From Candidatus Saganbacteria bacterium (GTDB taxonomy: Bacteria > Margulisbacteria > WOR-1 > O2-12-FULL-45-9 > XYB2-FULL-48-7): DNA of 64,000 nt. Positions within the stretch are counted from its first letter, which is position 1. The number at the start of each line of letters is the position of its first letter. The position numbers and the translations under genes are program-made. Shown piece after piece: positions 1 through 64,000 of the stretch. The DNA lies in the NCBI GenBank assembly GCA_016939335.1, contig JAFGHC010000030.1, positions 15,230 through 79,229 of the forward strand. Direction: 5' to 3'. The notes under the pieces are model-generated. The model searched no databases. It was not told the DNA's origin and saw only the letters and a list, made by a program, of their open reading frames with translations.

Positions 1-1266
1 TATAGCAGGCTCTATAATAGGCGTTCTGTAATCTCGCCCATTACAATATGAACAGGCGGTTAAATAGTTTTTTCTTTTGTAGAATTGTTCTATCTTTTGC
101 CGCAATTGCGGCCCCTCTTTTTCTTCGGCAAGCTCGATCATATCACTTTTATCGCATGGGACGGCGTTGAGGTTCGTTGCATTTGCGGAAAACGGGCAAT
201 GGTATAATTTGCCATGTAGCAACGTAAAAACATCATTCGTGCAGCAATTAAAAAATATGTCCTTTAATTGTTTTTCTGTCCTATTTTGATAAGGGAGAAT
301 TCTGCCAGAGTCTGTAAATTTAACGACTTTGCTCGCATAAGATATACCTTCGTTGTCCAACACCCCGATTAATTTATCATAGTTTTTGGACAGCGGGCCA
401 TAATTCGTTATATTGAACAGCACCTTTTTATGCTTCAGACAGCTCAGGTTTTGACCCTGCGGCACAATTGTCGCATTTGTATAGACGACTATTTTGCCCG
501 CATTGTCATATTTAAGCAACTTGTTAATTACCTTATACATCTCTTTATTTATCAATGGTTCTCCGCCCATCACGCGGAGCTCGTGAACCCTGTCAACCGA
601 TTTCATTATCTTTTCAATTGATTCAAAAAGAATGGCTAAATCAACTTGTTTTGTTCTAGCATAGTATTGCATCAGGTTGGAGCAATCTTTGCATCTCAAC
701 GTGCAGGCTTCTGTTATTACCACATCAATGACTGGCAGCTTCAGGACGTCAGGTCTGTGCTTGTCAACAAATTGCATAAGCTCGAGTTTATATAGTGTGA
801 GATCACGGTCAATCCCGGCTGTCCCACTATCTTGTTTTAAAAAATCCTTTATTATTGGCAAGCCCCCTTTATTAACTTCAAGCCTTGAAAAGTCGGTGCT
901 TTCAAAAAGTGGTATGCAGCTAAAAACATTTCTAAAGCCGAACGATTCCAGAGCAGAAAGCATAGGGCCAAGATAGGTACTGCAAATAAATACACAGGCA
1001 TTGGGCTTCTCTTTTGCTAAATTGGATAGAGAAGTGATCTCATAACCACAAAAATTCTTTTTTTGTTTTTGCTCATCGCTATCACAAACATAACTCACGT
1101 GAATACCCCGCGACTTAAGAGCAGCAAGAGCATACCTGCCCGTAATGCCCGCGCCAAAAATAGCCACTAACAACTCCTCTGCTCGAATTTTCTCGACAAC
1201 ATCATCAATATTGTAGGATATTAGGAAGTCCAGGTCGTATCCCGCCCATTCACTTCTTTGTGCCAT
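1..1266 (-). CDS. Radical SAM/SPASM protein with N-terminal NeuD/PglD-N-like Rossmann domain (partial; 3' end beyond window start)
   Basis: Minus-strand ATG at 1266; no in-window stop, so it is absent from the ORF track. Manual translation MAQRSEWAGYDLDF..LVAIFGAGITGRYALAALKSRGIHVSYVCDSD.. then VVITEACTLRCKDCSNL (CxxxCxxC) and a C-terminal Cys-rich CPFS..CD..C region. Same architecture as 8416..9606. Lower GC than the neighbouring genes. Confidence 0.6.
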   Translation of the reverse strand, partial: MAQRSEWAGYDLDFLISYNIDDVVEKIRAEELLVAIFGAGITGRYALAALKSRGIHVSYVCDSDEQKQKKNFCGYEITSLSNLAKEKPNACVFICSTYLGPMLSALESFGFRNVFSCIPLFESTDFSRLEVNKGGLPIIKDFLKQDSGTAGIDRDLTLYKLELMQFVDKHRPDVLKLPVIDVVITEACTLRCKDCSNLMQYYARTKQVDLAILFESIEKIMKSVDRVHELRVMGGEPLINKEMYKVINKLLKYDNAGKIVVYTNATIVPQGQNLSCLKHKKVLFNITNYGPLSKNYDKLIGVLDNEGISYASKVVKFTDSGRILPYQNRTEKQLKDIFFNCCTNDVFTLLHGKLYHCPFSANATNLNAVPCDKSDMIELAEEKEGPQLRQKIEQFYKRKNYLTACSYCNGRDYRTPIIEPAI

Positions 1267-1288
1267 ATTTAATTCCCCCTTTTCTGAA

Positions 1289-2299
1289 TCATGGTAAATC
1301 CCTGAATTTCTCGAGAAGTTTATTGCTATAAGCATCGATATCATCGGCCTTGCAATATTCCAGCGACCAGCATTTGTCGCACGGAGCGTGCCGGTACCGC
1401 TCGCCCCTGAGCTGCATGCGCCTGAAATCATTGAACTTGTGCCCGTTCCAGATCTCATACAGGCGCTGCTTCTTAACGTCGCCCAGATTTGTTTTCTCCT
1501 CCCAGTCGATCGAACAGGCGGTCACGATCCCTTTGTAATCGACGGTCAGATCATAGAACGGCAGCGTGCAGACCTTGATGAGGGTCTCGGCTTTCGGCTG
1601 GCCGTAATAACCGACCGTCATGTCCTTTTGGAGATGCGACACGTCAAAATTCGGCCAGGCAAGGAAGATCCTTTCAACGAACAGCTCGTCGGCATACTTG
1701 TCGAACAAGGCAAAGAATTCCTTTTCCTCGCTTTTTGTGACACCGATATCGGGCACCTTGATAAACACCCGGCACTGCTTGCGGTGCGCGCAAAAGTAGA
1801 TTATGTTCTTAACGTAACTGTCGAAATCGATATCAACGCCGGAGAGCCGCTTGTACGCTCCCGCATTCATCCCCTGCATCGAGATATTCAATTTATCCAG
1901 CCCGGCAGCAATGAGCGCGTCGGACACCTCGGGCGTCAGCAAGCTGCCGTTGGTGTAGGTGTCCACCGTCACTGCCGGCTGTTTTTTCTTGGCATAACGC
2001 ACCATGTCGGCCAGCCGGCGGTTCAGGAACGGCTCCCCTTCCCTCATCAAACGGAGGGTCTTGATCTTGTCGGGAAAATCGTCGAGATCATCGATTATCT
2101 TTGTGAACAAGGCGTAATCCATGACCCCCTTCTTGGCTTTTGCCTGCTTCAAGAGCCGCTGGTTGTGGATGGGACAATAGATGCACTTGAAATTACACAC
2201 GCTGGCGACAGCCAACTGCAGTTCATACGGCGTCTCCAGGGGGATGACCGTTTCCAGTCTGGTCCGATCGTCCGACATCTTATTTGTGATTTTTGCCAT
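1289..2299 (-). CDS. Radical SAM/SPASM(twitch)-domain protein, paralog A of a 3-member family
   Basis: 336 aa; AVASVCNFKCIYCP CxxxCxxC motif near N-terminus; C-terminal Cys cluster CSIDWEE..CDKCWSLEYC; about 60% identical to 4360..5370 and similar to 9603..10583. Confidence 0.75.
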   Translation of the reverse strand: MAKITNKMSDDRTRLETVIPLETPYELQLAVASVCNFKCIYCPIHNQRLLKQAKAKKGVMDYALFTKIIDDLDDFPDKIKTLRLMREGEPFLNRRLADMVRYAKKKQPAVTVDTYTNGSLLTPEVSDALIAAGLDKLNISMQGMNAGAYKRLSGVDIDFDSYVKNIIYFCAHRKQCRVFIKVPDIGVTKSEEKEFFALFDKYADELFVERIFLAWPNFDVSHLQKDMTVGYYGQPKAETLIKVCTLPFYDLTVDYKGIVTACSIDWEEKTNLGDVKKQRLYEIWNGHKFNDFRRMQLRGERYRHAPCDKCWSLEYCKADDIDAYSNKLLEKFRDLP

Positions 2300-3272
2300 G
2301 TTCGATCCTACTTATCAAGCCCGCATGTTTCTGATCATGAAGAAAGAAATAGTTCGTTGCCGTTGTTTCGTCGGTGACCGTGCCAAACGGCCGGAGCTTG
2401 CCCTCCGACAGCGTATGGCATGAATAGCCAAGGCCCTTGAAATACCTGATCACGTCGTTGGGATGATAATTGAAACACTTCGCCCACTTGCGCAGCAGCT
2501 CGGTCATGACTACGGGCCTGGCCTCTGCCAGCGTTCGGGCCGCCCCCTTGAAGACGAGCAGCTCGGCCCCCTCCACATCGCACTTGATCAAATCAGGCGC
2601 GACCGCATGCTCCCGGCAGTAGTCGTCGAGCCGCCTGACCTTTCCCCGGACCTTGATCTTATCGCCGGACTGATACGTATCAGCGAGCGAGGAGGCGGCC
2701 AGCACGGACGGAGAGACGTAAAAATCAACCGCCCGCTCGGCATCCGCCAGGCCAAAATTGTTAATCCTGATCGGGCCTGTTTGATTCAAGGAAATGTTCT
2801 CCAAAAACTGCTGATAGGCGGCCGGCACAGGCTCAAAAGCATGGAGCTGCAGCCCTTTAAACAATTTCTCAAGGCAAATTGAATACCAGCCGATGTTCGC
2901 TCCGACATCAAAAACAACCGTCCTGGCATTGTCCCCGCCTTTGGCCGCGATCAGGCCCCTGACCAGCGCGATCAGCATCGCCTGTTCGGCGCGCTCCGTC
3001 CCCGCCAGGATCAGCTGGCCGAGCGCGGCCGTCATTTCCCCCTCAAAGCATCTTAGGAAGATGCCTTCATTGGCCGTAGTGATAATCACGGAATTGTCCG
3101 TGATGCTGATATTTTTCACGTTTGAATTCTTCAGGTCCTTGGCGATCTCGAAAAGAATGAAATAATATTTCTTGTACAATTCCCTGGCGATCTCCGTCTT
3201 GAGCAGCGCTCGCCCGCTTAAAAGCTCGCGTTCACTTGTCAATGACATATCAGGCTGCCCCCCAGTTGTCAT
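2280..3272 (-). CDS. FkbM-family SAM-dependent methyltransferase
   Basis: 330 aa; FDVGANIGWYS motif typical of FkbM-family methyltransferases; start may be the internal Met near 3248, which would remove the overlap with the upstream gene. Confidence 0.65.
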   Translation of the reverse strand: MTTGGQPDMSLTSERELLSGRALLKTEIARELYKKYYFILFEIAKDLKNSNVKNISITDNSVIITTANEGIFLRCFEGEMTAALGQLILAGTERAEQAMLIALVRGLIAAKGGDNARTVVFDVGANIGWYSICLEKLFKGLQLHAFEPVPAAYQQFLENISLNQTGPIRINNFGLADAERAVDFYVSPSVLAASSLADTYQSGDKIKVRGKVRRLDDYCREHAVAPDLIKCDVEGAELLVFKGAARTLAEARPVVMTELLRKWAKCFNYHPNDVIRYFKGLGYSCHTLSEGKLRPFGTVTDETTATNYFFLHDQKHAGLISRIEHGKNHK

Positions 3273-4335
3273 AGGCTTTTATCGTTCTCTGCAGCCCTTC
3301 CCGAACAGAGATCTTCGGCGCATAGCCCAGGGCGCGAAGCTTGCGCGTGTCAGGGACGGTAATGTGCGGAGACTTGAACGGCTTATAGCCGGCGGGAGCA
3401 CTGTTCGCATCGTACTGCACCGAGATCTTCTTCCGCGGGGAGAGCTCACGCGCCATTTCGGCCAGCTCCCGAATCGTGCAGCCGGCCTGGTCATTGGCGA
3501 CGTTCCACGCTTCGCCGCAACGCGGGTCAAAGAATACCCGGAAGAAACCATCAATCGCATCCGTGGCATAACACCAAAAGCGGGTCTCTGCCCCCGTGGA
3601 ATGCAGCACGATGTCCTCGCCACTGACAGCGCTCTTGACGAATGAAGTGAACGCCCGGGGATCGTTGTGCAGGTCCAGGCCAGGGCCATAGCAACCAAAC
3701 CAACGGATCAAATTGACCGGAACGCCGTACTGCCTCATAAAAGAGAGGCAGATCGTTTCGCCCGCGCGTTTTGCCTCCGAATAACACGCGGCCGGGCCGG
3801 TGCAGGAGCTCGCAAAGTACATATCTTCCGAGATCGGAACATCGGATTTGATGCTCTCGCCATTGACGATCCCGGAACTGAAATAAACAAATCGCTCGAG
3901 ATCAGGAAGAGCACGCGCCAGCTCCAGGAGGTTCCAGGTCCCGAGAACATTCGGGGCCATCACTTCTACTGGCACTTCACTATCCGGACGCGGGATACTG
4001 GCGGCGTGAATGATCACCCGGGTGCCGGGATCAACGGTGCCGGTAAGGTCACGGCAAATGTCGTCGGTCCTCAACTTGAAGTTCGGAGAGTTGAGATAAG
4101 CGGCGAATCTCTTTCCCGCCTTTTCCCTGTTCCTGACCAGCGCCGTGACCTGCGGCGGAAGGCATTCAACATATTCCGGGAGCAAAAGGAGGAGCTCGAT
4201 AATGTATGATGCCAGCATGCCCGAGCCGCCGGTAATCAGGAAATCCTTGCCGGACAAGGATTTCCAGGGGAGATCCGCTCTTAAGATCTCTCTAATATCT
4301 TGTCTAATTATTTCAGGATTTGGCGGCATATACAT
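3250..4335 (-). CDS. NAD-dependent sugar epimerase/dehydratase (SDR family)
   Basis: 361 aa; N-terminal ITGGSGMLASY (GxxGxxG Rossmann), YSEAK-type YxxxK catalytic region; candidate 4-keto reductase or epimerase of the sugar pathway. Confidence 0.7.
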   Translation of the reverse strand: MYMPPNPEIIRQDIREILRADLPWKSLSGKDFLITGGSGMLASYIIELLLLLPEYVECLPPQVTALVRNREKAGKRFAAYLNSPNFKLRTDDICRDLTGTVDPGTRVIIHAASIPRPDSEVPVEVMAPNVLGTWNLLELARALPDLERFVYFSSGIVNGESIKSDVPISEDMYFASSCTGPAACYSEAKRAGETICLSFMRQYGVPVNLIRWFGCYGPGLDLHNDPRAFTSFVKSAVSGEDIVLHSTGAETRFWCYATDAIDGFFRVFFDPRCGEAWNVANDQAGCTIRELAEMARELSPRKKISVQYDANSAPAGYKPFKSPHITVPDTRKLRALGYAPKISVREGLQRTIKAYDNWGAA

Positions 4336-4359
4336 ATTTATCCCTCCTAATAAATACTT

Positions 4360-5370
4360 TCAAGGCAGGGAATCAAATTTTGGCAGAAGTTCTTCTGCGT
4401 AAGCGTCAATATTATCAACATTGCAGTATTGCACAGTAGTACATTTCCCGCAAAGGGGGTGCAAAGCCCTTTTGCCGCGCAAGTGCATTATTCGCAGTTC
4501 ATTGTATTTTTGGCCATTCCATATTTTATATAAACTTTCTTTTTTTACATTTCCAAGAGAGGTTTTATGCAGCCAATCAGCCGGGCATAGATCGGTTTCA
4601 CCATCATAATTAATGTTACATGTATAAAATATTATTGGGCACACTTTAATATATTTGGGCTCCACTGGTTTTCCATATAATCCCAAACCGTCATCCTTCT
4701 TTATGGCCGAAATATCAAAGTTAGGCCACACGGGGACAATCCGTTCGACAAAGAGCTCATCGGCATAACTATCAAATATTTTAAAAAAATCATTTTTCTC
4801 AATTTCATTGACCCCGATATCTGGCACCTTGATATAAACTTTACACTTTTTACGGTGTTCACAGAAATAAATAACATTCTTGAGCAGTTTGTCAAAGTCA
4901 ACATTAACGCCGGCCAACCGCTTAAACGCTTCGGCGTTTATGCCCTGGAGGGAAATGAACAGCTTATCTAAGCCAGCATCAATAATTGCATCTGATAGCT
5001 CCGGGGTAAGAAGACTGGCATTGGTAGTCGTATCAACTTTCACCTCGGGCTGTTTTTCTTTTGCATAGCGCACCATATCAACAAATTTTTTGTTTAAAAG
5101 CGGCTCGCCTTCTTTTAGCAGTCTTAATACTTTTATTTTCCCCGGGAATTCATCAAGATCATCTATTATCTTCTTGTACAGTTCAAAGCTCATGACCCCC
5201 TTTTTAATATTGTATTTCTTCAGCAGGTCAAGCCTTGAACATGGGCAATATGTACATCGGAAGTTGCACACACTTGCAACCGCCAGCTGCAGTTCAAGCG
5301 GTGTTTCAAGCGGGATGGCCCTTTCGAGCCGGATCCTCTGTGACGCCTGCTTTCCTTTGATCTTAGCCAT
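4360..5370 (-). CDS. Radical SAM/SPASM(twitch)-domain protein, paralog B (low-GC copy)
   Basis: 336 aa; AVASVCNFRCTYCP motif; same length and collinear with 1289..2299 but markedly AT-richer; GGAGGTG Shine-Dalgarno upstream at about 5381-5387. Confidence 0.75.
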   Translation of the reverse strand: MAKIKGKQASQRIRLERAIPLETPLELQLAVASVCNFRCTYCPCSRLDLLKKYNIKKGVMSFELYKKIIDDLDEFPGKIKVLRLLKEGEPLLNKKFVDMVRYAKEKQPEVKVDTTTNASLLTPELSDAIIDAGLDKLFISLQGINAEAFKRLAGVNVDFDKLLKNVIYFCEHRKKCKVYIKVPDIGVNEIEKNDFFKIFDSYADELFVERIVPVWPNFDISAIKKDDGLGLYGKPVEPKYIKVCPIIFYTCNINYDGETDLCPADWLHKTSLGNVKKESLYKIWNGQKYNELRIMHLRGKRALHPLCGKCTTVQYCNVDNIDAYAEELLPKFDSLP

Positions 5371-5500
5371 TACAAATGCACCTCCTCAATGCTCCCTATC
5401 ATTGCGGCAATAGACATGGGGCCTCTAATGGCAAATTAGTTCCATGTTTTATTCTTTCAAGATCTTGCTTATTCGCTATTTTAGCCATACTTGATCACCT

Positions 5501-7171
5501 TTAATGCCTAGCCGGATCATGTTCTAGTGTTGGCAATGGCGGCAAATTAAACGCTTCGATCTTTTCTTTCCAAAAGCCTGATGTTTTGTAAATATCATAA
5601 AATCTTTTCCTATATTCATGATATTTTTCAATTTTATTAAGTTTTTCACAGCATTTTGCCGCATAATAAAAAGCAAACGCATGATCATCCCTTACTTTTA
5701 TAGCATTTTCAAACCCGGATAAAGCCGTTGAATAATTGCCAAGCTGATAATCACTATTCAAAACATAATTAAGCTCGAGATTTAGAAAATATGTAATCTC
5801 TTTAATATAATCGGGCGTAAATTCCTCTGTTTCGATAATCGGCTTTTTAAAATCGCACTTTAAATAATCATCTTTTAGGTACCCTTTTTCTTCACATATT
5901 TCAAACATTCGACTCCCAACTAAGGGGGTGGCCGCACTGAATCTAAACCAATTTGGCCTGATTGTTTTAAAATATTTCCTGGCCTCCTCAATATCATTTT
6001 TTGTTTCGCCAGGCAATCCGATTAGAATCGCGACATCGGTCGCAATTCCCAATTCACGGCAAAGAGATATTACCTGATCGACAATTGAAGGCCTTAACGG
6101 TTTGTGCATAATTTCTTTCAGCACTCTTTCACTCCCGGACTCAACCGATAATGTAAGATGATCCATGCCAACGCTCTTTAAGGCCATGAGCATCTCCCTA
6201 TCAAGAGCGTATAAGGCCAATGAATTAGGGAAAGAAGGTTTTAGCCCCAACTCTCTTAAGATATTAAGTATTTCAAATACTCTTTTTTTGTTTGACATAA
6301 AATGATCATCCAATATTGTCAAGGAAGTGGCAGAATACTTCTCCTTAAGCGCCTTAAAATCTTCTTTTATCCGTTCAATGCTATAATATCTCATTTTTCT
6401 GCCATGAACAGTATGTGAGGCGCAGAAAGTGCAGTGATGAGGGCAGCCCCTTGACGTCATTGTCGAAAAATTACTATTTTTTGATGATAAATGGAATAAA
6501 GACAGGACTGAAGTCCCTGAATAATCGGATAAATCTAATAAATCATAATCCAACAACGGGATCTCATCAAGATCTTCAATAAAATCATATTCATATTTTT
6601 CAGATTTTGTTTTGTTTCTTGTTATCCACGAACTGCTTTTTTGCAAATATTCCTTTTTATTGTCGGATTGCAATAATTTTAATAGTGGCTTTTCTCCCTC
6701 GCCAAAGCAGATCGCATCAATGCTTTTATTGGTTTTAAATATTTCCTTATACATGTTTGCCGGTATGCCGCCACCACATATAATTAAGGACTTTTTATAT
6801 AATTTTCGTGCCTCATCCGCTATATCTAACGTACTATGAAATGATGAGGCAAAAAGAGTGGAAATCCCGATAATAGTTGGCTCATAATTAACCCAAACAT
6901 CATTAGAAAGAACTTCTTTAAACATTTGTTTAAATGATTTATAATCAAAGCTTTTTGTTTTACAAAGAATCACGTTAAAGTCAAGCAGTTTTACTTCTAC
7001 TTTAGTTTTATTTTTTATATAAGCGGAAAGGGATAACAATCCAATTGGCATATCCATAACAATACTGCCTAAAGACTTTGAGCCTTTCTTAACTATCCGT
7101 TCGTTAAATTCTGGATTAACTAAACTTTCGTATGTGATATATGGCGGGACTATAAAAAGAATTCTTTCCAT
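5501..7171 (-). CDS. B12-binding (class B) radical SAM enzyme, probable methyltransferase
   Basis: 556 aa; N-terminal cobalamin-binding-like Rossmann region (ILFIVPPY..MPIGLLSLSAY), radical SAM motif SRGCPHHCTFCAS; low GC (about 35%). Confidence 0.7.
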   Translation of the reverse strand: MERILFIVPPYITYESLVNPEFNERIVKKGSKSLGSIVMDMPIGLLSLSAYIKNKTKVEVKLLDFNVILCKTKSFDYKSFKQMFKEVLSNDVWVNYEPTIIGISTLFASSFHSTLDIADEARKLYKKSLIICGGGIPANMYKEIFKTNKSIDAICFGEGEKPLLKLLQSDNKKEYLQKSSSWITRNKTKSEKYEYDFIEDLDEIPLLDYDLLDLSDYSGTSVLSLFHLSSKNSNFSTMTSRGCPHHCTFCASHTVHGRKMRYYSIERIKEDFKALKEKYSATSLTILDDHFMSNKKRVFEILNILRELGLKPSFPNSLALYALDREMLMALKSVGMDHLTLSVESGSERVLKEIMHKPLRPSIVDQVISLCRELGIATDVAILIGLPGETKNDIEEARKYFKTIRPNWFRFSAATPLVGSRMFEICEEKGYLKDDYLKCDFKKPIIETEEFTPDYIKEITYFLNLELNYVLNSDYQLGNYSTALSGFENAIKVRDDHAFAFYYAAKCCEKLNKIEKYHEYRKRFYDIYKTSGFWKEKIEAFNLPPLPTLEHDPARH

Positions 7172-7267
7172 TTTTATCCTCTTAAGTCATCTTATCAAAT
7201 ATCTTTTTGCCCATCAATTCAGCACTAAACGCAATATTTTTATCGGACGCCCCCCTTGATGATCCGG

Positions 7268-8419
7268 TCATATTATCACCTTCAGCCCGCCGCTCACAAA
7301 AGTGGCAACATTTTGAACGATGTCAGAATACTGACCCTTAATAGTAGCCGCGATCTCCGCCGAATATTCCGGGCACATGATCAAAATCGCATTAACGGGA
7401 TCCTCCCGCAAATGCTGGGGCGGAAAAATCCCGAGGCCGGCCGCCGGTGAGAACCTCCCCTGCTTGACCGGCGAGGAATCAACAATATATGAAAGCTTCC
7501 CCGCGATGCCCGAAAAGGCAATGACGCTGAACGCGAGATGGCTGGCCCCCCAGACCGCGGCGCGCCCGCCGCCGCCCGTGACCGTCCGCAGATAGTCGTT
7601 GATCCGGGCCTTGAACTTGTCGCCTTTCCCCCTGGCCGCGGTCAGATCGCACCGCCGGCGCTTGCCGACGTACGCGGCAACAACGTTCAGCTCCTTGTTC
7701 TTGAATATCTCAATGACCCCCAGCCCGTTAAGGGCCAGCGTATTACGCAGAGTGTCCGCCGAAAAATACGACAGGTGATCGCTCATAAAACTGAAAATAT
7801 AATTATCGCTCAATTCGTACTCGAAGTCCGGCACGTTGATCAGGCCGACGCCGTTCTCGCTCAGCAATCCGGCGGCCGAGCGGAGAAACGCGCCCGGCTC
7901 GGGGGCGTGTTCAAGCACATTGATGGAAACGAATGCATCAAACCTTAAGCCGCCGGGCGGCCCGGACAGGTCGGTCGGATACCCCGGGAACGTTTTCAAG
8001 CCCTTGCTGTTCGCGAACTCGCAAAATTCCCGGTGATGTTCCAGCCCAAAGGCGTTGACCGGCAGCTCTTTCAAAATCCCGAGATACTCGCCGCGCCCCG
8101 ACCCGAACTCGATCACGTTCTTATTCGCGAGCGAGAACCGGTCGACGAACTTCTTGAACTGATCATGCTGTCTGGCTCTCATGGAAGCGGAGACGCCGCC
8201 CGGCCTGATCACATCCTTGTAATACGGGACCGGCTCGTTGGTCAGCTGCACCAGCCCGCAGCAGGAGCACTGCCTGACGTCGAGCACGGCGCCGGCCGCG
8301 ACCGCCGCGGCCCGGCTGGCCGGCAGGTTCTGCACGGCTTTCGGCATCTCCGGCAGCTGGAGCAGGCTTTCGTCCTTCAGCACATTACCGCAAACCCGGC
8401 ATTTTTTTACCCCGGTCAT
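7268..8419 (-). CDS. NDP-hexose C-methyltransferase (TylCIII/NovU-like; zinc ribbon + class I MTase + C-terminal C-MT domain)
   Basis: 383 aa; N-terminal CRVCGN..CSCCG zinc-ribbon, central EFGSGRGEY SAM-binding motif, C-terminal domain typical of sugar C-methyltransferases. Confidence 0.65.
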   Translation of the reverse strand: MTGVKKCRVCGNVLKDESLLQLPEMPKAVQNLPASRAAAVAAGAVLDVRQCSCCGLVQLTNEPVPYYKDVIRPGGVSASMRARQHDQFKKFVDRFSLANKNVIEFGSGRGEYLGILKELPVNAFGLEHHREFCEFANSKGLKTFPGYPTDLSGPPGGLRFDAFVSINVLEHAPEPGAFLRSAAGLLSENGVGLINVPDFEYELSDNYIFSFMSDHLSYFSADTLRNTLALNGLGVIEIFKNKELNVVAAYVGKRRRCDLTAARGKGDKFKARINDYLRTVTGGGGRAAVWGASHLAFSVIAFSGIAGKLSYIVDSSPVKQGRFSPAAGLGIFPPQHLREDPVNAILIMCPEYSAEIAATIKGQYSDIVQNVATFVSGGLKVII

Positions 8420-9606
8420 TTGGACACCCCTCGCATGTTCTGCCCCGCGGGAGCGAGCTTCAGGGAATCGCTCGTGTTGCCGTCGCAGTGGTCGCAGGCG
8501 CGCAAAAAGGCCGTCTCAAGGAAGAACGCCCGCAACCGCTCTTGCGCGGCGGCCCGGTCCGGGCCCAGAGCGGAAATCCTGAGCGCGTCAGCCGGGTAGT
8601 CCGGGATTAGCCCGGTCTTTGTCCCGTGCGAAGAGCGCGGACAATGGTACAGCACCCCATCGAGCAATTCGGCGCACGAGTTGAAGTTGCACTTTGCGAA
8701 CAGTTCCTTGAGCTGCGCTTCGGTGCGGCGCCTTGGTTCGAAGCCGCCGAGGTCCGCCCACGCCCAGTGCCGGTTGACCCGGAAGTCGATGCCGTGGCGC
8801 CGCAGGGCCTCCGTCAGCGGCGCCAGTTTGCCTGACAGCTCTCCGTAGTCGTCAATGACCACTGACACTTTATCATGCTTCAACGATTCGAGCTCCCTTT
8901 CGGCCGGCACCACAGTGCCGTTGGTGACCACATCAAGATGGAGCACTTTCCCCGAATCAAGCAAATGCCTGGCGATCGGCGCGAAATCTTTGTGCAGGAA
9001 CGGCTCGCCCCCGAGGAGCTCGACGTGGTAAATGAGATCAACACCGGACAATATCCCGTCAAGAGCCGCGATCACCTCGGACGTATCGGAATCGGCCGGC
9101 TTACGGTAATGCGGCATCAGGCTGGAACAATGCCGGCATTTCAGCGTGCAGCGCGTCGTGATGACGACGTTCAGGCGGGGAACATGCAGATCGCCCGCCG
9201 GGAACTCCATCATTTCAGCCAGCTGGCCGATCTTGGCCAGGTGCCACATGATCTTTTCGAGGCTGGCCCGCGGCGTTCGCCGGAAATCGATGCAGCCGAT
9301 AACATCCGAATCGCTGAATACATCATTAAATCCCGCGGCCGCCAGCTGCCGGCTTATCTCATTAAAATACCGTCCGGCGGCGACAATCACCAGCGCGGCG
9401 GGATAATCGGCGCGCAGCCGCTCAAAAGAGATGACCGGATAGCCGTGGAACGGTTCGTTCTGCTTGCGCGCGTCGTTATCGCAGAACGCCGCCGGCTTGA
9501 TATTCAAGATCTCAAGCGAATCAAGGACTATTTTGCCGATGACCGACGCCCCGAAGATAACGACGGGGCGGGAAGTTCCCGAGACGGCCTGGAGGAATTT
9601 ATTCAC
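8416..9606 (-). CDS. Radical SAM/SPASM protein with N-terminal NeuD/PglD-N-like Rossmann domain
   Basis: 396 aa; VVIFGASVIGKIVLDSLEILNIKPAAFCDNDARKQ..VIVAAGRYFNEI resembles the N-terminal domain of PglD/NeuD-type enzymes, followed by TTRCTLKCRHCSS radical SAM motif and C-terminal Cys cluster (CNFNSC..C..CDHCDG); paralog of 1..1266. Confidence 0.65.
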   Translation of the reverse strand: MNKFLQAVSGTSRPVVIFGASVIGKIVLDSLEILNIKPAAFCDNDARKQNEPFHGYPVISFERLRADYPAALVIVAAGRYFNEISRQLAAAGFNDVFSDSDVIGCIDFRRTPRASLEKIMWHLAKIGQLAEMMEFPAGDLHVPRLNVVITTRCTLKCRHCSSLMPHYRKPADSDTSEVIAALDGILSGVDLIYHVELLGGEPFLHKDFAPIARHLLDSGKVLHLDVVTNGTVVPAERELESLKHDKVSVVIDDYGELSGKLAPLTEALRRHGIDFRVNRHWAWADLGGFEPRRRTEAQLKELFAKCNFNSCAELLDGVLYHCPRSSHGTKTGLIPDYPADALRISALGPDRAAAQERLRAFFLETAFLRACDHCDGNTSDSLKLAPAGQNMRGVSK

Positions 9607-10583
9607 GTCAGCGGCCTCCCGAGCACGTCCGGGGAAACCCCCTCAAGATCATCGATGGCGTACTCGTCGACCAGGAACGAGCAGTTCCGGCAGCTCTCGT
9701 TCTCGCGCCGCCTTTTTTCGAGCTGCAGGCGCCAGAATTCGCGCACCCGCTTCCCGCCCCAAATGGCGGAGATCTTTTCGGTCAGGGCGTTGCCCACGCA
9801 GGTGTTCCCCCGCCAGTCGGGGTCGCACATGATGACGTCGCCGTTGAAATGAACGCTCATCATTTTGAACGGCTGGGGGCAGACCTCCCGCCGCACCGGC
9901 CCGTCGGCGCCGGCCAGCCAGTGATGGGGCTTTTCCAGCGCCGCCTCATCGGCGATGTCCGAATATTCCTTCAGAAAAAGATCGTTCTCCGCCGGCTCAC
10001 CGCTTTCCAGCATTTTCACGTAGATGAACGGCCGCGCGGCGCCGGCCGCCGCGCGCAGCTCTCTTAACGCGGCGATGTTGTCCCTGATCGTTCTGACACT
10101 GGTCCGGCCCTGCGTCAGCGCCTCATGCTTTTTCTGATCGACCGCATAGATCGAACAGCGCAGGTAATCCAGCCCGGCATCGATCAGCTCCCGCGCGACC
10201 CGCGGGGTAAGCAGCGCCGCGTTCGTCGTGATCTCGAGCCGTTCGGCCAGACCGAGCTCTTTGCAATATTTCACCATCGCGGGGGTGGCGGGATTGAGCA
10301 GCGGCTCGCCGAAGCCGATGATCCGGACCACCTTTATTTTGGCGCCCGGCCAGGCCGCCAGGTCGTCCGCGATCATTTTAAAATCTTCGAATTTCATGTA
10401 TCCCCTTGGCAGATAGGAATGGAAGTCCGGCTCGTTCTGGAAACAGCAGCGGCATTTGAAATTGCAGACGCTGGCCGGCTCAAACAGGATGGTGAACGGC
10501 TTCGCCAGCGGGATCGCGTCGCGCAGGCTGACCCGTTTTTCCTTGAGGGCCGAATATTTTTCTTGACTACTGAATGTAATCAT
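9603..10583 (-). CDS. Radical SAM/SPASM(twitch)-domain protein, paralog C
   Basis: 326 aa; EPASVCNFKCRCC motif, C-terminal Cys-rich CPQPFK..C..C..CRNC; same family as 1289..2299 and 4360..5370. Confidence 0.7.
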   Translation of the reverse strand: MITFSSQEKYSALKEKRVSLRDAIPLAKPFTILFEPASVCNFKCRCCFQNEPDFHSYLPRGYMKFEDFKMIADDLAAWPGAKIKVVRIIGFGEPLLNPATPAMVKYCKELGLAERLEITTNAALLTPRVARELIDAGLDYLRCSIYAVDQKKHEALTQGRTSVRTIRDNIAALRELRAAAGAARPFIYVKMLESGEPAENDLFLKEYSDIADEAALEKPHHWLAGADGPVRREVCPQPFKMMSVHFNGDVIMCDPDWRGNTCVGNALTEKISAIWGGKRVREFWRLQLEKRRRENESCRNCSFLVDEYAIDDLEGVSPDVLGRPLT

Positions 10584-11679
10584 CCTTCTCCGTAAAGATC
10601 TCGCGGTAGTCGACCGGCAGCGGTTTGCCGTAGAACCGCGACATGTACTTGTCGATAAAGGCCCGGTCCTCTCCCGCCAAACAGATCGGGGAGCGGTTCC
10701 CGAAATACTTGATCTTCAGCCCGCGGTCGACGATCGTCTTGAGCGGTTCATCCAGAACATTGCCGATGGTGATATGCATGAAGACGCAGGGAAAGACGTC
10801 GCCGTATTGCGAGATATGAAAGCAGCCCTTCAGCGCGCCGCAGCCGCCGCGCATCCCGTACGATGGGAAAACATCGCGCCGGGCCGCCGGATATTTCTGG
10901 TTGAGCTCGCGGAGGAATTTGGCGTCCTCCGCGTCGATCAGGACGTCGTGGCGCCCTTCCCACTGCCCGAGCGCCTTGGCAATGACCAGATCGAGGGAAA
11001 AACCGTTCTCCTGGGCGAACTGCGCCAGCTTGACCGTCGCGTCAGTCCGGGCGTTCTGGTGCGTGATGACATGCTGAATGATCGTGTCGAGGCCGGCGTT
11101 CTTGGAATTCCAGATCGCGGCGATCGCCTTGCCGTACGCGCCGTCGCTGGCGCGGTTCGCGTTATGCAAGGCCTCGTCGTAGCTGTCGAGGCTGATCATC
11201 ACCTTGTCCAGCCCGGCCGCTTTCAGATGCTTCGCCTTTTCCGCCGTCAGGAAATAGCCGTTCGTGCTGATCCCGATATGGAATTTTTCCGGCATCAGCG
11301 CCCGCAGCACTTCGTCGAAGTTCTTCAGGATCAGCGGCTCGCCGCCGGAAACGTTGAACTGGCACCAGCCGAGCGCGTCGGCCTGTTCGGCGATGCTGCG
11401 CAGGTCCGCGAGGGTCAGCGAGCGGTCCTTCTTCTGGAACATATTGGCCATGCAGTGCTTGCACTTGAGGTTGCAGGCGTAGTTGTACCCGATGTCGATC
11501 CGGGAAGTTGGCTCCCCGCGCGCCTGTTTCTCCGCCAGCTTGATGATCTTCTCGTACACCAGCGGTTTTTCTCTTTTTAATTTTTCACGCTTGGCATTTT
11601 CAATCGCTTTTTTTAAATCATGATCTGACATTTGTCCCTCCCGGCTATTTATTATTAATGTACTCTCTATACATTTCAT
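10567..11679 (-). CDS. Radical SAM/SPASM-domain protein (distinct family, PqqE/anSME-like)
   Basis: 370 aa; GYNYACNLKCKHCMA CxxxCxxC motif; C-terminal GGCGALKGCFHISQYGDVFPC SPASM-like cluster; true start may be the internal Met MSDHDL. Confidence 0.7.
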   Translation of the reverse strand: MKCIESTLIINSREGQMSDHDLKKAIENAKREKLKREKPLVYEKIIKLAEKQARGEPTSRIDIGYNYACNLKCKHCMANMFQKKDRSLTLADLRSIAEQADALGWCQFNVSGGEPLILKNFDEVLRALMPEKFHIGISTNGYFLTAEKAKHLKAAGLDKVMISLDSYDEALHNANRASDGAYGKAIAAIWNSKNAGLDTIIQHVITHQNARTDATVKLAQFAQENGFSLDLVIAKALGQWEGRHDVLIDAEDAKFLRELNQKYPAARRDVFPSYGMRGGCGALKGCFHISQYGDVFPCVFMHITIGNVLDEPLKTIVDRGLKIKYFGNRSPICLAGEDRAFIDKYMSRFYGKPLPVDYREIFTEKDDYIQ

Positions 11680-12151
11680 GGACCTTTAAAAGATTTTCCG
11701 GGGCCCGGCTGAAAAAATCGTACATACCTGGCCGAGGCTCCCCCCCATGATATTTCAATTGCGACAACGGGCCGGTGACCAGCTTACAGCGATAGAGAAA
11801 GGAAATGGCGTGCCCCCGCTCGCGCATTGTCTTCGTGATGTGCTCGTAAGTCACTATCGGTTGGGCCTCAAAATCAATTTCACAGCCCAATTCAAGTTCT
11901 GCCACCTTGACGATTCGCTCGCGGGCAAGCTCCTGGAAGCGGATGATGCCGCCGGGAATGTGCCAGCCGCGGCCATGGTAGATGTCATCGCGCCACGTCA
12001 GGAGCACCCTGCCCTGATCGTCCTTGATCAGGAGATCGACGTTGACCATCGGGGTCAGGCCCGACAGCAGGAGAAAGACCGGCTCCGGCAGCCCCTGGCG
12101 CGGATCTTGGCACTCAGCCGCCAAAACCTTGATCGCTTCGTCAAGCTTCAT
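11645..12151 (-). CDS. NUDIX-family hydrolase (GDP-mannose mannosyl hydrolase-like)
   Basis: ORF track gives 11645..12214. The preferred start is the ATG at 12151 (MKLDEAIKVL), which overlaps the upstream TGA as ATGA. Degenerate Nudix-box-like GGIIRFQELARERIVKVAELELG. Confidence 0.45.
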   Translation of the reverse strand: MKLDEAIKVLAAECQDPRQGLPEPVFLLLSGLTPMVNVDLLIKDDQGRVLLTWRDDIYHGRGWHIPGGIIRFQELARERIVKVAELELGCEIDFEAQPIVTYEHITKTMRERGHAISFLYRCKLVTGPLSQLKYHGGEPRPGMYDFFSRAPENLLKVHEMYREYINNK

Positions 12152-12615
12152 GGCTGTTCCGCCTCCCCGATATATTCCAGCAGTTCCAGGAGGCAGCCAG
12201 CGCCACCGGCGCACTTGAGCTGCCGGTTGGCAACCGCCTTGACCGCCGGGACGGCATTGGCCGGACAGACCGCCAAACCGGCCAGCTTCATGGCCGCAAC
12301 ATCATACTTGCCATCCCCAACAAAGCAGATCTCTTCCCGCGTTGTTTTGGTCTGGAAGCGTATCTCGTTCAGGGCGGCCGCCTTATCCTTGCAGCCGCTG
12401 TAAAAAAAATCGGGCTGGAAGCGATCTCTGATCACTTTCGCGATCGACGTGGACTCGCCGGTGATCACCCCCACCTTCAACCCGCGCCGCTTCAGCTCAA
12501 AGATCGCGTCAATATCCCTGTAGTCTATGGTCTTGAACTCATTGCCCGACGAATCGAAAGTGACCTTGCCGTCCGTCAGCACGCCGTCAATATCCATCAC
12601 CACTATTTTAATCAT
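12148..12615 (-). CDS. KdsC-family HAD-IIIA sugar-phosphate phosphatase (Kdo-8-P/KDN-9-P phosphatase-like)
   Basis: 155 aa; VMDIDGVLTDG motif I, GDGKYD motif, size and motifs match the KdsC family. Confidence 0.7.
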   Translation of the reverse strand: MIKIVVMDIDGVLTDGKVTFDSSGNEFKTIDYRDIDAIFELKRRGLKVGVITGESTSIAKVIRDRFQPDFFYSGCKDKAAALNEIRFQTKTTREEICFVGDGKYDVAAMKLAGLAVCPANAVPAVKAVANRQLKCAGGAGCLLELLEYIGEAEQP

Positions 12616-14380
12616 CTTTGCTCACCGCCATGTTCTCCTCCAGTTCCTCGGCCGGCAGATCGGGCCACATCTCCTCCAGCGGCTTCGACGCCATTCCGCC
12701 GCCGGGCAGCTTCATCGCCCGCACCCTGGGCATGACCGGCTGATCGCTTCTGACCTTAAGGCGGCAGAGAACAGGTTCAGCCCCCGTCAAGACTTCCGCG
12801 ATCCCGGTTTTCAGATCCTGACCGCTCATTATCTCCGCCGGCCGCAGCTTGTACGCCCTGGCGACGGCGCAAATATCGGGCAACGTGAACCCGCTTGAGG
12901 CGTCCGCGCCGACGATGAAGCCGTTGAACATGTTCCGCTGGGTGTTGGCGATGCTCGCATAGCCGCCGTTGTCCAGGATGAACATCTTGAGCGGCAGCCG
13001 CAGCCGGCGCACCGTTTCCAGCTCCTGAAGATTGAGCTGAAAGGCGCCGTCGCCGTTGATCAGGACCGTGCGGCGCCCGCCCAGCGCCAGGCAAGAGCCG
13101 ATCGCGTAAGGCAGACCGAACCCCATCGAGCCGAGGCCCGCCGCATTTTTGACGCTCTGGCCGAACTTGACCCTCAGCGCCTGATAGGTCACCTCGCCGG
13201 CCGCGCCCGAACTTTCGGGCACTATTATGTCATCTGGTTTAAGCTGGCGGCAAAGTTCCGCAGTGAACCGGTAGAGATCGACCCCGTCAGCCGGCTCCGC
13301 GCCGTCATTCACTTCGGGATAACGCTTCTTCAGCCGCGCGCAATGGGCCAGCCACTCCGCATGGTCCGGCAGCTTGATCGTCAGCTCTGTCAACGCGCTC
13401 ACGGCCGTCTTGACATCAGCAATGACCCTTAAGTCCACATTCTCGATCTTATTGATCTCGGCCGCGTCAATGTCGATCATGATCTTGGACGCGTTGCGGC
13501 CAAAATCCCGACTGTTGAAGGCGGTCAGGCTCGGATCGAGCCGGCTGCCGAGGACCAGCAGCAGGTCGCAGGTCTGGACGATAAAATTCGCGTACCGGCT
13601 CCCCAGGATGCCGGGGAAGCCGAAATTAAGCGGATGATCATAGCCGAGGAAATCGGCTGTTTTCCAGGTCAGGACCATCGGGACCCGGTGCTTCTCCGCA
13701 AAATTCCTGACGGCCGCCGAGGCGCCGGAAAGTTTCACTCCGTTGCCGACGAGGATCAGGGGGCGTTTTGAACGTTCCAGCGCGGCAACGATCCGGTCGA
13801 GCGGGAGCTTTGGCTCAGGCGGCGCCGGTTTAACGTAACCCTGTAAAACATTTTCATCGACCATGGCCCCCTGCACGTCAAGGGGAATATCCAGCCAGAC
13901 CGGCCCCATCCGCCCCGTGGTCGCCTCGTGCCACGCCTTTTCGAGATGGAACCGCACCTCCCCTGGTTCCATAATGGTCACCGCGTACTTGGTGATGCAG
14001 CTGACCATGGAGATGATATCCACTTCCTGCGAGCCCATCTGCCGCACGCCGCTCTTCCCCTTAAGGTCGGAACGCTTTGCCTGGCCCGAGATGAACACGC
14101 ACGGTGTCGAATCGATATAAGCGGCGGCCACGGCGGTGATCGTATTCGTGCTCCCCGGGCCGGAAGTGACCAGTCCGACGCCGGGGCTGTTCAGATGCTG
14201 GCCGTGCGCTTCGACCGCGATCGCCAGGGCCTGTTCGTGGAAGAAACAGGTGTATTTCAGCTTCGGGCAGCGCCCCAGCGAATCGACCAGGTGAATAGCG
14301 CCGCCGCCGGGGAGCATGTACACCATCGTTATCCCCCGCGACACCAAAAAATTCATTATATAATCAGAAACTTTGATCAT
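12608..14380 (-). CDS. Thiamine-diphosphate-dependent enzyme, acetolactate-synthase-large-subunit fold (YerE-like sugar branching enzyme candidate)
   Basis: 590 aa; three-domain AHAS-like layout, TPP motif GDGAFQLN..(x25)..LDNGGY; embedded in the sugar operon. Confidence 0.7.
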   Translation of the reverse strand: MIKVSDYIMNFLVSRGITMVYMLPGGGAIHLVDSLGRCPKLKYTCFFHEQALAIAVEAHGQHLNSPGVGLVTSGPGSTNTITAVAAAYIDSTPCVFISGQAKRSDLKGKSGVRQMGSQEVDIISMVSCITKYAVTIMEPGEVRFHLEKAWHEATTGRMGPVWLDIPLDVQGAMVDENVLQGYVKPAPPEPKLPLDRIVAALERSKRPLILVGNGVKLSGASAAVRNFAEKHRVPMVLTWKTADFLGYDHPLNFGFPGILGSRYANFIVQTCDLLLVLGSRLDPSLTAFNSRDFGRNASKIMIDIDAAEINKIENVDLRVIADVKTAVSALTELTIKLPDHAEWLAHCARLKKRYPEVNDGAEPADGVDLYRFTAELCRQLKPDDIIVPESSGAAGEVTYQALRVKFGQSVKNAAGLGSMGFGLPYAIGSCLALGGRRTVLINGDGAFQLNLQELETVRRLRLPLKMFILDNGGYASIANTQRNMFNGFIVGADASSGFTLPDICAVARAYKLRPAEIMSGQDLKTGIAEVLTGAEPVLCRLKVRSDQPVMPRVRAMKLPGGGMASKPLEEMWPDLPAEELEENMAVSKDD

Positions 14381-15228
14381 TATTCGTGAGACTCCAGGCG
14401 GATATGCGATCTTAATTTTTTGGCGATCGGCACTTCTTTCTCCTGCATTTTCTTGACGCCATCCCCCATCGCCTTTTCGATCTTCCGCAGCCCGCCGATC
14501 ATCTGGACAAAGGTGGCCGGCTCCAGCGAAACCGCCTGATCGGAGCCGTACATGGCGCGGTCAAGCGTGATGTGCCTCTCCAGCGAGGTGATCCCAAGGG
14601 CGGCGGCGGCGTAGGAAACCGCGATCCCGCCCTCATGGCCGCTGTAACCGACGTCGCAACGGTAACGGTCGCGCAAGAGCGGGATACAATTCAGGTTGGC
14701 GTCCTCGTCATTGGTCGGATAGGTGGAAACGCAATGCATCAGCTCGAAAGGGCAATTCGCCTTCTTGAATATCTCCACCGCCCGGTCGACCATCTCGAGG
14801 TCGCACATCCCCGTGGAGATAAAAGTATGTTTCCGTTCCGCAGCGACCTGGCGCAGCAATTCCAGGTCGGGCATCATGGCCGAGGCGACCTTGTTATGTT
14901 TCAAGTTATACTGGTGCAGGAACGCCTGGCTCTCCCGGTCCCAGGCGGAAGCGAACCATTCGATCCCCTTCTCCCTGCAATAGCGATCGATCTCGTCATA
15001 TGCCGCCCGGCCAAGCTCCAAACCCAACTTTTGCTCCCGGGTGGTCGTCCCCCAGGGGCTTTCCCGGGGCTTGTCCAGTTCTTCTTTCGAATAAACCTTT
15101 TCGACCGTCCGTTTCTGGAACTTAACGGCATCGGCCCCGGCCACCTTCGCCACATCGATCAGCTGTTTGGCGATCTCGACGCTCCCGTTATGATTGATCC
15201 CGATCTCCGCAATAACAAAGATCCTCAT
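14380..15228 (-). CDS. NeuB-family sialic acid synthase-like aldolase (short, apparently lacking the C-terminal SAF domain)
   Basis: 282 aa; N-terminal IAEIGINHNGS signature of NeuB/PseI/LegI PEP-condensing synthases; about 60 aa shorter than canonical NeuB. Confidence 0.65.
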   Translation of the reverse strand: MRIFVIAEIGINHNGSVEIAKQLIDVAKVAGADAVKFQKRTVEKVYSKEELDKPRESPWGTTTREQKLGLELGRAAYDEIDRYCREKGIEWFASAWDRESQAFLHQYNLKHNKVASAMMPDLELLRQVAAERKHTFISTGMCDLEMVDRAVEIFKKANCPFELMHCVSTYPTNDEDANLNCIPLLRDRYRCDVGYSGHEGGIAVSYAAAALGITSLERHITLDRAMYGSDQAVSLEPATFVQMIGGLRKIEKAMGDGVKKMQEKEVPIAKKLRSHIRLESHE

Positions 15229-15251
15229 GATCTCCCTCCTTTAATTTCCGT

Positions 15252-18023
15252 TCAAACCGCCCTTTGACAAAAACCCCTGATCTGGTCGAGCGCATAATCG
15301 ATCATCTCCCCGGTCAGGCCCGGATAGACACCGATCCAAAACGCCTGCTTCATGACCAGATCGGTATTCTTTAATTCCCCCGCGACCCTATACCCTTGCT
15401 CCTTGCCCCTCATCTCGTCAAAACACGGATGCTTGACCATATTGCCGGCAAAAAGCATCCGGGTCTGGATCCCTTTCGATTCAAGGGATCTAACTATTTC
15501 GTCCCGGGAAAAGCCGGCCCGCTCTTTTACGGTCAAAAGAAACCCGAACCAGCTCGGCTCGGAGTTTTCCGCCGCTTCCGGCAGGACAAAAACACTCTTC
15601 AGCTCGTCCAGGCCCCGGCGGAGTTTCTCCCAGTTCTTCCTCCTGGCGGCAATGAAATTTGGGAGCTTCTCGAGCTGGGCGCAGCCGATGGCCGCCTGCA
15701 GATCGGTGGCCTTCAGGTTATAACCGAAATGAGAATAAACATACTTATGGTCGTACCCGTACGGCAAGGCGCCGAACTGTTGGGTAAATCGTTTACCGCA
15801 AGTGTTGTCCTTACCCGAAGGACACGAGCAATCCCTCCCCCAATCCCTGAACGACTCGACATTTTTCTTGAGCTGCGGGTCGTTGGTGTAAACCGCCCCG
15901 CCCTCCCCCATGGTATTATGCAAAAACACTCCCAGGAAACCACCATAAAAGTTTTCTTTCCCAGGCACTGAAAAATCATAAACATATTCATTTTCCCCAT
16001 AATTGATTTCTTGTATGCTTCTGATCTTTAAAAAGCCGACCTCCCCTGCAACCACCTTCAGTAAATCACTATTTGAAACAATATATTTTGCTAGCCGCTT
16101 TCTGGAAATCGTCTTTTGCCCTTTGCCAATACTTATATAATTCCTAAAGACATCCAACAGCGGGGCTTGAAGGGCAACATTGTTCCGTTCCTTCTTGTTC
16201 TGCTTGACGATGGATTTCCCCCGGTAAATATAACCGCTAAAACTAAGCGTATAGTTGTCTTGCGAGGTTGTCCAATTATTCCCGATCTTCTTTTTTTTAC
16301 CGATATTTCTCCTATAAAAAGAAGCGCTTATCCCCACCCTGGACAACAAGTATTGAAAATCATTTAACAAATCCAGGGAAACGCTGGTGACATCGATATG
16401 ATTCGTATTGCCGGCCCTTTTTCTTTCCGAACCGTCTCCCTTTGTGTATCCATATATAAAAGCTTTAATGCATTTTTCATCGCCGTGATAAATAAACCAT
16501 GGTATGCGCTTGTTCTTTGCTCCTTTTTTAATCGCAAAAATCTCCGAAAAGACAATCTCAACATTTTTTGATTGGACTTCGATAACGGCTGAATTCCCCG
16601 CCTCTCTGACGGCGACTGATAAACCGAACAACGCTTTAATAAGACGTTTGACATCATTGATCAAATCGCGCTCTTTCTTGTGAAAAGAGAAAACTAAACC
16701 GTTTTGGTATGCTCCTTCAGCAATAAAATAACCGATCAGGCGGAACAGCTCTTCATTGACCGGCAGTCGAGCGGGGATCTTGCGTGATTGCGCGATCCCA
16801 ACCAGTAATTCTTCTTTTTTCAGATCATACATTTTCAAGTACTTGATCGGTAAAGTATTTCTGTCCTTGAATTGCCATCGCTGGTCGGCCTTCTTGACAT
16901 ATTTAAGATTAAAACGCGAGAAACCCGACACATAAGCATCCTTGCCAAAAAAAGGCTCGAGAATATTTATAGAATCGATTTTCCCCGGGCTGGGGATCTC
17001 ACTAGTAACAACAATATAATCATTTTTGCCTATCAACCCTGCCTGCTTCGGCACTATTTTCGCAGAATTTTTATCCAACACAAAGACACTATGATCTTCC
17101 GTAACTTCAACTCGTCTGCCATGTTGACAGACTATTTTCATCATTTTCTTTTGTCCTAACTTATGTCTCAAAATAGAAGCGGGAATTGTCCATCTAACCT
17201 TATTGTCTTTATCAAACGACAAAACCTGGATTTTTTCAGGCTGATCAACATAAAGCTCGAATATTCTATCAATCCTGTCAACTCGCCAGCTTCCCTTTTC
17301 ATCCAAGTATGGAATTGGAGTGTTTTTTGAGCAACTCATATGGTGCGGCGGATAAAAGCTGGAAGTGCCGAGATCGCCAAAAGTTCCCGTATAACCCCAT
17401 TGGCCGTTCAAATTGTATCTCGAGCCCAAAGAATCACAATTGTCCTCGATCAGCCAGAGCTCATGCTCCTCGCAGAATTTCTTGACCCGGCCGACGTCAA
17501 AGGGGTTCCCCAGCGTGTGCGCCAGCATGACCGCCTTTGTTTTTTCCGATAAAGCCTTTTTAAGCTGGCGGCAATCGATGTTATAGCCCGGCAGCGTGAT
17601 GTCGGCAAAGACCGGGACCGCCCCAAACTGGATGATCGGGGCAATGGTGGTGGGAAAGCCGGCCGCCACCGTGATGACCTCATCGCCGGGCTTGATCCGC
17701 CGCGCGCCGAGTTCCGGCACGGTCAGCGCCATAAACGCCAACAGGTTGGCCGAAGAGCCGGAATTCACCAGCGAGCAATATTTGACGCCCAGAAATCCGG
17801 CCAGGCCCTGCTCGAATTTCTCCGCGTACCTGCCCATGGTCAGCCAGAATTCGAGGGAAGAATCGACCAGGTTCCCGATCTCTTTTTCATCGAAGACCCG
17901 GCCGGCGTAGGGAATGCGCTCACCGGGCACCCATGGCCTTTTCTTGTGATTAACCCTGTAATATTCTAGTGCGGCCTTGACGGCCTTTGCTCTTAATTGA
18001 TCCTCGTTTCTTTCGCTACACAT
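15252..18023 (-). CDS. ddhC: CDP-4-keto-6-deoxy-D-glucose 3-dehydrase (E1; DdhC/RfbH, DegT aminotransferase fold) interrupted by a LAGLIDADG intein
   Basis: 923 aa, versus about 430 aa for typical RfbH. The N-extein ends GDLGTSSFYPPHHM(S) and the C-extein resumes TMGEGGAVYTNDPQLKKNVESFRDWGRDCSCPSGKDNTCGKRF, collinear with the Salmonella RfbH motif SFYPAHHITMGEGG..FRDWGRDCYC. Confidence 0.85.
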   Translation of the reverse strand: MCSERNEDQLRAKAVKAALEYYRVNHKKRPWVPGERIPYAGRVFDEKEIGNLVDSSLEFWLTMGRYAEKFEQGLAGFLGVKYCSLVNSGSSANLLAFMALTVPELGARRIKPGDEVITVAAGFPTTIAPIIQFGAVPVFADITLPGYNIDCRQLKKALSEKTKAVMLAHTLGNPFDVGRVKKFCEEHELWLIEDNCDSLGSRYNLNGQWGYTGTFGDLGTSSFYPPHHMSCSKNTPIPYLDEKGSWRVDRIDRIFELYVDQPEKIQVLSFDKDNKVRWTIPASILRHKLGQKKMMKIVCQHGRRVEVTEDHSVFVLDKNSAKIVPKQAGLIGKNDYIVVTSEIPSPGKIDSINILEPFFGKDAYVSGFSRFNLKYVKKADQRWQFKDRNTLPIKYLKMYDLKKEELLVGIAQSRKIPARLPVNEELFRLIGYFIAEGAYQNGLVFSFHKKERDLINDVKRLIKALFGLSVAVREAGNSAVIEVQSKNVEIVFSEIFAIKKGAKNKRIPWFIYHGDEKCIKAFIYGYTKGDGSERKRAGNTNHIDVTSVSLDLLNDFQYLLSRVGISASFYRRNIGKKKKIGNNWTTSQDNYTLSFSGYIYRGKSIVKQNKKERNNVALQAPLLDVFRNYISIGKGQKTISRKRLAKYIVSNSDLLKVVAGEVGFLKIRSIQEINYGENEYVYDFSVPGKENFYGGFLGVFLHNTMGEGGAVYTNDPQLKKNVESFRDWGRDCSCPSGKDNTCGKRFTQQFGALPYGYDHKYVYSHFGYNLKATDLQAAIGCAQLEKLPNFIAARRKNWEKLRRGLDELKSVFVLPEAAENSEPSWFGFLLTVKERAGFSRDEIVRSLESKGIQTRMLFAGNMVKHPCFDEMRGKEQGYRVAGELKNTDLVMKQAFWIGVYPGLTGEMIDYALDQIRGFCQRAV
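15915..17333 (-). other. Intein (473 aa) with LAGLIDADG homing-endonuclease domain inside ddhC
   Basis: It begins with Cys (CSKNTPIPYL) directly after HHMS. Block B is VEVTEDHSVFV (TxxH). The two LAGLIDADG motifs are LIGYFIAEGAY and FIYGYTKGDG. Blocks F/G are VYDFSVPGKENFYGGFLGVFLHN, followed by +1 Thr. The intein DNA is AT-richer than the exteins. The N boundary could shift one residue (Ser230). Confidence 0.85.
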
Positions 18024-19737
18024 TATTGTTCACCCGCCCCAAGCCAACCGCTCGCTTGAGCGAATTAAGCGCCTGATTAAATGCCCCGCGGATCAGATAT
18101 CTTCTTGGCCAGATTTGCTCATAAAATCTATACGAAAGCACTGGCATTAAAGTGTACACGGCCAGTAAAACATTGAGCGTGAACTTGAACAAGCTCGACG
18201 ATAAAAAGAAGCGGCGTGCGCAGGCGCGGCAATACATCATCGCGAAATAATAGTATTTTGATTTAAGCACATAATTCCCATAGTGGCTGACTGTTTTACA
18301 ATGAGGGCATTCGACCGAAAGCGAAAATGTCCCATCCTTCGCTTTCGCCGCCTTCCATTTTTTGGCATAGACACGGTCCTTAATAACCGCCTTGTTTATC
18401 TCATACCATAAACGCGCGAACGCCCGGTCCGTCAGGCTATCGCTCATGTTAAAAAGGCCGAAGATCCGGTTCTCGATGAAATCAATTTTATCTTTGATAA
18501 TCCCTTTTCCCAGGCATTTCTGATAAAGCGGGGTGCCCGGATAAGGGCTAATAAAGTTCAACATTATGCCCGCCTCCCGGTTCGCTTTCCAGTAGCTCAA
18601 AGTTTCTTTGATCGTTTGCCTGGTCTCGGCCGGATCGCCAAAAATAAAATTAGCCTGAAGGCTGATCTTATTCTTCAGGGTCAGCCTGACCGCCCGGTCA
18701 ATCTGTTCGGCGGTAATGCGCTTTTTCATGCTCTTGAGAACAGCCGGGCTATAACTTTCGAAACCATAACTTATTGAATAACAACCCGCTTCCTTCATGG
18801 CCTTCAACGTTGGCTCATCTAATTTATCAACCCGCATCTGACAACCCCATTTACATGGCCAGCTGATTTCTTTTAGCAGGATTTTGATCTGCCGGCAGAA
18901 TTCAGCCAGCCATTCCCGATCGTCGGAGAACAACTCGTCATAAATCCAGATCAGGTTAATGCGGTAGCGTTTTACCATGGCTGATAATTCTTCCATTATC
19001 GATTTAATAGATCGCTGCCGGTACTTTTGGCCGATCGGATGGTAGCAAAAAGTGCACGAATAGGGGCAAGAGCGGCTGCAGATGATGGGATAAACTCTCG
19101 GCTGATCAAATAATTCCATCCCGAAGTAGTCGGAGGGGCGCATTTTCTCCAGATACTTATCATATTCAAATGATTCGAAATCCGGCCAGGGGAGTGAATC
19201 AATGTCCGCTATCGGCGCACGAGCCTTCGTCAGAATGATCTGACCGGCTTGATCACGATAACCGATGCCCGCGACCCTGCCAATCTCCCCCTGCTTCTCA
19301 AGGTATGAGATAAGCTCACAGATCGTTTCTTCTCCTTCGCCCAGAACGATAAAGTCCGGGCTTAAAACAGAAAACATCAATTCCGGCTCACTGGAGATCA
19401 AGCCGCCCCCCAAAATCAATTTGATCTCCGGCTGACCGGCATGGAAAGCTTCGACCACCGCTTTGATCTGACGGTAGCTGGTCGAGATCCCCCCCGTGCA
19501 GGCAACCTCGAAGGGCCCGTGCTTCTTAATATAATTATTGAGCAGTTCCGGAATGGCCCCGTAATAATGGTTAAGGTTAAAACAGGCCACCTGATGCCCG
19601 GCTTGTTTCAAGACGGAAGAAAGATACGCCAGCCCCAGCGGGAACATATAATTATAGTTCTCCGCTTCTTCCAGCCGCATACGCGGGACAACGATCAATA
19701 TCCTCATTTCATATATTCCTCGATCTGCTGCCAGCAT
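18016..19737 (-). CDS. B12-binding (class B) radical SAM enzyme
   Basis: 573 aa; N-terminal B12-binding-like domain (RILIVVPRMRLEE..MFPLGLAYLSSVL), radical SAM motif CSRSCPYSCTFCYHP. Confidence 0.7.
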   Translation of the reverse strand: MLAADRGIYEMRILIVVPRMRLEEAENYNYMFPLGLAYLSSVLKQAGHQVACFNLNHYYGAIPELLNNYIKKHGPFEVACTGGISTSYRQIKAVVEAFHAGQPEIKLILGGGLISSEPELMFSVLSPDFIVLGEGEETICELISYLEKQGEIGRVAGIGYRDQAGQIILTKARAPIADIDSLPWPDFESFEYDKYLEKMRPSDYFGMELFDQPRVYPIICSRSCPYSCTFCYHPIGQKYRQRSIKSIMEELSAMVKRYRINLIWIYDELFSDDREWLAEFCRQIKILLKEISWPCKWGCQMRVDKLDEPTLKAMKEAGCYSISYGFESYSPAVLKSMKKRITAEQIDRAVRLTLKNKISLQANFIFGDPAETRQTIKETLSYWKANREAGIMLNFISPYPGTPLYQKCLGKGIIKDKIDFIENRIFGLFNMSDSLTDRAFARLWYEINKAVIKDRVYAKKWKAAKAKDGTFSLSVECPHCKTVSHYGNYVLKSKYYYFAMMYCRACARRFFLSSSLFKFTLNVLLAVYTLMPVLSYRFYEQIWPRRYLIRGAFNQALNSLKRAVGLGRVNNNV

Positions 19738-20750
19738 TTTTTTCTAACGTCTTCGCCGCGCTGATAGGGTCTGGTCCATTCAATCACTTTAGCCAGCGCT
19801 TCTCCGAGGCGGTATTTCGGCCGCCATTTTAATTGCTTTTTTGCCTTGGAATTATCTAATCTCAAACAAGCCGTTTCATGAGGCTGCTGGCCGCACTCAA
19901 TTATATAAGCGGCTTCTCCGCCCCAGACCCGGCATAACTCTTTGACAAGCCATTCGACCGATCTAGCGTCACTGTCGTCCGGCCCGAAATTCCAGGCCCC
20001 GGCATATTTATCGCCGCTCCGGTACAACTTCTCGGCTAAAATCAGATAGCCCATTAACGGCTCCAAAACATACTGCCAGGGACGCGTGGCTTTGGGGTTC
20101 CTGATTTTAATTCTTTCGCCTTTTAAAACCGCCCGGACAAAATCCGGAACCAATCTGTCAACCGCCCAGTCCCCTCCCCCGATCACATTCCCGGCCCGGG
20201 CGGTCGCGACGTTCATCCCGTATGACCGCCGGTAAGCCTGGGCGACAAGTTCCGAGCACGCTTTGCTGCTCGAGTAAGGATCATGCCCTCCTAATGCGTC
20301 AGTTTCTTTAAAACCCGCGTCCCTCATCCCCCGTACCCCAGACCTGATCTCGTACACCTTATCCGTCGTCACATTGACGACCGCCCGGACGCTTTTACCG
20401 GCCCTGGCCGCCTCAAGCACGTTGACCGTCCCCATCACATTGACTGCGAAGGTCTCGCTCGGTACCTTATATGATTCTCTCACGATCGGCTGGGCCGCCA
20501 TGTGGATCACGATCTCCGGCTTGGCAGCTGACATGGCCTTTTTCAGCGACTTGGAATCCCTTACGTCAGCAATCACCGAACTGACCAATTCATCAACCTT
20601 ACATAAATTAAATAGGCTCGGGTTGGTCGGCGGACGCAGGGCATAGCCGGTCACTTTCGCCCCGAGCAGGCTTAGCCAGAGGCAAAGCCAGGAGCCCTTA
20701 AAGCCGGTGTGGCCGGTAATAAACACCCTTTTCTTGCGCCAGAATTCCAC
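19704..20750 (-). CDS. rfbG: CDP-glucose 4,6-dehydratase
   Basis: 348 aa; GTG start with AAGGGGG Shine-Dalgarno; RVFITGHTGFKGSWLCLWL..HMAAQPIVRESY..NVMGTVNVLEA collinear with Salmonella/Yersinia RfbG/DdhB. Confidence 0.85.
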   Translation of the reverse strand: MEFWRKKRVFITGHTGFKGSWLCLWLSLLGAKVTGYALRPPTNPSLFNLCKVDELVSSVIADVRDSKSLKKAMSAAKPEIVIHMAAQPIVRESYKVPSETFAVNVMGTVNVLEAARAGKSVRAVVNVTTDKVYEIRSGVRGMRDAGFKETDALGGHDPYSSSKACSELVAQAYRRSYGMNVATARAGNVIGGGDWAVDRLVPDFVRAVLKGERIKIRNPKATRPWQYVLEPLMGYLILAEKLYRSGDKYAGAWNFGPDDSDARSVEWLVKELCRVWGGEAAYIIECGQQPHETACLRLDNSKAKKQLKWRPKYRLGEALAKVIEWTRPYQRGEDVRKKCWQQIEEYMK

Positions 20751-20762
20751 TCTAACCCCCTT

Positions 20763-20846
20763 AATTAAACAATGTCACAATTAAACAACTCACAGCCAAA
20801 ATTAAACAATTCTCAACTAAAATTAAACAATGACACAATTAAACAA
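20763..20846. repeat. Array of 5 AATTAAACAA units (left arm of inverted repeat arrays flanking the 4-helix-bundle gene)
   Basis: AATTAAACAA at 20763, 20779, 20800, 20821 and 20837 with 5-12 nt spacers; reverse complement of the TTGTTTAATT units at 21251-21338. Confidence 0.8.
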
Positions 20847-20860
20847 TTCACAAATATTAG

Positions 20861-21250
20861 TTAATTGTCTAATTGCGCCGAAGCCTTGGTCAGTATACTG
20901 CTCAAGATATTCCTTAATTCAAGGCTTTCCCGCAATAAGTCGTCAATTTCTTTCTTGTTCACTTCATTTTCCAATAATCCGACCTCTTTCACTATTCTAA
21001 GCCAATAAGTGGTTTCCCTCGCTTCTCTTCGGGCAATTCCCATTTTATAAATAAAATCCTTTTTGGAATGAGCGTCGTCCGCTTCTTCCACGTTCGCGCC
21101 AATCGACGTCCCCGCCGCCATTAATTGTTCCCCCAGCTTAAAGCCCGCCGTGCTCTTAGGGAAGGCCATCACGAGCTTTATGATCCTCAAGCTAAAATCA
21201 AAAGTCCTGTCTTTTATATCAAACTTTTTTCGCTCTATTTTATTTCCCAT
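20861..21250 (-). CDS. Four-helix-bundle protein (23S rRNA intervening-sequence protein family)
   Basis: 129 aa; all-helical, K/E-rich, central GTSIGANVEEAD..ARRE motif typical of the S23-IVS/four-helix-bundle family; AT-rich relative to flanks; bracketed by inverted repeat arrays. Confidence 0.6.
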   Translation of the reverse strand: MGNKIERKKFDIKDRTFDFSLRIIKLVMAFPKSTAGFKLGEQLMAAGTSIGANVEEADDAHSKKDFIYKMGIARREARETTYWLRIVKEVGLLENEVNKKEIDDLLRESLELRNILSSILTKASAQLDN

Positions 21251-21338
21251 TTGTTTAATTGTTTAATTGTGATTTGTTTAATTGTTTAATTGTGATTTGT
21301 TTAATTGTTTAATTGGGTTTTGTTTAATTGTTTAATTT
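21251..21338. repeat. Array of about 8 TTGTTTAATT units (24-nt super-unit TTGTTTAATTGTTTAATTGTGATT twice, plus variants)
   Basis: Direct tandem repeats read from sequence; inverted relative to the 20763-20846 array; overlaps the 3' end of rfbF. Confidence 0.8.
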
Positions 21339-22113
21339 ATCCCCAAACCTTCCAGGCCGCCTGGCCCGACCGCCAGAGCTCTTCAAGCATATTTTTCTCC
21401 CTCAAAGTATCCATCGGCTGCCAGAAACCGTTATGTTTATAGGCCATCAATTGGCCTTCCTTGGCCAGCCTTTTTACCGGCATGTTCTCAAAGGCCATCT
21501 GATCCCCCTCGATATAATCGATGACTTTCGGATCCAGGACAAAAAAGCCGCCGTTGATCCAGGTATAGTTCCCCTCGGTCTTCTCCAGGAATCTCTCCAC
21601 GGTATTTTCTTTGCTGATCCGCAAGGCGCCGAACCGTCCGAGCGGCCTGACGGCGGTCACGGTCGCCAGCTTGCCGTGGGCGCGATGAAAGTCCAGTAAT
21701 TCCTTAAGGTTAATATCGGCAACGCCATCGCCATACGTGAACATAAAAGGTTCGTTACCAAGGTACTCCTTCACCCTTTTCAGCCGGCCGCCGGTCTGGG
21801 TCTCCAGCCCCGTATCGACCAGGGTCACCTCCCAGGGCTCGGCCGTATGGCTATGAATAACTTTCTTTTCGCCTTTATTGAAATTAAAAGTGACATCAGA
21901 TTCATGCAAAAAATAATTCCTGAAATACTCTTTAATCAGGTACCCTTTATAGCCGACGCAAATGACAAACTCATTAAAGCCGTAATGAGAATATCCCTTC
22001 ATGATATGCCAGAGGATCGGTTTTTCACCGATATCAAGCATCGGCTTTGGCTTGAGATAAGATTCCTCGCCGATCCTTGTCCCCTGCCCGCCCGCCAAGA
22101 TAACGACTTTCAT
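21337..22113 (-). CDS. rfbF: Glucose-1-phosphate cytidylyltransferase
   Basis: 258 aa; [76 protein letters not shown] nearly collinear with Salmonella RfbF ([39 protein letters not shown]..). Confidence 0.9.
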   Translation of the reverse strand: [258 protein letters not shown]

Positions 22114-22131
22114 GTCATTCCGCCTCCTCGT

Positions 22132-23628
22132 TTATTTTATGACCTGATAAATAACGATTTGATTGTCACGCTTCTGCCCTTCACTACCATAACCCGGGTC
22201 ATTCACCTTGCCGAAAACCCGGCAATGATCGCTTAAATACCTGCCCAGGTATGCGGCGTGAAAATGTTGTTTTAAATGGGACTCCTGATAAATAATATAT
22301 TTGATATTAAGCTCCTTGATCCGCCGGGCAAACCCGGCGTAGGTCTGGCAATCGTTATCCGGCGCGAGCGAACTGTTCTCGAACGCGTAAAACTTGTATT
22401 CCAGCAGGCCGGGATAGAGCGACATATTCCCGGCCACGGCAAAATCACCCGGCCGGGGCAAGACCGCTTTTAGCTTGCCGGCATAGCGATAATAGTCGTA
22501 ATCATGGTATTTGTGCCAGTAAAACCCCAGACCAGACAGATTGATCACAATAAATAGACCGATCAGCAAAGACACCGGCCGGCCAAATATCTGCTTTAAA
22601 TAAATGACCGTGAAATAAACGAACGGCAGCAGGACCAGATAATAATATTCGCTCATTCTAGGCATAACGATAAAGATTGGCAAAAAACAGAGTGCCGGGC
22701 CCAGGATCCGGCCGATCGTCCGCCATTGCTCGTTGGTCATCCGGCGCCGATCAGCGACCGCCCAAAGCATGCCTGCCAGGAAGAGGAGTGTCGCATTCAA
22801 CGTCTTGTAGTTGACAAAAAAGGCCGCATACCGCAGTAAGATCCCGCCAAAGTTGAAGCTTTCCAGGCTTTTCCTGACAACAATAACTTGAAAATAAAAT
22901 GAATTGAAATCGCTGAAGAGCCAGATCAGATAAGGGACCAGCGGCAAGATAAAGCCGGCTAAAATCAATGCGGCACGTGCTAGTTTCCCCTCTTTCCGGC
23001 TGAACAGCCAGCAGACCATCAGGTAGATCAGCGCGTAAATGCCGTAAAAATGGGTCAGGACCGCCAGCCCCGCCAGCAAACCGCCCAGCAACAAATAGAA
23101 AGACCCCTTGCTCCGCTCCGAGCGTAAATAAGCCAGGATGGCCAGCAGGGAAAGCAAAAGGGTCGGCATTTCCGGCCGGACATAACGGGCCATGATGAAA
23201 TAGAACGGGTTGCTGAGGAACATGATCGCCAGCAGCCATGCGTCTTCGGTCGCCAACTGGAACCGCGCCAGCGACCGGTAAAGCCAGGGGACGGTCAGCA
23301 ACACCAGAAAAGAAGCAAGCAGCGCCAGCACTCTCCCCTGCAGGATGCCGAAACCGATCAGCTTGAACAGCAGGCCGTTCAGCAGATAAAAGAAGGGCGG
23401 GTGAATGTGAAAATAGCGGCTTTCATTATGCCCGGCCTCAAGCATCCGGCTTCCCAGATAACCGTGCAAAGCAAAAGTCCGGGAAACTTCTAACAAGCCA
23501 CCGTCATCCACCCGGATAAACGGCACGGCATCGATCTTGTAGCAATAAGTCAGCAATAAAGCGCCGGCGACCGCTATTAGCACGGCCAAATAAATGCCTT
23601 TTTTATTAAAGATCAACTTTTTCTCCAT
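22132..23628 (-). CDS. Polytopic membrane glycosyltransferase, GT-C fold (ArnT/PMT, GT39/GT83-like)
   Basis: 498 aa; about 11 predicted TM helices, N-terminal periplasmic-loop motif ESRYFHIHPPFFY reminiscent of the ArnT/PMT DE..RY motif. Confidence 0.55.
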   Translation of the reverse strand: MEKKLIFNKKGIYLAVLIAVAGALLLTYCYKIDAVPFIRVDDGGLLEVSRTFALHGYLGSRMLEAGHNESRYFHIHPPFFYLLNGLLFKLIGFGILQGRVLALLASFLVLLTVPWLYRSLARFQLATEDAWLLAIMFLSNPFYFIMARYVRPEMPTLLLSLLAILAYLRSERSKGSFYLLLGGLLAGLAVLTHFYGIYALIYLMVCWLFSRKEGKLARAALILAGFILPLVPYLIWLFSDFNSFYFQVIVVRKSLESFNFGGILLRYAAFFVNYKTLNATLLFLAGMLWAVADRRRMTNEQWRTIGRILGPALCFLPIFIVMPRMSEYYYLVLLPFVYFTVIYLKQIFGRPVSLLIGLFIVINLSGLGFYWHKYHDYDYYRYAGKLKAVLPRPGDFAVAGNMSLYPGLLEYKFYAFENSSLAPDNDCQTYAGFARRIKELNIKYIIYQESHLKQHFHAAYLGRYLSDHCRVFGKVNDPGYGSEGQKRDNQIVIYQVIK

Positions 23629-24713
23629 TAAATGCCCAGCACTTCCTTGAGGCCGATCGGCTCGCCTTTGACCTGCCGGCGGTAAACACCGCGCATCAGT
23701 TTCCAGATAAAACCAGGGATAAATACCAGAGGGACAATTTTCAGCCAGAACATGGGATGCGTCCAGTAGACCCTGAAGAGGAAAGGCAGAATATCCCCGA
23801 TAAAGCGCCGGGGATTTTCTATCCTTAACCTGACCGCCCAGGAAAAGCCATCATTTCTAATAACCAGTTCATCAATTAAGCGAATATACTTTTTGTCCTC
23901 AAAAACAGCGCTGGAAACTTTCCGATAAATCGAAACATCCTGTCTCAGCCGCAACTCAGCAAAAGGCAGGGATTTCCACTGCTCAAGCTCGGGCGTCCCT
24001 TCCTTGCCCCACCGCCTTTTGACCAGAGGCGCCGGCAGGTACTTAATCGTTCCCGGCTCGCCCCCCCACAGGAGCGCCTGAAAAACATAAAGATGCAGAT
24101 AAAAAGTGCCTGTAAACTCCTCTTTACCCCTGACGCGCAGCCATTTTTCCCGGAGAAAAATGATGTTCGAAATATAATTGCAATAAGCGATCAGCTTCTT
24201 ATTCGCCTTAAAATACCGGTCGACTTCCTCCTTTCGGGAAAAATCAAAGGTCTCCGCCCGGACGAACGGCATGATCTTGCGCCGGCGCATCGGCCGGTCC
24301 GGAGTTAAATAGAAATCCTCTTTTTCTCCCAGATAAAGATCTACCTGATCCTCCCCCTCCAATTCCCGCAAAACACTTTTCAGCGCCCCCGGGGCAAGCA
24401 GGTCATCCGAGCCTAACAGCCAAATATACCTGCCAAGAGCGCGCCCTACCAGCAACTGGAAATTATTGTCCATGCCAACATTCTTTTCGTTTTTAAAATA
24501 TTTGACCGTTAGTTTTGTGCTTGCTTTTATCTTATCTATTACCGCATCGGTCGAATCGGTCGATGCGTTGTCAGAGATGAGAACCTCAAAGTCACCGGCC
24601 TTTACTTCGGCTGCCTGCGCCAAAATGCTGGCCACTGCTTCCTGCAGCGTCTCCGCCCGATTGTAGGTCGGGATACAAATCGACAGCAACGGCTGTTTTT
24701 GTTCAGAACTCAC
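23628..24713 (-). CDS. Family 2 glycosyltransferase (copy 1)
   Basis: 361 aa; LLSICIPTYNRAETL..LISDNASTD (GT2 DxD-type N-terminal domain); paralog of 26686..27750. Confidence 0.75.
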   Translation of the reverse strand: MSSEQKQPLLSICIPTYNRAETLQEAVASILAQAAEVKAGDFEVLISDNASTDSTDAVIDKIKASTKLTVKYFKNEKNVGMDNNFQLLVGRALGRYIWLLGSDDLLAPGALKSVLRELEGEDQVDLYLGEKEDFYLTPDRPMRRRKIMPFVRAETFDFSRKEEVDRYFKANKKLIAYCNYISNIIFLREKWLRVRGKEEFTGTFYLHLYVFQALLWGGEPGTIKYLPAPLVKRRWGKEGTPELEQWKSLPFAELRLRQDVSIYRKVSSAVFEDKKYIRLIDELVIRNDGFSWAVRLRIENPRRFIGDILPFLFRVYWTHPMFWLKIVPLVFIPGFIWKLMRGVYRRQVKGEPIGLKEVLGI

Positions 24714-26149
24714 TTGCTTTTTAACTCCTTGGCAAAGCCCAGAATAAACGTTTTATCCCAAACAAATAACATCGCTAAATAAACCGAGACAAAGGCCAGC
24801 CCTGCCAGCGACTGACTGACCAGCCAATGATGGACAGTGAGCCAGCTCCGGGCTAAAAACCAGGCCAGGCCCGCCAGCAAGGTATAAACCAGCGGCTTGC
24901 CCACCGCCGGGAGGAATTCCAGCGTCATGACCGATCGGGAAAACCGATAAACCACCGCTAACGCCGCCAGCTCCGCCAGCAGAGTGGCAGAAGCGGCGCC
25001 GTAAAAACTAAAAGCCGGGATCAAAAGAAGGTTGAAGACGAGATTGACAGTGGCGCCCGCCAACGAAGAGTAAAGAAAAAGATTGTAGTGCCCTGACGGT
25101 ATCAGGATCAGCACGCCATAAGTGCTGCCGAGCGACATCGGCAGCAGGGCCCAGCACAGTATTCTTAGGCCCAGAACGGCCTGGTCATATTGCGAGCCGA
25201 AAAACAGCCTGATGATCAGCGGCGCCGCCAGAAAGGTCAATAAAACCAGGGGAACAATTAAAATAAGTGTCAGGCGAAGGAACTTTTGCAGGAATCTATG
25301 AGCCGCTTCCTGGTCGGTCTGGAAACGGGCGCTGGCGACCGGCATCGCGGTTGAGAGCCAGGTACAAAATATCCCCAGGCCGATAAAAAATATCTTATAA
25401 GCCGCGTTATAATAACCGACCATTTCCGGCCGGTCCATAAAGCCAAGCATGACCGTGTCCAGATTATTGCAGACCTGGATCATGGCCAGCGAGGCGCCCA
25501 GCGGCAGCGCCAGCAAAAAATAATTCGCCCATTGCGCCGGCGCCAGCCAGCCGAAATCAACCGTTAAAACCCTCCTGAACAAAAAAATCAGCATCAGACC
25601 GGAGACCAGGACGCCGGCCAGCGAGATGATCGCCACCGCGCCAAGCAGGTCGGCCGGGCCTTTGACCAGCAGCAGGGCCAAGCCTCCCGCCAGCAATGTG
25701 TACGCCAGCTTGCCGACCGTGATAAATTCCATCTGCTCCAGCCCCTGAAACACCCAGTCAGCGTTCAGCGCCCGGTAAAAGATGAAAATAAAAGCCAGCA
25801 GAAAAAGCAGTTTCATATTTGCCGCAATTGGCAAAAAAGTGACCAGCAAGGCAGAAGCCAGATAGAGCAGCAAGGCAATGGACAGCCTGACGGCAAAGAT
25901 ATTGAGCGCCAAATGCCCGGCTATGCTCTTGTTCGCAGCGATCTTATTCATGCCAAAAAGCGACAAGCCGGAATCGACCAACAGCACCAAATAAGAAGTA
26001 ACGGCCTGGGCAAAACTCAAAAGGCCGAAGGCCCAGACGCCCAGGACCCGGGCCAGGAAAACATAGATCAGGAAAAGCAGGCCGCCGGAAGCGATATTAC
26101 CGCCCAGCAACCAGATAAAATTCTTAGCGATCCGTTTTGTCGTGCTCAT
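24710..26149 (-). CDS. wzx: Wzx-type oligosaccharide flippase (MOP superfamily), copy 1
   Basis: 479 aa; about 12-14 TM helices, N-terminal KRIAKNFIWLLGGNIASG typical of polysaccharide biosynthesis/flippase proteins; paralog of 27747..29195. Confidence 0.7.
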   Translation of the reverse strand: MSTTKRIAKNFIWLLGGNIASGGLLFLIYVFLARVLGVWAFGLLSFAQAVTSYLVLLVDSGLSLFGMNKIAANKSIAGHLALNIFAVRLSIALLLYLASALLVTFLPIAANMKLLFLLAFIFIFYRALNADWVFQGLEQMEFITVGKLAYTLLAGGLALLLVKGPADLLGAVAIISLAGVLVSGLMLIFLFRRVLTVDFGWLAPAQWANYFLLALPLGASLAMIQVCNNLDTVMLGFMDRPEMVGYYNAAYKIFFIGLGIFCTWLSTAMPVASARFQTDQEAAHRFLQKFLRLTLILIVPLVLLTFLAAPLIIRLFFGSQYDQAVLGLRILCWALLPMSLGSTYGVLILIPSGHYNLFLYSSLAGATVNLVFNLLLIPAFSFYGAASATLLAELAALAVVYRFSRSVMTLEFLPAVGKPLVYTLLAGLAWFLARSWLTVHHWLVSQSLAGLAFVSVYLAMLFVWDKTFILGFAKELKSK

Positions 26150-26679
26150 TCCGGGATCAACCCCACGCTCCAGTAAGCTTCGCCCAGCCTTTCCCTGATA
26201 TTTATCGACCGGAAACCATTGGTCTTCTTGCCCCTGATCCCGACCAGGACCAGCGCTTTTGGGTCATTGAGATCTTTCAGCTCATTAATGCGCTCGTAAT
26301 CAAAGCCCTTCAGGGCCAGTTCAATAATGTCCGCCAGGTCGTCATCGCCCAGCACGACGAACTTCCTCTGGCCGCGGTTAAACTCCTCCAGCACGATCCC
26401 GGCGATCTCCGCTTTGACCTTTTTTACCAGGCCAATAGTCTTAAGAATATAATTGTAAGATTTTGCCGCTTTTTCGGAGAAGCCTTTTGGGGTCAGCGCG
26501 TATTCGAGCTTTTTAGAGTTAAGGTTGGTGGTCTTGACCACGCCGCGCTTGACCAGCCGCTTAATAATAATGTTAACGGCGCCCAGCGACAGGTTAGTCC
26601 GGGCCGACAGTTCCCGCTGGGTCAGGTTCTGGCGGCGCGAGATCTCTTCAATTACTTTATGTTCGTTATCGTCAACCAT
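26146..26679 (-). CDS. Winged helix-turn-helix transcriptional regulator
   Basis: 177 aa; N-terminal HTH LTQRELSARTNLSLGAVNIIIKRLVKRGVVK; lies between the two GT2-flippase modules. Confidence 0.5.
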   Translation of the reverse strand: MVDDNEHKVIEEISRRQNLTQRELSARTNLSLGAVNIIIKRLVKRGVVKTTNLNSKKLEYALTPKGFSEKAAKSYNYILKTIGLVKKVKAEIAGIVLEEFNRGQRKFVVLGDDDLADIIELALKGFDYERINELKDLNDPKALVLVGIRGKKTNGFRSINIRERLGEAYWSVGLIPE

Positions 26680-26685
26680 AGCTTT

Positions 26686-27750
26686 TTAGGCCTCAAGCAG
26701 CTCCCGGGCGCTCAATGACTCCCCCTTAACCATTATTCTATAAGAGCCACGCAAGATTCTTAAGATAAACCCCGGCACAAACAGCAGCGGAACGATTTTC
26801 AGCCAAAAAAGCGGCAGTTCCCAATAATACTCCCATAATAAAGGGAACAACTTAAAACAATAATTCCAACGATCATTAATCACTGCCCTGACCGCCCAGG
26901 AAAAACCATCATTTTTGATCACCAGCTCATCTATCAACCGGACATATTTCTTATCAGCAAATACATCTTCAGCAATCCGCCGGTAAATTTGCATGTCCAC
27001 TTCCAACCTTTCCCCAAACTCAACCGGAGGGTTATTGCCCCAACCCCTCATTACCAGCGGTAGCGGCAAATACTTCATTACCCCTGGCTTTTTGCCCCAT
27101 AAGATCGATTGGAAGATATAAACATGGATATATTGAGTGCCAACATATTTCTCCTTTTGTTCGATCCGAAGCCAGGCTTTTCGCTTAAAAATAATATTGG
27201 AGATAAAATTACAATAAGCGATCAGCCTTTTATTGCGCCTAAAGTACTCATCGATTGTCTGTCTCTCCTTAAAATCGAACACTTTCGCCTCCAGATATTT
27301 CATTATCCGGCGAAAGCGCATCGGCCTGTCAGGCGTTCGATAAAAATCTTTTTTCTCGCAGAAATATATGTCTACCGGTTCACTCTTTTTGATCTCCTGC
27401 ATGATAACCTTTAACGCGCCCGGGGCCAGCATATCATCGCTCCCCAACATCCAGACATAGCGACCACTGGCGCGTTCCACCGCCAATAAAAAATTGCGCT
27501 CAGATCCGACATTCTTTTCATTTACAAAATATTTTATCGTTGCTCCTGACCCCTGCTTCAGCCGCTCTACGATCAAAGCCGACTCATCAGTCGATGCGTT
27601 ATCAGAAACAATAATCTCCACGCCATCGCCAATCGTTCCGTCGATTTGGGCCAAGACGCTCTCAACCGCCATTTTTAAAAGCTGTGCCCGGTTATAGGTC
27701 GGGATGCAAATGGAAAGCAGTGGCTGTGCTTTTCTTATCGTTGCACTCAT
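26686..27750 (-). CDS. Family 2 glycosyltransferase (copy 2)
   Basis: 354 aa; LLSICIPTYNRAQLL..IVSDNASTDES; C-terminal region collinear with copy 1 (..LIDELVIKNDGFSWAVR..WLKIVPLLFVPGFI). Confidence 0.75.
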   Translation of the reverse strand: MSATIRKAQPLLSICIPTYNRAQLLKMAVESVLAQIDGTIGDGVEIIVSDNASTDESALIVERLKQGSGATIKYFVNEKNVGSERNFLLAVERASGRYVWMLGSDDMLAPGALKVIMQEIKKSEPVDIYFCEKKDFYRTPDRPMRFRRIMKYLEAKVFDFKERQTIDEYFRRNKRLIAYCNFISNIIFKRKAWLRIEQKEKYVGTQYIHVYIFQSILWGKKPGVMKYLPLPLVMRGWGNNPPVEFGERLEVDMQIYRRIAEDVFADKKYVRLIDELVIKNDGFSWAVRAVINDRWNYCFKLFPLLWEYYWELPLFWLKIVPLLFVPGFILRILRGSYRIMVKGESLSARELLEA

Positions 27751-29195
27751 GACTTGCGGATTATCTCCTTAACATAATTAAAAACGAACTCGCGTTCCAG
27801 ATAGAGCAGCGTTCCGCCAGCCAGCAGTAAAAAGGCTGCGCTGGCAATCGAAGCATTTAATATCTGCGGCTGGCCCAATTTTGCCCGGTCAATCAGCAGC
27901 GCGGCTCCGCCGGCAACCAGCGAAATAAACACCGGCTTAACAAGGTATTGACCAAAATGCAAACGGACCACCCGCCGGGCGAACAAAAAAGCGACGATCC
28001 CTGCGGCAACTTGAGTAACTATCGCCGCCAAGGCTGCTCCCAGCAAGCTAAATTTCGGGATCAGCACGAGATTAAGCAACACATTGGTCAATGCCCCGAC
28101 TCCGACAGAGATCAGGAATTGATTGAACAGGCCGGCCGGGATCAGAATTAGACTGCTGAAACTGTAGCTAATAGTCAACGGGATCAAAGCCCAGATCAAA
28201 AATCGCAAAGCCGGGATGGCGCTGATATATCCCTGGCCGAACGCCACTTCAATAAAGACCGGAGCGGCCAAAAACACGAAAACTGTCACCGGAATGAAGA
28301 ACAAAAGGGTCAAACGCAGATATTTTTCTATGAATTTACCGGCCGCCTGACGGCTGACCGCCATTTTGCCGCAAACAACCGGGAGGACGGTCGCCAACCA
28401 GAGCGAAAAAACACCGGCAAAAAGATAAAAGATCCTGTAGGCGGCATTATAAAGACCGACCACGGCCGCCCGGTCCATCAAGCCCAGCATGATGGTGTCG
28501 AAATTATAATAGACCTGCAGCAGAATGGTCGAGACCCCCAGCGGGATAGCGGTCAGGAAAGCCGCCGGCCAGCTGCGCAAAGACAGCTCAGCCAATTCGA
28601 ATGGCACGATCTTCCGGAACAAAAAGACGACGAAAAAGAAAGAGATCAAGGCACCCGTCATTAATTGAACAAGCGGGACATTGACTAGATCGGCCGGTTG
28701 GCGCACCAGCAAGACGATAAAACCAAAAGAAACAATGGCAAAGGTCAGTTTGAAAAGGCCGACATATTCCATCTTTTCCAGGCCCTGGAAGACCCAATCG
28801 GTATTCAGGGCACGATAAAAAACCATCAGAAAGGTGGCAATGAAGAGCGACCGAAGCATCGGGGCCAAAGGGACCAGATAGATGACCAGCAGGCTTAGGC
28901 TGAAAACGATCAGGGCCAGGGTCAGGCGCAGCGCAAAGATATTAAGAGTAATGCGCGGTGCCTGCCTGCGGTCTTGGGCAATCTTGCGGGTGCCATAAGT
29001 GGAAAGTCCGAAATCGACTATCAGCACTAAATAAAGCAGAAAAGCCTGGGCTAACTGCACCAACCCATAATTAGCCGCGCCCAAGACTCGCGCGATATAC
29101 ACCACTAGAAAAAAAGTGACCAGGCCGCTGGTGATATTCCCCGCCAAGAGCCAGGAAAAATTCCTTGCGATCCGTTTAGTCGCGCTCTGTTCCAT
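27747..29195 (-). CDS. wzx: Wzx-type oligosaccharide flippase (MOP superfamily), copy 2
   Basis: 482 aa; multi-TM; N-terminal KRIARNFSWLLAGNITSG parallels copy 1. Confidence 0.7.
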   Translation of the reverse strand: MEQSATKRIARNFSWLLAGNITSGLVTFFLVVYIARVLGAANYGLVQLAQAFLLYLVLIVDFGLSTYGTRKIAQDRRQAPRITLNIFALRLTLALIVFSLSLLVIYLVPLAPMLRSLFIATFLMVFYRALNTDWVFQGLEKMEYVGLFKLTFAIVSFGFIVLLVRQPADLVNVPLVQLMTGALISFFFVVFLFRKIVPFELAELSLRSWPAAFLTAIPLGVSTILLQVYYNFDTIMLGLMDRAAVVGLYNAAYRIFYLFAGVFSLWLATVLPVVCGKMAVSRQAAGKFIEKYLRLTLLFFIPVTVFVFLAAPVFIEVAFGQGYISAIPALRFLIWALIPLTISYSFSSLILIPAGLFNQFLISVGVGALTNVLLNLVLIPKFSLLGAALAAIVTQVAAGIVAFLFARRVVRLHFGQYLVKPVFISLVAGGAALLIDRAKLGQPQILNASIASAAFLLLAGGTLLYLEREFVFNYVKEIIRKS

Positions 29196-29198
29196 GTT

Positions 29199-29951
29199 TC
29201 ACTTCCGGCAAGCCACTAAATCAATGTTCGTACAGAGAACATTTAAACCGGGACAATTGGTCAGCAATCGGTCAAAAAACTGCCAGAAAATATCCAGCTT
29301 ATGATAGAGAGACCGGCTTAGAGCGGGGAAATTTTTCAGGTTATAGGGCAGGAAGCCCTGATAACGGCTGGTTTCAACCTCGAAGCCGGACTCATTTAAT
29401 AATTTCTTGATTTGCGCCCGGGAATATTTCACCGGATGGTCGCCGCGGCCCAACCGGTCGGAAATGAACTCAATGTAAGAATACTTGTTCGGCAACCGGA
29501 AAACAAAGAAATAACCACCCTTTTTGATGACGCGGGAAATTTCTGCCAGTGAGCCGTTCCGGTCAACGACATGCTCTATCACTCCGGAAGAAAGCACGGC
29601 GTCAAAGGAGTTGTCCGCGAACGGCAATTTGACCGGATCGGTCCCCAGGATCAACGTCTGGCCAATCTGATTCAAGAATTCTTTGCCCATCGGGTCCACG
29701 TCATAACCGACAACGTCAAAACCCCGGTTTTTCAACAGATGGGTCATTTGGCCGCGGCCACAGCCCCAATCCAGGATCTTGCCGCCGTTCGGCAAATATG
29801 CCCGGATCCGATCAGCATCGTTAATGTAGCGCAACACACCCAGATTAGAATCGAGATGCGGATTAATATCCGAAGTCGCTTTCACCAATAAAGCCTGCAG
29901 GCCATTTATCTCTCGCTGCCGCCCGTTCGATTTCTCTACATGTTCACTCAT
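29199..29951 (-). CDS. Class I SAM-dependent methyltransferase (Methyltransf_11-like)
   Basis: 250 aa; ILDWGCGRGQ SAM-binding motif I; first gene of the operon. Confidence 0.65.
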   Translation of the reverse strand: MSEHVEKSNGRQREINGLQALLVKATSDINPHLDSNLGVLRYINDADRIRAYLPNGGKILDWGCGRGQMTHLLKNRGFDVVGYDVDPMGKEFLNQIGQTLILGTDPVKLPFADNSFDAVLSSGVIEHVVDRNGSLAEISRVIKKGGYFFVFRLPNKYSYIEFISDRLGRGDHPVKYSRAQIKKLLNESGFEVETSRYQGFLPYNLKNFPALSRSLYHKLDIFWQFFDRLLTNCPGLNVLCTNIDLVACRK

Positions 29952-29967
29952 TGTTCAACCAGTGAAC

Positions 29968-29996
29968 ATTATAAAGGGCGGGCCGGTTTTTGTCAA
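29968..29996 (-). promoter_or_regulatory. Perfect consensus sigma-70 promoter (TTGACA-17-TATAAT) driving the glycan operon
   Basis: Minus-strand reading: TTGACA (plus 29991-29996) + 17 nt + TATAAT (plus 29968-29973). Predicted TSS near 29961, 10 nt before ATG 29951. Inverted repeat TGTTCAC-N14-GTGAACA (29941-29968) overlaps the -10/TSS/start codon. Confidence 0.6.
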
Positions 29997-30001
29997 GCGG
30001 T

Positions 30002-31171
30002 TTACGTGGCTTTGACCCGGAGGAACCGGCGCTTGCCCACCTGGAGGACAATCTCATTCTTGAGGCCGATCAGCGCCTTTTCGTCTTTAATGACCGTATC
30101 ATTGACCGACACCCCGCCCTGCTGGACCAGCCGCCGGGCCTCGGACCTCGACGGGGCCAGTTTTGTTTCCGCCAGCAGGTCGATAATGTTCATTTCCGGT
30201 TCATTCAATTCAATCAGATCGATCTCCTGGGGCTTCCCGCCCGACTTAAAGACCGTCTCGAATTCCTGCTCGGCCGACCGCGCCGCTTTGGCATCGTGGA
30301 ACCGGCTGACCAGCAGGCCGGCCAGCTTCATTTTGGCCGCTTTGGGATGCATTTTTTTGACCGCCGCCAGGTCCTCATCGGTCAGCAATTCGTAGTAGCG
30401 CAGCATCAAAGTATCGGAGATCGACATGACCTTGCCGAAGATCTCCGCCGGCGGCTCCGTGATGCCGATGTAATTGCCCAGCGACTTGCTCATTTTATTG
30501 ACGCCGTCGGTCCCTTCGAGCAGGGGCAAGGTCAAGACTACTTGAGCCATTTTGCTATAACGCTCTTTCAAGGTCCTCCCGACAAGCATATTGAATTTCT
30601 GGTCGGTCCCGCCGATCTCAATGTCCGAATCAAGCTGCACGGAATCATAGCCCTGCAATAAAGGATAGAGGAACTCTAAAACGGATATCTCCGCTTCGCT
30701 TTCAAATCTCTTCTTAAAATCGTTCCTCTCAAGCATCCGGGCGACCGTATAAAAAGACGTGAGCTTGAATATTTCTTCCAATTTTAAATTTTTCAGCCAA
30801 GCACTGTTTTTATGGACCGTTGTTTTGCCGCGATCTAATATCTTAAATACCTGCTCCTGATAACTTGCGGAATTTTTTTCAACGACGTCTTTATCCAGCG
30901 GCTTTCTTGCGGCGGATTTACCGGACGGGTCGCCGATCATTGCCGTAAAATCGCCGATTATAAACTCCACGTGATGGCCCAGGTCCTGAAGCTGCCTTAA
31001 TTTATGAAGGACAACGGTATGGCCAAGATGAATATCCGGAGCTGAAGGATCGGCCCCCCATTTAACTTTGAGAGGTTTGCCCGTTTTGAGTTTCGCGCTC
31101 AATCCCTCTTCAGGAATTATTTCGACAACGCCGCGCCGGATGATCGCTAATTGCTCTTCGGCGCTTTTCAT
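30002..31171 (-). CDS. tyrS: Tyrosine--tRNA ligase
   Basis: 389 aa; HLGHTV (HIGH-type) and KMSKS motifs, C-terminal S4-like domain. Confidence 0.9.
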   Translation of the reverse strand: MKSAEEQLAIIRRGVVEIIPEEGLSAKLKTGKPLKVKWGADPSAPDIHLGHTVVLHKLRQLQDLGHHVEFIIGDFTAMIGDPSGKSAARKPLDKDVVEKNSASYQEQVFKILDRGKTTVHKNSAWLKNLKLEEIFKLTSFYTVARMLERNDFKKRFESEAEISVLEFLYPLLQGYDSVQLDSDIEIGGTDQKFNMLVGRTLKERYSKMAQVVLTLPLLEGTDGVNKMSKSLGNYIGITEPPAEIFGKVMSISDTLMLRYYELLTDEDLAAVKKMHPKAAKMKLAGLLVSRFHDAKAARSAEQEFETVFKSGGKPQEIDLIELNEPEMNIIDLLAETKLAPSRSEARRLVQQGGVSVNDTVIKDEKALIGLKNEIVLQVGKRRFLRVKAT

Positions 31172-32277
31172 TTCGCCCCCATCTCGTTCAACACGTTTTT
31201 GACCAGCGTGAGCGGCACGTCGTCGCGGATCACGACCTTGCCCAGTCTTTCCGGCAGGACGAAATTGACCCGCCCGCCGATCACCTTCTTGTCGATCGCC
31301 AGCGCGTCGACGATCTTTTTGGCCGGCAGGCCCGCGATCTCGGTCGGCAGCCCCAGTTTTTCCAGCAGCGCCGTCAGGCGGGCCTCCACTTCTTCGTCCA
31401 GCAGCTTCAGGCGCCGGGCGATCTTGGCCGCGGCCCTCATGCCGATCGCCACCGCCTCGCCGTGGTTATAGGCGCGGTAGCGGGTCAGCGACTCGAGCGC
31501 GTGGCCGACAGTGTGCCCGAAATTGAGCACCATCCGGGCCTTGGTCTCCCGTTCGTCCTTTTCCACCACCAGCGCTTTGATCTTGGCCGACTCGCCGACG
31601 ATCGTCTGCCAGAGCCCCAGCGCCGCCCGCTTCGTCCCTTCGTCCTCAAACGCCTTGGTGTTGAGGTGATGGGCGTTGGCCTCCAGGAACTTGAAGAAAT
31701 CGGCGTCCTCGATCAGCCCGTACTTGACGACCTCGGCCAGCCCGGTGCGCAGCTCGCGCGCCGGCAGGGTCGCGATCGTGCTGACGTCGATAAAGACCGC
31801 CTTCGGCTGGTAAAAGGCGCCGATCATGTTCTTGCATTTGGGATGGTTGACGCCGGTCTTGCCGCCGATCGCCGCGTCGACCTGCGCCAGCAGCGTCGTC
31901 GGCACCTGGACGTAACCGATCCCCCGCATATAGGTCGCAGCGACGAAACCGGCCAGGTCGCCGATCACCCCGCCCCCCAGCGCCACGATCAGCGAATCGC
32001 GGTGCGCCCCCAGCCGGGCCAGCTCGTCGTAGAGCTTCTCCGCCACCCGCAGGTTCTTGAAGCGCTCGCCGCGCGGCACTTCAAGCGTGACCGGCTTGGC
32101 CTTGAAACCGCGGCGCACCGTGTCGCCGCAGAGGTCGTTGACCAGCGGATCGGTGATGACAAAAACCTCGCGCCCCCACTTTTCCTGGCGCACCAGGCTG
32201 GCCAGCTCCGGCAGATTGCCGCAGCCGATCATGATATCGTAGCTGCGCTCTTTCAACTCGACCTTGATCTTAGCCAT
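31168..32277 (-). CDS. aroB: 3-dehydroquinate synthase
   Basis: 369 aa; GGGVIGDLAGFVAATYMRGI..VPTTLLAQVDAAIGGKTGVNH motifs. Confidence 0.9.
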   Translation of the reverse strand: MAKIKVELKERSYDIMIGCGNLPELASLVRQEKWGREVFVITDPLVNDLCGDTVRRGFKAKPVTLEVPRGERFKNLRVAEKLYDELARLGAHRDSLIVALGGGVIGDLAGFVAATYMRGIGYVQVPTTLLAQVDAAIGGKTGVNHPKCKNMIGAFYQPKAVFIDVSTIATLPARELRTGLAEVVKYGLIEDADFFKFLEANAHHLNTKAFEDEGTKRAALGLWQTIVGESAKIKALVVEKDERETKARMVLNFGHTVGHALESLTRYRAYNHGEAVAIGMRAAAKIARRLKLLDEEVEARLTALLEKLGLPTEIAGLPAKKIVDALAIDKKVIGGRVNFVLPERLGKVVIRDDVPLTLVKNVLNEMGAK

Positions 32278-32786
32278 GTAATTATTTCCTTCGCCACCGC
32301 TTCGGGGGTCAGATCCGAACTGTCCACTGCCCGGTCGGCGGCCCGGTCGTAAAACGGCCCCCGGTAAGCCAGGATCTTTTTGATCTCGGCCAGCGGGTCG
32401 GGCACCGCCAGCAATGGCCGGTGCTTTTCACTTTTGATCCTATCGTAAATGGTCTTGGGCCCGGCTTTAAGCAAAACGACCGGTCCGATCGCCTTGAGCA
32501 GGGCTATGTTGTCTTCCTTGAGCACCATTCCCCCGCCCGTCGATATTACAAAATTATCATAGTCCTGTAAAGCCTGCAGCGTCTCCGTCTCGAGCCGCCG
32601 GAAATACGGCTCGCCGTCGGTCTTGAAAATTTCCGCGATCTTCCGCCCTTCGGCTTTCTCGATCAGCTGATCGGTATCGAGATAATGAAAGCGGAGTTCG
32701 GCCGCCAGAAGCCGGCCGACCGCTGATTTCCCTGTCCCCATGAAGCCGATCAGAACTATGTTCATAACTCCCTCATCCGCTGACAT
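32253..32786 (-). CDS. aroK: Shikimate kinase
   Basis: 177 aa; Walker A GFMGTGKSAVG; likely start at MNIVLIGF (about 32765). Confidence 0.85.
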   Translation of the reverse strand: MSADEGVMNIVLIGFMGTGKSAVGRLLAAELRFHYLDTDQLIEKAEGRKIAEIFKTDGEPYFRRLETETLQALQDYDNFVISTGGGMVLKEDNIALLKAIGPVVLLKAGPKTIYDRIKSEKHRPLLAVPDPLAEIKKILAYRGPFYDRAADRAVDSSDLTPEAVAKEIITWLRSRSS

Positions 32787-32795
32787 TTAACCTGC

Positions 32796-32820
32796 CTCCT
32801 TCTCCCGGAGGGAGAAGGGA
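32796..32820. repeat. GC hairpin TCCTTCTCCC-GGA-GGGAGAAGGA (REP-like palindrome family) between aroK start and tRNA-Arg
   Basis: 11-bp stem palindrome read from sequence. Confidence 0.6.
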
Positions 32821-32832
32821 AAAACAGAAAAA

Positions 32833-32906
32833 TGGCCCCGGCGAGAGTCGAACTCGCGACCTTCGGTTTAGGAAACCGCCGCTCTATCCATCTGAGCTAC
32901 GGGGCC
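32833..32906 (-). tRNA. tRNA-Arg (anticodon CCU)
   Basis: Reverse complement GGCCCCGTAGCTCAGATGGATAGAGCGGCGGTTTCCTAAACCGAAGGTCGCGAGTTCGACTCTCGCCGGGGCCA folds as a cloverleaf. Acceptor stem 7 bp (GGCCCCG/CGGGGCC). D-arm GCTC/GAGC. Anticodon loop TTCCTAA. T-arm GCGAG-TTCGACT-CTCGC. No encoded CCA. Confidence 0.85.
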
Positions 32907-32910
32907 ATGT

Positions 32911-33624
32911 TCACCGGTTCTCGGCAAGGTACTCCTTTACGGCTTTTAAGCTCGTTTCCCTAAGCCTTAATTTCGGCCTAACAAAGCGCGGCGACCAGGC
33001 GCTCAACCCGAGCAGATCGTAGGTCACCAAAACCTGACCGTCGCAAGCCGGTCCCGAACCGATCCCGATCGTCGGGATTTCTAGCGCGTTCGTGATCTTT
33101 TCCGCCAGCCGCGGCTCGACCATTTCCAGCACGATCGCAAATACGCCGGCCCGCTCCAGCGCCCTGGCCTCTTCGATCAGCGCTTCAGACTTCACGACGG
33201 ACGGCTTGACGCTGGTTTGCGGCAAATAGCCAAGGTGACCCATGACAGGTATCCCCGCGGCAATTATCTTCTTGATCTGCCCAAGCTCCTTTGTCCCCTC
33301 CACTTTCACGGCCTCCGCGCCGGCCCGGACCAGCTTGCGGGCATTGGCAGCGGAAAGCGAGCGGAACGGCATATCGGCCGCCAGCAGCGCCCGCTTCACT
33401 CCCTGGCCCGCGGCTTTTGTGTGATGCAGCATATCCGCCATCGTCACGCCGCGAGTGTCCGGCAAGCCCAGAATGACATTGCCCAGCGAGTCGCCGACCA
33501 GCACGATATCGACCCCCGCCTCATCCAGGATCTGCGCGATAGGATGATCGTAAGCCGTCAGCATTACGACCTTTCGATTTTCTGATTTCGAATTTCGTAT
33601 TTTCTGTGCTGTTATTTTTTCCAT
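32911..33624 (-). CDS. panB: 3-methyl-2-oxobutanoate hydroxymethyltransferase
   Basis: 237 aa; VMLTAYD..VLVGDSLGNVILG motifs, collinear with E. coli PanB. Confidence 0.85.
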   Translation of the reverse strand: MEKITAQKIRNSKSENRKVVMLTAYDHPIAQILDEAGVDIVLVGDSLGNVILGLPDTRGVTMADMLHHTKAAGQGVKRALLAADMPFRSLSAANARKLVRAGAEAVKVEGTKELGQIKKIIAAGIPVMGHLGYLPQTSVKPSVVKSEALIEEARALERAGVFAIVLEMVEPRLAEKITNALEIPTIGIGSGPACDGQVLVTYDLLGLSAWSPRFVRPKLRLRETSLKAVKEYLAENR

Positions 33625-34412
33625 AATTTCCAGGGCAGGCCCTTGGAGCGCGCCCGTTCGGCCTTATACAGCGAAAAAAGTTTTTCTTCCAGCTGGACCC
33701 TGGTCTGGTTCTGGGCCAGGCAGCCGTTCTCGGCGACCGAGATCTGCCCATTCTTTTCCGAAACGACGATCACCAGCGCGTCGCTCACTTCCGAAACGCC
33801 GACGGCGGCGCGGTGGCGCGTTCCCAGCCGCTTGTCGAACAGCCGGCTCTCGGAGATCGGCAAGAGGCAGCTGGCTGCCATTACCCTATCGCCCTGAACG
33901 ACGACCGCCCCGTCGTGCAAAGGCGACCGGGGGTTAAAGATCGCCAGCAACAGTTCGCCCGAAAGCTGCGCGTCGAGCTTGACGCCCGATTCCAGGTATT
34001 CGGTCAGGCCGGAGAGCCGCTCGATCACTATCAGCGCGCCGATGCCGGCGGCCGTCATCTGCTCGACGGCGCGGACGATGTGGCGGACGTAATAACTCCC
34101 CCGGGAGACCGGCGCAACTCCGAGCAGCCCCAGCAGCCGGCCCCGGCCGAAACGCTCCAGCGTCCGCCGCAGTTCGGGCTGGAAGAGGATCACCAGCATG
34201 ATGGCGATCGCCGCGGCGAACTTGTCGAACAACCAGTTGATCGTGTAAAGCCCGAGCAGCCGGCCGACCACGTAAACGCCGAGCAGGAGAAGCAGGCCGC
34301 GGACCAGGGAGACGGCGCGCGTCCCCTGCAGCCAGAGGAGGACGTAATAAAGCAGGACGGCAACGATGCCGATGTCGATCAGGTCGACCGAACGCAACTC
34401 AAATGGCGTCAT
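33612..34412 (-). CDS. cdaA: Diadenylate cyclase (membrane-anchored CdaA/DisA_N)
   Basis: 266 aa; three N-terminal TM helices, then a DAC domain with DGAVVV and GTRHRAA motifs. Confidence 0.8.
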   Translation of the reverse strand: MTPFELRSVDLIDIGIVAVLLYYVLLWLQGTRAVSLVRGLLLLLGVYVVGRLLGLYTINWLFDKFAAAIAIMLVILFQPELRRTLERFGRGRLLGLLGVAPVSRGSYYVRHIVRAVEQMTAAGIGALIVIERLSGLTEYLESGVKLDAQLSGELLLAIFNPRSPLHDGAVVVQGDRVMAASCLLPISESRLFDKRLGTRHRAAVGVSEVSDALVIVVSEKNGQISVAENGCLAQNQTRVQLEEKLFSLYKAERARSKGLPWKLWKK

Positions 34413-35664
34413 TGCTGACCAGGTCCTCGTAACTTTCCCGTTTGACGGCCAGTTCGGCCCGGCCGCGGCTGACCACGACCATGGCCGGCCGCGGCACGCG
34501 GTTGTAATTGGAAGCCATCGAATAATTATAGGCGCCGGTCGCTGCCACGGCGATCAGCTCACCGGCCTTGACGGCGGGGAGCTTCCCGTCCTTGATGATC
34601 AGGTCGCCCGATTCGCAGAAGCGGCCGGCGATCGTGACCGTTTCGTCCCGCGGCGCGTCAGGGTGGCTGACGGGATAAGCTTCGTACTGCGCGCCGTAAA
34701 GGACATATCTCGGATTGTCGGACATGCCGCCGTCGACGATCAGATATTTCCTGACACCGGGGATCTCCCGGACCGCGCCCACAGCATAGAGGGTAACTCC
34801 GGCCTGGCCGACGATCGAACGGCCGGGCTCCAGGACCAGTTTGGCCTCGGTTTTCCCCTTGAGCACCGCGGTGACCTGCCGGGCGAACTCTTCGATCGGC
34901 GGCAACTGATCGCTGGCCAGATAAGGTATGCCCAGCCCGCCGCCAAGATCGATCTCGGCGGTGCCGTACTCCTGCGTCAGCTCAAGCAAGAGCTTTGCCT
35001 CGGCGGCAAAAGGAGCAAAATCGAAGATCTGCGAACCGATGTGGGCGTGGAAGCCCTTGAGCGAAACGAGTTCCAGTTTTTTCACCTCTTTGACCAGCAC
35101 CGCCAGCTGGTCAAGCGGCACGCCGAACTTGGAATCGACTTTGCCGGTCTGGACGAATTCGTGGGTATGCGCCTCGATCCCCGGGTTGACGCGGACCAGG
35201 ACCTCCGCCCGCAGGCCGAGCTCGCGGGTCGCCGCGTCGAGGTTTTTCAGCTCGTAAATATTGTCGACCACGAACCGGCCGACGCCGGCGGACAGCCCGG
35301 CCCTGATCTCCCCCGGCGATTTGTTGTTGCCGTGGAAATAAAGTTTTTTCGGATCGGCTTTGGCCCTGAGGGCGGTGTAAAGTTCCCCGCCCGAAGAAAC
35401 ATCAAAACCCAACCCTTCACTGGCGATTATCTCCAGAATGCCGGTCACGCAGAGCGCCTTGCAGGCAAAGACGACCTCCGTGTTGGGATAATTGGCGCGG
35501 AAGCACTTCACGTACTCGCGGCAGCGCTCACGGACCGTCCGCTCGTCCATAATGTAGAGCGGCGTGCCGAATTCTTTGGCCAGGCCGGCCAGGTCGCAGC
35601 CGCCGACCGTCAGGTTGTTCCGCTCGTTCATGCCGGCAGAAACGGGCAAATTTACGGCTTTCAT
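34399..35664 (-). CDS. lysA: Diaminopimelate decarboxylase
   Basis: 421 aa; PLP fold-III decarboxylase motifs (FACKALC.., HIGSQI, EPGRSIV, CESGD). Confidence 0.85.
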   Translation of the reverse strand: MKAVNLPVSAGMNERNNLTVGGCDLAGLAKEFGTPLYIMDERTVRERCREYVKCFRANYPNTEVVFACKALCVTGILEIIASEGLGFDVSSGGELYTALRAKADPKKLYFHGNNKSPGEIRAGLSAGVGRFVVDNIYELKNLDAATRELGLRAEVLVRVNPGIEAHTHEFVQTGKVDSKFGVPLDQLAVLVKEVKKLELVSLKGFHAHIGSQIFDFAPFAAEAKLLLELTQEYGTAEIDLGGGLGIPYLASDQLPPIEEFARQVTAVLKGKTEAKLVLEPGRSIVGQAGVTLYAVGAVREIPGVRKYLIVDGGMSDNPRYVLYGAQYEAYPVSHPDAPRDETVTIAGRFCESGDLIIKDGKLPAVKAGELIAVAATGAYNYSMASNYNRVPRPAMVVVSRGRAELAVKRESYEDLVSNDAI

Positions 35665-35743
35665 ATAAGTATTATATCACAGATCAAAACTGAAATTTTT
35701 ACCGAACTTCACCGATAATAATTCAGCGAGGTGCCAAGGACCA

Positions 35744-36486
35744 ATGACAAAAGTCGACAGTAATTTCCGGCCCGTTTATCTCAAGCCTCTGACCGGCAAT
35801 AAATTTGCCGGTCACCTCCTCTCTTCAACCGATTATATCGACCGGATCAGAGTGCAGCAAACCGATCATAAATCCACGGCTAGATGCTCCGAAGAATTTC
35901 TGGACGGGCTGATGTCCGGCCGCGGCCCCGGTCAGCCAGGATTATTGATCGGCCTGGCCAGCGATTGCTTGTCTAAAAAAATAATCCACTGGGTGGAATA
36001 TGTCGGCCTGGCGCAAGACCTTCGCGATTGGTCACGGGAATTCGTACTTTGTTCTTATATTCATGCCGTCAAAGGCAATGATTGGACACCCGGTTTTTTG
36101 ATCGACGGCCTGCGGGAAGAAAAAACGAATCCTTACTGTTTTCCAAGACCGCAGGTCGCCACCGTGGCGCGCGGACTGGTCCACCATCCCTATCAAACGG
36201 TCTTTCTCAATTACTCTCATCCGAACGGAACGCCGTTGACCGGGCTGGAGCATTTTGCCTTTTTAACCTATGCGTTAGGGTATCTAAAATTATCTTCCAG
36301 CGAGATGGATTTTAACTGCAAAAACGATCTCGCGAAGGTTTTTCTCTTAAGCATGGCCAAAAAATTGCCGGAAAAAGAAAAAGGTGAATTAAAAAAATTG
36401 CTCCTGACCGCCACGCCGCAAACCACCAAGACCGCCTCAAGACCGATCAGCGGAGAGTGGCGCCGGCGGCCGACCCCGGTAAAAAC

Positions 36487-36490
<4 letters not shown>
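35744..36490 (+). CDS. Hypothetical protein
   Basis: 248 aa ORF, only plus-strand gene in the first 38 kb; no recognisable motif. Confidence 0.4.
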
Positions 36491-38061
<1,571 letters not shown>

Positions 38062-38090
38062 GGGGGGTGGGAACTAAAACGGGAACCGGT

Positions 38091-38714
38091 TTATCCCCAG
38101 AGTCTTCGAGGATCAAAACCTTGCTTGACTAGCATGTTAAATATGTCGAAACAATACTTGTGATAGGCGGCTTGCGCGGCAAGCCTGTCACCGGACGCTC
38201 TCAATTGCCCCTGCAACTCCAGTGCTTTTCCCGGCCCTCCTTCCACCAAGGTATCATCGGCCAAGATTTTATCGATCGCCTCAAAAATATCTCGCCGATC
38301 AGCATACAGCTCGGAGCCGCTTTGAAAATCGACGCGTCTATAGCCCCCGGGCAAATAGCTATGGAAATTATTCAAATAATTACGGAAGCCTTCGCACAGG
38401 TCTCTATCATTGTAATCATCGGGATGTCTCAAAAGATGCACCAGCCTCCGTTGATGCGCGCCGGCCTGTTCATCATGGTAGACATAATTCGGCGATCTTA
38501 AGACGTAAAAACAAATACTATAATAAGGATCGTTCCTAAATTTTTTGATCGTTCTAGCCGAGAGCGAACGCAACCCCATATGTTTCGCGAAATTGACCAC
38601 CACTCCCAAGGGATTAGCCCCTTCCAAAACCACCGGACGGCTCATCTTGTGCCACCTCTGCAGCTCAAGTTTGCCCGCCCGGATCGATTTAAAAGGAGAA
38701 ACATCTAAGTTCAT
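38091..38714 (-). CDS. Hypothetical protein
   Basis: 207 aa ORF divergent from fic; no recognisable motif. Confidence 0.4.
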   Translation of the reverse strand: MNLDVSPFKSIRAGKLELQRWHKMSRPVVLEGANPLGVVVNFAKHMGLRSLSARTIKKFRNDPYYSICFYVLRSPNYVYHDEQAGAHQRRLVHLLRHPDDYNDRDLCEGFRNYLNNFHSYLPGGYRRVDFQSGSELYADRRDIFEAIDKILADDTLVEGGPGKALELQGQLRASGDRLAAQAAYHKYCFDIFNMLVKQGFDPRRLWG

Positions 38715-38878
38715 GACACATATACATCGACGGATTTGAGCGTAAATTGCATAGATAGTGTGGTTTTTGGCGCTTAGTGAACTTGGTGCCTTTGTGCCTT
38801 AGTGGTAAATTTTAAAAAGGGGGATTTTACCACCAAGACACTAAGGCACGAAGGGCACGAAGAAGCTTAACACAACCC

Positions 38879-38908
38879 TTGACGCAAACTTGACGCTTAT
38901 GCTACAAT
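38879..38908 (+). promoter_or_regulatory. Sigma-70 promoter of fic (TTGACG-18-TGcTACAAT, extended -10), leaderless configuration
   Basis: TTGACG 38879-38884, TGc 38900-38902, TACAAT 38903-38908; fic ATG at 38915, about 7 nt after the -10, so the TSS is about at the ATG. Confidence 0.5.
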
Positions 38909-38914
38909 CCCCAC

Positions 38915-39934
38915 ATGTTTAAACCGGTCTACCGGATCACGCCGTACCTGTTAAACCTGATCGACGAGGCCAGCGCGCTCAAGACCTGGGTCGAGCTGGC
39001 GCCGCTGCACGTCGCCTGGCTGCCGCGGATGCAGAAAGAGGCCAAATCAAAGCTCGCCCACTTCTCCACTTCGATCGAAGGGAACCCGCTCAACCTCCAT
39101 CAGGTCAAAGCGATCGCCCGCGGGGAAACCATCGGCGCGGAAAAGCAGGCAGAGCTGGAGGTCGCCAACTACCTGAAGGCGATGCACTGGATCGAACAGC
39201 ACGGCCAGAAAGCGATCAGCGAAGGGACGATCTTCGAGCTCCACCGGACCATCACCCGCGGTCTGCTGGCGCCGGAGAAGGTCGCAACTTACAAGGCGAA
39301 GCAGAATTATGTCCTGGACAACAACAAGATCAAAGTTTACACCCCGACTTCGCCCAAAGAGACGCCGCAGGCGGTGCGCGACCTGCTCGCCTGGTCTAAC
39401 AGTGTGGAAGCCGCCCAGCTGCATTCCGTGCTGGTTTGCGCGATCTTCCATCACCGTTTCGTTTCCATCCATCCGTTCAGCGACGGCAACGGCCGCTTAG
39501 CGCGGGCGTTAGGGACCCTGGTCCTTTATCAAAAGGAGTTCGATCTCCACCACATTTTCAGCCTGGACGAATTCTTTGCCGGCGACCGGCAGAGATATTA
39601 TCAGAAGCTCCAGCAAGCGCGCGACCTCGACAACGATCTGACTTACTGGATCGAATATGTGGCGGAGGGGGTCGTTGCGACTTTAAGAAAGGTCAAAAAG
39701 CGGATCGAAGACCTGCAGGTCTCGACCCTGCACCCGCTCACCCTCTCGCCGCGGCAAGAGGACGCTTTGCGCCTCCTGCGCAACGCCCACTCCCTTCATG
39801 TCACCGAGTTGATCGAAGAGTTGAAGGTCTCCCGCGCGCGGATCAACCAGATCATCGGGCCGCTGGTCGAAAGCGGGCTGGTCACAAAGGAAGGCCGTAG
39901 CCGCGCGACGAGGTACAGGCTGAATATCAACTAG
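38915..39934 (+). CDS. fic: Fic/DOC family protein, class II (N-terminal inhibitory helix) with C-terminal winged-helix domain
   Basis: 339 aa; Fic motif HPFSDGNGRLAR (HxFx[DE]GNGRxxR), N-terminal alpha-inh motif FSTSIEGN ([ST]xxxE[GN]); C-terminal wHTH. Confidence 0.85.
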   Translation: MFKPVYRITPYLLNLIDEASALKTWVELAPLHVAWLPRMQKEAKSKLAHFSTSIEGNPLNLHQVKAIARGETIGAEKQAELEVANYLKAMHWIEQHGQKAISEGTIFELHRTITRGLLAPEKVATYKAKQNYVLDNNKIKVYTPTSPKETPQAVRDLLAWSNSVEAAQLHSVLVCAIFHHRFVSIHPFSDGNGRLARALGTLVLYQKEFDLHHIFSLDEFFAGDRQRYYQKLQQARDLDNDLTYWIEYVAEGVVATLRKVKKRIEDLQVSTLHPLTLSPRQEDALRLLRNAHSLHVTELIEELKVSRARINQIIGPLVESGLVTKEGRSRATRYRLNIN

Positions 39935-39940
39935 CAAACT

Positions 39941-39998
39941 GAAATTCGAAATACGAATAACGAAATACGAAGGAATATCGAAATTCGAATTTCTGATT
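39941..39998. repeat. Copy of GAAATTCGAAATACGAA-based dispersed repeat (half-element; ends in 14-bp palindrome GAAATTCGAATTTC)
   Basis: About 85% identical over about 50 nt to the left half of the element at 45023-45188. Confidence 0.6.
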
Positions 39999-40234
39999 TA
40001 AGCCCCCTGGGTTTTAATGAACCCCTTGACCGCTTCCATGATCTCGATCGGCACGGCCCTGTTAAACATCTTTACCCCTCCCGCTCGATTGCTAACATAC
40101 CGCCTGGCCAGGTCGCTAATTTCCTGGCTGGTCGGTATCCCTAAATTGTCGTTGTCGTCTGGCATGGGAGAAAGCATAGCATAGAGAAAAAGCAACAACA
40201 CAATGTCAACAGAATCATACCAACAACATTGCAA
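39998..40234 (-). CDS. Small hypothetical protein (low-GC island)
   Basis: 78 aa ORF; real start probably the internal MLSPMPDD; weak evidence. Confidence 0.25.
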   Translation of the reverse strand: MQCCWYDSVDIVLLLFLYAMLSPMPDDNDNLGIPTSQEISDLARRYVSNRAGGVKMFNRAVPIEIMEAVKGFIKTQGA

Positions 40235-40336
40235 GAGATAATATGTCTTATAGAATAACTAGCTGGACAGCCTACTAGTGATTTGACCTGACCACGTAAT
40301 ATACGAATTAATACATAAATATTATTGCAACAACCG

Positions 40337-40702
40337 TTATCTTAATTTAATTAGCTTACTAATTATTTGAAGAGCATTGAAAAAATCAAGACAATAACCC
40401 ATCACAATCGAAAGGATCGCAATACACAAACCTGTCACCCAGAAACTCTTATGTCTAATCTGTACGGCCGCCGCAATCCATAAAATAATCAGGAACTCAA
40501 GAATTATGGTAATTTCCTTATATGGAACAAGAATATTCAAGCGGAGTAGCACGGAACAAATAATAAATAGCATAACAGGAATAGCCAGCCAGATTATGTT
40601 TACCTCTTCCCCTATGTCAAGTAATTCATCCTTATTAAACCCCAAGTTTAGGCAAAGACCCTTTATTTCTTCAGGAGATCCTTCCATCCCCATAAATTTC
40701 AT
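40337..40702 (-). CDS. Small integral membrane protein (3 predicted TM helices), low-GC island
   Basis: 121 aa; hydrophobic stretches IIWLAIPVMLFIICSVLL, ITIILEFLIILWIAAAV, VTGLCIAILSIVMGY; about 35% GC versus about 60% flanks. Confidence 0.5.
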   Translation of the reverse strand: MKFMGMEGSPEEIKGLCLNLGFNKDELLDIGEEVNIIWLAIPVMLFIICSVLLRLNILVPYKEITIILEFLIILWIAAAVQIRHKSFWVTGLCIAILSIVMGYCLDFFNALQIISKLIKLR

Positions 40703-40703
40703 A

Positions 40704-41090
40704 TTATAACCTTTGAACTTGTCCTGGGAATAGAATTGTTTTTACATCCTCTTGGACTCGTTGCTCATTCCATTGATTGGGGGAATCATCCTTAATTAAA
40801 ATCACTCTATTAGGGTCCATAACAAAATTTGTTCCAGAAAAATGAAAAGAAGACAATGTCCCCTGAAAAGCATTTTGATTAATATTATTCAATGCATTAG
40901 AAAGGGCCCCCGAAGTCTCTTCGTAATTATCACAGGACGTTCCACTGGGAATAAATTTCACTTCTATAATTGCCCCGTCCTTTAAGCATGGATATATATT
41001 CGTCTGAATTCCAATATTTGGCTTTAAGTGCGAAGAAACATTCCTCCTGAAATTATTCACATAATTCTGTAATACTTCTTTATCATCCAT
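40704..41090 (-). CDS. Hypothetical soluble protein, low-GC island
   Basis: 128 aa ORF immediately upstream of, and co-oriented with, the membrane protein; N/Q/S-rich. Confidence 0.45.
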   Translation of the reverse strand: MDDKEVLQNYVNNFRRNVSSHLKPNIGIQTNIYPCLKDGAIIEVKFIPSGTSCDNYEETSGALSNALNNINQNAFQGTLSSFHFSGTNFVMDPNRVILIKDDSPNQWNEQRVQEDVKTILFPGQVQRL

Positions 41091-41193
41091 CTTTTAAGCC
41101 CTCCTAATCGAGAAAATAGAATATTAGCTCAAATATTATCAAAGCAAGAATTCAACCACAACCAAAAAACACTAATAAGTAATACCGATTTCG

Positions 41194-41207
41194 CCCCCCC
41201 CCCCCCC
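41194..41207. repeat. Homopolymeric poly-C/poly-G tract (14 nt)
   Basis: CCCCCCCCCCCCCC at 41194-41207, abutting the TAG stop of 41207..42184 and about 100 nt upstream of the 40704..41090 gene. Confidence 0.9.
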
Positions 41208-42184
41208 TATTTACTGATCTGATCTGTAATCCTGGTTATTTCAAATCCGGATATCGTAGAATCTTTCGATGATACGAAGCCCGTATCGCCAGATTCAAAT
41301 ATTGATTTCGTCGCTTGAATCAATACAGCATCTTTGGTTTTCGAGTCAGAACTTGCTTGAACAAAAGATTGAAACGTCTTTAAACAATTTTCACGATGCT
41401 TATTTAAAGTATATAAGTGCATATTCGCGCTGTAATTTTTTACTATTTGATAAAACACAACCGAGAAAAATGATAAAAGAAGGATTTTTGCTATGAAAAT
41501 TTGTATTGAAAGCTGGAAATCAACCCCCTTTTCCAGGGTAACCATTAGCTGGCTAATAATCCACCATAAAAACCAGCCTATTAGGGCAACCGATACCACT
41601 ACAGCCCAAAACCACTTATCAGCAAGCCTCTTATTTTCTTGAGCCTGAGTCCTAAACACATCGGCGTACCTGCTCACGCCCGTTTCAGCAGACGCCTCTT
41701 TCATCGCATTTATGATTGCATCAGCAGCACGGCTTTTCTCCTCAATGGAATCAAGAAGCGCTTTAGTTCGTCCTTCCAGAAATTTGGCATAATCTTCAAC
41801 TCCTATTTTATCAATAGAATTCTCCAAAAGACTAATTTTCAAAGGATCATAAAACAAATTGGCCATATTCTGGTACTCATTAAGGAATACGTTAATCAAA
41901 TTTTTTCTTTCTGATGCTGGGTCGGACTTATTCTGAGGAACATAATTTTGTATATCTCTTATAATTAAAAGATAATGATTAAACGAAGCAACAATACTGC
42001 TTTTAGTATTTGTTGGCAGAATTGACCATAATGATTCATTCTTTTCTAATCTTCTCCAATTTTGATAAGATTCTTTAAGTAATGGATAGATATCTACAAA
42101 ATCAAAGTCCTTCCCTTCTCTTTTGAGTTGTTCAATGTCTATATTTTTTAATTTTTCAAATTGGTCTTTTAGTTGCTCTATCAT
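41207..42184 (-). CDS. Hypothetical 2-TM protein (N-terminal helical domain, central TM hairpin, C-terminal Ser/Thr-rich tail), low-GC island
   Basis: 325 aa; TM hairpin WFWAVVVSVALIGWFLWWIISQL .. IFIAKILLLSFFSVVFYQIV; no recognisable catalytic motif. Confidence 0.5.
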   Translation of the reverse strand: MIEQLKDQFEKLKNIDIEQLKREGKDFDFVDIYPLLKESYQNWRRLEKNESLWSILPTNTKSSIVASFNHYLLIIRDIQNYVPQNKSDPASERKNLINVFLNEYQNMANLFYDPLKISLLENSIDKIGVEDYAKFLEGRTKALLDSIEEKSRAADAIINAMKEASAETGVSRYADVFRTQAQENKRLADKWFWAVVVSVALIGWFLWWIISQLMVTLEKGVDFQLSIQIFIAKILLLSFFSVVFYQIVKNYSANMHLYTLNKHRENCLKTFQSFVQASSDSKTKDAVLIQATKSIFESGDTGFVSSKDSTISGFEITRITDQISK

Positions 42185-42260
42185 ATTTTCTCCTTGGCAC
42201 CTTTATTCACAATTCTAATTCTCCCACCCCCCTCTTTTGGTGTCAACGGTTGAGGAAAAT

Positions 42261-42287
42261 GGGATATGGGGTATGGGCATAAAGCCC
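42261..42287. repeat. GGGATATGGGGTATGGGCATAAAGCCC dispersed repeat, copy 1
   Basis: Shares GGGGTATGGGC..AAGCCC with 44931-44954 (same orientation). Confidence 0.5.
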
Positions 42288-42332
42288 GCACTACTCGCTC
42301 AAGTGATCGTTTGCGGAGGAACTTTCAGTCGC

Positions 42333-42734
42333 TCAGAATTCCCACCAGTGACGTGTTCGCCATCCTAATAGGGAATCGGAAGACTGGTCCATTGCCGGTC
42401 GCTCTGGCGCGTAATTTCTTGGAACTCGGTGATCTCGGCGCATTAACTTTGTAACGAGCGGACCGATCGCGGGATCGCTCGAGAAAAGATTGCCGGCGTC
42501 CCGCAGCCATTCTCCTATGCGGGTCTTTAACAAATCCTTATCTTTTGTAGTAGTCCTTAACAGGGCTTCTCCATATTGACGAAAAGCAGCGCGGTCACTG
42601 ACCGCCGGGACCGATCTGTCGAGGAAGCTGCCGGTCGCCTTTTTGGCCGGACCACCGGCAACAGCTTCTATCTTTTTAAACATGGCGGTAATTTGCTCCG
42701 GGCTTGGTCTGCGGGGTCCAACACGATGAGCCAT
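42333..42734 (-). CDS. Hypothetical protein
   Basis: 133 aa high-GC ORF; no motif recognised. Confidence 0.35.
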   Translation of the reverse strand: MAHRVGPRRPSPEQITAMFKKIEAVAGGPAKKATGSFLDRSVPAVSDRAAFRQYGEALLRTTTKDKDLLKTRIGEWLRDAGNLFSSDPAIGPLVTKLMRRDHRVPRNYAPERPAMDQSSDSLLGWRTRHWWEF

Positions 42735-43164
42735 AATAATACTCCTTTTTATTTCGCCGGCTTTAATACCAGCGTAATCCGGCTACGAAACATTATCTTG
42801 CCTTAATTTAGAAAATTTCAGGGGATTTTATTAGGGCTACTGACTTGGAGGACTTTGAAGTGCCTTGCGGGTCTTGCGGTTGCGATGCGCGTTTCGATTT
42901 GCGTCAACCCCTGACCAGCCCCAATTCCCCTGAAATCCCTTTATTAATATCATGATATACACCCGGAGCTAAGAGATGCCAGGAACAGTAGGAAGAACAA
43001 TCATATTGCCGCCCGGCGCTGGAAAAGAAAATCTCCAGCCGGTCAGGGACGCGGTCAAAAAAAACCTGGCGGGCATGGAAAGCCTGTGAGGCCGGAACTT
43101 CTCCGGTATCGTCAGCTCAAGTATCAACCAACCGGGCGCCCTAGCCAGGGAAATACTGGGCACG

Positions 43165-43431
43165 ATGTCCCTGGTCCTGCGGCAGTGCCCCGTTTTGGGA
43201 ACAGACGGAGCACCCGGCGCAAGGACCTACTTCGCTCACCCGATGGCCTTTTTCCGGGCCGAGGCTCATTTACTGCGCGATCTGGGCGAATGTTTGGCCC
43301 CGGACAATTATGCCCCCGGCCTGCTTAAAAGTATCATTGGTGAAAGATCCGAACTGTATAAATTGGAAGTACGCGTCCCCGCCGATCCGGCGGGCGGAAG
43401 CTGGCTCCGGCGAGATCATTATGACAAATAA
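43165..43431 (+). CDS. Small hypothetical protein
   Basis: 88 aa ORF whose 3' end overlaps by 11 nt the ATG (43421) of the next ORF. Confidence 0.25.
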   Translation: MSLVLRQCPVLGTDGAPGARTYFAHPMAFFRAEAHLLRDLGECLAPDNYAPGLLKSIIGERSELYKLEVRVPADPAGGSWLRRDHYDK

Positions 43432-44167
43432 TCTGAAATTCCCGGCCGGCCGCGCGGAAATACATCCGGCGGTATTTCTCGCGCGGAGGCAAGTAAATAT
43501 GGTTTTAGACATCCGTCCAGTTAACCCGCGGCTCATCGCACAACTGGCCAAGAGCCGGGTCAGGCCGGAACAGGTCAGCAATGTGCTTAACTGCCCGCAC
43601 CTGCTGGACAGATTTCGGGTGCTCACCCCATCCGCGATGCAAAAGCTCAACGGGGATGATCGCTGGCTGCAACGGATTGAGGCTGATCTGTCGGCCAACC
43701 CTATTCTGGATCAATCTTCGCTGATAATCATGCGAACGCAATTGGATGTCAGTGAATTTACTGACGGCAAAGGCAAGGTGCTTTATTACGGCGCTTGTTG
43801 CTACAATAAAGCCGACCGCGCGCTCTTCCGGCAAATGCAGGCCGACTATTCCTGTTCCTTTGAGGCGATCGCGCTTGAAATGAAAGAGAGATACGGGATT
43901 GAACTGGAAACTGACACCCCGATCACGGAGATGCCGCTGGAAATAAAAGCGTACTACTTTCTCGATCAGGAGTTCGGGCTGGGCGCGAGGCTACAAACCG
44001 CCGGTGTTGAGCGGATCGCGATCCAGGCGGCGGGAGAAAAGCCTTTTATCAGCGGGGAAGTCTGGAAAAGAACCGTTCACCTCCCTTTCTCTTTTCTTAA
44101 CCGAACCGGCCCATACGAAATAAAAGATAGCCTCGTGCGCTTGTTACCCGTTCGGCCTTCGGCCTGA
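43421..44167 (+). CDS. Hypothetical protein
   Basis: ORF track frame 43310..44167; preferred ATG at 43421 (MTNNLKFPAGRAEIHPAVF..); about 249 aa; no motif recognised. Confidence 0.4.
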   Translation: MTNNLKFPAGRAEIHPAVFLARRQVNMVLDIRPVNPRLIAQLAKSRVRPEQVSNVLNCPHLLDRFRVLTPSAMQKLNGDDRWLQRIEADLSANPILDQSSLIIMRTQLDVSEFTDGKGKVLYYGACCYNKADRALFRQMQADYSCSFEAIALEMKERYGIELETDTPITEMPLEIKAYYFLDQEFGLGARLQTAGVERIAIQAAGEKPFISGEVWKRTVHLPFSFLNRTGPYEIKDSLVRLLPVRPSA

Positions 44168-44189
44168 TCGAGCGAACGCCGCGCAACAG

Positions 44190-44906
44190 CTATTTTGCTG
44201 CGCTTCTGATTATCCCGATATCCCGGACAATGACCTCGCCGCAATAAAGCGGTCCGTCGGCCTTATAAAAACCTTTCTTCGGCGCTACAAAAGTCACGGT
44301 CTTGTCCGCCCGCACCGCCATCCCCATCACCCGCCCGGTATCGGCGTTCAGCCCTGATGGGACATCGACCGAAACGACCGGGATCTTTGAGCGATTGATC
44401 ATCTCGATCGCTTTGCGATAAAGGCCGGCAACCGGCGTATTCAACCCGATCCCAAAGAGCGCGTCAACGATCAGGCCGGCTTGCGCGATATCTTTCAAGC
44501 CTTTTGCTGTGCTGACCCACCTGACCTTCTCCAGCATTTTAACAAGGGCATCGAGGTTGATCTTGGCATCGTTCTTCAGCTTGGTTTTTTCGCCAATGAC
44601 GAAAACTTTTATTTCGCGGCCGGCATTCAGGAGGTGGCGCGCGGCGGCAAAACCATCCCCGCCATTATTGCCGGTGCCGCAAACAACCGCGATCTCTCCC
44701 CTGCCCGCGCACGCCTCCGCCACGCTTCGGCCGGCATTTTCCATGAGGACAATAGAAGGGATCCCCAGCTTCTCCTGGGCGAATTTATCAAAGGCCTGCG
44801 CCTGGCGGACGGAGATCGCCTTGTTTCTCATGTTCGGTAATATTGTACTATACATTTCGCGTTCTGACGAAATTCCGCCGCTTTTCCGCTTATTAAGCGT
44901 GAACAC
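44190..44906 (-). CDS. nnrE: NAD(P)H-hydrate epimerase (YjeF N-terminal domain only)
   Basis: 238 aa; ..AVVCGTGNNGGDGFAAARHL..VVSVDVPSG motifs of the YjeF_N domain; likely start MRNKAISV. Confidence 0.7.
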   Translation of the reverse strand: MFTLNKRKSGGISSEREMYSTILPNMRNKAISVRQAQAFDKFAQEKLGIPSIVLMENAGRSVAEACAGRGEIAVVCGTGNNGGDGFAAARHLLNAGREIKVFVIGEKTKLKNDAKINLDALVKMLEKVRWVSTAKGLKDIAQAGLIVDALFGIGLNTPVAGLYRKAIEMINRSKIPVVSVDVPSGLNADTGRVMGMAVRADKTVTFVAPKKGFYKADGPLYCGEVIVRDIGIIRSAAK

Positions 44907-44930
44907 GGCTGGTAATAAAATTGCTAGATT

Positions 44931-44976
44931 GGCAAAGGTGCGGGGTATGGGCTTATGGAAAGCCCTAGTCGGGTAT
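44931..44976. repeat. GGGGTATGGGCTTATGGAAAGCCC + partial second GGGTATGGGGTATG unit, copy 2 of dispersed repeat
   Basis: Read from sequence; immediately precedes the MITE-like element at 45023-45188. Confidence 0.5.
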
Positions 44977-45022
44977 GGGGTATGAGGAGGGGAATATGGC
45001 GGAAGCTAAAGAGTTGACGCGT

Positions 45023-45188
45023 GAAATTCGAAATACGAATCTCGAAATACGAAATAATATCGAAATTCGAAGTGTTTCCCGTTTCTAATTTGCTTTCTTT
45101 CGCATTTCCTTCGAATTTCGGAATTCGAGTTTCGTATTTTGTCTTATTCGTATTTCCTTCGAACTTCGAAATTAGTATTTCGTATTTT
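45023..45188. repeat. MITE-like imperfect palindromic element built from TTCGAAATACGAA / TTCGTATTTCGAA units
   Basis: The left half (GAAATTCGAAATACGAATCTCGAAATACGAAATAATATCGAAATTCGAAG) and the right half are inverted copies of each other; the left half is about 85% identical to 39941-39998. Confidence 0.6.
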
Positions 45189-45293
45189 AAGGGGGCATCT
45201 CCCTTTAGCTTGACGCAAACCTGACAAATGGCCGTGTTGCCGAACGGGCCCGGCATTGTATTTTAGGCCTTTTACTGCTAAAATCCGTCTATA

Positions 45294-45938
45294 ATGGATT
45301 TATTTTCGAATGAACCTGATCTGCTCTCTCTCCCATACGAGGAAGTCGAGAAGATCGCCCTTGATTGTAAAAAATGCCGCCTGGCTAAAGGCCGGACCAA
45401 AGTCGTCTTCGGCAGCGGCCCCGTCCCCTGTGACCTGATGCTGATCGGCGAGGCGCCGGGAGCGGACGAAGACCTGCAGGGGCTTCCTTTCGTCGGCCGG
45501 GCCGGGCAACTCTTAACGCAGATCCTCGCTTCGGTCGGGATCAAGCGGCCGGACGACATCTACATCGCCAATACGGTCAAGTGCCGGCCGCCGGAGAACC
45601 GCGCGCCGCAGGCCGACGAACAAGCGGCCTGCGCTCCTTACCTCGAGGCGCAGATCCATTTCGTCAAGCCGAAGATCATCCTGCTGGCCGGCTCGCCGGC
45701 GATCAAAGCGGTCCTGAAGACCGACCAGCCGATCACCGGCCTCCGCGGCAAATGGCTCAAGCTTCAGGGGACGGAAATTTCCGTCATGCCGATCTTCCAC
45801 CCCGCCTACCTGCTGCGCAACCCTTCCAAAGAAAAAGGGAAACCGAAATGGCTGACCTGGCAGGACATGCAGGAGGTCAAGAACGCGCTGGAGTATCATC
45901 GTAAGGTTGAAGAGTTATCGAGGGAAAGTGAGAATTAG
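45294..45938 (+). CDS. udg: Uracil-DNA glycosylase, family 4
   Basis: 214 aa; GEAPGADEDLQGLPFVGRAGQLL motif, CxxC..C Fe-S ligands (CKKCRLAKG..C). Confidence 0.85.
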   Translation: MDLFSNEPDLLSLPYEEVEKIALDCKKCRLAKGRTKVVFGSGPVPCDLMLIGEAPGADEDLQGLPFVGRAGQLLTQILASVGIKRPDDIYIANTVKCRPPENRAPQADEQAACAPYLEAQIHFVKPKIILLAGSPAIKAVLKTDQPITGLRGKWLKLQGTEISVMPIFHPAYLLRNPSKEKGKPKWLTWQDMQEVKNALEYHRKVEELSRESEN

Positions 45939-45973
45939 GCATACCTCCCTCACCCGCTGTCACAAACCGTCCC

Positions 45974-45994
45974 CCCTCTCCCAGAGGGAGAGGG
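45974..45994. repeat. GC hairpin CCCTCTCCC-AGA-GGGAGAGGG (REP-like palindrome family)
   Basis: 9-bp stem with 3-nt loop; related copies at 46020-46044 and 32796-32820. Confidence 0.6.
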
Positions 45995-46019
45995 TAATAC
46001 ATATTGCTAGCCTGCAAAT

Positions 46020-46044
46020 CTCCTTCTCCCTCTGGGAGAAGGAG
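46020..46044. repeat. GC hairpin CTCCTTCTCCC-TCT-GGGAGAAGGAG (REP-like palindrome family)
   Basis: 11-bp stem; same core as 32796-32820. Confidence 0.6.
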
Positions 46045-46063
46045 GCGACTTTAGCGTCAGCGG

Positions 46064-46972
46064 ATGAGGGCTGTTAACATGAGCAAAGTTTACTTTACTA
46101 AAGATGTTAACTCGGCCAGCCAATTGTTTGACGCCGCCGGTCTTGACGGCCTGATCAAGCCGGGCGAACCGGTCGCCCTCAAGATCCACTTCGGCGAGCC
46201 GGGCAACACCGCCTATCTTAAACCGGCGGTCGTTAATCCGGTCCGCGATAGGATAACCACGCTCGGCGGCCGGCCCTTTTACACCGACTGCAACACGCTC
46301 TACCGCGGCCGCCGCGGCTTTTCGCAAGACCACCGGCTGGTCGCCCAGGAGCACGGTTTTGACCCGGTCATCATTCTGGAAGAAGAAGAGCAGACCGCGG
46401 TCGCAGTCAATCTCAAGCATTCAAAAAGCGTCTGGCTCGGCGACATTGCGGTCAGAAGCCAGACCATCATCGCCCTGACGCACTTTAAAGGCCACGAATT
46501 GATCGGTTTCGGCGGCACGCTCAAGAATCTTGGCATGGGTTTTGGTTCCCGGAAAGGGAAATTGAAAATGCATCAGGAGTGTCAAGGCTGCGCCCAGGCC
46601 GAGGCCTGCCGAAAAAACGCCAACATCGAAGCCTGCTGGGTCGGGTCGCCCGCGCTGGTCTCCGAAAAGATCGCCGAATACGCCTACGGCGCGGTCAAAG
46701 GAAAGGCTTGCGGTTATCTTAATTTCATCACCGACGTCTCGCCCAACTGCGACTGCTATCCGCACAACGGGGCGCCGGTCGTCCCCGACCTCGGCGTGCT
46801 GGCGGCCGGCGACCCGGTCGCCCTCGACCAGGCGAGCATCGATCTGGTCAACCAGGCGGCCGGCCGGGACGTCTTCCGCGAACTTTATCCCAAGACCGAC
46901 TGGAACGTACAGCTGGCCTACGCGGAAGCGATCGGCCTTGGCCATAGAAAGTACGAATTGATTGCGTTATAA
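46064..46972 (+). CDS. DUF362 domain protein (putative Fe-S cluster protein)
   Basis: 302 aa; conserved Cys pairs CQGCAQAEAC and CDC typical of DUF362 proteins; probable start MSKVYF (46079). Confidence 0.5.
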   Translation: MRAVNMSKVYFTKDVNSASQLFDAAGLDGLIKPGEPVALKIHFGEPGNTAYLKPAVVNPVRDRITTLGGRPFYTDCNTLYRGRRGFSQDHRLVAQEHGFDPVIILEEEEQTAVAVNLKHSKSVWLGDIAVRSQTIIALTHFKGHELIGFGGTLKNLGMGFGSRKGKLKMHQECQGCAQAEACRKNANIEACWVGSPALVSEKIAEYAYGAVKGKACGYLNFITDVSPNCDCYPHNGAPVVPDLGVLAAGDPVALDQASIDLVNQAAGRDVFRELYPKTDWNVQLAYAEAIGLGHRKYELIAL

Positions 46973-46980
46973 TATCGTTA

Positions 46981-47012
46981 TTAATTCCCCACACTTAAGT
47001 GTGGGGAATTAA
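46981..47012. repeat. Perfect 32-bp palindrome TTAATTCCCCACACTTAAGTGTGGGGAATTAA
   Basis: Self-complementary over all 32 nt; near-identical copy at 54917-54947; variant hairpins at 48076-48122; 15 nt upstream of the pta ATG. Confidence 0.85.
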
Positions 47013-47026
47013 AATCAACAAGAAAG

Positions 47027-48031
47027 ATGGACATCATGGACTTCATTAAGGAAACCTGGAACAAAGCCAAAGCCCTGCACAAAACCATCGTCCTGCCCGA
47101 GACCGAAGATGCCCGCGTCCTCAAAGCCGCCGAACTGATCGTGAGAAGCAAGCTGGCCAAGATCATTCTGATCGGCGAAGAGGCCAAGATCAAGAATGTG
47201 GCCGGCGCGGGCGACGCCGACTTGTCCGGCGCGCGGATCATCGATCCCTACAAGCATCCCCAGCTCGACAAGTACGTCCAGCTCCTGAAAGAAAAACGGG
47301 CCGCCAAGGGGATGACGATCGAGAAGGCGCGCCAGCACCTGACCAAGGAGTACCCCTATTTCGGCGCCATGCTGGTCGACCAGGGGGAAGCGGACGGGAT
47401 GGTGACGGGCGCCATCCATTACACGGCCGACACGCTGCGCGCGACGATCGACTGCATCGGCAAGGCGCCGGGGCAATCGATCATCTCCAGCTTTTTCGTC
47501 ATGGTCCTGCCGGAGAAAAATTTCGGGGAAGAAGGGGCGCTTTTTTACGCCGACTGCGGCGTCGTCCCCAACCCGACGGCCGAACAGCTGGCCGACATCG
47601 CCATCCAGACCGCCGATTCGTTCGTCAGGCTGGTCGGGCGCGAGCCGCGCGTCGCCCTGCTCTCCTTTTCCACCAAGACCTCGGCCGTCCATCCCGACGT
47701 CGACAAGGTGATCGCCGCCACGCGGCTGGCCAGAGAAAAAAAGCCCGGCCTGCTGCTCGACGGGGAGCTCCAGCTCGACGCCGCGCTGGTCCCCGAGATC
47801 GGCCGGCGCAAAGCCCCCGGCAGCCTGGTCGCCGGCCAGGCCAACGTCCTGATCTTTCCCGACCTCGACGCCGGCAATATCGGCTACAAGCTGACCGAGC
47901 GGCTGGCGCACGCGCAGGCGTTCGGCCCGCTCCTGCAGGGCGAAGCGAAAGTGGTCAATGATCTCTCGCGGGGCTGCAGCGTCGAGGATATCATCAACGT
48001 TACGGCGATCAGCGCGGTGCAGGCGCAGTAA
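47027..48031 (+). CDS. pta: Phosphate acetyltransferase (phosphotransacetylase), short form
   Basis: 334 aa; collinear with Pta/PtaB family (..[15 protein letters not shown].., [19 protein letters not shown]). Confidence 0.8.
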
Positions 48032-48075
48032 TTTGCCAAACTTTGCAGCAGTGAATTTCTTGCTTTGGGAGGAAA

Positions 48076-48122
48076 CCCCACAATAAATTGTGGGGAATAA
48101 TTCCACACATTTCAATGTGTGG
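48076..48122. terminator. Tandem hairpins CCCCACAAT-AA-ATTGTGGGG and CCACACAT-TTCA-ATGTGTGG between convergent pta and rfbB (bidirectional terminator candidate)
   Basis: On the minus strand the first hairpin is followed by TTTCCTCCC, a U-rich tract; same CCCCACA..TGTGGGG core as the 32-bp palindrome family. Confidence 0.45.
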
Positions 48123-48166
48123 TTTCACAATCCCGCTCCCAACCGCAGCAGCGGGAAGACATTTTT

Positions 48167-49246
48167 TCATTGTTTGTACCAGTCTTTATAGAACTTCTTG
48201 TACTCGGCCTGTTTCTCTTTGATGTTTTTCCACCAGTCGCGGTTCTCTTTATACCAGGCAACGGTCTGCTTCAGCCCGTCCTCGAACCTCGTCCGCGGCT
48301 GCCAGCCGAGCTTTTTGACTTTGCCGCAGTCGATCGAGTAGCGGCGGTCGTGGCCGGGGCGGTCCTTGACCGGCTGGACCATTTCTTCGCCCAGGCCGAG
48401 CTCTTTCAGGATAAGTTTGGTGACAACAATGTTTTCCCGTTCATTGCCGCCGCCAATGTTGTAGATTTCCCCGGCCCGGCCTTTTTGCAGAACAAGATCG
48501 ATCGCCTCGCAATTATCAACGACATACAGCCAGTCCCTGACGTTCTTCCCGTCGCCGTAAAGCGGGGCCTTCTCCCCCTGCAGCAGGTTGGTGATGAAGA
48601 GCGGCATCACTTTTTCCGGGTACTGGTAAGGGCCGTAATTGTTGGAAGAGCGCGTGATGATGACCGGCAGGCCATAGGTCTTGAAGTAAGAACGCACCAG
48701 GAGGTCGCCCCCCGCCTTCGAAGCCGCATAAGGCGAGTTCGGGCAGAGCGGCGATCCTTCGGTGAACGAACCGCGCTCGGTGCTGCCGTAAACCTCATCG
48801 GTCGAGATATGGAGATAGCGGTTAACGTTGAATTTTTTGGCCGCTTCGAGCAGAACATAGGTGCCGTAAACGTCGGTGTTGACGAACGAACCGGCGGAGA
48901 CGATCGAGCGGTCAACGTGCGTCTCGGCGGCAAAATTGACGATCTGCCCCGAGCAGCCGAGGCGCGCGACGGCCTCCCCGACCGCCCGCTGGTCGGCGAT
49001 ATCGCCTTTGACGAAAGAATAGCGCTGATCGTTATCAATGTCCCTTAAATTTCCCAGATTCCCGGCGTAGGTCAGCTTGTCAAAATTGATGATCTCAACG
49101 TCCGGATATTTGCCCAAAAGATAGCGGATGAAATTGCTGCCGATAAAGCCGGCGCCGCCGGTCACCATCACTTTCATAACTTGATCTTGCCTTCCACAAA
49201 AAGCGAGGCCCGCTCCAGCGACTCGAACGTGCCGGCGTCGCTCCAC
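48167..49246 (-). CDS. rfbB: dTDP-glucose 4,6-dehydratase
   Basis: Likely start MKVMVTGGAGFIGSNF (about 49177); YAASKAGGD (YxxxK); collinear with RmlB. Confidence 0.85.
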   Translation of the reverse strand: MERRRHVRVAGAGLAFCGRQDQVMKVMVTGGAGFIGSNFIRYLLGKYPDVEIINFDKLTYAGNLGNLRDIDNDQRYSFVKGDIADQRAVGEAVARLGCSGQIVNFAAETHVDRSIVSAGSFVNTDVYGTYVLLEAAKKFNVNRYLHISTDEVYGSTERGSFTEGSPLCPNSPYAASKAGGDLLVRSYFKTYGLPVIITRSSNNYGPYQYPEKVMPLFITNLLQGEKAPLYGDGKNVRDWLYVVDNCEAIDLVLQKGRAGEIYNIGGGNERENIVVTKLILKELGLGEEMVQPVKDRPGHDRRYSIDCGKVKKLGWQPRTRFEDGLKQTVAWYKENRDWWKNIKEKQAEYKKFYKDWYKQ

Positions 49247-49908
49247 CAGCCGCTCATCAGGTCGTAAGTCAGCTCGCCCCGCTCAAGATAGGCCTGGTTG
49301 ACCTCGGTGATCTCCAGTTCGCCGCGGCCCGAGGGTTTGAGCCGCTTGACGATCTCAAAAACCATGCTGTCGAAAAAGTAAATGCCGACCACCGCGAACT
49401 TGCTCTTCGGCTTCTTCGGTTTTTCTTCGATCGAGAGGATCTTGCCGCCCTCGAAGTCGACCACGCCGAAGCGCTGCGGATCGCTTACTTCCTTCAATAA
49501 AATCTTGGCGCCGCGCGCCTGCGCCGCGTATTTTTTAGCGAAGGGGGCAAGCGAATCCTCAAAGACATTGTCGCCCAGGATGACGCACATTTTATCCCTG
49601 CCGACGAAGTTCTCCGCCAATCCCAGCGCCTGCGCGATGCCGCCCGCCCGGTCCTGGACCTTATAAGTGAAACGGCATTTAAAATCATGGCCGCTTCCCA
49701 GCAGGGTGACGATATCACCCATATGGTCAACGCCGGTGACGATCAAGATCTCTTCGATCCCCGCTTCGGTCAGCTTCCCGATCGGGTGGTAGATCATCGG
49801 CTGGCGGCCGACCGGCAGCAGGTGCTTATTCGTCACCTTGGTCAGGGGAAAAAGGCGCGAACCGGTCCCGCCGGCAAGAATGATCCCTTTCATCTTTTGG
49901 CCGGCCAT
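49174..49908 (-). CDS. rfbA: Glucose-1-phosphate thymidylyltransferase (short RmlA-type nucleotidyltransferase)
   Basis: MKGIILAGGTGSRLFPLTKVTNKHLLPV N-terminal signature; about 240 aa. Confidence 0.75.
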   Translation of the reverse strand: MAGQKMKGIILAGGTGSRLFPLTKVTNKHLLPVGRQPMIYHPIGKLTEAGIEEILIVTGVDHMGDIVTLLGSGHDFKCRFTYKVQDRAGGIAQALGLAENFVGRDKMCVILGDNVFEDSLAPFAKKYAAQARGAKILLKEVSDPQRFGVVDFEGGKILSIEEKPKKPKSKFAVVGIYFFDSMVFEIVKRLKPSGRGELEITEVNQAYLERGELTYDLMSGWWSDAGTFESLERASLFVEGKIKL

Positions 49909-50633
49909 TATTTCACCTTCCCGATCATTTTTTTCTGCAGCATGATCAACCGGCCGATCCCTTTCTCGCCCAGGGCGAGCATTTTCTCCAGTTCCGACCT
50001 GGTAAAGGGAGCGGCCTCGGCCGTCCCCTGGAGCTCGACCAGCCGGCCGGTCTCGGTCGCCACCAAATTCATGTCGACTTCGGCGCGGGAATCTTCCTCA
50101 TAATTGAGATCGAGCAGCGTCTCGCCGTCAACGACGCCGACGCTGACGGCGGCAACGAACTCCTTGAGCGGGTTCTCGTCGATCTTGCCATCTTTGAGCA
50201 GCCGGTCAACAGCATCATGCAGGGCGACGAACGAACCGGTAATGGCCGCGGTCCGCGTGCCGCCGTCGGCCTGGATCACGTCGGCGTCGATCAGGACCGA
50301 ACGTTCGCCCAGTTTACCGAGATCGACCACCGCCCGCAGCGCGCGGCCGATCAGCCGCTGGATCTCCTGGGTGCGCCCTTTCGGCCTGCCCGCCCCCTGC
50401 TCGCGCTGGTTGCGCTGCGCCGTGGCGCCGGGGATCATCGCATATTCGGCCGTGACCCAGCCGGAGCCGGACCCGCGCTTGTGGTCGGGGACTTTCTCCT
50501 GGATGCTGGCGGTGCAGATGACCTTGGTCTCCCCCATTTCGATCAGCACCGAGCCAGGCGGATATTTGAGATAGTGGCGGGTGATCCTGGCCGGCCTGGC
50601 TTCGGCCGCGCCCCGGCCGTCGCTCCGCTTCAT
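49908..50633 (-). CDS. rph: Ribonuclease PH
   Basis: 241 aa; [30 protein letters not shown] motifs. Confidence 0.85.
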
Positions 50634-51049
50634 TTTTCGCTCCCGGCCTGGGTGGTCTTCTCCAGCCGTTCCCGGCCGGCCTTGACGGTGCGCAGGATCC
50701 GGGTCGAGGTCGCTTCCAGGTTGGCCAGGACTTCGTCGGCGTACTTATCGGCCCCGTCGCGGATCTCCTTGGCCATCTTGTATGCCTGTTCCATCACTTC
50801 GACCGCCTTGTTCTCGGCCGGCGAACGGCGCTCGTCCTCGGCCGGCAACGCCGTTTCCGCCGGGCCTTCGCTCTTGCCGATCACTTTGACGGCAAACCCG
50901 CTGCCGCCCTGGATCACCATCCTGATCTTGTCGATCACCGTCAGCAATTTCTCCTCATCGACCACGATCTTTTTGGTGAAGGGAAGCTTGGCACTGTCGA
51001 GCACGATCGATTCCAGATGGTCCAGCAAACCTAAAATTTCCGTTCCCAT
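50630..51049 (-). CDS. Hypothetical protein (helical, K/E-rich)
   Basis: 139 aa ORF between rph and coaD; no motif recognised. Confidence 0.35.
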
Positions 51050-51052
51050 TGC

Positions 51053-51538
51053 TTATCCCTTCCTTTGTTTTTTCGCCGCCAGCACGCGGGCGACCGGGTC
51101 CGGCACCAGCCCGGAAACATCGCCCCCCAGACCGGCGATCTGCCTGACAAAACTCGAGCTCAAATAAGAGTAGCGGTAATCGGTCATCAGAAAGACCGTT
51201 TCGATCTCCGGCGCCATGCGCCGGTTGGTCAGCGCCATCTGGAATTCATAATCAAAATCGGAGACCGCCCGCAGGCCGCGCACCACGGCGCAAGCTTTCT
51301 GCCCGCGCACGTACTCGACCAGCAGGCCGTCAAAACTATCGACCGCGACATTGTCGCAGTGCGGGACCGAGGCCTTAAGCATGTCCATCCTTTCCTGGAA
51401 GGAAAAGAGAGGCGATTTCTCGGGGTTCCTGATGACCGCCACGATCACGCGGTCAAAAAGCCTGGCGGCGCGCTCGATCACGTCGAGGTGGCCGCTGGTG
51501 ACCGGGTCAAAACTGCCGGGATAAACCGCTTTTCTCAT
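51053..51538 (-). CDS. coaD: Phosphopantetheine adenylyltransferase
   Basis: 161 aa; YPGSFDPVTSGHLDVIERA (T/HxGH motif). Confidence 0.9.
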   Translation of the reverse strand: MRKAVYPGSFDPVTSGHLDVIERAARLFDRVIVAVIRNPEKSPLFSFQERMDMLKASVPHCDNVAVDSFDGLLVEYVRGQKACAVVRGLRAVSDFDYEFQMALTNRRMAPEIETVFLMTDYRYSYLSSSFVRQIAGLGGDVSGLVPDPVARVLAAKKQRKG

Positions 51539-52092
51539 TGTCCCATCCTGTAGAAGCCCAGGACCGTTTCTCCGTAACGGGCTTCGCGATAACGGGCCAG
51601 TCCGTCATAATCCTCGGCGATCGCCTGCTGGCGCCGGTATTCGGCGACCAGGATGCCGTCATCATTCAACAACCGCGAACCGGCGATCAGCTTGAGGCTC
51701 TTTTCCAGCGCCGGGTCATCGTACGGCGCGCCCAGATAGATCAGGTCGAATTTTGCGCCCCGGCTGTCCAGCAATTTGACCGCCCGCAGCACGTCGAGGG
51801 CGTAAACTTCCGCGCGCTCGGCCAGCCCCGTCAGCGCCAGGTTCTCGCGGACCAGCGCCACCGCCTGGCGGTTCAGCTCCACAAAAAAAACCACACTTGC
51901 CCCGCGGGAGAGCGCCTCGATCCCCACCGCCCCGGTCCCGGCGAAGAGGTCAAGGAAACTGGCCCCGGCGATTTTTGCCGCTAAAATATTAAAAAGTGCG
52001 CCGCGCGCCTGGTCAGTTAAGGGCCGAACTCTCCAGCTTTTTTTTGGAGTTTTCAATCTTCGACCTTTGGCTTTCCCAGCGATTATGCGCAT
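51535..52092 (-). CDS. rsmD: 16S rRNA (guanine966-N2)-methyltransferase
   Basis: 185 aa; MRIIAGKAKGRRLKTP N-terminus, LDLFAGTGAVGIEALSRGA motif I, DPPY-like GAPY. Confidence 0.8.
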   Translation of the reverse strand: MRIIAGKAKGRRLKTPKKSWRVRPLTDQARGALFNILAAKIAGASFLDLFAGTGAVGIEALSRGASVVFFVELNRQAVALVRENLALTGLAERAEVYALDVLRAVKLLDSRGAKFDLIYLGAPYDDPALEKSLKLIAGSRLLNDDGILVAEYRRQQAIAEDYDGLARYREARYGETVLGFYRMGQ

Positions 52093-54028
52093 CTTCAGGG
52101 TCTTTCCCGATCAATTCCAGCGCCGCCACGCGGGCCGCCTGAAGAATTTTCTCGTCCCTTATTATATCAGCCACACGAAAGTTTGGCAAACCGGACTGGC
52201 GCACCCCCAGCATCTCCCCCGGCCCCCGCAGCCGCAGGTCGGCTTCGGCGATCTTGAAACCGTCGCCGGTCTCGATCATCGCCTTCATGCGGGCTCTCGC
52301 CTCCTCCGATTTCGGCTCGCCGACCAGAAAACAATACGACTGTTCGGCCCCCCGGCCGATCCGGCCGCGCAGCTGGTGGAGCTGGGAGAGGCCGAAGCGC
52401 TCGGCGTGCTCGACGACCATGACGGTCGCGTTGGCGACGTCGATGCCGACCTCGATCACCGTGGTGGAAACAAGGATATCGATCTTCCGCTCCAGGAAAT
52501 TTTTCATCACCCGCTCTTTTTCCGCGCTCTTCAGCCGGCCGTGCAGCAAGCCGACCTTGAGTTCGGGAAAGATATCTTTTTGCAGTCGCTCGGCTTCCTC
52601 GACCGCCGCTTTCAGGTCGAGTTCGCTCGACTCCTCGACCAGCGGGCAGACAAAAAAGACCTGCCGCCCCTCTTTGACCTTCAGCCGGATGAACTCGTAA
52701 GCGTCGCTCCGCTTATTTCTCGGCACGTAATAGGTCTTGACCGGCATCCGTCCCGGCGGCAGCTCGTCGATGATCGAGCGGTCAAGGTCGCCGTAGAGGG
52801 TCAGCGCCAGCGAGCGCGGGATCGGCGTCGCGGTCATGACCAGAACGTGCGGCGTGACGCCTTTACTGATAAGCTGCGCCCGCTGGTGGACGCCGAAGCG
52901 GTGCTGTTCGTCGATCACCACCAGCGCCAGGTCGCGGTATTTCACCTTTTCTTCGATCAGGGCGTGCGTGCCGATGATAAGATCGGCCTCCAGCAGCTCC
53001 GCCCGCTTCTTGTCAGACGAAGTGGTTGCGGTCAAAAGATCGACTTTAAGCTTCGTGTCCCTGAATAAGTCTAATAATTTATTGTAGTGCTGCTGGGCCA
53101 GTATCTCGGTCGGCGCCAGGATCGCCGCCTGATAGCCGTTCCTGACCGCCAGCCAGGCCGCCGCCACCGCCACGATCGTCTTCCCCGACCCGACGTCGCC
53201 CTGGAGCAGCCGGTTCATCGGCCGGCCGCCCTGAAGATCCTTATAGATATCCTCCAAGACCCGCTCCTGCGCCGGAGTGAAGCGGAAAGGGAGGAGGGAA
53301 GCAAATTCGGCGCGCGCTTCCTGGCTGACGTCAAACTTGCGCCCTTTCAGTTCTTCTTTATATTCCTTGCGCCGGAGCAGCAGGCCGAGCTGGAAGAGGA
53401 ACAGCTCTTCGTAGGCCAGAAAGTCCCTCGCCCGAGCGATGCTTTCCATCTCCTCGGGCTGATGCAAGGCCAGGAGAGCCTGCCTGACCCTCTCATCGGC
53501 GATCCCGCTCAAATAGTTATCGAGCACGGTCTTGACGACCGAGCGCAGTTTTTTGGGATAAAGCCCTTCGGTCATGGGGTAGCGCGGCATGATCTTGAGG
53601 TTGTCGCCGGTATCGATCTCGAAGTCGCGCACCGAGATCTGCATGACGTGGTCATAGGCGGAGAACTCGACCTTGCCGGAGACGATCAGCTTCATCCCCC
53701 GCTTGAACAGCCGTTTGAGGAACGGCTGGTTGAACCAGACCGCCTGCAGGGTCGCCGTCCGGTCGTTCAGGTAAACTTTTAAGATATGGACGCGGCTGCG
53801 GGTCGGCTGGTCCTCGATCTTCATGATCTCGCCTTTGGCGACGTCAAAAAAAGCGGGGCGGACCTGGATGATCGGCTTGATATTGCGCCGGTCCTCCCAT
53901 TCGCGGGGGACAAGGTAGAGGAGGTCCTCGACCGAAAAAACGCCCAGTCTGGCGAAAATTTTGGCTAATTTCGGCCCGACGCCCTTGACATATTGGATCG
54001 GCGTATCGAGCGTTTTGGTTGGCATCAA
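52013..54028 (-). CDS. recG: ATP-dependent DNA helicase RecG
   Basis: 671 aa; wedge domain, Walker A GDVGSGKT, DEQHRFG, helicase C motifs; 80-nt overlap with rsmD. Confidence 0.85.
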   Translation of the reverse strand: MMPTKTLDTPIQYVKGVGPKLAKIFARLGVFSVEDLLYLVPREWEDRRNIKPIIQVRPAFFDVAKGEIMKIEDQPTRSRVHILKVYLNDRTATLQAVWFNQPFLKRLFKRGMKLIVSGKVEFSAYDHVMQISVRDFEIDTGDNLKIMPRYPMTEGLYPKKLRSVVKTVLDNYLSGIADERVRQALLALHQPEEMESIARARDFLAYEELFLFQLGLLLRRKEYKEELKGRKFDVSQEARAEFASLLPFRFTPAQERVLEDIYKDLQGGRPMNRLLQGDVGSGKTIVAVAAAWLAVRNGYQAAILAPTEILAQQHYNKLLDLFRDTKLKVDLLTATTSSDKKRAELLEADLIIGTHALIEEKVKYRDLALVVIDEQHRFGVHQRAQLISKGVTPHVLVMTATPIPRSLALTLYGDLDRSIIDELPPGRMPVKTYYVPRNKRSDAYEFIRLKVKEGRQVFFVCPLVEESSELDLKAAVEEAERLQKDIFPELKVGLLHGRLKSAEKERVMKNFLERKIDILVSTTVIEVGIDVANATVMVVEHAERFGLSQLHQLRGRIGRGAEQSYCFLVGEPKSEEARARMKAMIETGDGFKIAEADLRLRGPGEMLGVRQSGLPNFRVADIIRDEKILQAARVAALELIGKDPEDAHNRWESQRSKIENSKKKLESSALN

Positions 54029-54209
54029 GTTAATTTTACCATAACCGGGAGGATATCAGGTTATCAGAGAATCAGGGCGCAGATGATCAGTAAATCAGAA
54101 GATCAGGAAGAATAACTGATAACCTGGTATTCTGATCTCCCACCCTCTGATATCCTGATATTCTGATATCCACATTTGCGCACCTGTCGTCAATAATTAA
54201 AACGCGGAT

Positions 54210-54238
54210 TTGACAGTGGCCGTTTTTTATAATAAAAT
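54210..54238 (+). promoter_or_regulatory. Sigma-70 promoter of rpmB (TTGACA-17-TAAAAT), near-leaderless
   Basis: TTGACA 54210-54215, TAAAAT 54233-54238, ATG at 54248. Confidence 0.5.
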
Positions 54239-54247
54239 AAATCCATC

Positions 54248-54448
54248 ATGGCAAGAAAATGTATCAGCTGCGGCAAAAAGCCGGTGCGGGGGAACGCGGT
54301 CTCCCATTCCAACCGCAAGAGCATACGCTTTTTCAACCCCAACCTGCAAAAGGTGAATATCGTACTGGCAGGCAAGAAAACTAAAGCCTACGTCTGCACC
54401 AAGTGTTTGAAAGCCGGCAAAGTTGTTAAGGCCCCGGTTCGCGCTTAA
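54248..54448 (+). CDS. rpmB: 50S ribosomal protein L28
   Basis: 66 aa; MARKCISCGKKPVRGNAVSHSNRKSIRFFNPNLQ matches the L28 family signature. Confidence 0.85.
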   Translation: MARKCISCGKKPVRGNAVSHSNRKSIRFFNPNLQKVNIVLAGKKTKAYVCTKCLKAGKVVKAPVRA

Positions 54449-54929
54449 ACCGCTGCGTGGCGATCTCGTCCATGAACTTGGCTTCCAGGGTGTTCATTAA
54501 TTTAGTGTATTCCTCCAGCTTCCTTTCCTTGTGCTTCTCCATGATCTTCTTGTCCTTCATCGATTCGACCAGCTTGGCCCGCTGCTCCTCCAGCAGCTTG
54601 CTCGCCTCGATCACTTTCTCGATCTGCTCGTCGAGGTCGGTCTTTAAGACGTCAAGATGGGCCCGGCGCCGCAGCACTTTCTCGAAATTGCTGATCGGCC
54701 CCTGGCGGAAAACGTCGCGCAGTTCCTCTTCTTTGCCTTTTTTCTCTTCTTTGATCGCTTCTTCCTTCTGCTTCTCCGTCAGATAGGCGCGGTTCTTCTC
54801 GGCGAATTTCTCCTGCTCTTTCTTCTCGTGGATCTCCCTGACCTTGAGCACCGCCGCGAGGTCGTATTTGAACTTCTTGCCCGGTTTCGGTTGTCTGGCC
54901 ACTTTTGTCTGTCCTCTAACTCCCCACAC
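54426..54929 (-). CDS. fliJ: Flagellar export chaperone FliJ-like coiled-coil protein
   Basis: 167 aa, K/E-rich coiled coil immediately downstream of fliI; the track start (GTG) lies inside the palindrome, so the true start is probably downstream. Confidence 0.5.
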   Translation of the reverse strand: MWGVRGQTKVARQPKPGKKFKYDLAAVLKVREIHEKKEQEKFAEKNRAYLTEKQKEEAIKEEKKGKEEELRDVFRQGPISNFEKVLRRRAHLDVLKTDLDEQIEKVIEASKLLEEQRAKLVESMKDKKIMEKHKERKLEEYTKLMNTLEAKFMDEIATQRFKREPGP

Positions 54930-54947
54930 TTAAGTGTGGGGAATTAA
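54917..54947. repeat. Second copy of palindrome TAACTCCCCACACTTAAGTGTGGGGAATTAA
   Basis: Differs from 46981-47012 by one base in the left arm; sits at the fliI stop / fliJ start junction. Confidence 0.85.
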
Positions 54948-54949
54948 CA

Positions 54950-56266
54950 CTAACTAAATATCCCGATCAGCCTGTCCACCGTCTCTTCAAAATCGATCTT
55001 CTCGAACGTCCCCTGCTTCAGGAAGTCGTTGACCTGATCGATCTTCGACAGCGCGTAATCGATCTTGGGATTGCTCCCCTTGACGTAAGCGCCGATGTTG
55101 ATCAGGTCCTCGGCCTCCGCGTAGCGCGCCAGGACCTCGCGCAGCTTGCCGGCCGCCTCTTTGTGCTCGTCGGAGACCAGGTTGACCATCAGCCGGGAGA
55201 CGCTGGGCGGCACGTCGATCGCCGGATAATGGTTGCGGGCCGCCAGGTCGCGCGACAGGACGATGTGCCCGTCGAGGATCGAGCGCGAATGGTCGGCGAT
55301 CGGCTCGTTGAAATCGTCCCCCTCGACCAGGATCGTGTAGAAAGCGGTGATACTTGCGCGCTCCGACGTGCCGGAGCGCTCCATCAGGCGCGGCAGCAGC
55401 GCAAAGACCGAGGGCGTGTAGCCTTTGGTCGTCGGCGGCTCGCCGGCCGCCAGGCCGATGTCGCGCTGGGCCATGGCGAAGCGGGTGACCGAGTCCATCA
55501 TCAGGATGACGCTCTTGCCGCTGTCGCGGAAGTACTCGGCGATGGCGGTCGCCACAAAAGCGGCCTTGAGGCGGATGAGCGGCGGCAGGTCGGAAGTCGC
55601 CACCACGACGACCGATTTCTTCAGCCCCTCCTCGCCCAGCGATTCTTCGATAAAATCGCGCACTTCCCGGCCGCGTTCGCCGACCAGGCAGATGACGTTG
55701 ACCTCGGCCTCGGCGTTGCGGGCAACCATGCCCATCAAAGTTGATTTGCCGACGCCGGAGCCGGCAAAGATGCCGATGCGCTGGCCTTTGCCGATGGTCA
55801 GCAGGCCGTCGATGGCGCGGACGCCGCAGCGCATCACTTCGGTCACGCGCGGCCGTTTGACCGGATCGGGCGGATCGGCGTCGAGCGGCCGCTCGATCTC
55901 CCCCAGGACCGGCCCCTTGCCGTCGATCGGCTCGCCCAGCCCGCCCAGGACCCGGCCGAGCACGTCGGGGCCGACGCGCACGCGGAGCGGTTTGCCGACC
56001 GCCGTCACCTGGGCGCCGGGCGAGATGCCGGCGGTCGAGCCGAGCGGCATCAGCAGCACGCGGCTCTCCTTAAAACCGACCACTTCGCCGAAGGCGTCGC
56101 GGTTCTCTTTTTCGAGGCGGATGGCGCAGAGGTCGCCGACCGAAACGCCGCCGACCTGCGCTTCGATGATCAGGCCGACGACCTGGACCACCTTGCCGAT
56201 GACTTTGACCAGGTCGGCGCGCTCGACCGCGTTGTGGTATTTCTCGAAATCGAGCGCCGTGGCCAT
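54950..56266 (-). CDS. fliI: Flagellum-specific ATP synthase
   Basis: 438 aa; Walker A GIFAGSGVGKST, Walker B region; F1/T3SS ATPase family. Confidence 0.9.
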   Translation of the reverse strand: MATALDFEKYHNAVERADLVKVIGKVVQVVGLIIEAQVGGVSVGDLCAIRLEKENRDAFGEVVGFKESRVLLMPLGSTAGISPGAQVTAVGKPLRVRVGPDVLGRVLGGLGEPIDGKGPVLGEIERPLDADPPDPVKRPRVTEVMRCGVRAIDGLLTIGKGQRIGIFAGSGVGKSTLMGMVARNAEAEVNVICLVGERGREVRDFIEESLGEEGLKKSVVVVATSDLPPLIRLKAAFVATAIAEYFRDSGKSVILMMDSVTRFAMAQRDIGLAAGEPPTTKGYTPSVFALLPRLMERSGTSERASITAFYTILVEGDDFNEPIADHSRSILDGHIVLSRDLAARNHYPAIDVPPSVSRLMVNLVSDEHKEAAGKLREVLARYAEAEDLINIGAYVKGSNPKIDYALSKIDQVNDFLKQGTFEKIDFEETVDRLIGIFS

Positions 56267-56267
56267 T

Positions 56268-56978
56268 TTACGGCGTCTCTTCGGGGGCGACCTTCTGAAG
56301 GGCTTCTTCGATCGCTTTCAGCTTGGTGGAGATGCGCGCGTCGACAAAACCGAGGTTGGTCTCGATCACGCAGCCGCCCGGCTCGACGTTTGAATCCTCG
56401 AGGATGGAAAAGCTCTTGACGCCGTCGAGCATGCCGGCCAGCCGGTCTTTGTAGCGCTTGAGGTACTCGGCGTCGTCGCGGTTGACCCGGACGATGATCT
56501 GTTCGCGGTCGGAGACCCGGCCGATCGCCTCGGAAACGATGTTGAGCGAGACGTCGCGGTGCAGGGAGACTTCGGAGCGGATGATCTGCTCGGCGATCTT
56601 GAGCGAGAGGCGGAGGATCTCGTTCTCGGCGTCCCTGACGATCCGCTTGCGCTCCTTGACCGCTTCGTTCAGCGTCGCCAGCGCTTCTTCCAGCCGGGCG
56701 GTGCTCTCCTCGCGGCCGGCGCGCCGGCCCTCCTCCCGCGCCTGCTCGATCACCCCGGCGGCGGTCTGCTGCGCGTGTTCGATGATCTTCTGCGCTTCGC
56801 CCTTGACCTGCGAAATATCGGCGCCGGGCGGCAGGTTGATGGCCAAACGGGCCACGGCCGGCGCCGGGCGGCGCGGACTAAGGGTGACGGGCGCCTTCTC
56901 GATCTGCAGCGTCCCCTTGTCTTCCAGATAATCCCGCTTGATCAGTCCCATAAATTTATTGGAAAACTTTGCCGGCAA
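56268..56978 (-). CDS. fliH: Flagellar assembly protein FliH
   Basis: 236 aa; position between fliG and fliI, E/R-rich central region and C-terminal FliH/YscL-like domain. Confidence 0.65.
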   Translation of the reverse strand: MPAKFSNKFMGLIKRDYLEDKGTLQIEKAPVTLSPRRPAPAVARLAINLPPGADISQVKGEAQKIIEHAQQTAAGVIEQAREEGRRAGREESTARLEEALATLNEAVKERKRIVRDAENEILRLSLKIAEQIIRSEVSLHRDVSLNIVSEAIGRVSDREQIIVRVNRDDAEYLKRYKDRLAGMLDGVKSFSILEDSNVEPGGCVIETNLGFVDARISTKLKAIEEALQKVAPEETP

Positions 56979-57423
56979 AAAGCTCCCGGAATTTAGCCTC
57001 GAGTTTTGGCCGGAGCGGATTGGTCCTCAAGCCGGCATAAAGCTCTTCGATCACGCCCTTTTCCCGCGGCAGCGCGGCCAGCACTTCGCTCCGCTCGCTC
57101 TCCGGGAGCAGGGTGAGCAAAAAAGCGGTCGTCTGCGGCCGTTCATAGATCAGCGCGGGGAACGAGCGCCGCGGCGCGGCCGGGCGGCCGGGGGGCGGCG
57201 CTTCGGCCGTACGGCCGGGCGGCAGAGCGAGAAAACTCTGGTAGTCTTCCAGCACTTCGGACAGGGCCTGGGGCGACGGGGTCGGCAGATGGTTGATCCC
57301 GGCCGCGATCAGGTCGGCGATCTCCTCGGGCAAATAGCGGAGCACCCGGGAGGAAACGTCGGCCCCCAGGATCGACAAGAAAATCGTGGCTTTTTCCCGT
57401 CCGGTCAATGCCATGTCATTCAC
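56956..57423 (-). CDS. fliG: FliG-like protein, N-terminal (FliF-binding) domain only (155 aa)
   Basis: ALTGREKATIFLSILGADVSSRVLRYLPEEIADLIAAGINHLPTPSPQALSEVLEDY aligns with the FliG N-domain (T. maritima GRRKAAVLLVALGPEKAAQVMKHLDEETVEQLVVEIANIG..). There is no room for middle or C domains between fliF and fliH. Confidence 0.6.
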   Translation of the reverse strand: MNDMALTGREKATIFLSILGADVSSRVLRYLPEEIADLIAAGINHLPTPSPQALSEVLEDYQSFLALPPGRTAEAPPPGRPAAPRRSFPALIYERPQTTAFLLTLLPESERSEVLAALPREKGVIEELYAGLRTNPLRPKLEAKFRELFAGKVFQ

Positions 57424-58912
57424 TCAACCAGCGTTTCAAAAGTTCGGCGATCTGCTCGGGATTGCGTTCGGCCAGGTTCCTGACCTGGTCGAGCTTGGAG
57501 CCGCGCTCGCCCGGCGGCGGGGGCGGCAAGGGCGGCTCGGTCAGCGGCAGTTCGGTTCCCGGCCGCGGGCGCAGCGCGCTCAAGCCCCAGATCACGAGCA
57601 GAATGGCGACGATGCCGATGGCCCACCAGAGCAGTTTGAGGAAAGAAACGTAATAAAAGATCTTTCTCATGCCGGCCTGCTTCGGCGGCGCCGGCTTCGG
57701 CTTGACCGGCGACAGGGCCAGCGGCGGGTTGGCCAGGTGGAACGGCACCCGCTGGACCTGGATCCGGTCGCCCCGCTTCTTGTTGTAATTGATCGCGGCC
57801 GCCACCGTCGTGTAAGTCGCCTGCTTCAGGTTCTTGTTGAAATCGACGCGGTTGTCGACCAGGACGATGGCGGTCAGTTTCTTGATCTTCAGCTCCTTGG
57901 CCCTGATCTCGCTGTCTTTGGCCGGCTTGACGTCGGCCGTCACCTTGACAATAATGCTGTTGAGCGGATAGAAACGGTTGAGCAGTTCCTGCGCTTTGCC
58001 CGAAAGATCAGCCTCCAGCTCCTTTTTGGTCTGGACCTTGAGCCGCAGCCGTTCTTCGGCGGAAAGGCTGGCCGGAGCGGTCAGCGGCAAAGCCGCTTCA
58101 ACCGACGGGGCCGCCTTGACGGCGGCCGCTTTCTCCGGCGGCATTTCTTTTTTGATGATCACTTCCGGCGTAGGCGCGGCCGCTTCGAGGGTCAGCATCA
58201 CGACCGGCTCCTCGGCCGGCGTCGGCGCGGGGGCGTATTTCAGCGGCGGCCGGCCCGTCTTCAGCGTCAGGATCCGGCCCGAATCGTCGACCACCGTCAC
58301 GTTCTCCGGCTGCAGGTTCTCCACGCTGTTCGCCACCAGGTGGACGATCCCGTCGATCTTGGCCGGCGCCAGCTCGAAGCCGGAGCGGAGGCGGATCAGC
58401 ACCGCGGCGGTCACCGGAGCGGTGGTCGCGGCGAAAAGCTGGGTCTCGGGAATGACCACCTGGACCCGGGCGTCCTCGATCCCCTCGATGCGCTGGATGT
58501 TGCGGGCCAATTCCCCCGAGATCGCGCGGATCAGCTGGATGCGCCGGTCGAAATCGGTCGCCCCCAGCCGCGATTCGTCGAAGATCTCCCAGCCGACCTG
58601 GCCGCCGGCCGGCAATTTCTTTTCGGCCAGGCCGAGCCGGGCCTGGTCTGCCTTCTCTTTCGGCACGGCGACCGAGCGCCCTTCGTCGCGGATCTCGTAA
58701 GGGATCGCCAGTTCTTTGAGCCGGGCGATCACGTTGGCGGCGTCTTTCAGCTCCAGGTTGGTGTAGATGACGGTCTGACCGACTTTCTTGGGGCCGGCCA
58801 GCGGCGCGCAGCCCCGGAAGAGGAAAAAGAGCATGGAAAAGACAACAACGACGACCACACCGCCGACCAGGAAAAGCCGTCGCGGATCAAAACCGGCCGC
58901 TGCTTCTGCCAT
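57416..58912 (-). CDS. fliF: Flagellar M-ring protein FliF
   Basis: 498 aa; N-terminal TM, YscJ/FliF ring-forming domain, C-terminal TM and cytoplasmic tail. Confidence 0.8.
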   Translation of the reverse strand: MAEAAAGFDPRRLFLVGGVVVVVVFSMLFFLFRGCAPLAGPKKVGQTVIYTNLELKDAANVIARLKELAIPYEIRDEGRSVAVPKEKADQARLGLAEKKLPAGGQVGWEIFDESRLGATDFDRRIQLIRAISGELARNIQRIEGIEDARVQVVIPETQLFAATTAPVTAAVLIRLRSGFELAPAKIDGIVHLVANSVENLQPENVTVVDDSGRILTLKTGRPPLKYAPAPTPAEEPVVMLTLEAAAPTPEVIIKKEMPPEKAAAVKAAPSVEAALPLTAPASLSAEERLRLKVQTKKELEADLSGKAQELLNRFYPLNSIIVKVTADVKPAKDSEIRAKELKIKKLTAIVLVDNRVDFNKNLKQATYTTVAAAINYNKKRGDRIQVQRVPFHLANPPLALSPVKPKPAPPKQAGMRKIFYYVSFLKLLWWAIGIVAILLVIWGLSALRPRPGTELPLTEPPLPPPPPGERGSKLDQVRNLAERNPEQIAELLKRWLSE

Positions 58913-59006
58913 TTATCGTCCTTTCTATGTCAATGAGAATAAGGCAACTTTTTAACTCTTTTTATTTTTAATTTTTTATTCTTAATTTTTTATTTTTGAT
59001 TTTATT

Positions 59007-59402
59007 TTAGACCTGCATCTGGGTTATTTCTTTTATCGTCGAGACCGTCGTATTGACGGTCGTGACCGCCAGGGTCTCCAGCACGCTCAATTTCGACTGG
59101 GCGATCATCACGTCGGCCAGTTCCGCCTGACCATGGGCATATTTATCGATCAACTGATTGGTGTAAACCTCGGCGCGGCTGACGCCGTTGAGCTTATCGA
59201 TCGCCTGGCCCAGCAGGTCATCAAAGGGGTTGCCGGAAAAAGCGGTCCGGGCCGCCGGCGCGGAGGCCGCCGTCGCCGACGGGAAAACCGGCGCCTGGGC
59301 CACCACGGGCGCCTGATCCAGAAAATTATTACCATTATTGCTGTCGCCGATCAGCTGGGCCAGTCTTTCTTCCGCGCTGAGCGGTCCGATCGCCTCGATC
59401 AT
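59007..59402 (-). CDS. fliE: Flagellar hook-basal body complex protein FliE
   Basis: 131 aa; C-terminal ..ELADVMIAQSKLSVLETLAVTTVNTTVSTIKEITQMQV typical of FliE. Confidence 0.75.
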   Translation of the reverse strand: MIEAIGPLSAEERLAQLIGDSNNGNNFLDQAPVVAQAPVFPSATAASAPAARTAFSGNPFDDLLGQAIDKLNGVSRAEVYTNQLIDKYAHGQAELADVMIAQSKLSVLETLAVTTVNTTVSTIKEITQMQV

Positions 59403-59411
59403 ATTGCCTCC

Positions 59412-59852
59412 TTATTGTATCGACAGCGTGTCCTGCGCCATCTTCTTGGTCGAGTTGAACGCCGTAATGTTAGCATTATAAAGCTGCGACGCATAGGTCA
59501 GATCGACCATCTCGTTCGCCAGGTTGACATTGGGCATCAGGACGAAACCCTGCGCGTCGGCGTCGGGATGCCCCGGCTTGTAGACCTTTTGGAACGGGGT
59601 CGAATCCTCGACCACGTCGACCACTTCGACCCCGCCCGCCATCCTGGCGGCCAGCCGGTCCTGCGCCAAGGAAAGCTGCCGGGCAAAGTCAAGCGGCTTT
59701 TCCGAGAGCACCGCGACCTTGCGCCGGTACGGGCCGCCGTAGATCGTGCGGGTGGTGTTGATATTGGCGATATTGGAAGAGATCAGCTCCAGCGTCCGGC
59801 GCTGCGCCTCGATCCCCTCGACGCTGATCTCAAACGCTTCGTTGATGCCCAT
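59412..59852 (-). CDS. flgC: Flagellar basal-body rod protein FlgC
   Basis: 146 aa; N-terminal SGIEAQRRTLELISSNIANINTTRT and C-terminal rod-protein heptads. Confidence 0.85.
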   Translation of the reverse strand: MGINEAFEISVEGIEAQRRTLELISSNIANINTTRTIYGGPYRRKVAVLSEKPLDFARQLSLAQDRLAARMAGGVEVVDVVEDSTPFQKVYKPGHPDADAQGFVLMPNVNLANEMVDLTYASQLYNANITAFNSTKKMAQDTLSIQ

Positions 59853-59861
59853 CGTTTTTTA

Positions 59862-60167
59862 CTACCTCTTCCCCTGCGTGGCGATCGTCCGCAGGACGCC
59901 GATCTTACTGGTCATCAGCTTGACGTAAGCCGAGTATTTGCCGGAATTTTCCGCCAGGGCCGCCAGCTCGTCCTCCAGGATGACGTCCTTGCGGTCCCGC
60001 CGCCTGACCGCCCGCTCCAGCTGCTCGTCAAAAGTCAGCGCCGCGTAGCCGGGGGTCTTGGCGTTGGCGATGTTCTGCGCGATGACCGCCTGACGCATCG
60101 TCGCCAGGCGCAGCGCCCGTTCCAGTGAATTAAAAGCCTCGTCAAAGATCTCCAGCGACCCGCTCAT
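59862..60167 (-). CDS. flgB: Flagellar basal-body rod protein FlgB
   Basis: 101 aa; QAVIAQNIANAKTPGY rod-protein N-terminal signature. Confidence 0.75.
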   Translation of the reverse strand: MSGSLEIFDEAFNSLERALRLATMRQAVIAQNIANAKTPGYAALTFDEQLERAVRRRDRKDVILEDELAALAENSGKYSAYVKLMTSKIGVLRTIATQGKR

Positions 60168-60946
60168 TTCAACCTCTTCTTAATCGTCTCGATCGCCCGG
60201 CTCAGGAGCCGGCAGACCTTGGGCCGCGAGAGCCGCAGCTTGGCCGCGATCGTCTTCTGGTTGATCCCCTTGTGAAAAAAAAGCTCGACCACCTGTTTCT
60301 GCAGCGGCGGCAGGCCGTAGACCTCCGCCCTGATCTTGTTCTTGAGCTCGGCAAAATCGACCTCGGAAGCGGGAGTGATCTCGCCCGGCACCTGCGCTTC
60401 CACCCCCGCGTCGGACATCTCCTCGATCGAGAGGAGGTACATCAGGGCCGAGGCGGAAACGATCTTCTTGATCCGCTTGAGCGCCGTCTTGAATTCGTCC
60501 TCGGTCAATTCCTTTTTCTCGATCAGCGCGTCCTCGGCCCGCTCCTTCCTGGAGATGACCGAGCTGACCCCCTTCTTGGCCAGGTCGCGCACCATCACCT
60601 GGACCCGGTAGGGGACCGGGTTGTAATTCTTGAGGCCGTCGAGGATCTCGCCGCGGATCCGGTAGGAAGCGTAGGTTTCGAACTTGACGCCGCGCTTCGG
60701 GTCGAAATTATCCCACGCTTTCATCAGGCCGACGGTGCCGTCGGAAACCAGGTCGTCGTACTCGATGTTGGGCGGCAAACCCTTGCCCGAGACCAGCGAA
60801 GCGATCGAGTGCACCAGCGGCATGTAGGCCTCGACCGAAGCGTGCGTCTCGACCTTTCTTCTTAGGGGCGGTTTTTTAATTTTACTCATTGTTCCCTTCA
60901 GCCGCCGGCCGCTCAACGGGCAGGCCGAGCTGGCTCCGGGCCGCAC
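60164..60946 (-). CDS. fliA: RNA polymerase sigma factor FliA (sigma-28)
   Basis: Sigma-70 region 2 (GLMKAWDNFDPKRGVKFETYASYRIRGEILD) and region 4 HTH (QKTIAAKLRLSRPKVCRLLSRAI); probable start MSKIKKPP (about 60889). Confidence 0.8.
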   Translation of the reverse strand: MRPGASSACPLSGRRLKGTMSKIKKPPLRRKVETHASVEAYMPLVHSIASLVSGKGLPPNIEYDDLVSDGTVGLMKAWDNFDPKRGVKFETYASYRIRGEILDGLKNYNPVPYRVQVMVRDLAKKGVSSVISRKERAEDALIEKKELTEDEFKTALKRIKKIVSASALMYLLSIEEMSDAGVEAQVPGEITPASEVDFAELKNKIRAEVYGLPPLQKQVVELFFHKGINQKTIAAKLRLSRPKVCRLLSRAIETIKKRLK

Positions 60947-61202
60947 TCAACTGGTTCTGGGCCAACTGCCGGGCGAACTGCTCGACCATGATATCGGAAT
61001 TGAAGGCCGTAAAGAACGACCCCTCTTCGTTCTTGTCGGGGTCAAACGAGAGCGCCGGCGCCTGAAGCGACTGCTTGAGCATTTCCTTGTAAAAGATCGT
61101 CAGGAATTCCCGGCTGACCTCCTCCCCCCTCCCCTGCGCCTGGGCGGCCTCAATCAGCGGAGCCAGGTCCTTGACCGAGGAAACGGGGTTGATCGCTTCC
61201 AC
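60882..61202 (-). CDS. flgJ: Rod-binding protein (FlgJ N-terminal domain-like, no muramidase domain)
   Basis: 106 aa; FLTIFYKEMLKQSL matches the Rod_binding motif (F..FLKEMLK). Confidence 0.55.
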   Translation of the reverse strand: MEAINPVSSVKDLAPLIEAAQAQGRGEEVSREFLTIFYKEMLKQSLQAPALSFDPDKNEEGSFFTAFNSDIMVEQFARQLAQNQLSAARSQLGLPVERPAAEGNNE

Positions 61203-61204
61203 CC

Positions 61205-62365
61205 TTAGATGACCTCCAGCGGCGCCTTGAGCGCGCCGCTCTTCTTCATCGCCTGCAGGATCGAGATCAGGTCCTTGGGCGAGGCGCCGATCGTGTTGAG
61301 CGCCCGCACCAGCACCGCCAGGCTGGGCGCGGCCGGCACCAGCGTCAGCTGCGCCGACGAACGCTTGAGGCGCGCCTTGGTCGACGACTGGTAACGCTGC
61401 TGGCCGCCGGCCGTGTAATCGGCCGTGTCGGTCGTATCGCCGACCGAATAGATCGAAACGTCGCCGATGGCGACATCGATGCCGCTGTAAGAGACGGCCA
61501 CCGGGGCGATCACCACGTTCTCGCCGATCACCACGGTGCCGGTCCGTTCATTGATCACGATCTTGGCCACGGTGTCGGGTGAGACGGCCAGGTTCTCGAT
61601 CCGCGCGATCATGGGGACCAGTTCGCCCTCGATCGCCACGGTCACGGTGGCCGCGTCCTGGGGAGTAGCGGAAAAACCGGCATTGCTGATGGCGGCCGCC
61701 ACCCGGCTGGCGGTGGTAAAGTCCGGTTCGTTCAAAACGATAGTGATCCCGCCTTTCCCTTCAAGCGTCACCGGCACTTCTTTTTCGACCAGCGCCCCTT
61801 CCGGTATCCGGCCGACGGTCACCTGGCGCGGCCGGACGTAGGGAACGCTGGGATACGAGGCATCGGCACCGACCACCAGGTTCCCCTGCGCCACGGCGTA
61901 AACCTGGTCATCAACCCCCTGGAGCGGCGTGATGAGGAGCGTCCCGCCCTGCAGCGAGGTGGCGTCGCCGAGCGACGAAACGGTCACGTCAAGTTTCTGG
62001 CCGGAGCTGACAAAGGGCGGCAGCACCGCCGTGACCATGACCGCCGCCACGTTGCGCGACCTGAAATCGACCGACGGCGGCACGACCCCCATGCGCGACA
62101 TCAGGTTGGTGACCGCCTGCTGGGTAAAGCTCGACTGGTTGCGGTCGCCGGTATTGTTCAGGCCGACCACCAGGCCAAAGCCCATCAACTGGTTCTCGCG
62201 CGCCCCCAGGATGTGGGCAATGTCTTTAAGACGGACCGCCGGAGAAGCGCCATAAGCGACAGCGACAAATGACAAATTACAAACAACAAACAATATCAAA
62301 ATAATAAATATTTTAAAATTTAAAACTTGGAAATTGTTTGTCATTTGATGCTTGTTATTTGTCAT
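61205..62365 (-). CDS. flgI: Flagellar P-ring protein FlgI
   Basis: 386 aa; signal peptide, RLKDIAHILGARENQLMGFGLVVGLNNTGD signature. N-terminus has the MTNN..MTNN direct repeat; start may be the second Met (62344). Confidence 0.85.
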   Translation of the reverse strand: MTNNKHQMTNNFQVLNFKIFIILILFVVCNLSFVAVAYGASPAVRLKDIAHILGARENQLMGFGLVVGLNNTGDRNQSSFTQQAVTNLMSRMGVVPPSVDFRSRNVAAVMVTAVLPPFVSSGQKLDVTVSSLGDATSLQGGTLLITPLQGVDDQVYAVAQGNLVVGADASYPSVPYVRPRQVTVGRIPEGALVEKEVPVTLEGKGGITIVLNEPDFTTASRVAAAISNAGFSATPQDAATVTVAIEGELVPMIARIENLAVSPDTVAKIVINERTGTVVIGENVVIAPVAVSYSGIDVAIGDVSIYSVGDTTDTADYTAGGQQRYQSSTKARLKRSSAQLTLVPAAPSLAVLVRALNTIGASPKDLISILQAMKKSGALKAPLEVI

Positions 62366-62379
62366 TTGTGTGTGCGCTC

Positions 62380-63003
62380 CTAAAAAATCCAGTTAAAGAG
62401 CCTCGTCAGCCAGCCGGGCTGGGCGGTATCGGAAACGGCGCCGCTCCCGCTCACGGTCAGCTCGGCGTTGGCCACCTGATAGGAATAGACGGTATTGGAC
62501 CCGGCTATGTCCTTGGGCCGGACGGTGCCGGTCAGCGTGATCTCCTGCATCTCATCGTTGACGTTGACCTTGTGGCGCCCCTTGATCAGCAGGTTGCCGT
62601 TGGGCAGGACCTCGATCACCCAGGCGGCGATCCGCGCCTGAACGTTGTTCCCCCGCACCGTCGAGCCGTCGCCGGTGTAAAGATTCTGCAGCTGGCCGTT
62701 CGCCTGGGTGTTCAAGCCGATGACCGGCGCCAGCCGCTGCATCGTGTGGGTGAACTTGGCGCTCAAATTGTCGGTCACGTTGGCCTTGGTCGTCGCCTGG
62801 TTCTTGGCCGAAGTGTTCTCCAGGATCACGACGTTAATGATGTCGCCGACCTTGTAAGCTTTGGCGGGGGAATAGGGCGAAGCGCTGTCCTCGTTCCAGA
62901 GCGAATTGGCACCCGCCGCTCCGGCCAGGGCCAGCCAGCAAACGCCAAGCATTAAAAAATACTTTTGACTTTTGACTTTTGACTTTTGACTTATTGTTCT
63001 CAC
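62380..63003 (-). CDS. flgH: Flagellar L-ring protein FlgH
   Basis: 207 aa; GTG start overlapping the flgA stop (alternative ATG at 62952); YKVGDIINVVILENTSA..LTVSGSG motifs of FlgH. Confidence 0.8.
   Translation of the reverse strand: MRTISQKSKVKSQKYFLMLGVCWLALAGAAGANSLWNEDSASPYSPAKAYKVGDIINVVILENTSAKNQATTKANVTDNLSAKFTHTMQRLAPVIGLNTQANGQLQNLYTGDGSTVRGNNVQARIAAWVIEVLPNGNLLIKGRHKVNVNDEMQEITLTGTVRPKDIAGSNTVYSYQVANAELTVSGSGAVSDTAQPGWLTRLFNWIF
62962..62989. repeat. Heptanucleotide tandem repeat (CTTTTGA)x4 at the 5' end of flgH
   Basis: ACTTTTGACTTTTGACTTTTGACTTTTGACTT read from sequence. On the minus strand it encodes QKSKVKSQK if the GTG start is used. The 7-nt unit is not a multiple of 3. 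Confidence 0.85.
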
Positions 63004-63797
63004 TGGACCTTGACCTCGACTTCCCCGGCGGCGACAACTCTGGCCGGCAAAATTTTATTGGAATCCTTGCGCTTGACCTTGATCTCCGCGCCGAGCACCC
63101 CGTCCTCCTCCGCCCGGGCCTTGACCTTGACCGTCAGGCCCGGCGCCGCCACTGTCAGCGTCACTTCGTCGCCGCGGTGCACCAGCGGCACCGCGCCGAT
63201 CATCCATTCAAAGACCGTACTGTTGTCGGGGACCGAGATCTTGGCCTCCTGGCTGATCAGGCGGTCAAAAGCCGTGAAATATTTCGGCGGCAAGAGCGCC
63301 ACGTCGCGCTCGTCAAGCTTGAGGTCATCCGGCCCGATCAGCGTCCCTTTCTTGATCAGCCGGGCCGCCGCCACGACGTTCTTGAACACCTCGACCTTGG
63401 CCCGCACCAGGTATTTACGGCCGCCGCTTTCGCAGGAAGCCACGAGCGGGAAGACCACGCTGCCGACCGGACGAAAATCGGGGTAGACCTCGAGCACCTC
63501 CAAGCTGACCGTTTCGGGCAGTTCCTTCATCTCGGCAAAAATACCCTCCGCCTGCCTGAAGGTCAGGTCAATCCGGTCGTTGGCCCAGTCGGGATACCTG
63601 CCCACGACGTAGTTCCTGATCGTCTCGCTGACCCGCTGCTCCGGGTCGTCGAGCGCGCGACAAAACGACAAATGGCCAAGGACCAATGACCAATTAACGA
63701 TTATTGCCAGCAGCAGCAACGCCCTGCCGACCGGACAAAACCGCAGAATTAATTCTGCGGTTTTTGTTCTTGCTTTAAATTCAATCGTGCCCTTCAT
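63000..63797 (-). CDS. flgA: Flagellar basal-body P-ring formation protein FlgA (SAF domain)
   Basis: 265 aa; signal peptide, C-terminal SAF-like ..GDEVTLTVAAPGLTVKVKARAEEDGVLGAEIKVK.. Confidence 0.65.
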   Translation of the reverse strand: MKGTIEFKARTKTAELILRFCPVGRALLLLAIIVNWSLVLGHLSFCRALDDPEQRVSETIRNYVVGRYPDWANDRIDLTFRQAEGIFAEMKELPETVSLEVLEVYPDFRPVGSVVFPLVASCESGGRKYLVRAKVEVFKNVVAAARLIKKGTLIGPDDLKLDERDVALLPPKYFTAFDRLISQEAKISVPDNSTVFEWMIGAVPLVHRGDEVTLTVAAPGLTVKVKARAEEDGVLGAEIKVKRKDSNKILPARVVAAGEVEVKVQ

Positions 63798-63802
63798 TGC
63801 CC

Positions 63803-64000
63803 TATTGCTTCATTTTGTCGAGCGAGGCCAGCATTCCCTGATAGCTGGAGACCGCCTTGGTCACCGTGTCAAAGACCCGCTGGACGGCCACCATTCTCAT
63901 CATCTCGGAAATGACGTTGACGTTGCTCTGCTCCAGCGAGTACTGCACCAGTGAGCCATAACCATTCTGGGCGGCGGTGCCGATCGACTCTTCGCCCGCC
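63803..64000 (-). CDS. flgG: Flagellar basal-body rod protein FlgG (C-terminal part; 5' end beyond window)
   Basis: Reverse-complement translation ends ..GYGSLVQYSLEQSNVNVISEMMRMVAVQRVFDTVTKAVSSYQGMLASLDKMKQ*, matching the FlgG C-terminus (..LEMSNVNVVEEMVNMI..QRAYE..). Confidence 0.7.

Follow-up and report, generated by a model that had tools for sequence, protein, structure and literature searches.

Three adjoining genes of a Candidatus Saganbacteria contig, encoding a short NeuB-family synthase, a ThDP-dependent enzyme and a HAD phosphatase, appear to form one unit in a CDP-sugar operon for a deoxyhexose with a long acyl branch. In the scheme favoured here, which is judged slightly on the probable side, NeuB and the HAD phosphatase would make a 3-deoxy-2-ulosonic acid, and the ThDP enzyme would decarboxylate it and add the product to C4 of CDP-4-keto-3,6-dideoxyglucose. 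The proposal would extend the known acyl-branched-sugar scheme by a new variant and, if true, implies that uncultured bacteria carry a giant branched sugar, as yet undescribed, on their surface. The initial annotation had treated the NeuB and phosphatase genes as functionally part of the CDP-sugar cluster, which is counted as correct; it had also hinted at a PEP-condensation step within the CDP-sugar pathway. The evidence does not favour PEP condensation on a CDP-sugar intermediate, but rather suggests that an ulosonic acid would be made apart, in free form, and serve as donor of a YerE-like carboligase acting on the CDP-keto-sugar. The window (the whole stretch analysed) spans 64,000 nucleotides, and all genes of the cluster lie on its minus strand.

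The proposed source of the keto-acid donor is a NeuB-family PEP-dependent ulosonate synthase of 282 aa (14380..15228). PF03102 (Pfam NeuB) is its sole domain and is matched end to end (positions 1-241 of 241, E 1.2e-69). The protein spans positions 1-277 of the 329 of the NCBIfam NeuB model and stays under the NCBIfam equivalog cut-offs of both NeuB (252 vs 399.65) and PseI (185 vs 340.25). It shares with canonical NeuB, PseI and LegI the TIM barrel and the IAEIGxNHxG, KFQ, SGHE and ERH motifs, but it lacks their C-terminal SAF/antifreeze-like domain, which in N. meningitidis NeuB gives Arg314 to the neighbouring active site (4ipi and 4ipj are R314 mutants). This absence, already claimed in the initial annotation, is confirmed by Pfam, by NCBIfam and by the alignment with solved NeuB 1xuu (349 aa), which is confined to residues 21-273, the TIM barrel. 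The AF2 model of the protein is likewise a TIM barrel (pLDDT 83), and a short conserved C-terminal helix (residues 265-273, with R273 at least 97% conserved) stands in place of the SAF domain.

A sequencing frameshift, raised earlier as an objection, does not account for the short length. The TAA stop of the NeuB gene shares one base with the ATG of the ThDP gene (TAATG) and the N-terminal ThDP domain begins at residue 3 of the next protein, so that no SAF-encoding frame follows. Moreover, the same architecture of 275-292 aa recurs in more than 160 homologues (161 distinct sequences from the fetched loci, with 85 positions at least 97% conserved). All of the at least 120 matches listed consist of the NeuB domain only, most of them of exactly 282 aa, and the longest listed has 325 aa. 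The closest solved relative, 6ncs from Leptospira borgpetersenii (290 aa, about 31% identity), is also SAF-less. To judge from these homologues, the SAF-less form is a large, highly conserved family, usually partnered by a CTP_transf_3 enzyme, and the earlier view of the short NeuB as an oddity is not borne out.

The gene that follows (12608..14380) encodes a putative YerE/JanthE-like ThDP-dependent carboligase of 590 aa with three ThDP-enzyme domains by Pfam. Its PDB scores are highest for JanthE (8rph, 346 bits), followed by PpYerE (5ahk, 284 bits). Acetolactate synthases (ALS) are not its best solved relatives: true ALS enzymes score at most 240 bits, and every ALS equivalog cut-off is missed. 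The identity to JanthE is 32% over the full length, C-terminal tail included, a level that was counted against the scheme. The initial annotation had used the ThDP gene merely as the boundary of NeuB; it is instead a conserved, translationally coupled partner, and probably the key partner of the short NeuB.

Overlapping the ThDP gene by 8 nt is the gene of a 155-aa HAD-IIIA phosphatase (12148..12615) of KdsC or KDN-9-P-phosphatase type, which would dephosphorylate the ulosonate phosphate. Its sequence shows DxD and GDxxxD motifs. Its NCBIfam scores are 103 bits for KDN-9-P phosphatase and 92 bits for the KdsC subfamily, both under cut-off, and its best PDB match is the B. thetaiotaomicron KDN-9-P phosphatase BT1713 (3e81, 87 bits), with KdsC entries at 56-67 bits. 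The pairing of a KdsC-type phosphatase with the short NeuB thus stands as first described. It argues for a phosphorylated substrate, as the initial annotation deduced, the neighbouring phosphatase being the sole ground for that route. The phosphatase gene is missing from one ThDP-linked locus (L166). An ATGA overlap joins its stop to a putative accessory gene for a Nudix-fold protein (11645..12151, about 168 aa counted from its ATG at 12151; Pfam NUDIX E 5e-6). The Nudix box is degenerate, like that of GDP-mannose mannosyl hydrolase, to which the matches are weak. The gene was found in four distinct ThDP-linked loci (the window, L087/L168, L008 and L002=L009) and was undetected in L006/L166, L007/L167, L169 and L170; the favoured scheme leaves this protein without a role.

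The lack of a CMP-activating enzyme, claimed in the initial annotation, is borne out across the 64-kb window. Pfam scans of 50 ORFs of the window found no CTP_transf_3 domain, and a cytidylyltransferase profile built from 123 partner sequences, which misses two divergent controls, found nothing in the six-frame translation of the window (best E 0.94). Nor does a neuA homologue lie just outside, as far as the 4.6 kb past the left edge (L001) are concerned. RfbF (21337-22113) and RmlA (RfbA; 49174-49908, minus strand) are indeed the only two nucleotidyltransferases in the window. The claim that no aminotransferase is present needs a small correction: there is a DegT-family protein, RfbH (15252-18023), although it scores as an E1 dehydrase and not as an aminotransferase. 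The missing CMP-activating enzyme would be explained if the ulosonate is spent as acyl donor of the ThDP enzyme.

This absence was followed across 90 related loci in which the short NeuB has flanks of at least 2.5 kb to either side. By tblastn, a CTP_transf_3 gene lies beside NeuB in 75 of the 90, and a ThDP gene lies at +1.3 kb, with NeuB directly upstream, in seven, the window included (L002 and L009 among these are the same contig). No locus shows both, and the two enzymes are thus mutually exclusive partners of the short NeuB by tblastn. Seven loci show neither, and in two of the four of these whose next one or two downstream ORFs were scanned with Pfam a divergent CTP_transf_3 was found. 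For the window, L002, L166, L167 and L168, Pfam annotation or scans turned up no CTP_transf_3 within 10 kb, and this is equally true of the divergent loci L169 and L170.

The NeuB-ThDP pair, with overlapping stop and start codons, occurs in six contigs, assigned to Saganbacteria, Elusimicrobia, Deferribacteres, Planctomycetia and Victivallales or, in one case, left unassigned. It recurs in Lentisphaerae and Elusimicrobiales with divergent NeuBs (51-57% identity) and ThDP genes that are 63-64% identical. In addition, 21 of the 34 best ThDP matches have a longest contig of exactly the same length as that of a NeuB match. ThDP-linked and CMP-linked NeuBs show diagnostic differences at only six positions, and their products are probably of one kind, namely ulosonic acids, which in chemical terms are alpha-keto acids.

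The acceptor would come from the genes upstream. RfbF, glucose-1-phosphate cytidylyltransferase (21337..22113; TIGR02623, 418 bits, cut-off 300), RfbG, CDP-glucose 4,6-dehydratase (19704..20750; TIGR02622, 468 bits, cut-off 278), and RfbH, the E1 CDP-4-keto-6-deoxyglucose 3-dehydrase (15252..18023; NF011936, 703 bits in two stretches, cut-off 423), are equivalog-level matches, and the cluster shows no E3 reductase (RfbI/AscD). From RfbG through to the C-methyltransferase, neighbouring genes overlap or are spaced by at most 25 nt. In the window, in L167 and in L002, the CDP-4-keto-3,6-dideoxyhexose genes come directly upstream within one operon. No RfbF/G/H genes occur within 10 kb in L166, L008, L169 and L170, so that this acceptor is only tentative there.

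The arrangement resembles the acyl-branched systems of erwiniose (ErwE/F/I/J), caryophyllose (MMAR_2331/2332) and gastriose (MyGE/MygI), in which RfbF/G/H lead to CDP-4-keto-3,6-dideoxyglucose, a YerE-like ThDP enzyme comes directly after RfbH beside an enzyme that forms the C-C bond of a 2-keto-3-deoxy acid, and SDR reductases are next in order. For ErwE, MMAR_2332 and MyGE, which are YerE-like, the donors are aldolase-made, hydroxylated C4-C8 2-keto-3-deoxy acids, CDP-4-keto-3,6-dideoxyglucose is the proposed physiological acceptor, and ErwE refuses pyruvate (PMC9306805). The aldolase gene adjoins the ThDP gene in these systems (PMC9306805; review PMC12247030). They differ from the window in that a pyruvate-dependent class II aldolase (BphI/HpaI/citrate-lyase type), alone or together with an acetaldehyde dehydrogenase, provides the donor, and in having no counterpart to its five to seven radical SAM tailoring enzymes. 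A PEP-dependent NeuB-type synthase with a KdsC-type phosphatase would imply a phosphosugar-derived donor, longer and more hydroxylated than theirs. Likewise, the locus that encodes JanthE in Janthinobacterium sp. HH01 reads RfbF-RfbG-RfbH-JanthE-SDR-acetaldehyde dehydrogenase-HMGL/DmpG aldolase, and the aldolase/dehydrogenase pair makes its keto-acid donor. The window RfbF, RfbG and RfbH are 62%, 52% and 52-56% identical to their orthologues there, whereas the ThDP gene has NeuB and HAD on either side in place of the aldolase pair of the JanthE locus. No HMGL/DmpG aldolase or acetaldehyde dehydrogenase family was matched among the cluster genes scanned, the sole HMGL-like match lying outside the cluster at 37.3-37.7 kb. 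The yersiniose A pathway of Yersinia pseudotuberculosis (YerE/YerF) shares the acceptor pathway and the class of branching enzyme, but YerE uses pyruvate and has no donor-making enzyme, while the NeuB and HAD of the window are translationally coupled to ThDP.

On the donor side, the KDN and Kdo pathways (BT1714/BT1713; KdsD/KdsA/KdsC/KdsB) also condense PEP with an aldose phosphate to an ulosonate phosphate and then remove the phosphate with a C0-type HAD, and the window HAD is nearest to BT1713 and then KdsC. In contrast to these pathways, the window has no CMP-transferase or isomerase, its synthase is of NeuB fold and not KdsA, and both synthase and phosphatase score under curated equivalog cut-offs. 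The CMP-partnered SAF-less family (solved 6ncs) has the same NeuB-only architecture, and the NeuBs of the CMP-linked loci are 62-76% identical to the window protein. Its loci carry CTP_transf_3, aminotransferase and SDR genes and frequently a KdsC-like HAD, SIS_2 isomerase and AP_endonuc_2. Their product is presumably a CMP-activated amino-ulosonic acid; the window clade lost CTP_transf_3, aminotransferase and SDR and gained the ThDP enzyme. A Leptospira NulO synthase is fused to an AP_endonuc_2-like domain (PMC3438082).

Each step of the favoured mechanism is derived from sequence and gene context. RfbF, RfbG and RfbH would provide CDP-4-keto-3,6-dideoxy-D-glucose, while the SAF-less NeuB would join PEP to a phosphorylated aldose, probably a C4-C6 central metabolite, to give a 3-deoxy-2-ulosonate phosphate from which the HAD would strip the phosphate. 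This alpha-keto acid would not be CMP-activated; rather, the YerE/JanthE-like enzyme would decarboxylate it and join the polyhydroxy-acyl anion to the CDP-keto-sugar at its C4 carbonyl. NeuB and HAD would thus stand in for the pyruvate aldolase (and dehydrogenase) of the erwiniose, caryophyllose and gastriose systems. The SDR, the methyltransferases and the radical SAM enzymes would then tailor the branch, and the GT2, flippase and GT-C genes would export and attach the sugar. Against the scheme, ulosonic acids are mostly cyclic hemiketals and may be poor ThDP substrates.

Two unlinked pathways could also share the operon, a pyruvate-using YerE making a yersiniose-type C2 branch and NeuB with HAD making a free Kdo- or KDN-like sugar, whose CMP-transferase (e.g. 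KdsB) would lie elsewhere in the genome. YerE itself takes pyruvate, most short-NeuB loci are CMP-linked, and the inspected part of the genome amounts to the 64 kb plus 4.6 kb past the left edge. This reading is nevertheless unlikely, as it gives no reason for the loss of the CMP-transferase exactly where the ThDP gene appears: tblastn finds CTP_transf_3 in 0 of 7 ThDP-linked against 75 of 83 other loci, and the Pfam results within 10 kb (window, L002, L166, L167, L168) and for L169 and L170 agree. The coupling of NeuB and ThDP genes in every case and the survival of the pair through large sequence divergence also oppose it. Alternatively, the ThDP enzyme may act on the ulosonate without branching a sugar, either as a plain decarboxylase, which would yield a 2-deoxy-aldose with two carbons more than the sugar it was made from, or in an ALS-type ligation with the C2 keto group of the ulosonate as acceptor. 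ThDP decarboxylases and ALS belong to one superfamily, and a core of NeuB, HAD, ThDP and two radical SAM genes stands without nearby RfbF/G/H in L008, L169, L170 and L166 (where HAD is missing). Yet the nearest characterised relatives are ketone-accepting YerE-like carboligases, the CDP-4-keto-3,6-dideoxyhexose genes lie directly upstream in the window, L167 and L002, and no evident route would activate a plain decarboxylation product for use by the GT2 and GT-C transferases, which makes this possibility quite improbable.

Least probable, and indeed very doubtful, is a route within the CDP-sugar pathway, a specific form of what the initial annotation had proposed, in which the Nudix protein, with or without HAD, would free the deoxyhexose from its CDP ester and NeuB would extend it with PEP to a deoxy or branched nonulosonic acid. 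The degenerate box is like that of a hydrolase which liberates free sugar, and in known NulO routes (Pse, Leg) the hexose is freed from its nucleotide ahead of the NeuB-type step. However, half of the ThDP-linked loci have no Nudix gene (L166, L167, L169, L170), the product would still need the absent CMP activation, and the ThDP enzyme would be left without a role. The NeuB is also close to the enzymes of CMP-linked loci (62-76% identity), many of which carry an SIS_2 isomerase or a KdsC-like phosphatase, implying a small phosphosugar substrate.

The rest of the cluster would serve tailoring and export under the favoured scheme. By Pfam, a conserved block (7268..11679) comprises two radical SAM/SPASM genes (10567-11679 and 9603-10583), a radical SAM gene (8416-9606) and a sugar C-methyltransferase gene (7268-8419); it follows the NeuB-ThDP genes in the same order in L166, L167 and L168 (61-88% identity), and its first two radical SAM genes also occur in L169 and L170 (34-55%). 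Further tailoring genes (1289..7171; Pfam/NCBIfam) encode a B12-radical SAM enzyme (5501-7171), two rSAM/SPASM enzymes (4360-5370 and 1289-2299), an extended SDR as candidate branch reductase (3250-4335) and an FkbM methyltransferase (2280-3272). SDR and FkbM are kept in L167 and L168, and this SDR has a distant relative in the second SDR of the JanthE locus. Encoded between RfbG and RfbH is a B12-binding radical SAM enzyme (18016..19737; PF02310 and PF04055), which the other loci do not keep at that position. Export and transfer would fall to a PMT_2 GT-C transferase, two GT2 and two Wzx-like flippases, encoded with an HTH regulator and a methyltransferase (22132..29951; Pfam), and the housekeeping gene tyrS (from 30002) marks the right end. 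RfbH is split by a 473-aa LAGLIDADG intein (15915-17333; Intein_splicing and LAGLIDADG_3 domains) with the junctions HHMS|C...HN|TMGEGG, and the product after splicing has 450 aa.

The glycan cluster of the window lies on the minus strand from the left window edge to 29951 and borders the housekeeping genes tyrS, aroB, and aroK, which begin from 30002. In the order of transcription, it opens with a methyltransferase, two Wzx-like flippases, two GT2 glycosyltransferases, an HTH regulator, and a PMT_2 GT-C transferase, followed by RfbF (21337-22113), a small protein of the 23S-rRNA-IVP type, RfbG (19704-20750), a B12-radical SAM enzyme (18016-19737), RfbH with an intein (15252-18023), a short NeuB-family protein (14380-15228), a thiamine-diphosphate (ThDP) enzyme (12608-14380), a KdsC-type HAD phosphatase (12148-12615), and a Nudix-fold protein (11645-12151). 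Downstream of the Nudix gene are three radical SAM (rSAM) enzymes, a sugar C-methyltransferase, a second B12-radical SAM enzyme, an rSAM/SPASM protein, an extended SDR, an FkbM methyltransferase, and another rSAM/SPASM protein. From RfbG to the C-methyltransferase, neighbouring genes overlap or lie no more than 23 nt apart; NeuB and the ThDP gene share TAATG, the ThDP and HAD genes overlap by 8 nt, and HAD and Nudix share ATGA. The listed start of the Nudix ORF, a GTG at 12214, is probably wrong, as the ATG at 12151 gives the ATGA overlap with the HAD stop. RfbF, RfbG, and RfbH are in the same operon as the ThDP gene and all score above their curated equivalog cut-offs. The GC content is 56-61% over 8-16 kb, the block of NeuB, ThDP, HAD, and rSAM genes, and 41-48% over 4-8 kb and 16-22 kb, a mosaic which suggests that pieces from different sources were joined in this cluster.

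The short NeuB carries a complete PF03102 barrel (positions 1-241 of 241, E 1.2e-69) and, in Pfam, no further domain, the SAF/antifreeze-like C-terminal domain finding no match. The NCBIfam NeuB model of 329 positions is covered at positions 1-277 only, and the alignment with 1xuu, the 349-aa NeuB of N. meningitidis, spans residues 21-273 only, which bears out the initial annotation of a NeuB-like protein lacking the SAF domain. The protein also falls under the NCBIfam equivalog cut-offs of TIGR03569 (252.4 vs 399.65) and TIGR03586 (185.3 vs 340.25). A frameshift or truncation, which the same annotation had raised as the other way to read the short ORF, is ruled out: the stop codon overlaps the start of the ThDP gene, whose N-terminal domain, and no SAF domain, is encoded in the frame downstream, and the homologues, 161 distinct ones drawn from 165 loci, are uniformly 275-292 aa long. 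All of the 120 matches listed are NeuB-domain-only proteins, most of them exactly 282 aa and the longest 325 aa; a protein of a 'Candidatus Saganbacteria' MAG is 100% identical, and a crystal structure (6ncs) is known for a SAF-less relative with about 31% identity, from Leptospira borgpetersenii.

The fold and motifs of the NeuB barrel are retained. The AlphaFold model (pLDDT 83) aligns with NeuB, PseI, and SpsE barrels at TM 0.78-0.81, with a Foldseek TM of 0.81 for 6ncs, 8h2c, and 1xuu, and the IAEIGxNH, KFQ, SGHE, and ExH motifs align with those of PseI 8h2c and 6ncs. The Glu of IAEIGxNH, KFQ, the His of SGHE, and ExH are presumably catalytic or metal-binding, roles which we take from the NeuB literature, and E8, K36, Q38, H198, E217, H219, and D230 are at least 97% conserved among the 161 homologues.

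The ThDP enzyme is a three-domain protein whose closest solved relative is 8rph, JanthE of Janthinobacterium sp. HH01 (346 bits), followed by 5ahk (284 bits), which we take to be PpYerE, and by true acetolactate synthases (ALS) at 240 bits or less. JanthE and PpYerE are YerE-like carboligases joining decarboxylated alpha-keto acids to ketones (PMC12247030, PMC12188165), and a structural study of PpYerE is named in PMC12247030. With JanthE, the window enzyme aligns from end to end at 32% identity (E 6e-112), the distinctive C-terminal tail of JanthE included, and it reaches no ALS equivalog cut-off of NCBIfam. Judged by this ranking, the ThDP enzyme is nearer to the YerE-like carboligases than to ALS.

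The YerE-like enzymes are associated with acyl-branched sugars such as erwiniose, caryophyllose, and gastriose, and they use hydroxylated C4-C8 2-keto-3-deoxy acids as donors (Steitz et al., 2022; PMC9306805). CDP-4-keto-3,6-dideoxyglucose has been proposed as their physiological acceptor, and an aldolase encoded beside the ThDP gene as the maker of the keto-acid donors; ErwE does not accept pyruvate at all (PMC9306805). The JanthE locus has the erwiniose layout, in the order RfbF, RfbG, RfbH, JanthE, SDR, acetaldehyde dehydrogenase, HMGL/DmpG aldolase, SDR, and GT2. The RfbF, RfbG, and RfbH of the window are orthologous to those of the JanthE locus (62%, 52%, and 52-56% identity). However, neither an HMGL/DmpG or HpcH aldolase nor an acetaldehyde dehydrogenase is found in the window cluster, and NeuB and HAD bracket the ThDP gene instead. 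The extended SDR at 3250-4335, which is conserved in the cassette and shares only about 25% identity with the second SDR in the JanthE locus, is a candidate branch reductase; it has no clear match to the SDR directly after JanthE.

NeuB and the HAD phosphatase would take the place of the aldolase as the module that supplies the donor for an acyl-branched sugar. The NeuB-type reaction and a subsequent dephosphorylation would yield a 3-deoxy-2-ulosonic acid, which is of the same chemical class as the hydroxylated 2-keto-3-deoxy acids taken by YerE-like enzymes; the phosphorylation and the chain length of the NeuB substrate are presumed here. The ThDP enzyme would then decarboxylate the ulosonate and add the remainder to C4 of the CDP-keto-sugar. 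As a whole explanation of the locus, this scheme appears to us slightly better than an even bet. Neither component is new in kind, and the logic of a keto-acid donor, a YerE-like enzyme, and a CDP-keto-sugar was already published in 2022.

The HAD protein would be the phosphatase of such a module. The DxD (MDIDGV) and GDxxxD motifs are visible in its sequence, and among solved relatives the KDN-9-P phosphatase BT1713 scores best (87 bits), followed by KdsC enzymes (56-67 bits), in line with the earlier description of a KdsC-type phosphatase beside NeuB, although the curated NCBIfam cut-offs are missed for both the KDN-9-P phosphatase (103 vs 180) and the KdsC subfamily (92.3 vs 106.95). In the Lentisphaerae locus L169, a KdsC-like HAD and the sugar C-methyltransferase form one 534-aa fusion directly after the ThDP gene (11767-13371).

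The short NeuB occurs in two contexts. Reference proteins were mapped by tblastn onto the 165 short-NeuB loci collected, and the partners were counted in the 90 loci that extend at least 2.5 kb to either side of NeuB. A CMP-transferase of the CTP_transf_3 family is present in 75 of these 90 loci, mostly immediately downstream of NeuB. Seven have neither partner by tblastn; four of these were Pfam-scanned after NeuB, and two (L038 and L040) have a divergent CTP_transf_3. The two partners are mutually exclusive: no locus has both by tblastn, and Pfam scans of five ThDP-linked loci contain no CTP_transf_3. Locus L041 was considered as an independent NeuB-ThDP pair, and was assigned to the CMP-linked class as Pfam revealed a divergent CTP_transf_3 and the ThDP gene is 5.6 kb off.

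The SAF-less NeuB-CTP_transf_3 cassette is widespread in many phyla (L003, L004, and about 120 more loci, e.g. L029, L034, L048, and L062). Recurrent partners in 126 CTP-linked loci, truncated ones included, are short-chain dehydrogenases (55), methyltransferases (49), AP_endonuc_2 barrels (45), KdsC-like HADs (37), aminotransferases of class III (34) and class IV (28), VOC proteins (32), and SIS_2 isomerases (29). This cassette presumably turns a sugar phosphate into a CMP-activated amino-ulosonic acid by an uncharacterised route, an interpretation also given to a Leptospira NulO synthase with a fused AP_endonuc_2-like domain (PMC3438082).

In the rare context, NeuB is followed directly by the ALS-like ThDP gene, usually by HAD, often by Nudix, and then by three rSAM genes, the C-methyltransferase, rSAM, SDR, and FkbM, with no CTP_transf_3. 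Besides the window, the loci of this context are from Elusimicrobia (L166), Deferribacteres (L167, directly after flagellin genes), Victivallales (L002, the contig of L009), and Planctomycetia (L008), and one without an assigned lineage (L168, the contig of L087). The order of the rSAM genes after the ThDP gene is kept in loci from other phyla. The ThDP-linked NeuBs are 77-100% identical to that of the window and the CMP-linked ones 62-76%. Only six residues (E50, K53, M146, G200, G246, and S274) set the ThDP-linked NeuBs apart from the CMP-linked ones, and at 85 positions conservation over both reaches 97% or more; six clade-specific residues are too few for assigning a different substrate to the ThDP-linked NeuBs. 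RfbF, RfbG, and RfbH also accompany the ThDP gene in L167 and L002, and RfbF and RfbG only in L168. Likewise, divergent ThDP homologues of a Lentisphaerae and an Elusimicrobiales genome (L169 and L170; 63-64% identity) are again flanked by a NeuB-only gene, HAD, and the first two rSAM genes; their NeuBs are 51-57% identical to that of the window, and the HAD is fused to the C-methyltransferase in one. Of the 34 best ThDP matches, 21 have a longest contig of exactly the same length as that of a NeuB match, which implies co-location. A metagenome scan added two window-like matches only, the full ThDP-linked locus L087 and a 1.2-kb fragment (L086).

The window itself contains no CTP_transf_3 by Pfam scans of 50 ORFs or by profile search, and the former is the stronger evidence since the profile missed two of three divergent controls; a hidden divergent member was discarded on the same grounds. 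As the initial annotation had stated, no CMP-transferase, UDP-GlcNAc 2-epimerase, or true aminotransferase is found in the window, and its only nucleotidyltransferases are RfbF and RmlA. The annotation had also raised a neuA just outside the window as a finding that would speak against it. The 4.6 kb past the left edge (L001, the left extension of the contig) contain rSAM, GT2, SDR, and GT2 genes only, with neither neuA/kdsB nor any CTP_transf_3, and the right flank consists of housekeeping genes. Similarly, no CTP_transf_3 occurs within 10 kb in L002, L166, L167, L168, L169, and L170.

The use of the ulosonate by the ThDP enzyme would explain why the CMP-transferase is missing exactly here, as against its presence in about nine of ten other short-NeuB loci. 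The donor-module scheme would also account for the translational coupling of NeuB and the ThDP gene, the survival of the pair through large sequence divergence, and its position downstream of RfbF, RfbG, and RfbH. Two unrelated pathways in one operon, with the CMP-transferase encoded elsewhere, would not account for its loss just where the ThDP gene is found, and we regard this as unlikely. Slightly less credit is given to a ThDP enzyme acting on the ulosonate as a plain decarboxylase or an ALS-type ligase; the common superfamily of ThDP decarboxylases and ALS speaks for this reading, and the nearness of the enzyme to the YerE-like carboligases against it. The favoured donor-module scheme has its own weak points. 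The cluster genes scanned include no ferredoxin-NADP-reductase-type protein, and hence no E3 reductase (RfbI/AscD), with which the E1 dehydrase RfbH is usually paired and which may be encoded elsewhere in the genome; the HAD gene is missing from L166; and RfbF, RfbG, and RfbH are not adjacent in four loci (none within 10 kb in L166, L008, L169, and L170), where the identity of the acceptor is presumed.

The Nudix protein likewise has no place in the scheme. Its degenerate Nudix box, GGIIRFQELARERIVKVAELELG, resembles, in our reading, that of GDP-mannose mannosyl hydrolase, an enzyme that cleaves at the sugar C1 and not at phosphorus. Nudix and HAD could accordingly be imagined to free a sugar from the CDP-sugar for extension with PEP by NeuB, which comes close to the earlier suggestion of a PEP condensation within the CDP-sugar pathway. 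However, the Nudix gene is present in only some ThDP-linked loci and the route has no activation step, and this reading is the most improbable of those considered.

Taken jointly with the tailoring genes, the donor-module scheme would mean that two classical sugar pathways are fused in uncultured bacteria that are assigned to five or more phyla (Saganbacteria, Elusimicrobia, Deferribacteres, Planctomycetes, and Lentisphaerae/Victivallales). A PEP condensation of the sialic-acid/Kdo type would give a 7-9-carbon ulosonic acid serving as acyl donor, not as sugar, for a YerE-like enzyme, and the product would be a C4-branched 3,6-dideoxyhexose of 12-14 carbons before methylation, remodelled by up to seven rSAM enzymes. 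This wider reading is tentative, its chance falling a little short of even. The seven rSAM enzymes of the cluster (1289-11679 and 18016-19737) comprise four rSAM/SPASM proteins, two B12-binding ones, and one with a C-methyltransferase-like N-terminus; neither they nor any tailoring enzyme reach an NCBIfam equivalog cut-off. Their remodelling of the branched sugar is possibly by deoxygenation, C-methylation, or carbocyclisation. Neither a NeuB/KdsC-type donor module nor an rSAM-rich tailoring set was found in the searchable literature. The same holds for a link of YerE-like enzymes with NeuB, of which a prior mention is possible in Krug et al. 2024, reportedly a survey in silico of over 200 YerE-like clusters (doi 10.1002/anie.202403535).

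If the donor-module scheme is true, the 'unifying scheme' of acyl-branched sugars gains a second and unrelated donor source, PEP-dependent NeuB chemistry as against pyruvate aldolases, and one clade of the very large SAF-less NeuB family gains its first function. Unusually large branched sugars would be predicted on the surfaces, possibly the flagella, of candidate phyla without known glycan chemistry, and the ThDP carboligase may take long polyhydroxylated keto acids in biocatalysis. The joint reading, if true, would add a class of monosaccharides and a biological role for NeuB-type enzymes, both of them new.

In the Deferribacteres locus L167, flgK, flagellin, fliW, and csrA (1-5846) precede the sugar cassette, which begins about 1 kb past csrA, a context which hints at flagellin glycosylation by the cassette in some carriers. 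The right end of the window (56268-63797) contains the flagellar genes fliH, flgI, flgH, and flgA and a sigma factor gene. An rmlB-rmlA pair of the dTDP-glucose pathway (48167-49908), about 20 kb from the cluster and beside RNase PH, could be a source of an alternative 4-keto-6-deoxyhexose acceptor. A gene for a small four-helix-bundle '23S rRNA intervening sequence protein' separates RfbF from RfbG in the window (20861-21250) and likewise in L002 of Victivallales (6487-6840, PF05635 in the latter). The RfbH intein (15915-17333) is 473 aa long with a LAGLIDADG homing-endonuclease domain, and its junctions (HHMS|C...HN|TMGEGG) fall in a conserved motif. The spliced RfbH is predicted to be of 450 aa, and the homologues in L002, L167, and L171 are of 441-456 aa and have no room for an intein; an intein in a sugar-modifying enzyme seems unusual.

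Follow-up and report, generated by a model that had tools for sequence, protein, structure and literature searches.

A predicted class 1 intein with a two-motif LAGLIDADG endonuclease in the catalytic loop of a bacterial RfbH/DdhC sugar dehydrase

An interrupted DegT-family reading frame

In a 64,000-nucleotide stretch of a Candidatus Saganbacteria metagenome-assembled genome (MAG), which we call the window, one gene raises the question of why a DegT-family protein should run to 923 residues, and of what separates the two halves of its enzyme domain. The 2772-nt frame is open throughout, and an exact look-up retrieved an identical NCBI protein, MBN3033559.1, which is named there as a DegT-family aminotransferase only. 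When the 923-residue protein was compared with Pfam, DegT_DnrJ_EryC1 matched at 278 bits in two separate stretches. An earlier note on this DNA had claimed a ddhC frame of this length with an inserted intein, and this is indeed what we found: an intact RfbH/DdhC split by a full-length intein (Table 1). Both the identity of the enzyme and the intein were missed in the NCBI record, which constitutes an annotation gap. The motif strings quoted in the note all occur in the translation. FYPPHHMS-CSKNT corresponds to residues 223-235, VEVTEDHSVFV contains T308 and H311, LIGYFIAEGAY and FIYGYTKGDG start at residues 429 and 522, and VYDFSVPGKENFYGGFLGVFLHN ends at N703, followed by T704.

Table 1. Features of the rfbH/ddhC locus, in window coordinates.
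Feature	Position	Strand	Description
Precursor ORF	15252..18023	(-)	923 aa, 104.8 kDa; RfbH/DdhC N-extein + intein + C-extein
N-extein	17337..18023	(-)	residues 1-229, ends ...SSFYPPHHM
Fe-S ligand Cys196	17436..17438	(-)	in N-extein; aligns with C193 of E1
Catalytic His227	17343..17345	(-)	aligns with His220 of Yersinia E1 (3bcx; H220K mutant 3bb8)
Intein	15915..17336	(-)	residues 230-703, 474 aa, 54.3 kDa, GC 0.40
Ser230 (intein residue 1), block A	17334..17336	(-)	predicted N-terminal nucleophile; invariant in 30/30 homologues
Block B, T-E-D-H	17091..17102	(-)	Thr308...His311 = intein T79/H82; T invariant, H in 15/16 sequences
First LAGLIDADG motif, LIGYFIAEG	16713..16739	(-)	Pfam LAGLIDADG_3; catalytic Glu436 = intein E207, 16/16
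Second LAGLIDADG motif, FIYGYTKGDG	16431..16460	(-)	catalytic Asp530 = intein D301; G300-D301-G302 invariant
Blocks F and G	15915..15983	(-)	VYDFSV (Asp683 = intein D454) ... FLHN (His702, Asn703); D454, H473, N474 16/16
C-extein	15252..15914	(-)	residues 704-923 + stop codon, starts TMGEGG
Thr704	15912..15914	(-)	predicted +1 nucleophile; first C-extein residue
CxCx7C Fe-S ligands Cys732/734/742	15798..15830	(-)	in C-extein
CDP-glucose 4,6-dehydratase RfbG/DdhB	19704..20750	(-)	makes RfbH substrate; NCBIfam TIGR02622, 468 bits, cut-off 278
Glucose-1-phosphate cytidylyltransferase RfbF/DdhA	21337..22113	(-)	NCBIfam TIGR02623, 418 bits, cut-off 300

The exteins and their operon

Once residues 230-703 were removed, the spliced extein matched the NCBIfam RfbH equivalog NF011936 without interruption over positions 3-438 of 440, with a score of 726 bits against a cut-off of 423. 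It also aligned end to end with E1 of Yersinia pseudotuberculosis (DdhC/AscC/RfbH; 3bcx and 3bb8), scoring 512 bits against 3bcx. The earlier note had proposed alignment across the junction as a check, and E1/RfbH aligned there without a break. It is known that E1 requires an Fe-S cluster and that its catalytic His stands where aminotransferases have Lys (PMC8987622). The window extein has in common with Yersinia E1 both this His and the Cys...CxCx7C arrangement, and the exteins are 71-79% identical to functional-type RfbH, with the catalytic His and the four Fe-S cysteines kept. They differ in that four extra residues precede the catalytic loop in the window extein, where the spacing to the first Fe-S Cys is also 4 residues longer, and in that Yersinia E1 contains no intein. 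Judging from these matches, the extein is RfbH/DdhC (E1), a CDP-4-keto-6-deoxyglucose 3-dehydrase, and the insertion falls between Met229 and Thr704, two residues past catalytic His227.

The rfbF and rfbG genes lie upstream of rfbH on the same strand, a partnership shared with Yersinia E1. Unlike the latter, the window RfbH has no E3 partner gene nearby: a dedicated E3 (DdhD/AscD) reductase gene was not found among the 39 window proteins scanned, and the CDP-sugar pathway context is hence incomplete. The E3 gene could lie outside the window. By analogy with SpnQ, which is reported to be served by general ferredoxin/flavodoxin reductases (PMC8987622), such enzymes may also replace a dedicated E3 here. 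The description of the operon as high-GC in the earlier note proved overstated, as the window has 54% GC and the neighbouring genes 45-62%.

Anatomy of the intein

Profile searches for splicing blocks, also suggested in the note, returned two Pfam models above their thresholds: Intein_splicing with 64 bits (threshold 35.8) and LAGLIDADG_3, in two stretches, with 61 bits (threshold 22.5). Solved inteins matched by sequence were PI-PkoII (5.8e-15, phmmer) and the TFIIB and VMA inteins, and the C-terminal blocks could be aligned with the C-termini of the PI-PkoII and TFIIB inteins. For an AF2 model of the intein (pLDDT 91.3, pTM 0.90), the best PDB folds retrieved by Foldseek were all intein homing endonucleases: 2cw7 (E 6e-32, TM 0.74), 7qss, 1dq3 and PI-SceI. 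The endonuclease fold was matched by the corresponding domains of PI-PkoII, PI-PfuI and PI-SceI as well as by the free-standing I-DmoI and I-Tsp061I.

The best matches in both sequence and fold are therefore PI-PkoII (intein 2 of the Thermococcus kodakarensis DNA polymerase, 2cw7) and the VMA inteins TliVMA/PhoVMA (7qss, 7qst). Like the window intein, they combine a Hint domain with a two-motif LAGLIDADG endonuclease, and they share with it the C-terminal ...HN and the YDxSV pattern of block F. On the other hand, they are only 18-19% identical to it and reside in archaeal DNA polymerase and V-ATPase, whereas the window host is a sugar enzyme. The window intein further differs from them in its Ser1/Thr+1 pair and in two extra segments (residues 116-190 and 346-430), where conservation is poor even among its family members.

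The class 1 residue set is complete (T308-E-D-H311, D683, H702-N703 and T704) and is kept in 15-16 of 16 aligned homologues. Across these 16 sequences, which are 32-72% identical, S1, T79, E207, D301, D454, H473 and N474 are invariant and H82 is found in 15. Signatures of class 2 (Ala1) and class 3 (block F Cys, WCT motif) are absent: residue 1 is Ser and VYDFSV has no Cys, the only cysteines of the intein being at intein positions 2, 70 and 289. By its residues, the insertion thus falls among the class 1 inteins, as one with a Ser1/Thr+1 pair. The proposal in the note of a class 1 intein with a LAGLIDADG endonuclease near the catalytic His is one on which profile, structure, homologue and context evidence agree.

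The lack of an E3 gene in the window would fit an intein that has lost splicing, in which case rfbH would effectively be a pseudogene and the cluster would no longer make a 3,6-dideoxyhexose. We consider this very improbable, because the frame is fully open, S1, T79, H82, D454, H473, N474 and T+1 are all intact, and the exteins retain the identity and the catalytic and Fe-S residues described above.

The intein starts at Ser230

The earlier note had the intein start at the Cys that follows HHMS. Its coordinates, 15915..17333, correspond exactly to Cys231-Asn703: the downstream end stands, but the upstream end lies 3 nt further out, at 17336, and the length of 473 aa becomes 474 aa once Ser230 is included. 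The note had also stated that removal of the insert rejoins HHM-TMGEGG. Both claims are mutually incompatible, and the data favour the second, that is, Ser230 and not Cys as the predicted nucleophile. Indeed, while Ser230 is invariant, the next residue is Cys in 19 of the 30 homologues and Val in 11. The Ser boundary alone restores the SSFYPPHHM/TMGEGG of intein-less orthologues (slashes mark junctions throughout), close representatives of which (n=8) read SSF[FY]P[PA]H[HQ][IM]TMGEGG, and it is the only one colinear with intein-less RfbH in alignments to Yersinia E1 and orthologues.

If Cys231 were the nucleophile, Ser230 would be kept in the extein and the catalytic loop of the mature enzyme would read HHMSTMGEGG, one residue longer than with the Ser boundary. 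Inteins most often start with Cys, and the window shares Cys at this position with the 19 homologues mentioned. Nevertheless, the 11 homologues with Val keep all other splicing residues, and the related inteins of UXS-like enzymes also start with Ser, right after a canonical RIFN. We find the Cys231 boundary highly unlikely and rejected it, since it forces a one-residue extein gap against Yersinia E1 and 8/8 close intein-less orthologues and since Val occupies the position in 11 homologues.

Distribution of the insertion

An insertion at the same site was found in approximately 33 DegT-family proteins from CPR bacteria, Saganbacteria, Elusimicrobia and one Pacearchaeota archaeon, against >8000 intein-less homologues. 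Among 185,579 species representatives (GTDB) we found 14 loci, 11 of which carry the DegT-site intein. The host had been called uncommon, and these counts bear it out. The DegT-family relatives (P0001-P0033, L001-L011), from MAGs of CPR/Patescibacteria, Saganbacteria, Elusimicrobia and Pacearchaeota, have the same site as the window, H-[HQT]-[ML] / S...HN / [ST], together with Ser1 and the same domain layout, at 32-72% identity. The more distant ones belong to another DegT subfamily, in which STIEGG takes the place of the TMGEGG of RfbH. One JGI DegT-family record is already named '...transaminase/intein/homing endonuclease'.

The frame is open through the insertion site in L001 and L002 (Saganbacteria), L009 (Elusimicrobia), L005, L007 and L008 (CPR) and L011 (Pacearchaeota); it runs on to a stop codon beyond the C-extein in L001, L002, L007, L009 and L011, and contig ends cut L005 and L008. 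An empty site is present in a Saganbacteria operon with partial synteny (L016), so that occupied and empty alleles both exist within Saganbacteria.

These data bear on the mobility of the element. The intein might splice while its endonuclease is inactive or has no target left, making it a fixed passenger that is no longer mobile in this lineage. In the homing cycle, fixed inteins usually go on to lose endonuclease function, and the nearest relative of the window intein is only 72% identical, hence no very recent copy event is visible. We regard this reading as possible but unlikely: no variation occurs at the two catalytic acidic residues or in the GDG of motif 2, and the coexistence of occupied and empty alleles in Saganbacteria is expected of an ongoing gain-loss cycle. 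Moreover, conservation among the 16 sequences is equally strong in the LAGLIDADG core and in the splicing domain, despite their divergence. Per-domain conservation was used for this comparison in place of dN/dS because synonymous sites would be saturated at ≤72% amino-acid identity.

Outside the DegT family, related Ser1/Thr+1 inteins are found in UXS/RmlB-like short-chain dehydratases (P0034-P0038) at RIFN/S...HN/TYGPR, that is, in other hosts and at other sites, with 23-27% identity to the window intein. Rarity in RfbH thus goes along with the presence of related inteins in other sugar-nucleotide enzymes. InBase lists inteins in the UDP-glucose dehydrogenase and the glutamine-fructose-6-phosphate transaminase of Methanocaldococcus jannaschii. 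With these metabolic enzymes and the UXS-like hosts, the existence of inteins outside replication and repair proteins is already established. In the window itself there is no second intein, as an intein HMM run against all six-frame ORFs matched the 15252..18023 ORF only.

Base composition and origin

The insert was noted to be AT-richer than the exteins, and we measured a GC of 0.398 against 0.558 for the N-extein and 0.549 for the C-extein, with a GC3 of 0.43 against 0.70-0.71. This contrast is far beyond chance, and the difference in GC3 suggests that the intein arrived horizontally. In 11/11 other hosts the intein is also AT-richer than its own exteins, so the contrast is partly a property of the intein lineage and is no proof of a very recent transfer. 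Among the DegT-family relatives, the window is the highest-GC host (extein GC 0.55 vs 0.33-0.52), its intein has the second highest GC, and the intein-extein contrast is the largest.

Given that the source is a MAG, that GC drops sharply at the insert and that the closest relatives come from low-GC MAGs, a low-GC CPR fragment could in principle have been joined into a higher-GC contig. However, the GC shift matches the in-frame intein boundaries to the codon and the extein site is the one occupied in independent genomes, the identical protein is present on two contigs, in both the Logan and NCBI collections, and the insert is ≤72% identical to any other sequence found, with an intermediate GC (0.40) that is not CPR-like (0.25-0.33). 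An artefact is extremely unlikely, and we rejected a chimeric assembly on the codon-exact boundaries, the second contig and the non-CPR GC.

Proposed splicing and homing

The anatomy and fold of the element, its conserved catalytic residues and exact site, the empty and occupied alleles and the foreign composition make it very probable that this rfbH/ddhC gene carries a full-length class 1 intein with a two-motif LAGLIDADG endonuclease between Met229 and Thr704. Actual splicing and DNA cleavage, and with them homing, we infer. In the pathway we propose, the 105-kDa precursor would be translated first, and an N-O acyl shift on Ser230 would turn its bond with Met229 into an ester. The side chain of Thr704 would then take over this ester, cyclisation of Asn703, aided by His702, would release the intein, and an O-N shift would join Met to Thr through an ordinary peptide bond. 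Splicing would yield a 449-aa, 50.4-kDa RfbH with its native SSFYPPHHMTMGEGG active-site loop, the junction peptide of which would be ...SSFYPPHHMTMGEGGAVYTNDPQLK under the Ser1 boundary, and a free 54.3-kDa intein. The latter would cut intein-less rfbH at the DNA encoding HHM/TMGEGG, and repair would copy the intein in.

Since the intein parts His227 and one Fe-S Cys from the other three Fe-S Cys, the enzyme is expected to be inactive until spliced, and its activity can reasonably be inferred to depend on splicing. As nucleophiles, Ser1 and Thr+1 are weaker than Cys; splicing could therefore be slow, or occur only under certain conditions.

The RfbH/DdhC intein, rare in this host, is otherwise a typical representative of a familiar class of mobile element, and knowledge of how inteins work is unchanged by it. 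Few inteins are known outside replication, repair and ATPase proteins, and to these it adds a documented site in the catalytic loop of a sugar 3-dehydrase that depends on PMP and Fe-S. Bacterial candidate phyla and DPANN archaea have this site in common. No paper on this intein allele was found in the literature searched (coverage outside subscription journals and InBase), and the survey text by Novikova et al. makes no mention of DegT/RfbH-type enzymes.

A bolder reading, which we hold to be quite improbable, is that of an undescribed intein lineage specialised in sugar-nucleotide enzymes, with cysteine-free junctions, mobile across phyla and using splicing as a gate. If so, its junctions would be Ser1/Thr+1 or Ser1/Ser+1, with no cysteine needed at either; its hosts would be the DegT/RfbH catalytic loop and the RIFN/TYGPR motif of UXS-like dehydratases; it would move among CPR bacteria, Saganbacteria, Elusimicrobia and DPANN archaea; and slow oxygen-nucleophile splicing could gate surface dideoxyhexose synthesis post-translationally in such hosts.

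For the class 1 intein described here, the predicted oxygen nucleophiles at both junctions (Ser1, Thr+1) are of interest in practice for protein ligation tools that work without cysteine, and the clean empty and occupied alleles are a ready pair for homing tests. The 60-bp candidate target, the empty site, reads ACTTCCAGCTTTTATCCGCCGCACCATATG up to the junction and ACCATGGGGGAGGGCGGGGCGGTTTACACC after it, and the L016 and L017 versions were also extracted.

An intein interrupts the catalytic loop of an RfbH-type dehydrase

A single open frame on the minus strand (15252..18023) encodes a protein of 923 aa, in which the earlier note had recognized an AT-rich insert with intein hallmarks. Our results confirm this insert: every hallmark string it quoted is found in the translation, and its coordinates (15915..17333) are exactly those of Cys231-Asn703. 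The GC content of the insert is 0.398, against 0.558 and 0.549 in the flanks, and GC3 shifts abruptly at the insert (0.43, against 0.71 and 0.70). Pfam searches with the whole ORF returned a DegT_DnrJ_EryC1 match broken into two stretches (278 bits), together with Intein_splicing (64 bits, cut-off 35.8) and LAGLIDADG_3 (61 bits, cut-off 22.5). We rejected a chimeric assembly as the source of the structure: the composition shift matches the in-frame boundaries to the codon, at a site common to independent genomes, the identical protein lies on two contigs, in both the Logan and NCBI collections, and the insert has no close match among known sequences. The protein is NCBI MBN3033559.1 and is also found in the Logan assembly of SRR13394437. 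Its record is named only 'DegT/DnrJ/EryC1/StrS family aminotransferase [Candidatus Saganbacteria bacterium]', with neither RfbH nor an intein annotated, and both identities are useful as a correction to it.

Removal of residues 230-703 leaves an extein of 449 aa that matches the NCBIfam RfbH equivalog NF011936 in one stretch, 3-438 of 440 (726 bits, cut-off 423), and aligns end to end with the Yersinia pseudotuberculosis E1 (3bcx, 512 bits). The expected contiguity of the extein with E1/RfbH once the insert is removed was thus borne out. In E1, a histidine in place of the aminotransferase lysine is the catalytic acid/base, and four cysteines bind a [2Fe-2S] cluster (review PMC8987622). His227 aligns with His220 of E1, which is Lys in the mutant 3bb8, and all four cluster cysteines are kept, Cys196 in the N-extein and Cys732, Cys734 and Cys742 in the C-extein. 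The intein lies two residues past the catalytic histidine and divides the cluster ligands, with one on its N-terminal side and three on its C-terminal side; we reasonably infer that the precursor would be inactive until spliced.

The intein starts at Ser230

Two boundary claims of the earlier note are incompatible, namely that excision rejoins HHM-TMGEGG, which stands, and that Cys, following ...HHMS, is the first intein residue, which does not. A start at Cys231 requires a one-residue gap at the junction when the extein is aligned with 3bcx (hhmstmgegg versus hhi-tmgegg). The motif SSF[FY]P[PA]H[HQ][IM]TMGEGG is present in 8/8 close intein-less orthologues (71-79% identical), and P0040, a database protein with a different intein elsewhere, reads uninterrupted SSFYPPHHMTMGEGG at this site. 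Among the 30 homologues containing the N-terminal junction, all have Ser there, followed by Cys (19/30) or Val (11/30). Because the E1 alignment, the orthologues and the homologues all favour Ser230, we place the intein at residues 230-703, with Ser230 as its residue 1 and predicted N-terminal nucleophile and Thr704 as the predicted +1 nucleophile. Related inteins of UXS-like dehydratases likewise start with Ser, straight after the canonical RIFN.

The intein has a standard class 1 architecture

Sequence search against solved structures matched PI-PkoII (5.8e-15), the Mja/Mvu TFIIB mini-inteins and VMA inteins. In an alignment of 16 family members, invariant residues are S1, T79, E207 of LIGYFIAEG, G300-D301-G302 of YTKGDG, D454 of VYDFSV and H473-N474, with H82 kept in 15/16. 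An AlphaFold2 model built from this alignment was confident (pLDDT 91.3, pTM 0.90). Only intein homing endonucleases are among its best PDB fold matches (2cw7, E 6e-32, TM 0.74; then 7qss, 7qsu, 7qst, 1dq3 and PI-SceI), and mini-inteins and the free-standing I-DmoI match its two halves separately. The LAGLIDADG core is conserved as much as the Hint domain, both in the close group (64% versus 60-70%) and in the distant group (43% versus 40-50%), an argument for continued selection on the endonuclease within the family. Since residue 1 is Ser and block F has no cysteine, the intein is assigned to class 1. Every testable feature of a class 1 intein with a LAGLIDADG endonuclease was found, and the predicted mechanism is standard and not surprising.

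The allele is rare and crosses domains

A search with the intein and short extein flanks matched 42 proteins (best, 72% identical), of which about 33 are DegT-family proteins with an intein at the same site. The spliced extein has >8000 homologues at E < 1e-100, and no intein domain was present in the best 120 of them, in agreement with the earlier view that an intein is uncommon in such an enzyme. A scan of one genome per species (185,579 species) gave 14 loci: 11 (L001-L011, 35-72% identity) are assigned to the DegT-site intein, and three (L012-L014) are 23-28% identical. The hosts of the 11 are Roizmanbacteria, Moraniibacteriota, Paceibacterota and other Patescibacteria, Saganbacteria, Elusimicrobia and one Pacearchaeota archaeon. 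Frames open from N-extein through intein to C-extein at the same site were individually verified for seven (L001, L002, L005, L007, L008, L009 and L011, the others being L003, L004, L006 and L010); L005 and L008 reach the contig end inside the C-extein. In the archaeal MAG (L011, 6001..7458) the DegT-family gene is occupied at the same site, GHIT/SVAPKTPIPF...CLHN/STVEGG, so the allele is shared between bacteria and archaea. A second Saganbacteria genome has an rfbH without intein in a partly syntenic operon, so empty and occupied alleles coexist within this lineage.

When 1.84 billion cluster representatives were searched with a profile, seven DegT clusters ranked top, five known from the intein-and-flank search and two (P0283, P0284) confirmed as DegT by Pfam. 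After these, the closest inteins were those of T2SSE-type ATPases and XPD-like helicases.

In 11/11 other hosts the intein has a low GC (0.25-0.41), below that of the exteins around it, and the window copy has the largest contrast seen (0.40 in an extein of 0.55). Such values agree with an intein acquired horizontally from a low-GC lineage and since partly ameliorated; as part of the AT bias belongs to the intein family as such, it does not date the arrival. Intein and extein are similarly identical to L001 (71.5% versus 76%) and L002 (68% versus 69-73%), values that, taken alone, would not separate vertical from horizontal descent.

An intein in such a host protein is unusual yet not unique in kind. 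Sugar-nucleotide enzymes P0034-P0038 carry related inteins, and P0040 and P0016 have inteins at other sites of the same enzyme family. P0034-P0038 are UXS/RmlB-like NAD-dependent sugar-nucleotide dehydratases with Ser1/Thr+1 inteins (23-27% identical) in the conserved RIFN/TYGPR motif, and this intein lineage may prefer sugar-nucleotide enzymes. P0040 is an RfbH with the junctions IEDN/C...LLHN/CDALGS, its +1 Cys being the first Fe-S ligand; P0016 has two inteins, one in the catalytic loop and a second starting at WGRS/C. In the literature searched, no paper described an intein of a DegT, RfbH, DdhC or ColD protein; at least one homologue is already labelled intein/homing endonuclease by automated annotation. 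Three features make the intein moderately interesting to specialists in the field: its Ser1/Thr+1 junction, its place in the active site of a PMP/Fe-S enzyme, and its cross-domain spread.

Genomic context

The rfbH gene sits in a long same-strand glycan cluster (see table), with a NeuB-like synthase, an acetolactate-synthase/YerE-like TPP enzyme, radical SAM enzymes, methyltransferases, glycosyltransferases and flippases. The product suggested by this gene content is a dideoxyhexose or nonulosonic acid, heavily modified and possibly branched-chain. The cluster also holds an FkbM methyltransferase, a NUDIX protein and a KdsC-like phosphatase. The E3 (DdhD/AscD) reductase, the usual partner of E1/RfbH, was not found among the 39 window proteins scanned.

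Features of the window, with predicted intein limits
Feature	Position	Strand	Remarks
Intein	15915..17336	minus	residues 230-703, 474 aa
Glucose-1-phosphate cytidylyltransferase	21337..22113	minus, as rfbH	TIGR02623, 418 bits
CDP-glucose 4,6-dehydratase	19704..20750	minus, as rfbH	TIGR02622, 468 bits
Glycan-biosynthesis cluster	1289..29951	minus	very long, unusually radical-SAM-rich
Radical SAM enzymes (at least 7)	1289-2299, 4360-5370, 5501-7171 (B12-binding), 8416-9606, 9603-10583, 10567-11679, 18016-19737 (B12-binding)	minus	
Sugar C-methyltransferase-like protein	7268-8419	minus	
129-aa ORF between rfbF and rfbG	20861..21250	minus	AT-rich, GC about 0.36
Fic/'mobile mystery protein B'-like gene	38915-39934		

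The 129-aa ORF, a second compositionally foreign insert of the same operon, is PF05635 '23S_rRNA_IVP' (four-helix-bundle protein) in the Logan gene call. The remaining window genes are chromosomal housekeeping and flagellar genes. Among them, RecG matches a Candidatus Saganbacteria MAG protein at 100% identity, and its next-best matches are from Margulisbacteria/WOR-1. The Fic-like gene is followed by several ORFs without NCBIfam match (41207-42184, 43310-44167, 46064-46972), and the region 38915..46972 may be a mobile or defence island.

What the first reader, a model, noticed from the sequence alone, without database searches (positions are those of the whole stretch)
20751..21350. Four-helix-bundle (23S-IVS family) gene cassette bracketed by inverted arrays of TTGTTTAATT repeats, inserted between rfbG and rfbF
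A 600-bp AT-rich segment separates the functionally linked rfbF and rfbG. It encodes a 129-aa S23-IVS-type four-helix-bundle protein. It is flanked by 5 copies of AATTAAACAA on one side (20763-20846) and about 8 copies of the reverse-complement TTGTTTAATT on the other (21251-21338). These are short-unit terminal inverted repeat arrays. The right array overlaps the rfbF stop. The arrangement resembles a small selfish intervening element or an iteron-like protein-binding platform rather than a normal intergenic region.
Basis: seen in the sequence. Interest (0 to 1): 0.6.

Follow-up and report, generated by a model that had tools for sequence, protein, structure and literature searches.

The report
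Inserted gene cassette with mirrored repeats
A small gene of unknown function, carried between two mirror-image runs of a short repeated DNA word, has been dropped between two sugar-synthesis genes of an uncultured bacterium, and the same gene-plus-mirrored-repeats package proves to be the rule for this very widespread gene family, which ties together two long-unexplained features of bacterial genomes.

Summary
There are five exact AATTAAACAA (20763-20846) and eight exact TTGTTTAATT (21251-21337), and none elsewhere in 64 kb. They bracket a 129-aa PF05635/TIGR02436 four-helix-bundle gene between rfbF and rfbG of a Candidatus Saganbacteria MAG.

It is an insertion. The closest syntenic relatives have rfbF and rfbG abutting (TAATG overlap), with no gene and no repeats there.

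The repeats belong to the gene. Homologues of 71-80% identity carry the same 10-mer on both sides, in at least three unrelated gene contexts. Their synonymous sites are saturated, while dN/dS is at most 0.08.

The pattern is family-wide. Of 76 diverse metagenomic homologues, 79% share at least five inverted 7-mers between their flanks, against 12% of control genes (p=5e-27). The period is nearly always 7 nt and the unit is clade-specific. Six of six cultured-organism plasmid loci (five cyanobacterial, one Bacteroidota) show it too.

Each arm is unstructured alone. Together they enclose the ORF in a long stem, the topology of the RNase III-processed 23S rRNA intervening sequences that carry this gene family.

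Best reading: an IVS-type mobile cassette sitting in an operon. How the arms work (RNA processing, binding of the protein, or DNA-level mobility) is unresolved. I found no paper linking this family to heptamer arrays.

The parts
20751..21342 (-). Whole inserted segment relative to the empty site of syntenic relatives (592 nt, GC 0.356).
   Evidence: The window junctions were compared with L206 (rfbF ...tggaaggtttggTAATGacg... rfbG) and with L208.
21337..21342 (-). GGA TAA. An extra Gly codon and a new stop codon for rfbF at the left edge of the insert. The TAA runs into the first repeat unit.
   Evidence: In L206 rfbF ends ...KVW*, in the window ...KVWG*.
21251..21337 (-). 5' arm on the gene strand. 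Eight AATTAAACAA units as four doublets with ATCAC/AACCC spacers (period 23). It ends directly at the ATG of the gene, and no Shine-Dalgarno sequence lies between.
   Evidence: Folded alone it is unstructured (-4.4 kcal/mol, z -1.25).
20861..21250 (-). Four-helix-bundle protein gene (129 aa, pI 8.8) of the S23p / 23S-rRNA-IVS protein / Avd-like family.
   Evidence: PF05635 and TIGR02436. PDB 2RLD at E=1e-18. AlphaFold2 model with pLDDT 92.3 and four helices. Foldseek hits 2RLD, 2GSC, then Avd 8UB7/4DWL. dN/dS at most 0.08 against homologues.
20818..20890 (-). Local hairpin over the stop codon. A degenerate A-rich unit in the last codons pairs with the first T-rich unit of the 3' arm, and a U-rich stretch follows. 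It may act as a terminator or 3'-end stabiliser.
   Evidence: -22.9 kcal/mol, z -4.9. Inverted pair I16.
20763..20846 (-). 3' arm on the gene strand. Five TTGTTTAATT units with spacers of 6, 11, 11 and 6 nt.
   Evidence: Alone it has no significant structure (z -0.85). In the fold of the whole cassette it pairs with the 5' arm (z -4.72).
20751..20762 (-). AAGGGGGTTAGA. A Shine-Dalgarno sequence and spacer in front of the GTG start of rfbG. It replaces the TAATG translational coupling seen at the empty site.
21337..22113 (-). rfbF (glucose-1-phosphate cytidylyltransferase), the upstream host gene.
   Evidence: TIGR02623 at 418 bits.
19704..20750 (-). rfbG (CDP-glucose 4,6-dehydratase), the downstream host gene.
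   Evidence: TIGR02622 at 468 bits.

Best explanation
The segment 20751-21342 is a self-contained intervening cassette of the kind known from 23S rRNA intervening sequences. It consists of an S23p/Avd-like four-helix-bundle gene and its own pair of inverted tandem-repeat arms. It was inserted exactly at the rfbF|rfbG cistron junction of an O-antigen operon.

Shown here:
- It is an insertion.
- The arms belong to the gene, not to the host locus.
- The protein is under strong purifying selection and is basic.
- The repeat unit is conserved far beyond neutral expectation and diverges together with the protein.
- Each arm is unstructured alone but complementary to the other.
- The architecture is family-wide.

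Inferred:
- The cassette is co-transcribed with the operon.
- The A-rich 5' arm and the U-rich 3' arm pair into a long interrupted AU-rich duplex with the ORF in the loop.
- RNase III cuts this duplex, as it cuts rRNA IVS stems. The cassette RNA is thereby removed, and rfbF and rfbG are left as separate translatable messages. rfbG gets its own Shine-Dalgarno sequence from the cassette edge. This would make an insertion inside an operon tolerable.
- The repeated units probably also serve as multi-site binding sites for the protein, which is pentameric in its solved relatives.

My sub-confidences: inserted gene-plus-arms element 0.9; RNA stem with RNase III-type processing 0.4; protein binds its own repeat unit 0.35. 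The overall confidence given is for the composite statement.
For: Insertion: syntenic relatives L206/L207 (rfbF 88% identical), L208 (83%) and L209/L210 (81%) have rfbF and rfbG overlapping or 31 nt apart, without the gene or the arrays.

Arms travel with the gene: the same 10-mer flanks homologues of 71-80% identity on both sides wherever the flank is on the contig. These lie next to pilM/N (L004) and 3' of surface-protein genes (L002, L211, L212, with L003 inferred from a downstream copy of the same C-terminal codons).

Constraint: pS is 0.68-0.89 (saturated) while pN is 0.10-0.20, yet the 10-mer is identical in all of them.

Co-divergence: the fraction of pairs sharing a unit 7-mer is 3/3 at 85% protein identity or more, 6/9 at 70-85%, 33% at 60-70%, 12% at 50-60% and 2-5% below 50%.

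Family-wide: 76 metagenomic homologues were compared with 312 control ORFs from the same loci. The median number of inverted shared 7-mers is 12 against 2, and 62% against 2% have at least 10 (Mann-Whitney p=5e-27). Six of six plasmid loci from cultured organisms (five cyanobacterial, one Bacteroidota) show it, as does one viral contig.

Structure: the whole cassette folds with arm-arm pairing (z -4.72), while the arms alone do not fold. Arm lengths are 34 and 36 nt at the median and are correlated (rho 0.49). That is close to the 28-bp stem of the Coxiella IVS, which RNase III cleaves (PMC4990558).

Context elsewhere: most cassettes are co-oriented with both neighbours (42 of 58). They sit between operon partners such as E1|E2, thiolase|acyl-CoA dehydrogenase and LemA|M48 peptidase.

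Protein: the family is basic, with median pI 9.55. The fold matches the 2RLD and 2GSC pentamers and DGR Avd. Avd binds RNA stem-loops, and DGR RNA has complementary segments upstream and downstream of its template (bioRxiv 10.1101/2023.10.23.563531).
Against: There are no transcript data, so co-transcription, stem formation and cleavage are all inferred.

The strand-specific tests for RNA-level selection were not decisive. Sense G:U-compatible changes numbered 81 against 60 antisense-compatible ones (p=0.09). The sense-versus-antisense duplex bias is also present in control genes.

An identical unit across saturated synonymous divergence argues for sequence-specific recognition, not just any stem. 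That fits a protein-binding or DNA-level role at least as well.

A strong local hairpin at the stop codon competes for the first 3'-arm unit.

The window's 5' arm abuts the ATG without a Shine-Dalgarno sequence, unlike its homologues. The gene here may therefore be poorly expressed.

About a fifth of family members lack clear inverted arms, and L031 has direct arrays.

No target-site duplication or mobility enzyme was found.
Confidence: 0.55

Rival explanations
1. The arms are binding arrays for the cassette's own protein. The basic, pentameric four-helix-bundle protein would recognise its clade-specific 7-8-nt unit on RNA or single-stranded DNA. It would thereby autoregulate the cassette, or act on other same-unit arrays in the genome, without any need for RNase III processing.
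For: The unit is identical across homologues whose synonymous sites are saturated. Unit sharing tracks protein identity. Arms are about five units long (median 34-36 nt), and the solved relatives are pentamers (five chains in 2RLD; pentamer stated for Xcc0516 in PMC4990558). The family is basic. Gene-less hairpins with the same unit lie near cassettes in L002, L184, L190, L202 and L165 (21 clusters against a control mean of 6). [quoted passage not shown] Avd binds RNA stem-loops.
Against: No binding data exist. From my own knowledge, Avd was reported to bind nucleic acid without sequence specificity; I did not check this here. The inverted symmetry and the correlated arm lengths are not required for simple operator arrays. 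This reading is compatible with the best explanation rather than exclusive of it.
Confidence: 0.2
2. The arms act at the DNA level. They would be terminal inverted repeats or a hairpin/cruciform recognised by a mobility or recombination machinery. That machinery could be host-encoded or act in trans, possibly with the four-helix-bundle protein as an accessory, as Avd is to a reverse transcriptase. Gene-less hairpins would be MITE-like derivatives.
For: Empty sites and several insertion contexts exist. Gene-less same-unit hairpins occur near cassettes. The window holds gene-less hairpins whose units match cassette arms in other organisms. In L211, L212 and L003 the cassette is followed by a second copy of the last ~24 codons of a surface-protein gene. 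That is consistent with site-specific or homology-driven integration. The family is related to Avd, a reverse-transcriptase cofactor.
Against: No transposase, recombinase or reverse transcriptase appears among the neighbours examined. There is no target-site duplication at the rfbF|rfbG junction. Units of 7-8 nt are short for transposase binding sites. Only one copy of this unit is present in 64 kb.
Confidence: 0.2
3. The arrays are ordinary regulatory or contingency sequence of the rfb operon: AT-rich promoter or UP elements, or slippage-prone simple repeats giving phase-variable O-antigen expression. On this reading the four-helix-bundle gene is incidental.
For: The arrays are tandem and AT-rich and lie directly upstream of rfbG. 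Weak sigma-70-like matches overlap them. Array copy number differs between homologous cassettes.
Against: The arrays are absent from the same junction in relatives. They recur with the gene in unrelated loci. Promoter-like matches were 7 against an expected 3.7, and none is strong. The inverted pairing with a gene in the loop is family-wide.
Confidence: 0.03
4. Chance low-complexity sequence or an assembly artefact.
For: An independent Logan assembly of the same sample breaks inside the 5' arm (L001 starts 28 nt before the ATG). This shows that the array is hard to assemble.
Against: There are 13 exact 10-mers against none elsewhere, and 0 of 100 shuffles reach the count. The same architecture occurs in independent assemblies and in finished genomes of cultured cyanobacteria.
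Confidence: 0.01

Closest known systems
23S rRNA intervening sequences that carry an S23p ORF (Leptospira, Coxiella burnetii, Brucella, Haemophilus; PMC4990558)
   Same: Same protein family in the loop. The size is similar (428-759 nt there, 592 nt here). Terminal inverted repeats form a stem that encloses the ORF. Occurrence is sporadic, with empty sites in relatives. GC is lower than in the host.
   Different: This one sits between two protein-coding cistrons, not in helix 25 or 45 of 23S rRNA. Its arms are tandem arrays of a short unit rather than a unique 28-bp inverted repeat, as far as the published Coxiella description goes. RNase III excision is shown for the rRNA elements and only inferred here.
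Short tandem heptamer repeats of bacterial intergenic regions (cyanobacterial STRR; TTTTGAA/TTCAAAA repeats of Nostoc 7120; TAACTGA repeats of Beggiatoaceae; Geobacter heptanucleotide elements)
   Same: These are tandem 7-nt units in intergenic DNA that often end at or next to a start codon. Their function is unknown and a binding partner has been postulated. Cassette arms in Nostoc plasmids are exactly such arrays: AATTCAA x4, GTCGGAG x4, CAATTCG x4.
   Different: In those papers the repeats are treated as stand-alone, mostly direct arrays. None of the texts I searched mentions the four-helix-bundle gene or the inverted pairing around it. The window's unit has an 8-nt period (10-mer units overlapping by 2), not 7.
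Avd, the accessory variability determinant of diversity-generating retroelements
   Same: Same fold (Foldseek TM 0.66-0.78 to 4DWL and 8UB7). Both are basic. Avd is pentameric, as are the solved relatives 2RLD and 2GSC. Avd works on an RNA whose flanks pair and which has stem-loops bound by Avd.
   Different: Sequence identity is only 12%. No reverse transcriptase, template repeat or variable repeat was seen near this gene or near the neighbours examined. PADLOC and PHROGs gave no hit.
REP/REPIN and MITE-type intergenic hairpin elements
   Same: Short intergenic inverted repeats occur in many copies, with gene-less copies beside a gene-carrying form.
   Different: No RAYT or transposase is present. 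The arms are built from tandem short units. The cargo is a four-helix-bundle protein with no known catalytic activity.

Membership tests
PF05635 / TIGR02436 four-helix-bundle (S23p, 23S rRNA IVS protein) family | The sequence matches the family models above their curated cut-offs. | tested here: met
   PF05635 at 77.2 bits (cut-off 33.8). TIGR02436 at 95.7 bits (cut-off 24).
PF05635 / TIGR02436 four-helix-bundle (S23p, 23S rRNA IVS protein) family | Up-down four-helix bundle fold like the solved members BT_0352 (2RLD) and Xcc0516 (2GSC). | tested here: met
   AlphaFold2 model with pLDDT 92.3 and four helices. Foldseek to 2RLD gives TMt 0.90, and 2GSC up to 0.85. phmmer to 2RLD gives E=1e-18.
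PF05635 / TIGR02436 four-helix-bundle (S23p, 23S rRNA IVS protein) family | Homopentameric toroid. | not testable with these tools
   Only a monomer was modelled. 2RLD has five chains, and Xcc0516 is described as a pentamer (PMC4990558).
23S rRNA intervening sequence (IVS) element | Located inside a 23S rRNA gene (helix 25 or 45). | tested here: not met
   It lies between rfbF and rfbG. Rfam finds only one tRNA in the window and no rRNA.
23S rRNA intervening sequence (IVS) element | Terminal inverted repeats form a stem that encloses an S23p ORF. | tested here: met
   arm-arm pairing in the MFE and centroid structures, z -4.72. The arms alone are unstructured.
23S rRNA intervening sequence (IVS) element | Excised from the transcript by RNase III without re-ligation. 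| not testable with these tools
23S rRNA intervening sequence (IVS) element | Sporadic presence, with uninterrupted sites in close relatives. | tested here: met
   Empty rfbF|rfbG junctions in L206-L210.
DGR accessory protein Avd | Encoded next to a DGR reverse transcriptase with template and variable repeats. | tested here: not met
   No RVT family appears among the called genes of L001 (10 kb downstream), the ORFs scanned, or the neighbours of relatives. The rest of the window was not scanned for a reverse transcriptase.
DGR accessory protein Avd | Structural similarity to bAvd. | tested here: met
   Foldseek to 4DWL and 8UB7_E gives TMt 0.76-0.78 at 12-13% identity, with E=0.1-0.6, which is weak.
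Tandem heptamer (STRR-type) intergenic repeats | Tandem repetition of a 7-nt unit. | tested here: not met
   In the window the period is 8 within doublets and 23 overall. In the wider family the period is 7 in 36 of 43 5' arms and 50 of 54 3' arms. The window is therefore an 8-nt variant of a heptamer rule.
Tandem heptamer (STRR-type) intergenic repeats | Intergenic location, often abutting a start codon. | tested here: met
   The 5' arm ends at the ATG, and the 3' arm ends 12 nt before the rfbG start.
Transposon or MITE with terminal inverted repeats | Target-site duplication at the insertion. | tested here: inconclusive
   No clear duplication is seen at the rfbF|rfbG junction. In L211 and L212 an ~85-89-nt stretch at the 3' end of a gene (the last ~24 codons) is present on both sides, but with 29-31% nucleotide differences.
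Transposon or MITE with terminal inverted repeats | A cognate transposase, or many identical copies in the genome. | tested here: not met
   There is only one copy of the unit in 64 kb and only one four-helix-bundle gene in the window. No transposase is adjacent. The rest of the genome was not available.
Iterons | Directly repeated ~17-22-bp sites at a replication origin, bound by a Rep initiator. | tested here: not met
   The units are 10 nt, inverted around a gene, inside a chromosomal operon, and no Rep gene is present.

The most novel reading that the evidence does not exclude
S23p/Avd-like four-helix-bundle proteins are the missing sequence-specific partners of bacterial tandem heptamer (STRR-type) repeats. 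Each protein clade would recognise its own unit. Gene plus inverted arms would form a previously unrecognised class of autonomous hairpin element that inserts between cistrons, or into rRNA loops, where it was first seen as the IVS. These elements would spawn the gene-less heptamer hairpins that litter intergenic regions of Cyanobacteria, Margulisbacteria/Saganbacteria, Bacteroidota and others.
Probability: 0.25. Interest if true: 0.85.

Novelty: new variant of a known kind. Interest (0 to 1): 0.66.

Why it matters
Two puzzles have stood for about thirty years. One is what the conserved S23p protein of 23S rRNA intervening sequences does. The other is what the tandem heptamer repeats of cyanobacterial and other genomes are for.

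This locus and the survey it prompted show that the two features come as one package. The gene is normally bracketed by inverted arrays of a clade-specific short unit. The package behaves as an insertion between operon genes. Gene-less hairpins with the same kinds of unit lie nearby.

That turns both puzzles into direct experiments in cultured Nostoc or Anabaena. One can ask whether the protein binds its own repeat, and whether RNase III cuts the paired arms. It also gives genome annotators a simple signature for a common, unannotated class of intervening element. For this MAG it shows that the O-antigen operon carries two independent selfish insertions: this cassette, and an intein in the neighbouring aminotransferase gene.

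Tried and rejected
It returned mostly chance matches in AT-rich genomes and no Saganbacteria. It was useful only for two accidental four-helix-bundle loci (L031, L125).
- Comparing RNAduplex energies of flanks between four-helix-bundle genes and control genes did not discriminate, because GC-rich control flanks give equally low energies. I dropped it in favour of k-mer sharing.
- Strand-specific tests for RNA-level selection were inconclusive. The wobble count gave p=0.09. The sense-versus-antisense duplex bias is similar in controls.
- Rfam found nothing at the locus. PADLOC and PHROGs gave no hit for the protein.
- The viral-contig scan found a single relative, so the family is not mainly viral in that collection.
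- The promoter and terminator scan gave no convincing signal.
- I considered a telomere-like reading, with T-rich strands running 3'-outward on both strands. I set it aside because the 3' arms are pyrimidine-rich, not G-rich.
- I first read the 43:3 excess of A-rich 5' arms as a gene-orientation bias. It is in fact a polarity of the palindrome itself and is the same on both strands.
- Literature searches for a link between this protein family and heptamer arrays found none. The library lacks most subscription papers, so absence there is not proof of novelty.
Full report
**1. What is in the sequence**

Between 20751 and 21342 the window holds an AT-rich segment (GC 0.356, against 0.541 for the window). 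It separates two genes on the minus strand. The upstream gene is rfbF, glucose-1-phosphate cytidylyltransferase (21337-22113, TIGR02623 at 418 bits). The downstream gene is rfbG, CDP-glucose 4,6-dehydratase (19704-20750, TIGR02622 at 468 bits).

Inside the segment lies a 129-aa ORF (20861-21250, minus strand). It matches PF05635 '23S rRNA-intervening sequence protein' and TIGR02436 'four helix bundle protein', both well above their cut-offs.

On the + strand there are five exact AATTAAACAA (20763-20846) and eight exact TTGTTTAATT (21251-21337). No other exact copy occurs in 64 kb. With one mismatch allowed there are 23 matches, against a mean of 4.07 and a maximum of 9 in shuffles.

Read on the gene strand, the order is as follows:
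- the rfbF stop codon;
- four AATTAAACAATTAAACAA doublets (period 23) that run straight into the ATG;
- the ORF;
- five TTGTTTAATT units;
- AAGGGGGTTAGA and the GTG start of rfbG.

**2. It is an insertion**

The protein and its neighbours are on record from a Candidatus Saganbacteria MAG.

The closest rfbF relatives keep the same gene order: glycosyltransferase, rfbF, rfbG, then a DegT aminotransferase. A B12-radical-SAM gene lies between rfbG and DegT in L206 and L208, as in the window, but not in L209/L210. In all of them rfbF and rfbG touch:
- L206/L207 (88% identical rfbF): a TAATG overlap.
- L208 (83%): 31 nt apart.
- L209/L210 (81%): overlapping.

None of them has a four-helix-bundle gene or the arrays at this junction.

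Aligning the junctions defines a 592-nt insert. It adds Gly-stop to rfbF. It also replaces the translational coupling with a Shine-Dalgarno sequence for rfbG. I saw no target-site duplication.

**3. The repeats belong to the gene**

Homologues of 71-80% identity come from other metagenomes (L002, L003, L004/L005, L211, L212). They carry AATTAAACAA units upstream wherever the contig reaches that far (L003's contig starts 18 nt before the start codon), and all carry TTGTTTAATT units downstream. Even the spacers are conserved: ATCCC in the 5' block and GTGAAA in the 3' block.

Their contexts differ from the window. L004/L005 lie beside pilM/N. L002, L211 and L212 lie 3' of surface-protein genes with a FlgD-Ig / Por_Secre_tail C-terminal domain (shown by Pfam for L211 and L212). 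L003 carries a downstream copy of the same C-terminal codons. That gives at least three independent contexts.

Between these genes synonymous sites are saturated (pS 0.68-0.89), while pN is 0.10-0.20. dN/dS is 0.08 in the one pair where it can be computed. The protein is therefore under strong purifying selection. The 10-mer, identical in all of them, is conserved far beyond what neutral non-coding DNA would keep.

**4. The architecture is family-wide**

I fetched 80 diverse metagenomic loci with relatives of 41-60% identity. For each I compared the 150 nt upstream of the gene with the reverse complement of the 150 nt downstream. Values below are for 76 four-helix-bundle genes against 312 control ORFs from the same loci.

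| Measure | Four-helix-bundle genes | Controls |
|---|---|---|
| Median shared inverted 7-mers | 12 | 2 |
| At least 5 shared | 79% | 12% |
| At least 10 shared | 62% | 2% |

The Mann-Whitney test gives p=5e-27. Tandem repetition within each flank is also enriched (p=1e-14 and 2e-20). Direct sharing between the flanks is barely enriched (p=0.05).

Further properties of the arms:
- The period is 7 nt in 36 of 43 5' arms and 50 of 54 3' arms. The window is a rarer 8-nt variant.
- Arms are about five units long, with medians of 34 and 36 nt. Their lengths are correlated (rho 0.49).
- The unit differs between clades (GAATTAA, GAATTAC, AAAATGC, AATTGAG, AAATCCC, CAAAAGT, GAGTGAA and others). Each time it is matched by its reverse complement on the other side.
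- Unit sharing falls with protein identity: 3/3 at 85% or more, 6/9 at 70-85%, 33% at 60-70%, 12% at 50-60% and 2-5% below 50%.
- The palindrome has a polarity. The 5' arm is A-rich in 43 loci and T-rich in 3. This holds on both strands, so it is not a gene-orientation effect.

The pattern also holds in finished plasmids of cultured organisms:
- Nostoc punctiforme PCC 73102: GTCGGAG x4 and CAATTCG x4.
- Nostoc flagelliforme: AATTCAA x4.
- Planktothrix agardhii: between drmD and pglX.
- Anabaena cylindrica PCC 7122: between cas2 and cas1.
- Bernardetia sp.

All six examined loci have 13-29 shared inverted 7-mers. The single relative found in viral contigs shows the pattern as well.

Neighbours of the metagenomic cassettes are housekeeping operon partners: E1|E2 of a 2-oxoacid dehydrogenase, thiolase|acyl-CoA dehydrogenase, LemA|M48 peptidase, CarB and ArgB. 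They are mostly co-oriented with the cassette (42 of 58).

**5. Gene-less relatives of the arms**

Hairpins made of the same unit, but without a gene, lie near cassettes in L002, L184, L190, L202 and L165. There were 21 own-unit clusters, against a mean of 6 when units were swapped between loci.

The window itself holds long gene-less hairpins of other short units:
- 45023-45190 (GAAATACGAAAT);
- 54050-54171 (GATCAG / CTGATATC);
- 62264-62369 (GACAAAT).

Each folds with z about -5.2. There are also one-armed arrays at 33572, 39941, 62961 and 63667. Several of these units equal the arm units of cassettes in other organisms.

**6. Structure and protein**

Folded alone, each arm is unstructured (z -1.25 and -0.85). 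In the fold of the whole cassette the arms pair with each other and the ORF sits in the loop (z -4.72).

A local hairpin spans the stop codon (-22.9 kcal/mol, z -4.9).

The protein model is confident (pLDDT 92.3, four helices). It matches 2RLD (BT_0352) and 2GSC (Xcc0516), then DGR Avd at 12% identity. The family is basic, with median pI 9.55.

**7. Interpretation**

The known analogue is the 23S rRNA intervening sequence. In Coxiella this is a 428-nt element with an S23p ORF inside a 28-bp terminal-repeat stem, which RNase III cleaves (PMC4990558).

The present cassette has the same gene family, size class and topology. It sits in an mRNA operon rather than in rRNA, and its stems are built from tandem short units.

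I therefore read it as an IVS-type intervening cassette. The most likely mechanism is pairing of the arms in the operon transcript followed by RNase III cleavage. That would make an intercistronic insertion harmless. The strict conservation and co-divergence of the unit point, in addition or instead, to sequence-specific recognition, most simply by the cassette's own basic, pentamer-family protein. Avd, its structural relative, binds RNA stem-loops in a retroelement RNA whose flanks pair.

Tests that could have separated RNA-level from DNA-level selection were inconclusive. No mobility enzyme or target duplication was found.

**8. Comparison with the literature**

Tandem heptamer repeats are described as stand-alone intergenic elements of unknown function. 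They are reported in cyanobacteria, Beggiatoaceae, Geobacter and Xanthomonas, and a binding partner has been postulated. S23p proteins are described as IVS-encoded or Avd-like.

In seven searches of the held library I found no text that connects the two. The library lacks most subscription journals, so this is not proof that the link is unpublished.

**9. Verdict**

The locus is a new variant (operon-borne, with tandem-unit arms) of a known kind (the S23p-bearing IVS). Its main value is the general rule it exposes.

Noticed in passing
window 15252-18023 (-): The DegT/DnrJ/EryC1 (rfbH-like) aminotransferase of the same operon is 923 aa. It is interrupted by an intein with a LAGLIDADG_3 endonuclease domain. 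The orthologues in L206, L208 and L209 are about 450 aa and carry no intein domain. The operon therefore carries a second, independent selfish insertion.
   Followed up: partly
window 45023-45190, 54050-54171, 62264-62369: Three gene-less long hairpins are built from inverted arrays of other short units: GAAATACGAAAT, GATCAG/CTGATATC and GACAAAT. Their RNA folds have z about -5.2. They show the same A-rich-then-T-rich polarity as the cassette arms. The GACAAAT unit equals the arm unit of the four-helix-bundle cassettes in L156 and L165.
   Followed up: partly
window 33572-33602, 39941-39995, 62961-62992, 63667-63694, 58949-59008: These are one-sided short-unit arrays. Three places in the window share the GAAAT(A/T)CGAAAT family. 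ACTTTTG x4.6 equals the arm unit of L147. GACCAAT is a rotation of the reverse complement of what I recall as the cyanobacterial STRR unit TTGGTCA, and it matches the L141 arms.
   Followed up: partly
L211 577-661 and 1191-1275; L212 953-1041 and 1506-1594; L003 about 425-510: In close relatives the cassette follows a surface-protein gene that ends ...PFEVVARSGDKxVSGRGKIAVLK*. The cassette is itself followed by a second copy of those last ~24 codons. The second copy is 69-71% identical in DNA, nearly identical in protein, and in frame through the 3' arm. This suggests integration at, or recombination through, that conserved gene end.
   Followed up: partly
L003 470-700; L211 1285-1439: Cassettes cluster. 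In L003 a gene-less hairpin of a different unit (ACAAGGC / GCCTTGT) follows the cassette, around a doubtful 49-aa ORF. In L211 an ORF whose N-terminus looks to me like that of this family (MEEKKRITSFRDLEVYRN...; not tested with a family model) starts right after the first cassette and is preceded by a different G-rich repeat.
   Followed up: no
L215 (Anabaena cylindrica PCC 7122 pANACY.01) 1492-1839; L217 (Planktothrix agardhii) 1483-1842: Four-helix-bundle cassettes sit between cas2 and cas1, and between the DISARM gene drmD and the BREX gene pglX. In Anabaena the polarity of the arms is reversed (T-rich first) and a further A-rich array lies upstream.
   Followed up: no
L208 3682-3712: The 31-nt spacer at an 'empty' rfbF|rfbG junction itself contains a small heptamer-like repeat with a palindrome (GATCCGAAGTCGGAAATCCGAA).
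   Followed up: no
L001 1-28: An independent Logan assembly of the same sample (SRR13394437) ends 28 nt upstream of the four-helix-bundle start codon, inside the 5' arm. Such arrays therefore break short-read assemblies, and cassettes may be under-counted in metagenomes.
   Followed up: no
L031 5960-6427: A distant family member in a Saprospiraceae MAG has (GATTAAAC / AATTAAACA)n arrays on both sides in direct, not inverted, orientation. It lies directly upstream of an ORF whose N-terminus reads like an NAD-dependent epimerase (my reading, not tested). This is an exception to the inverted rule, and its unit is almost the same as the window's.
   Followed up: no
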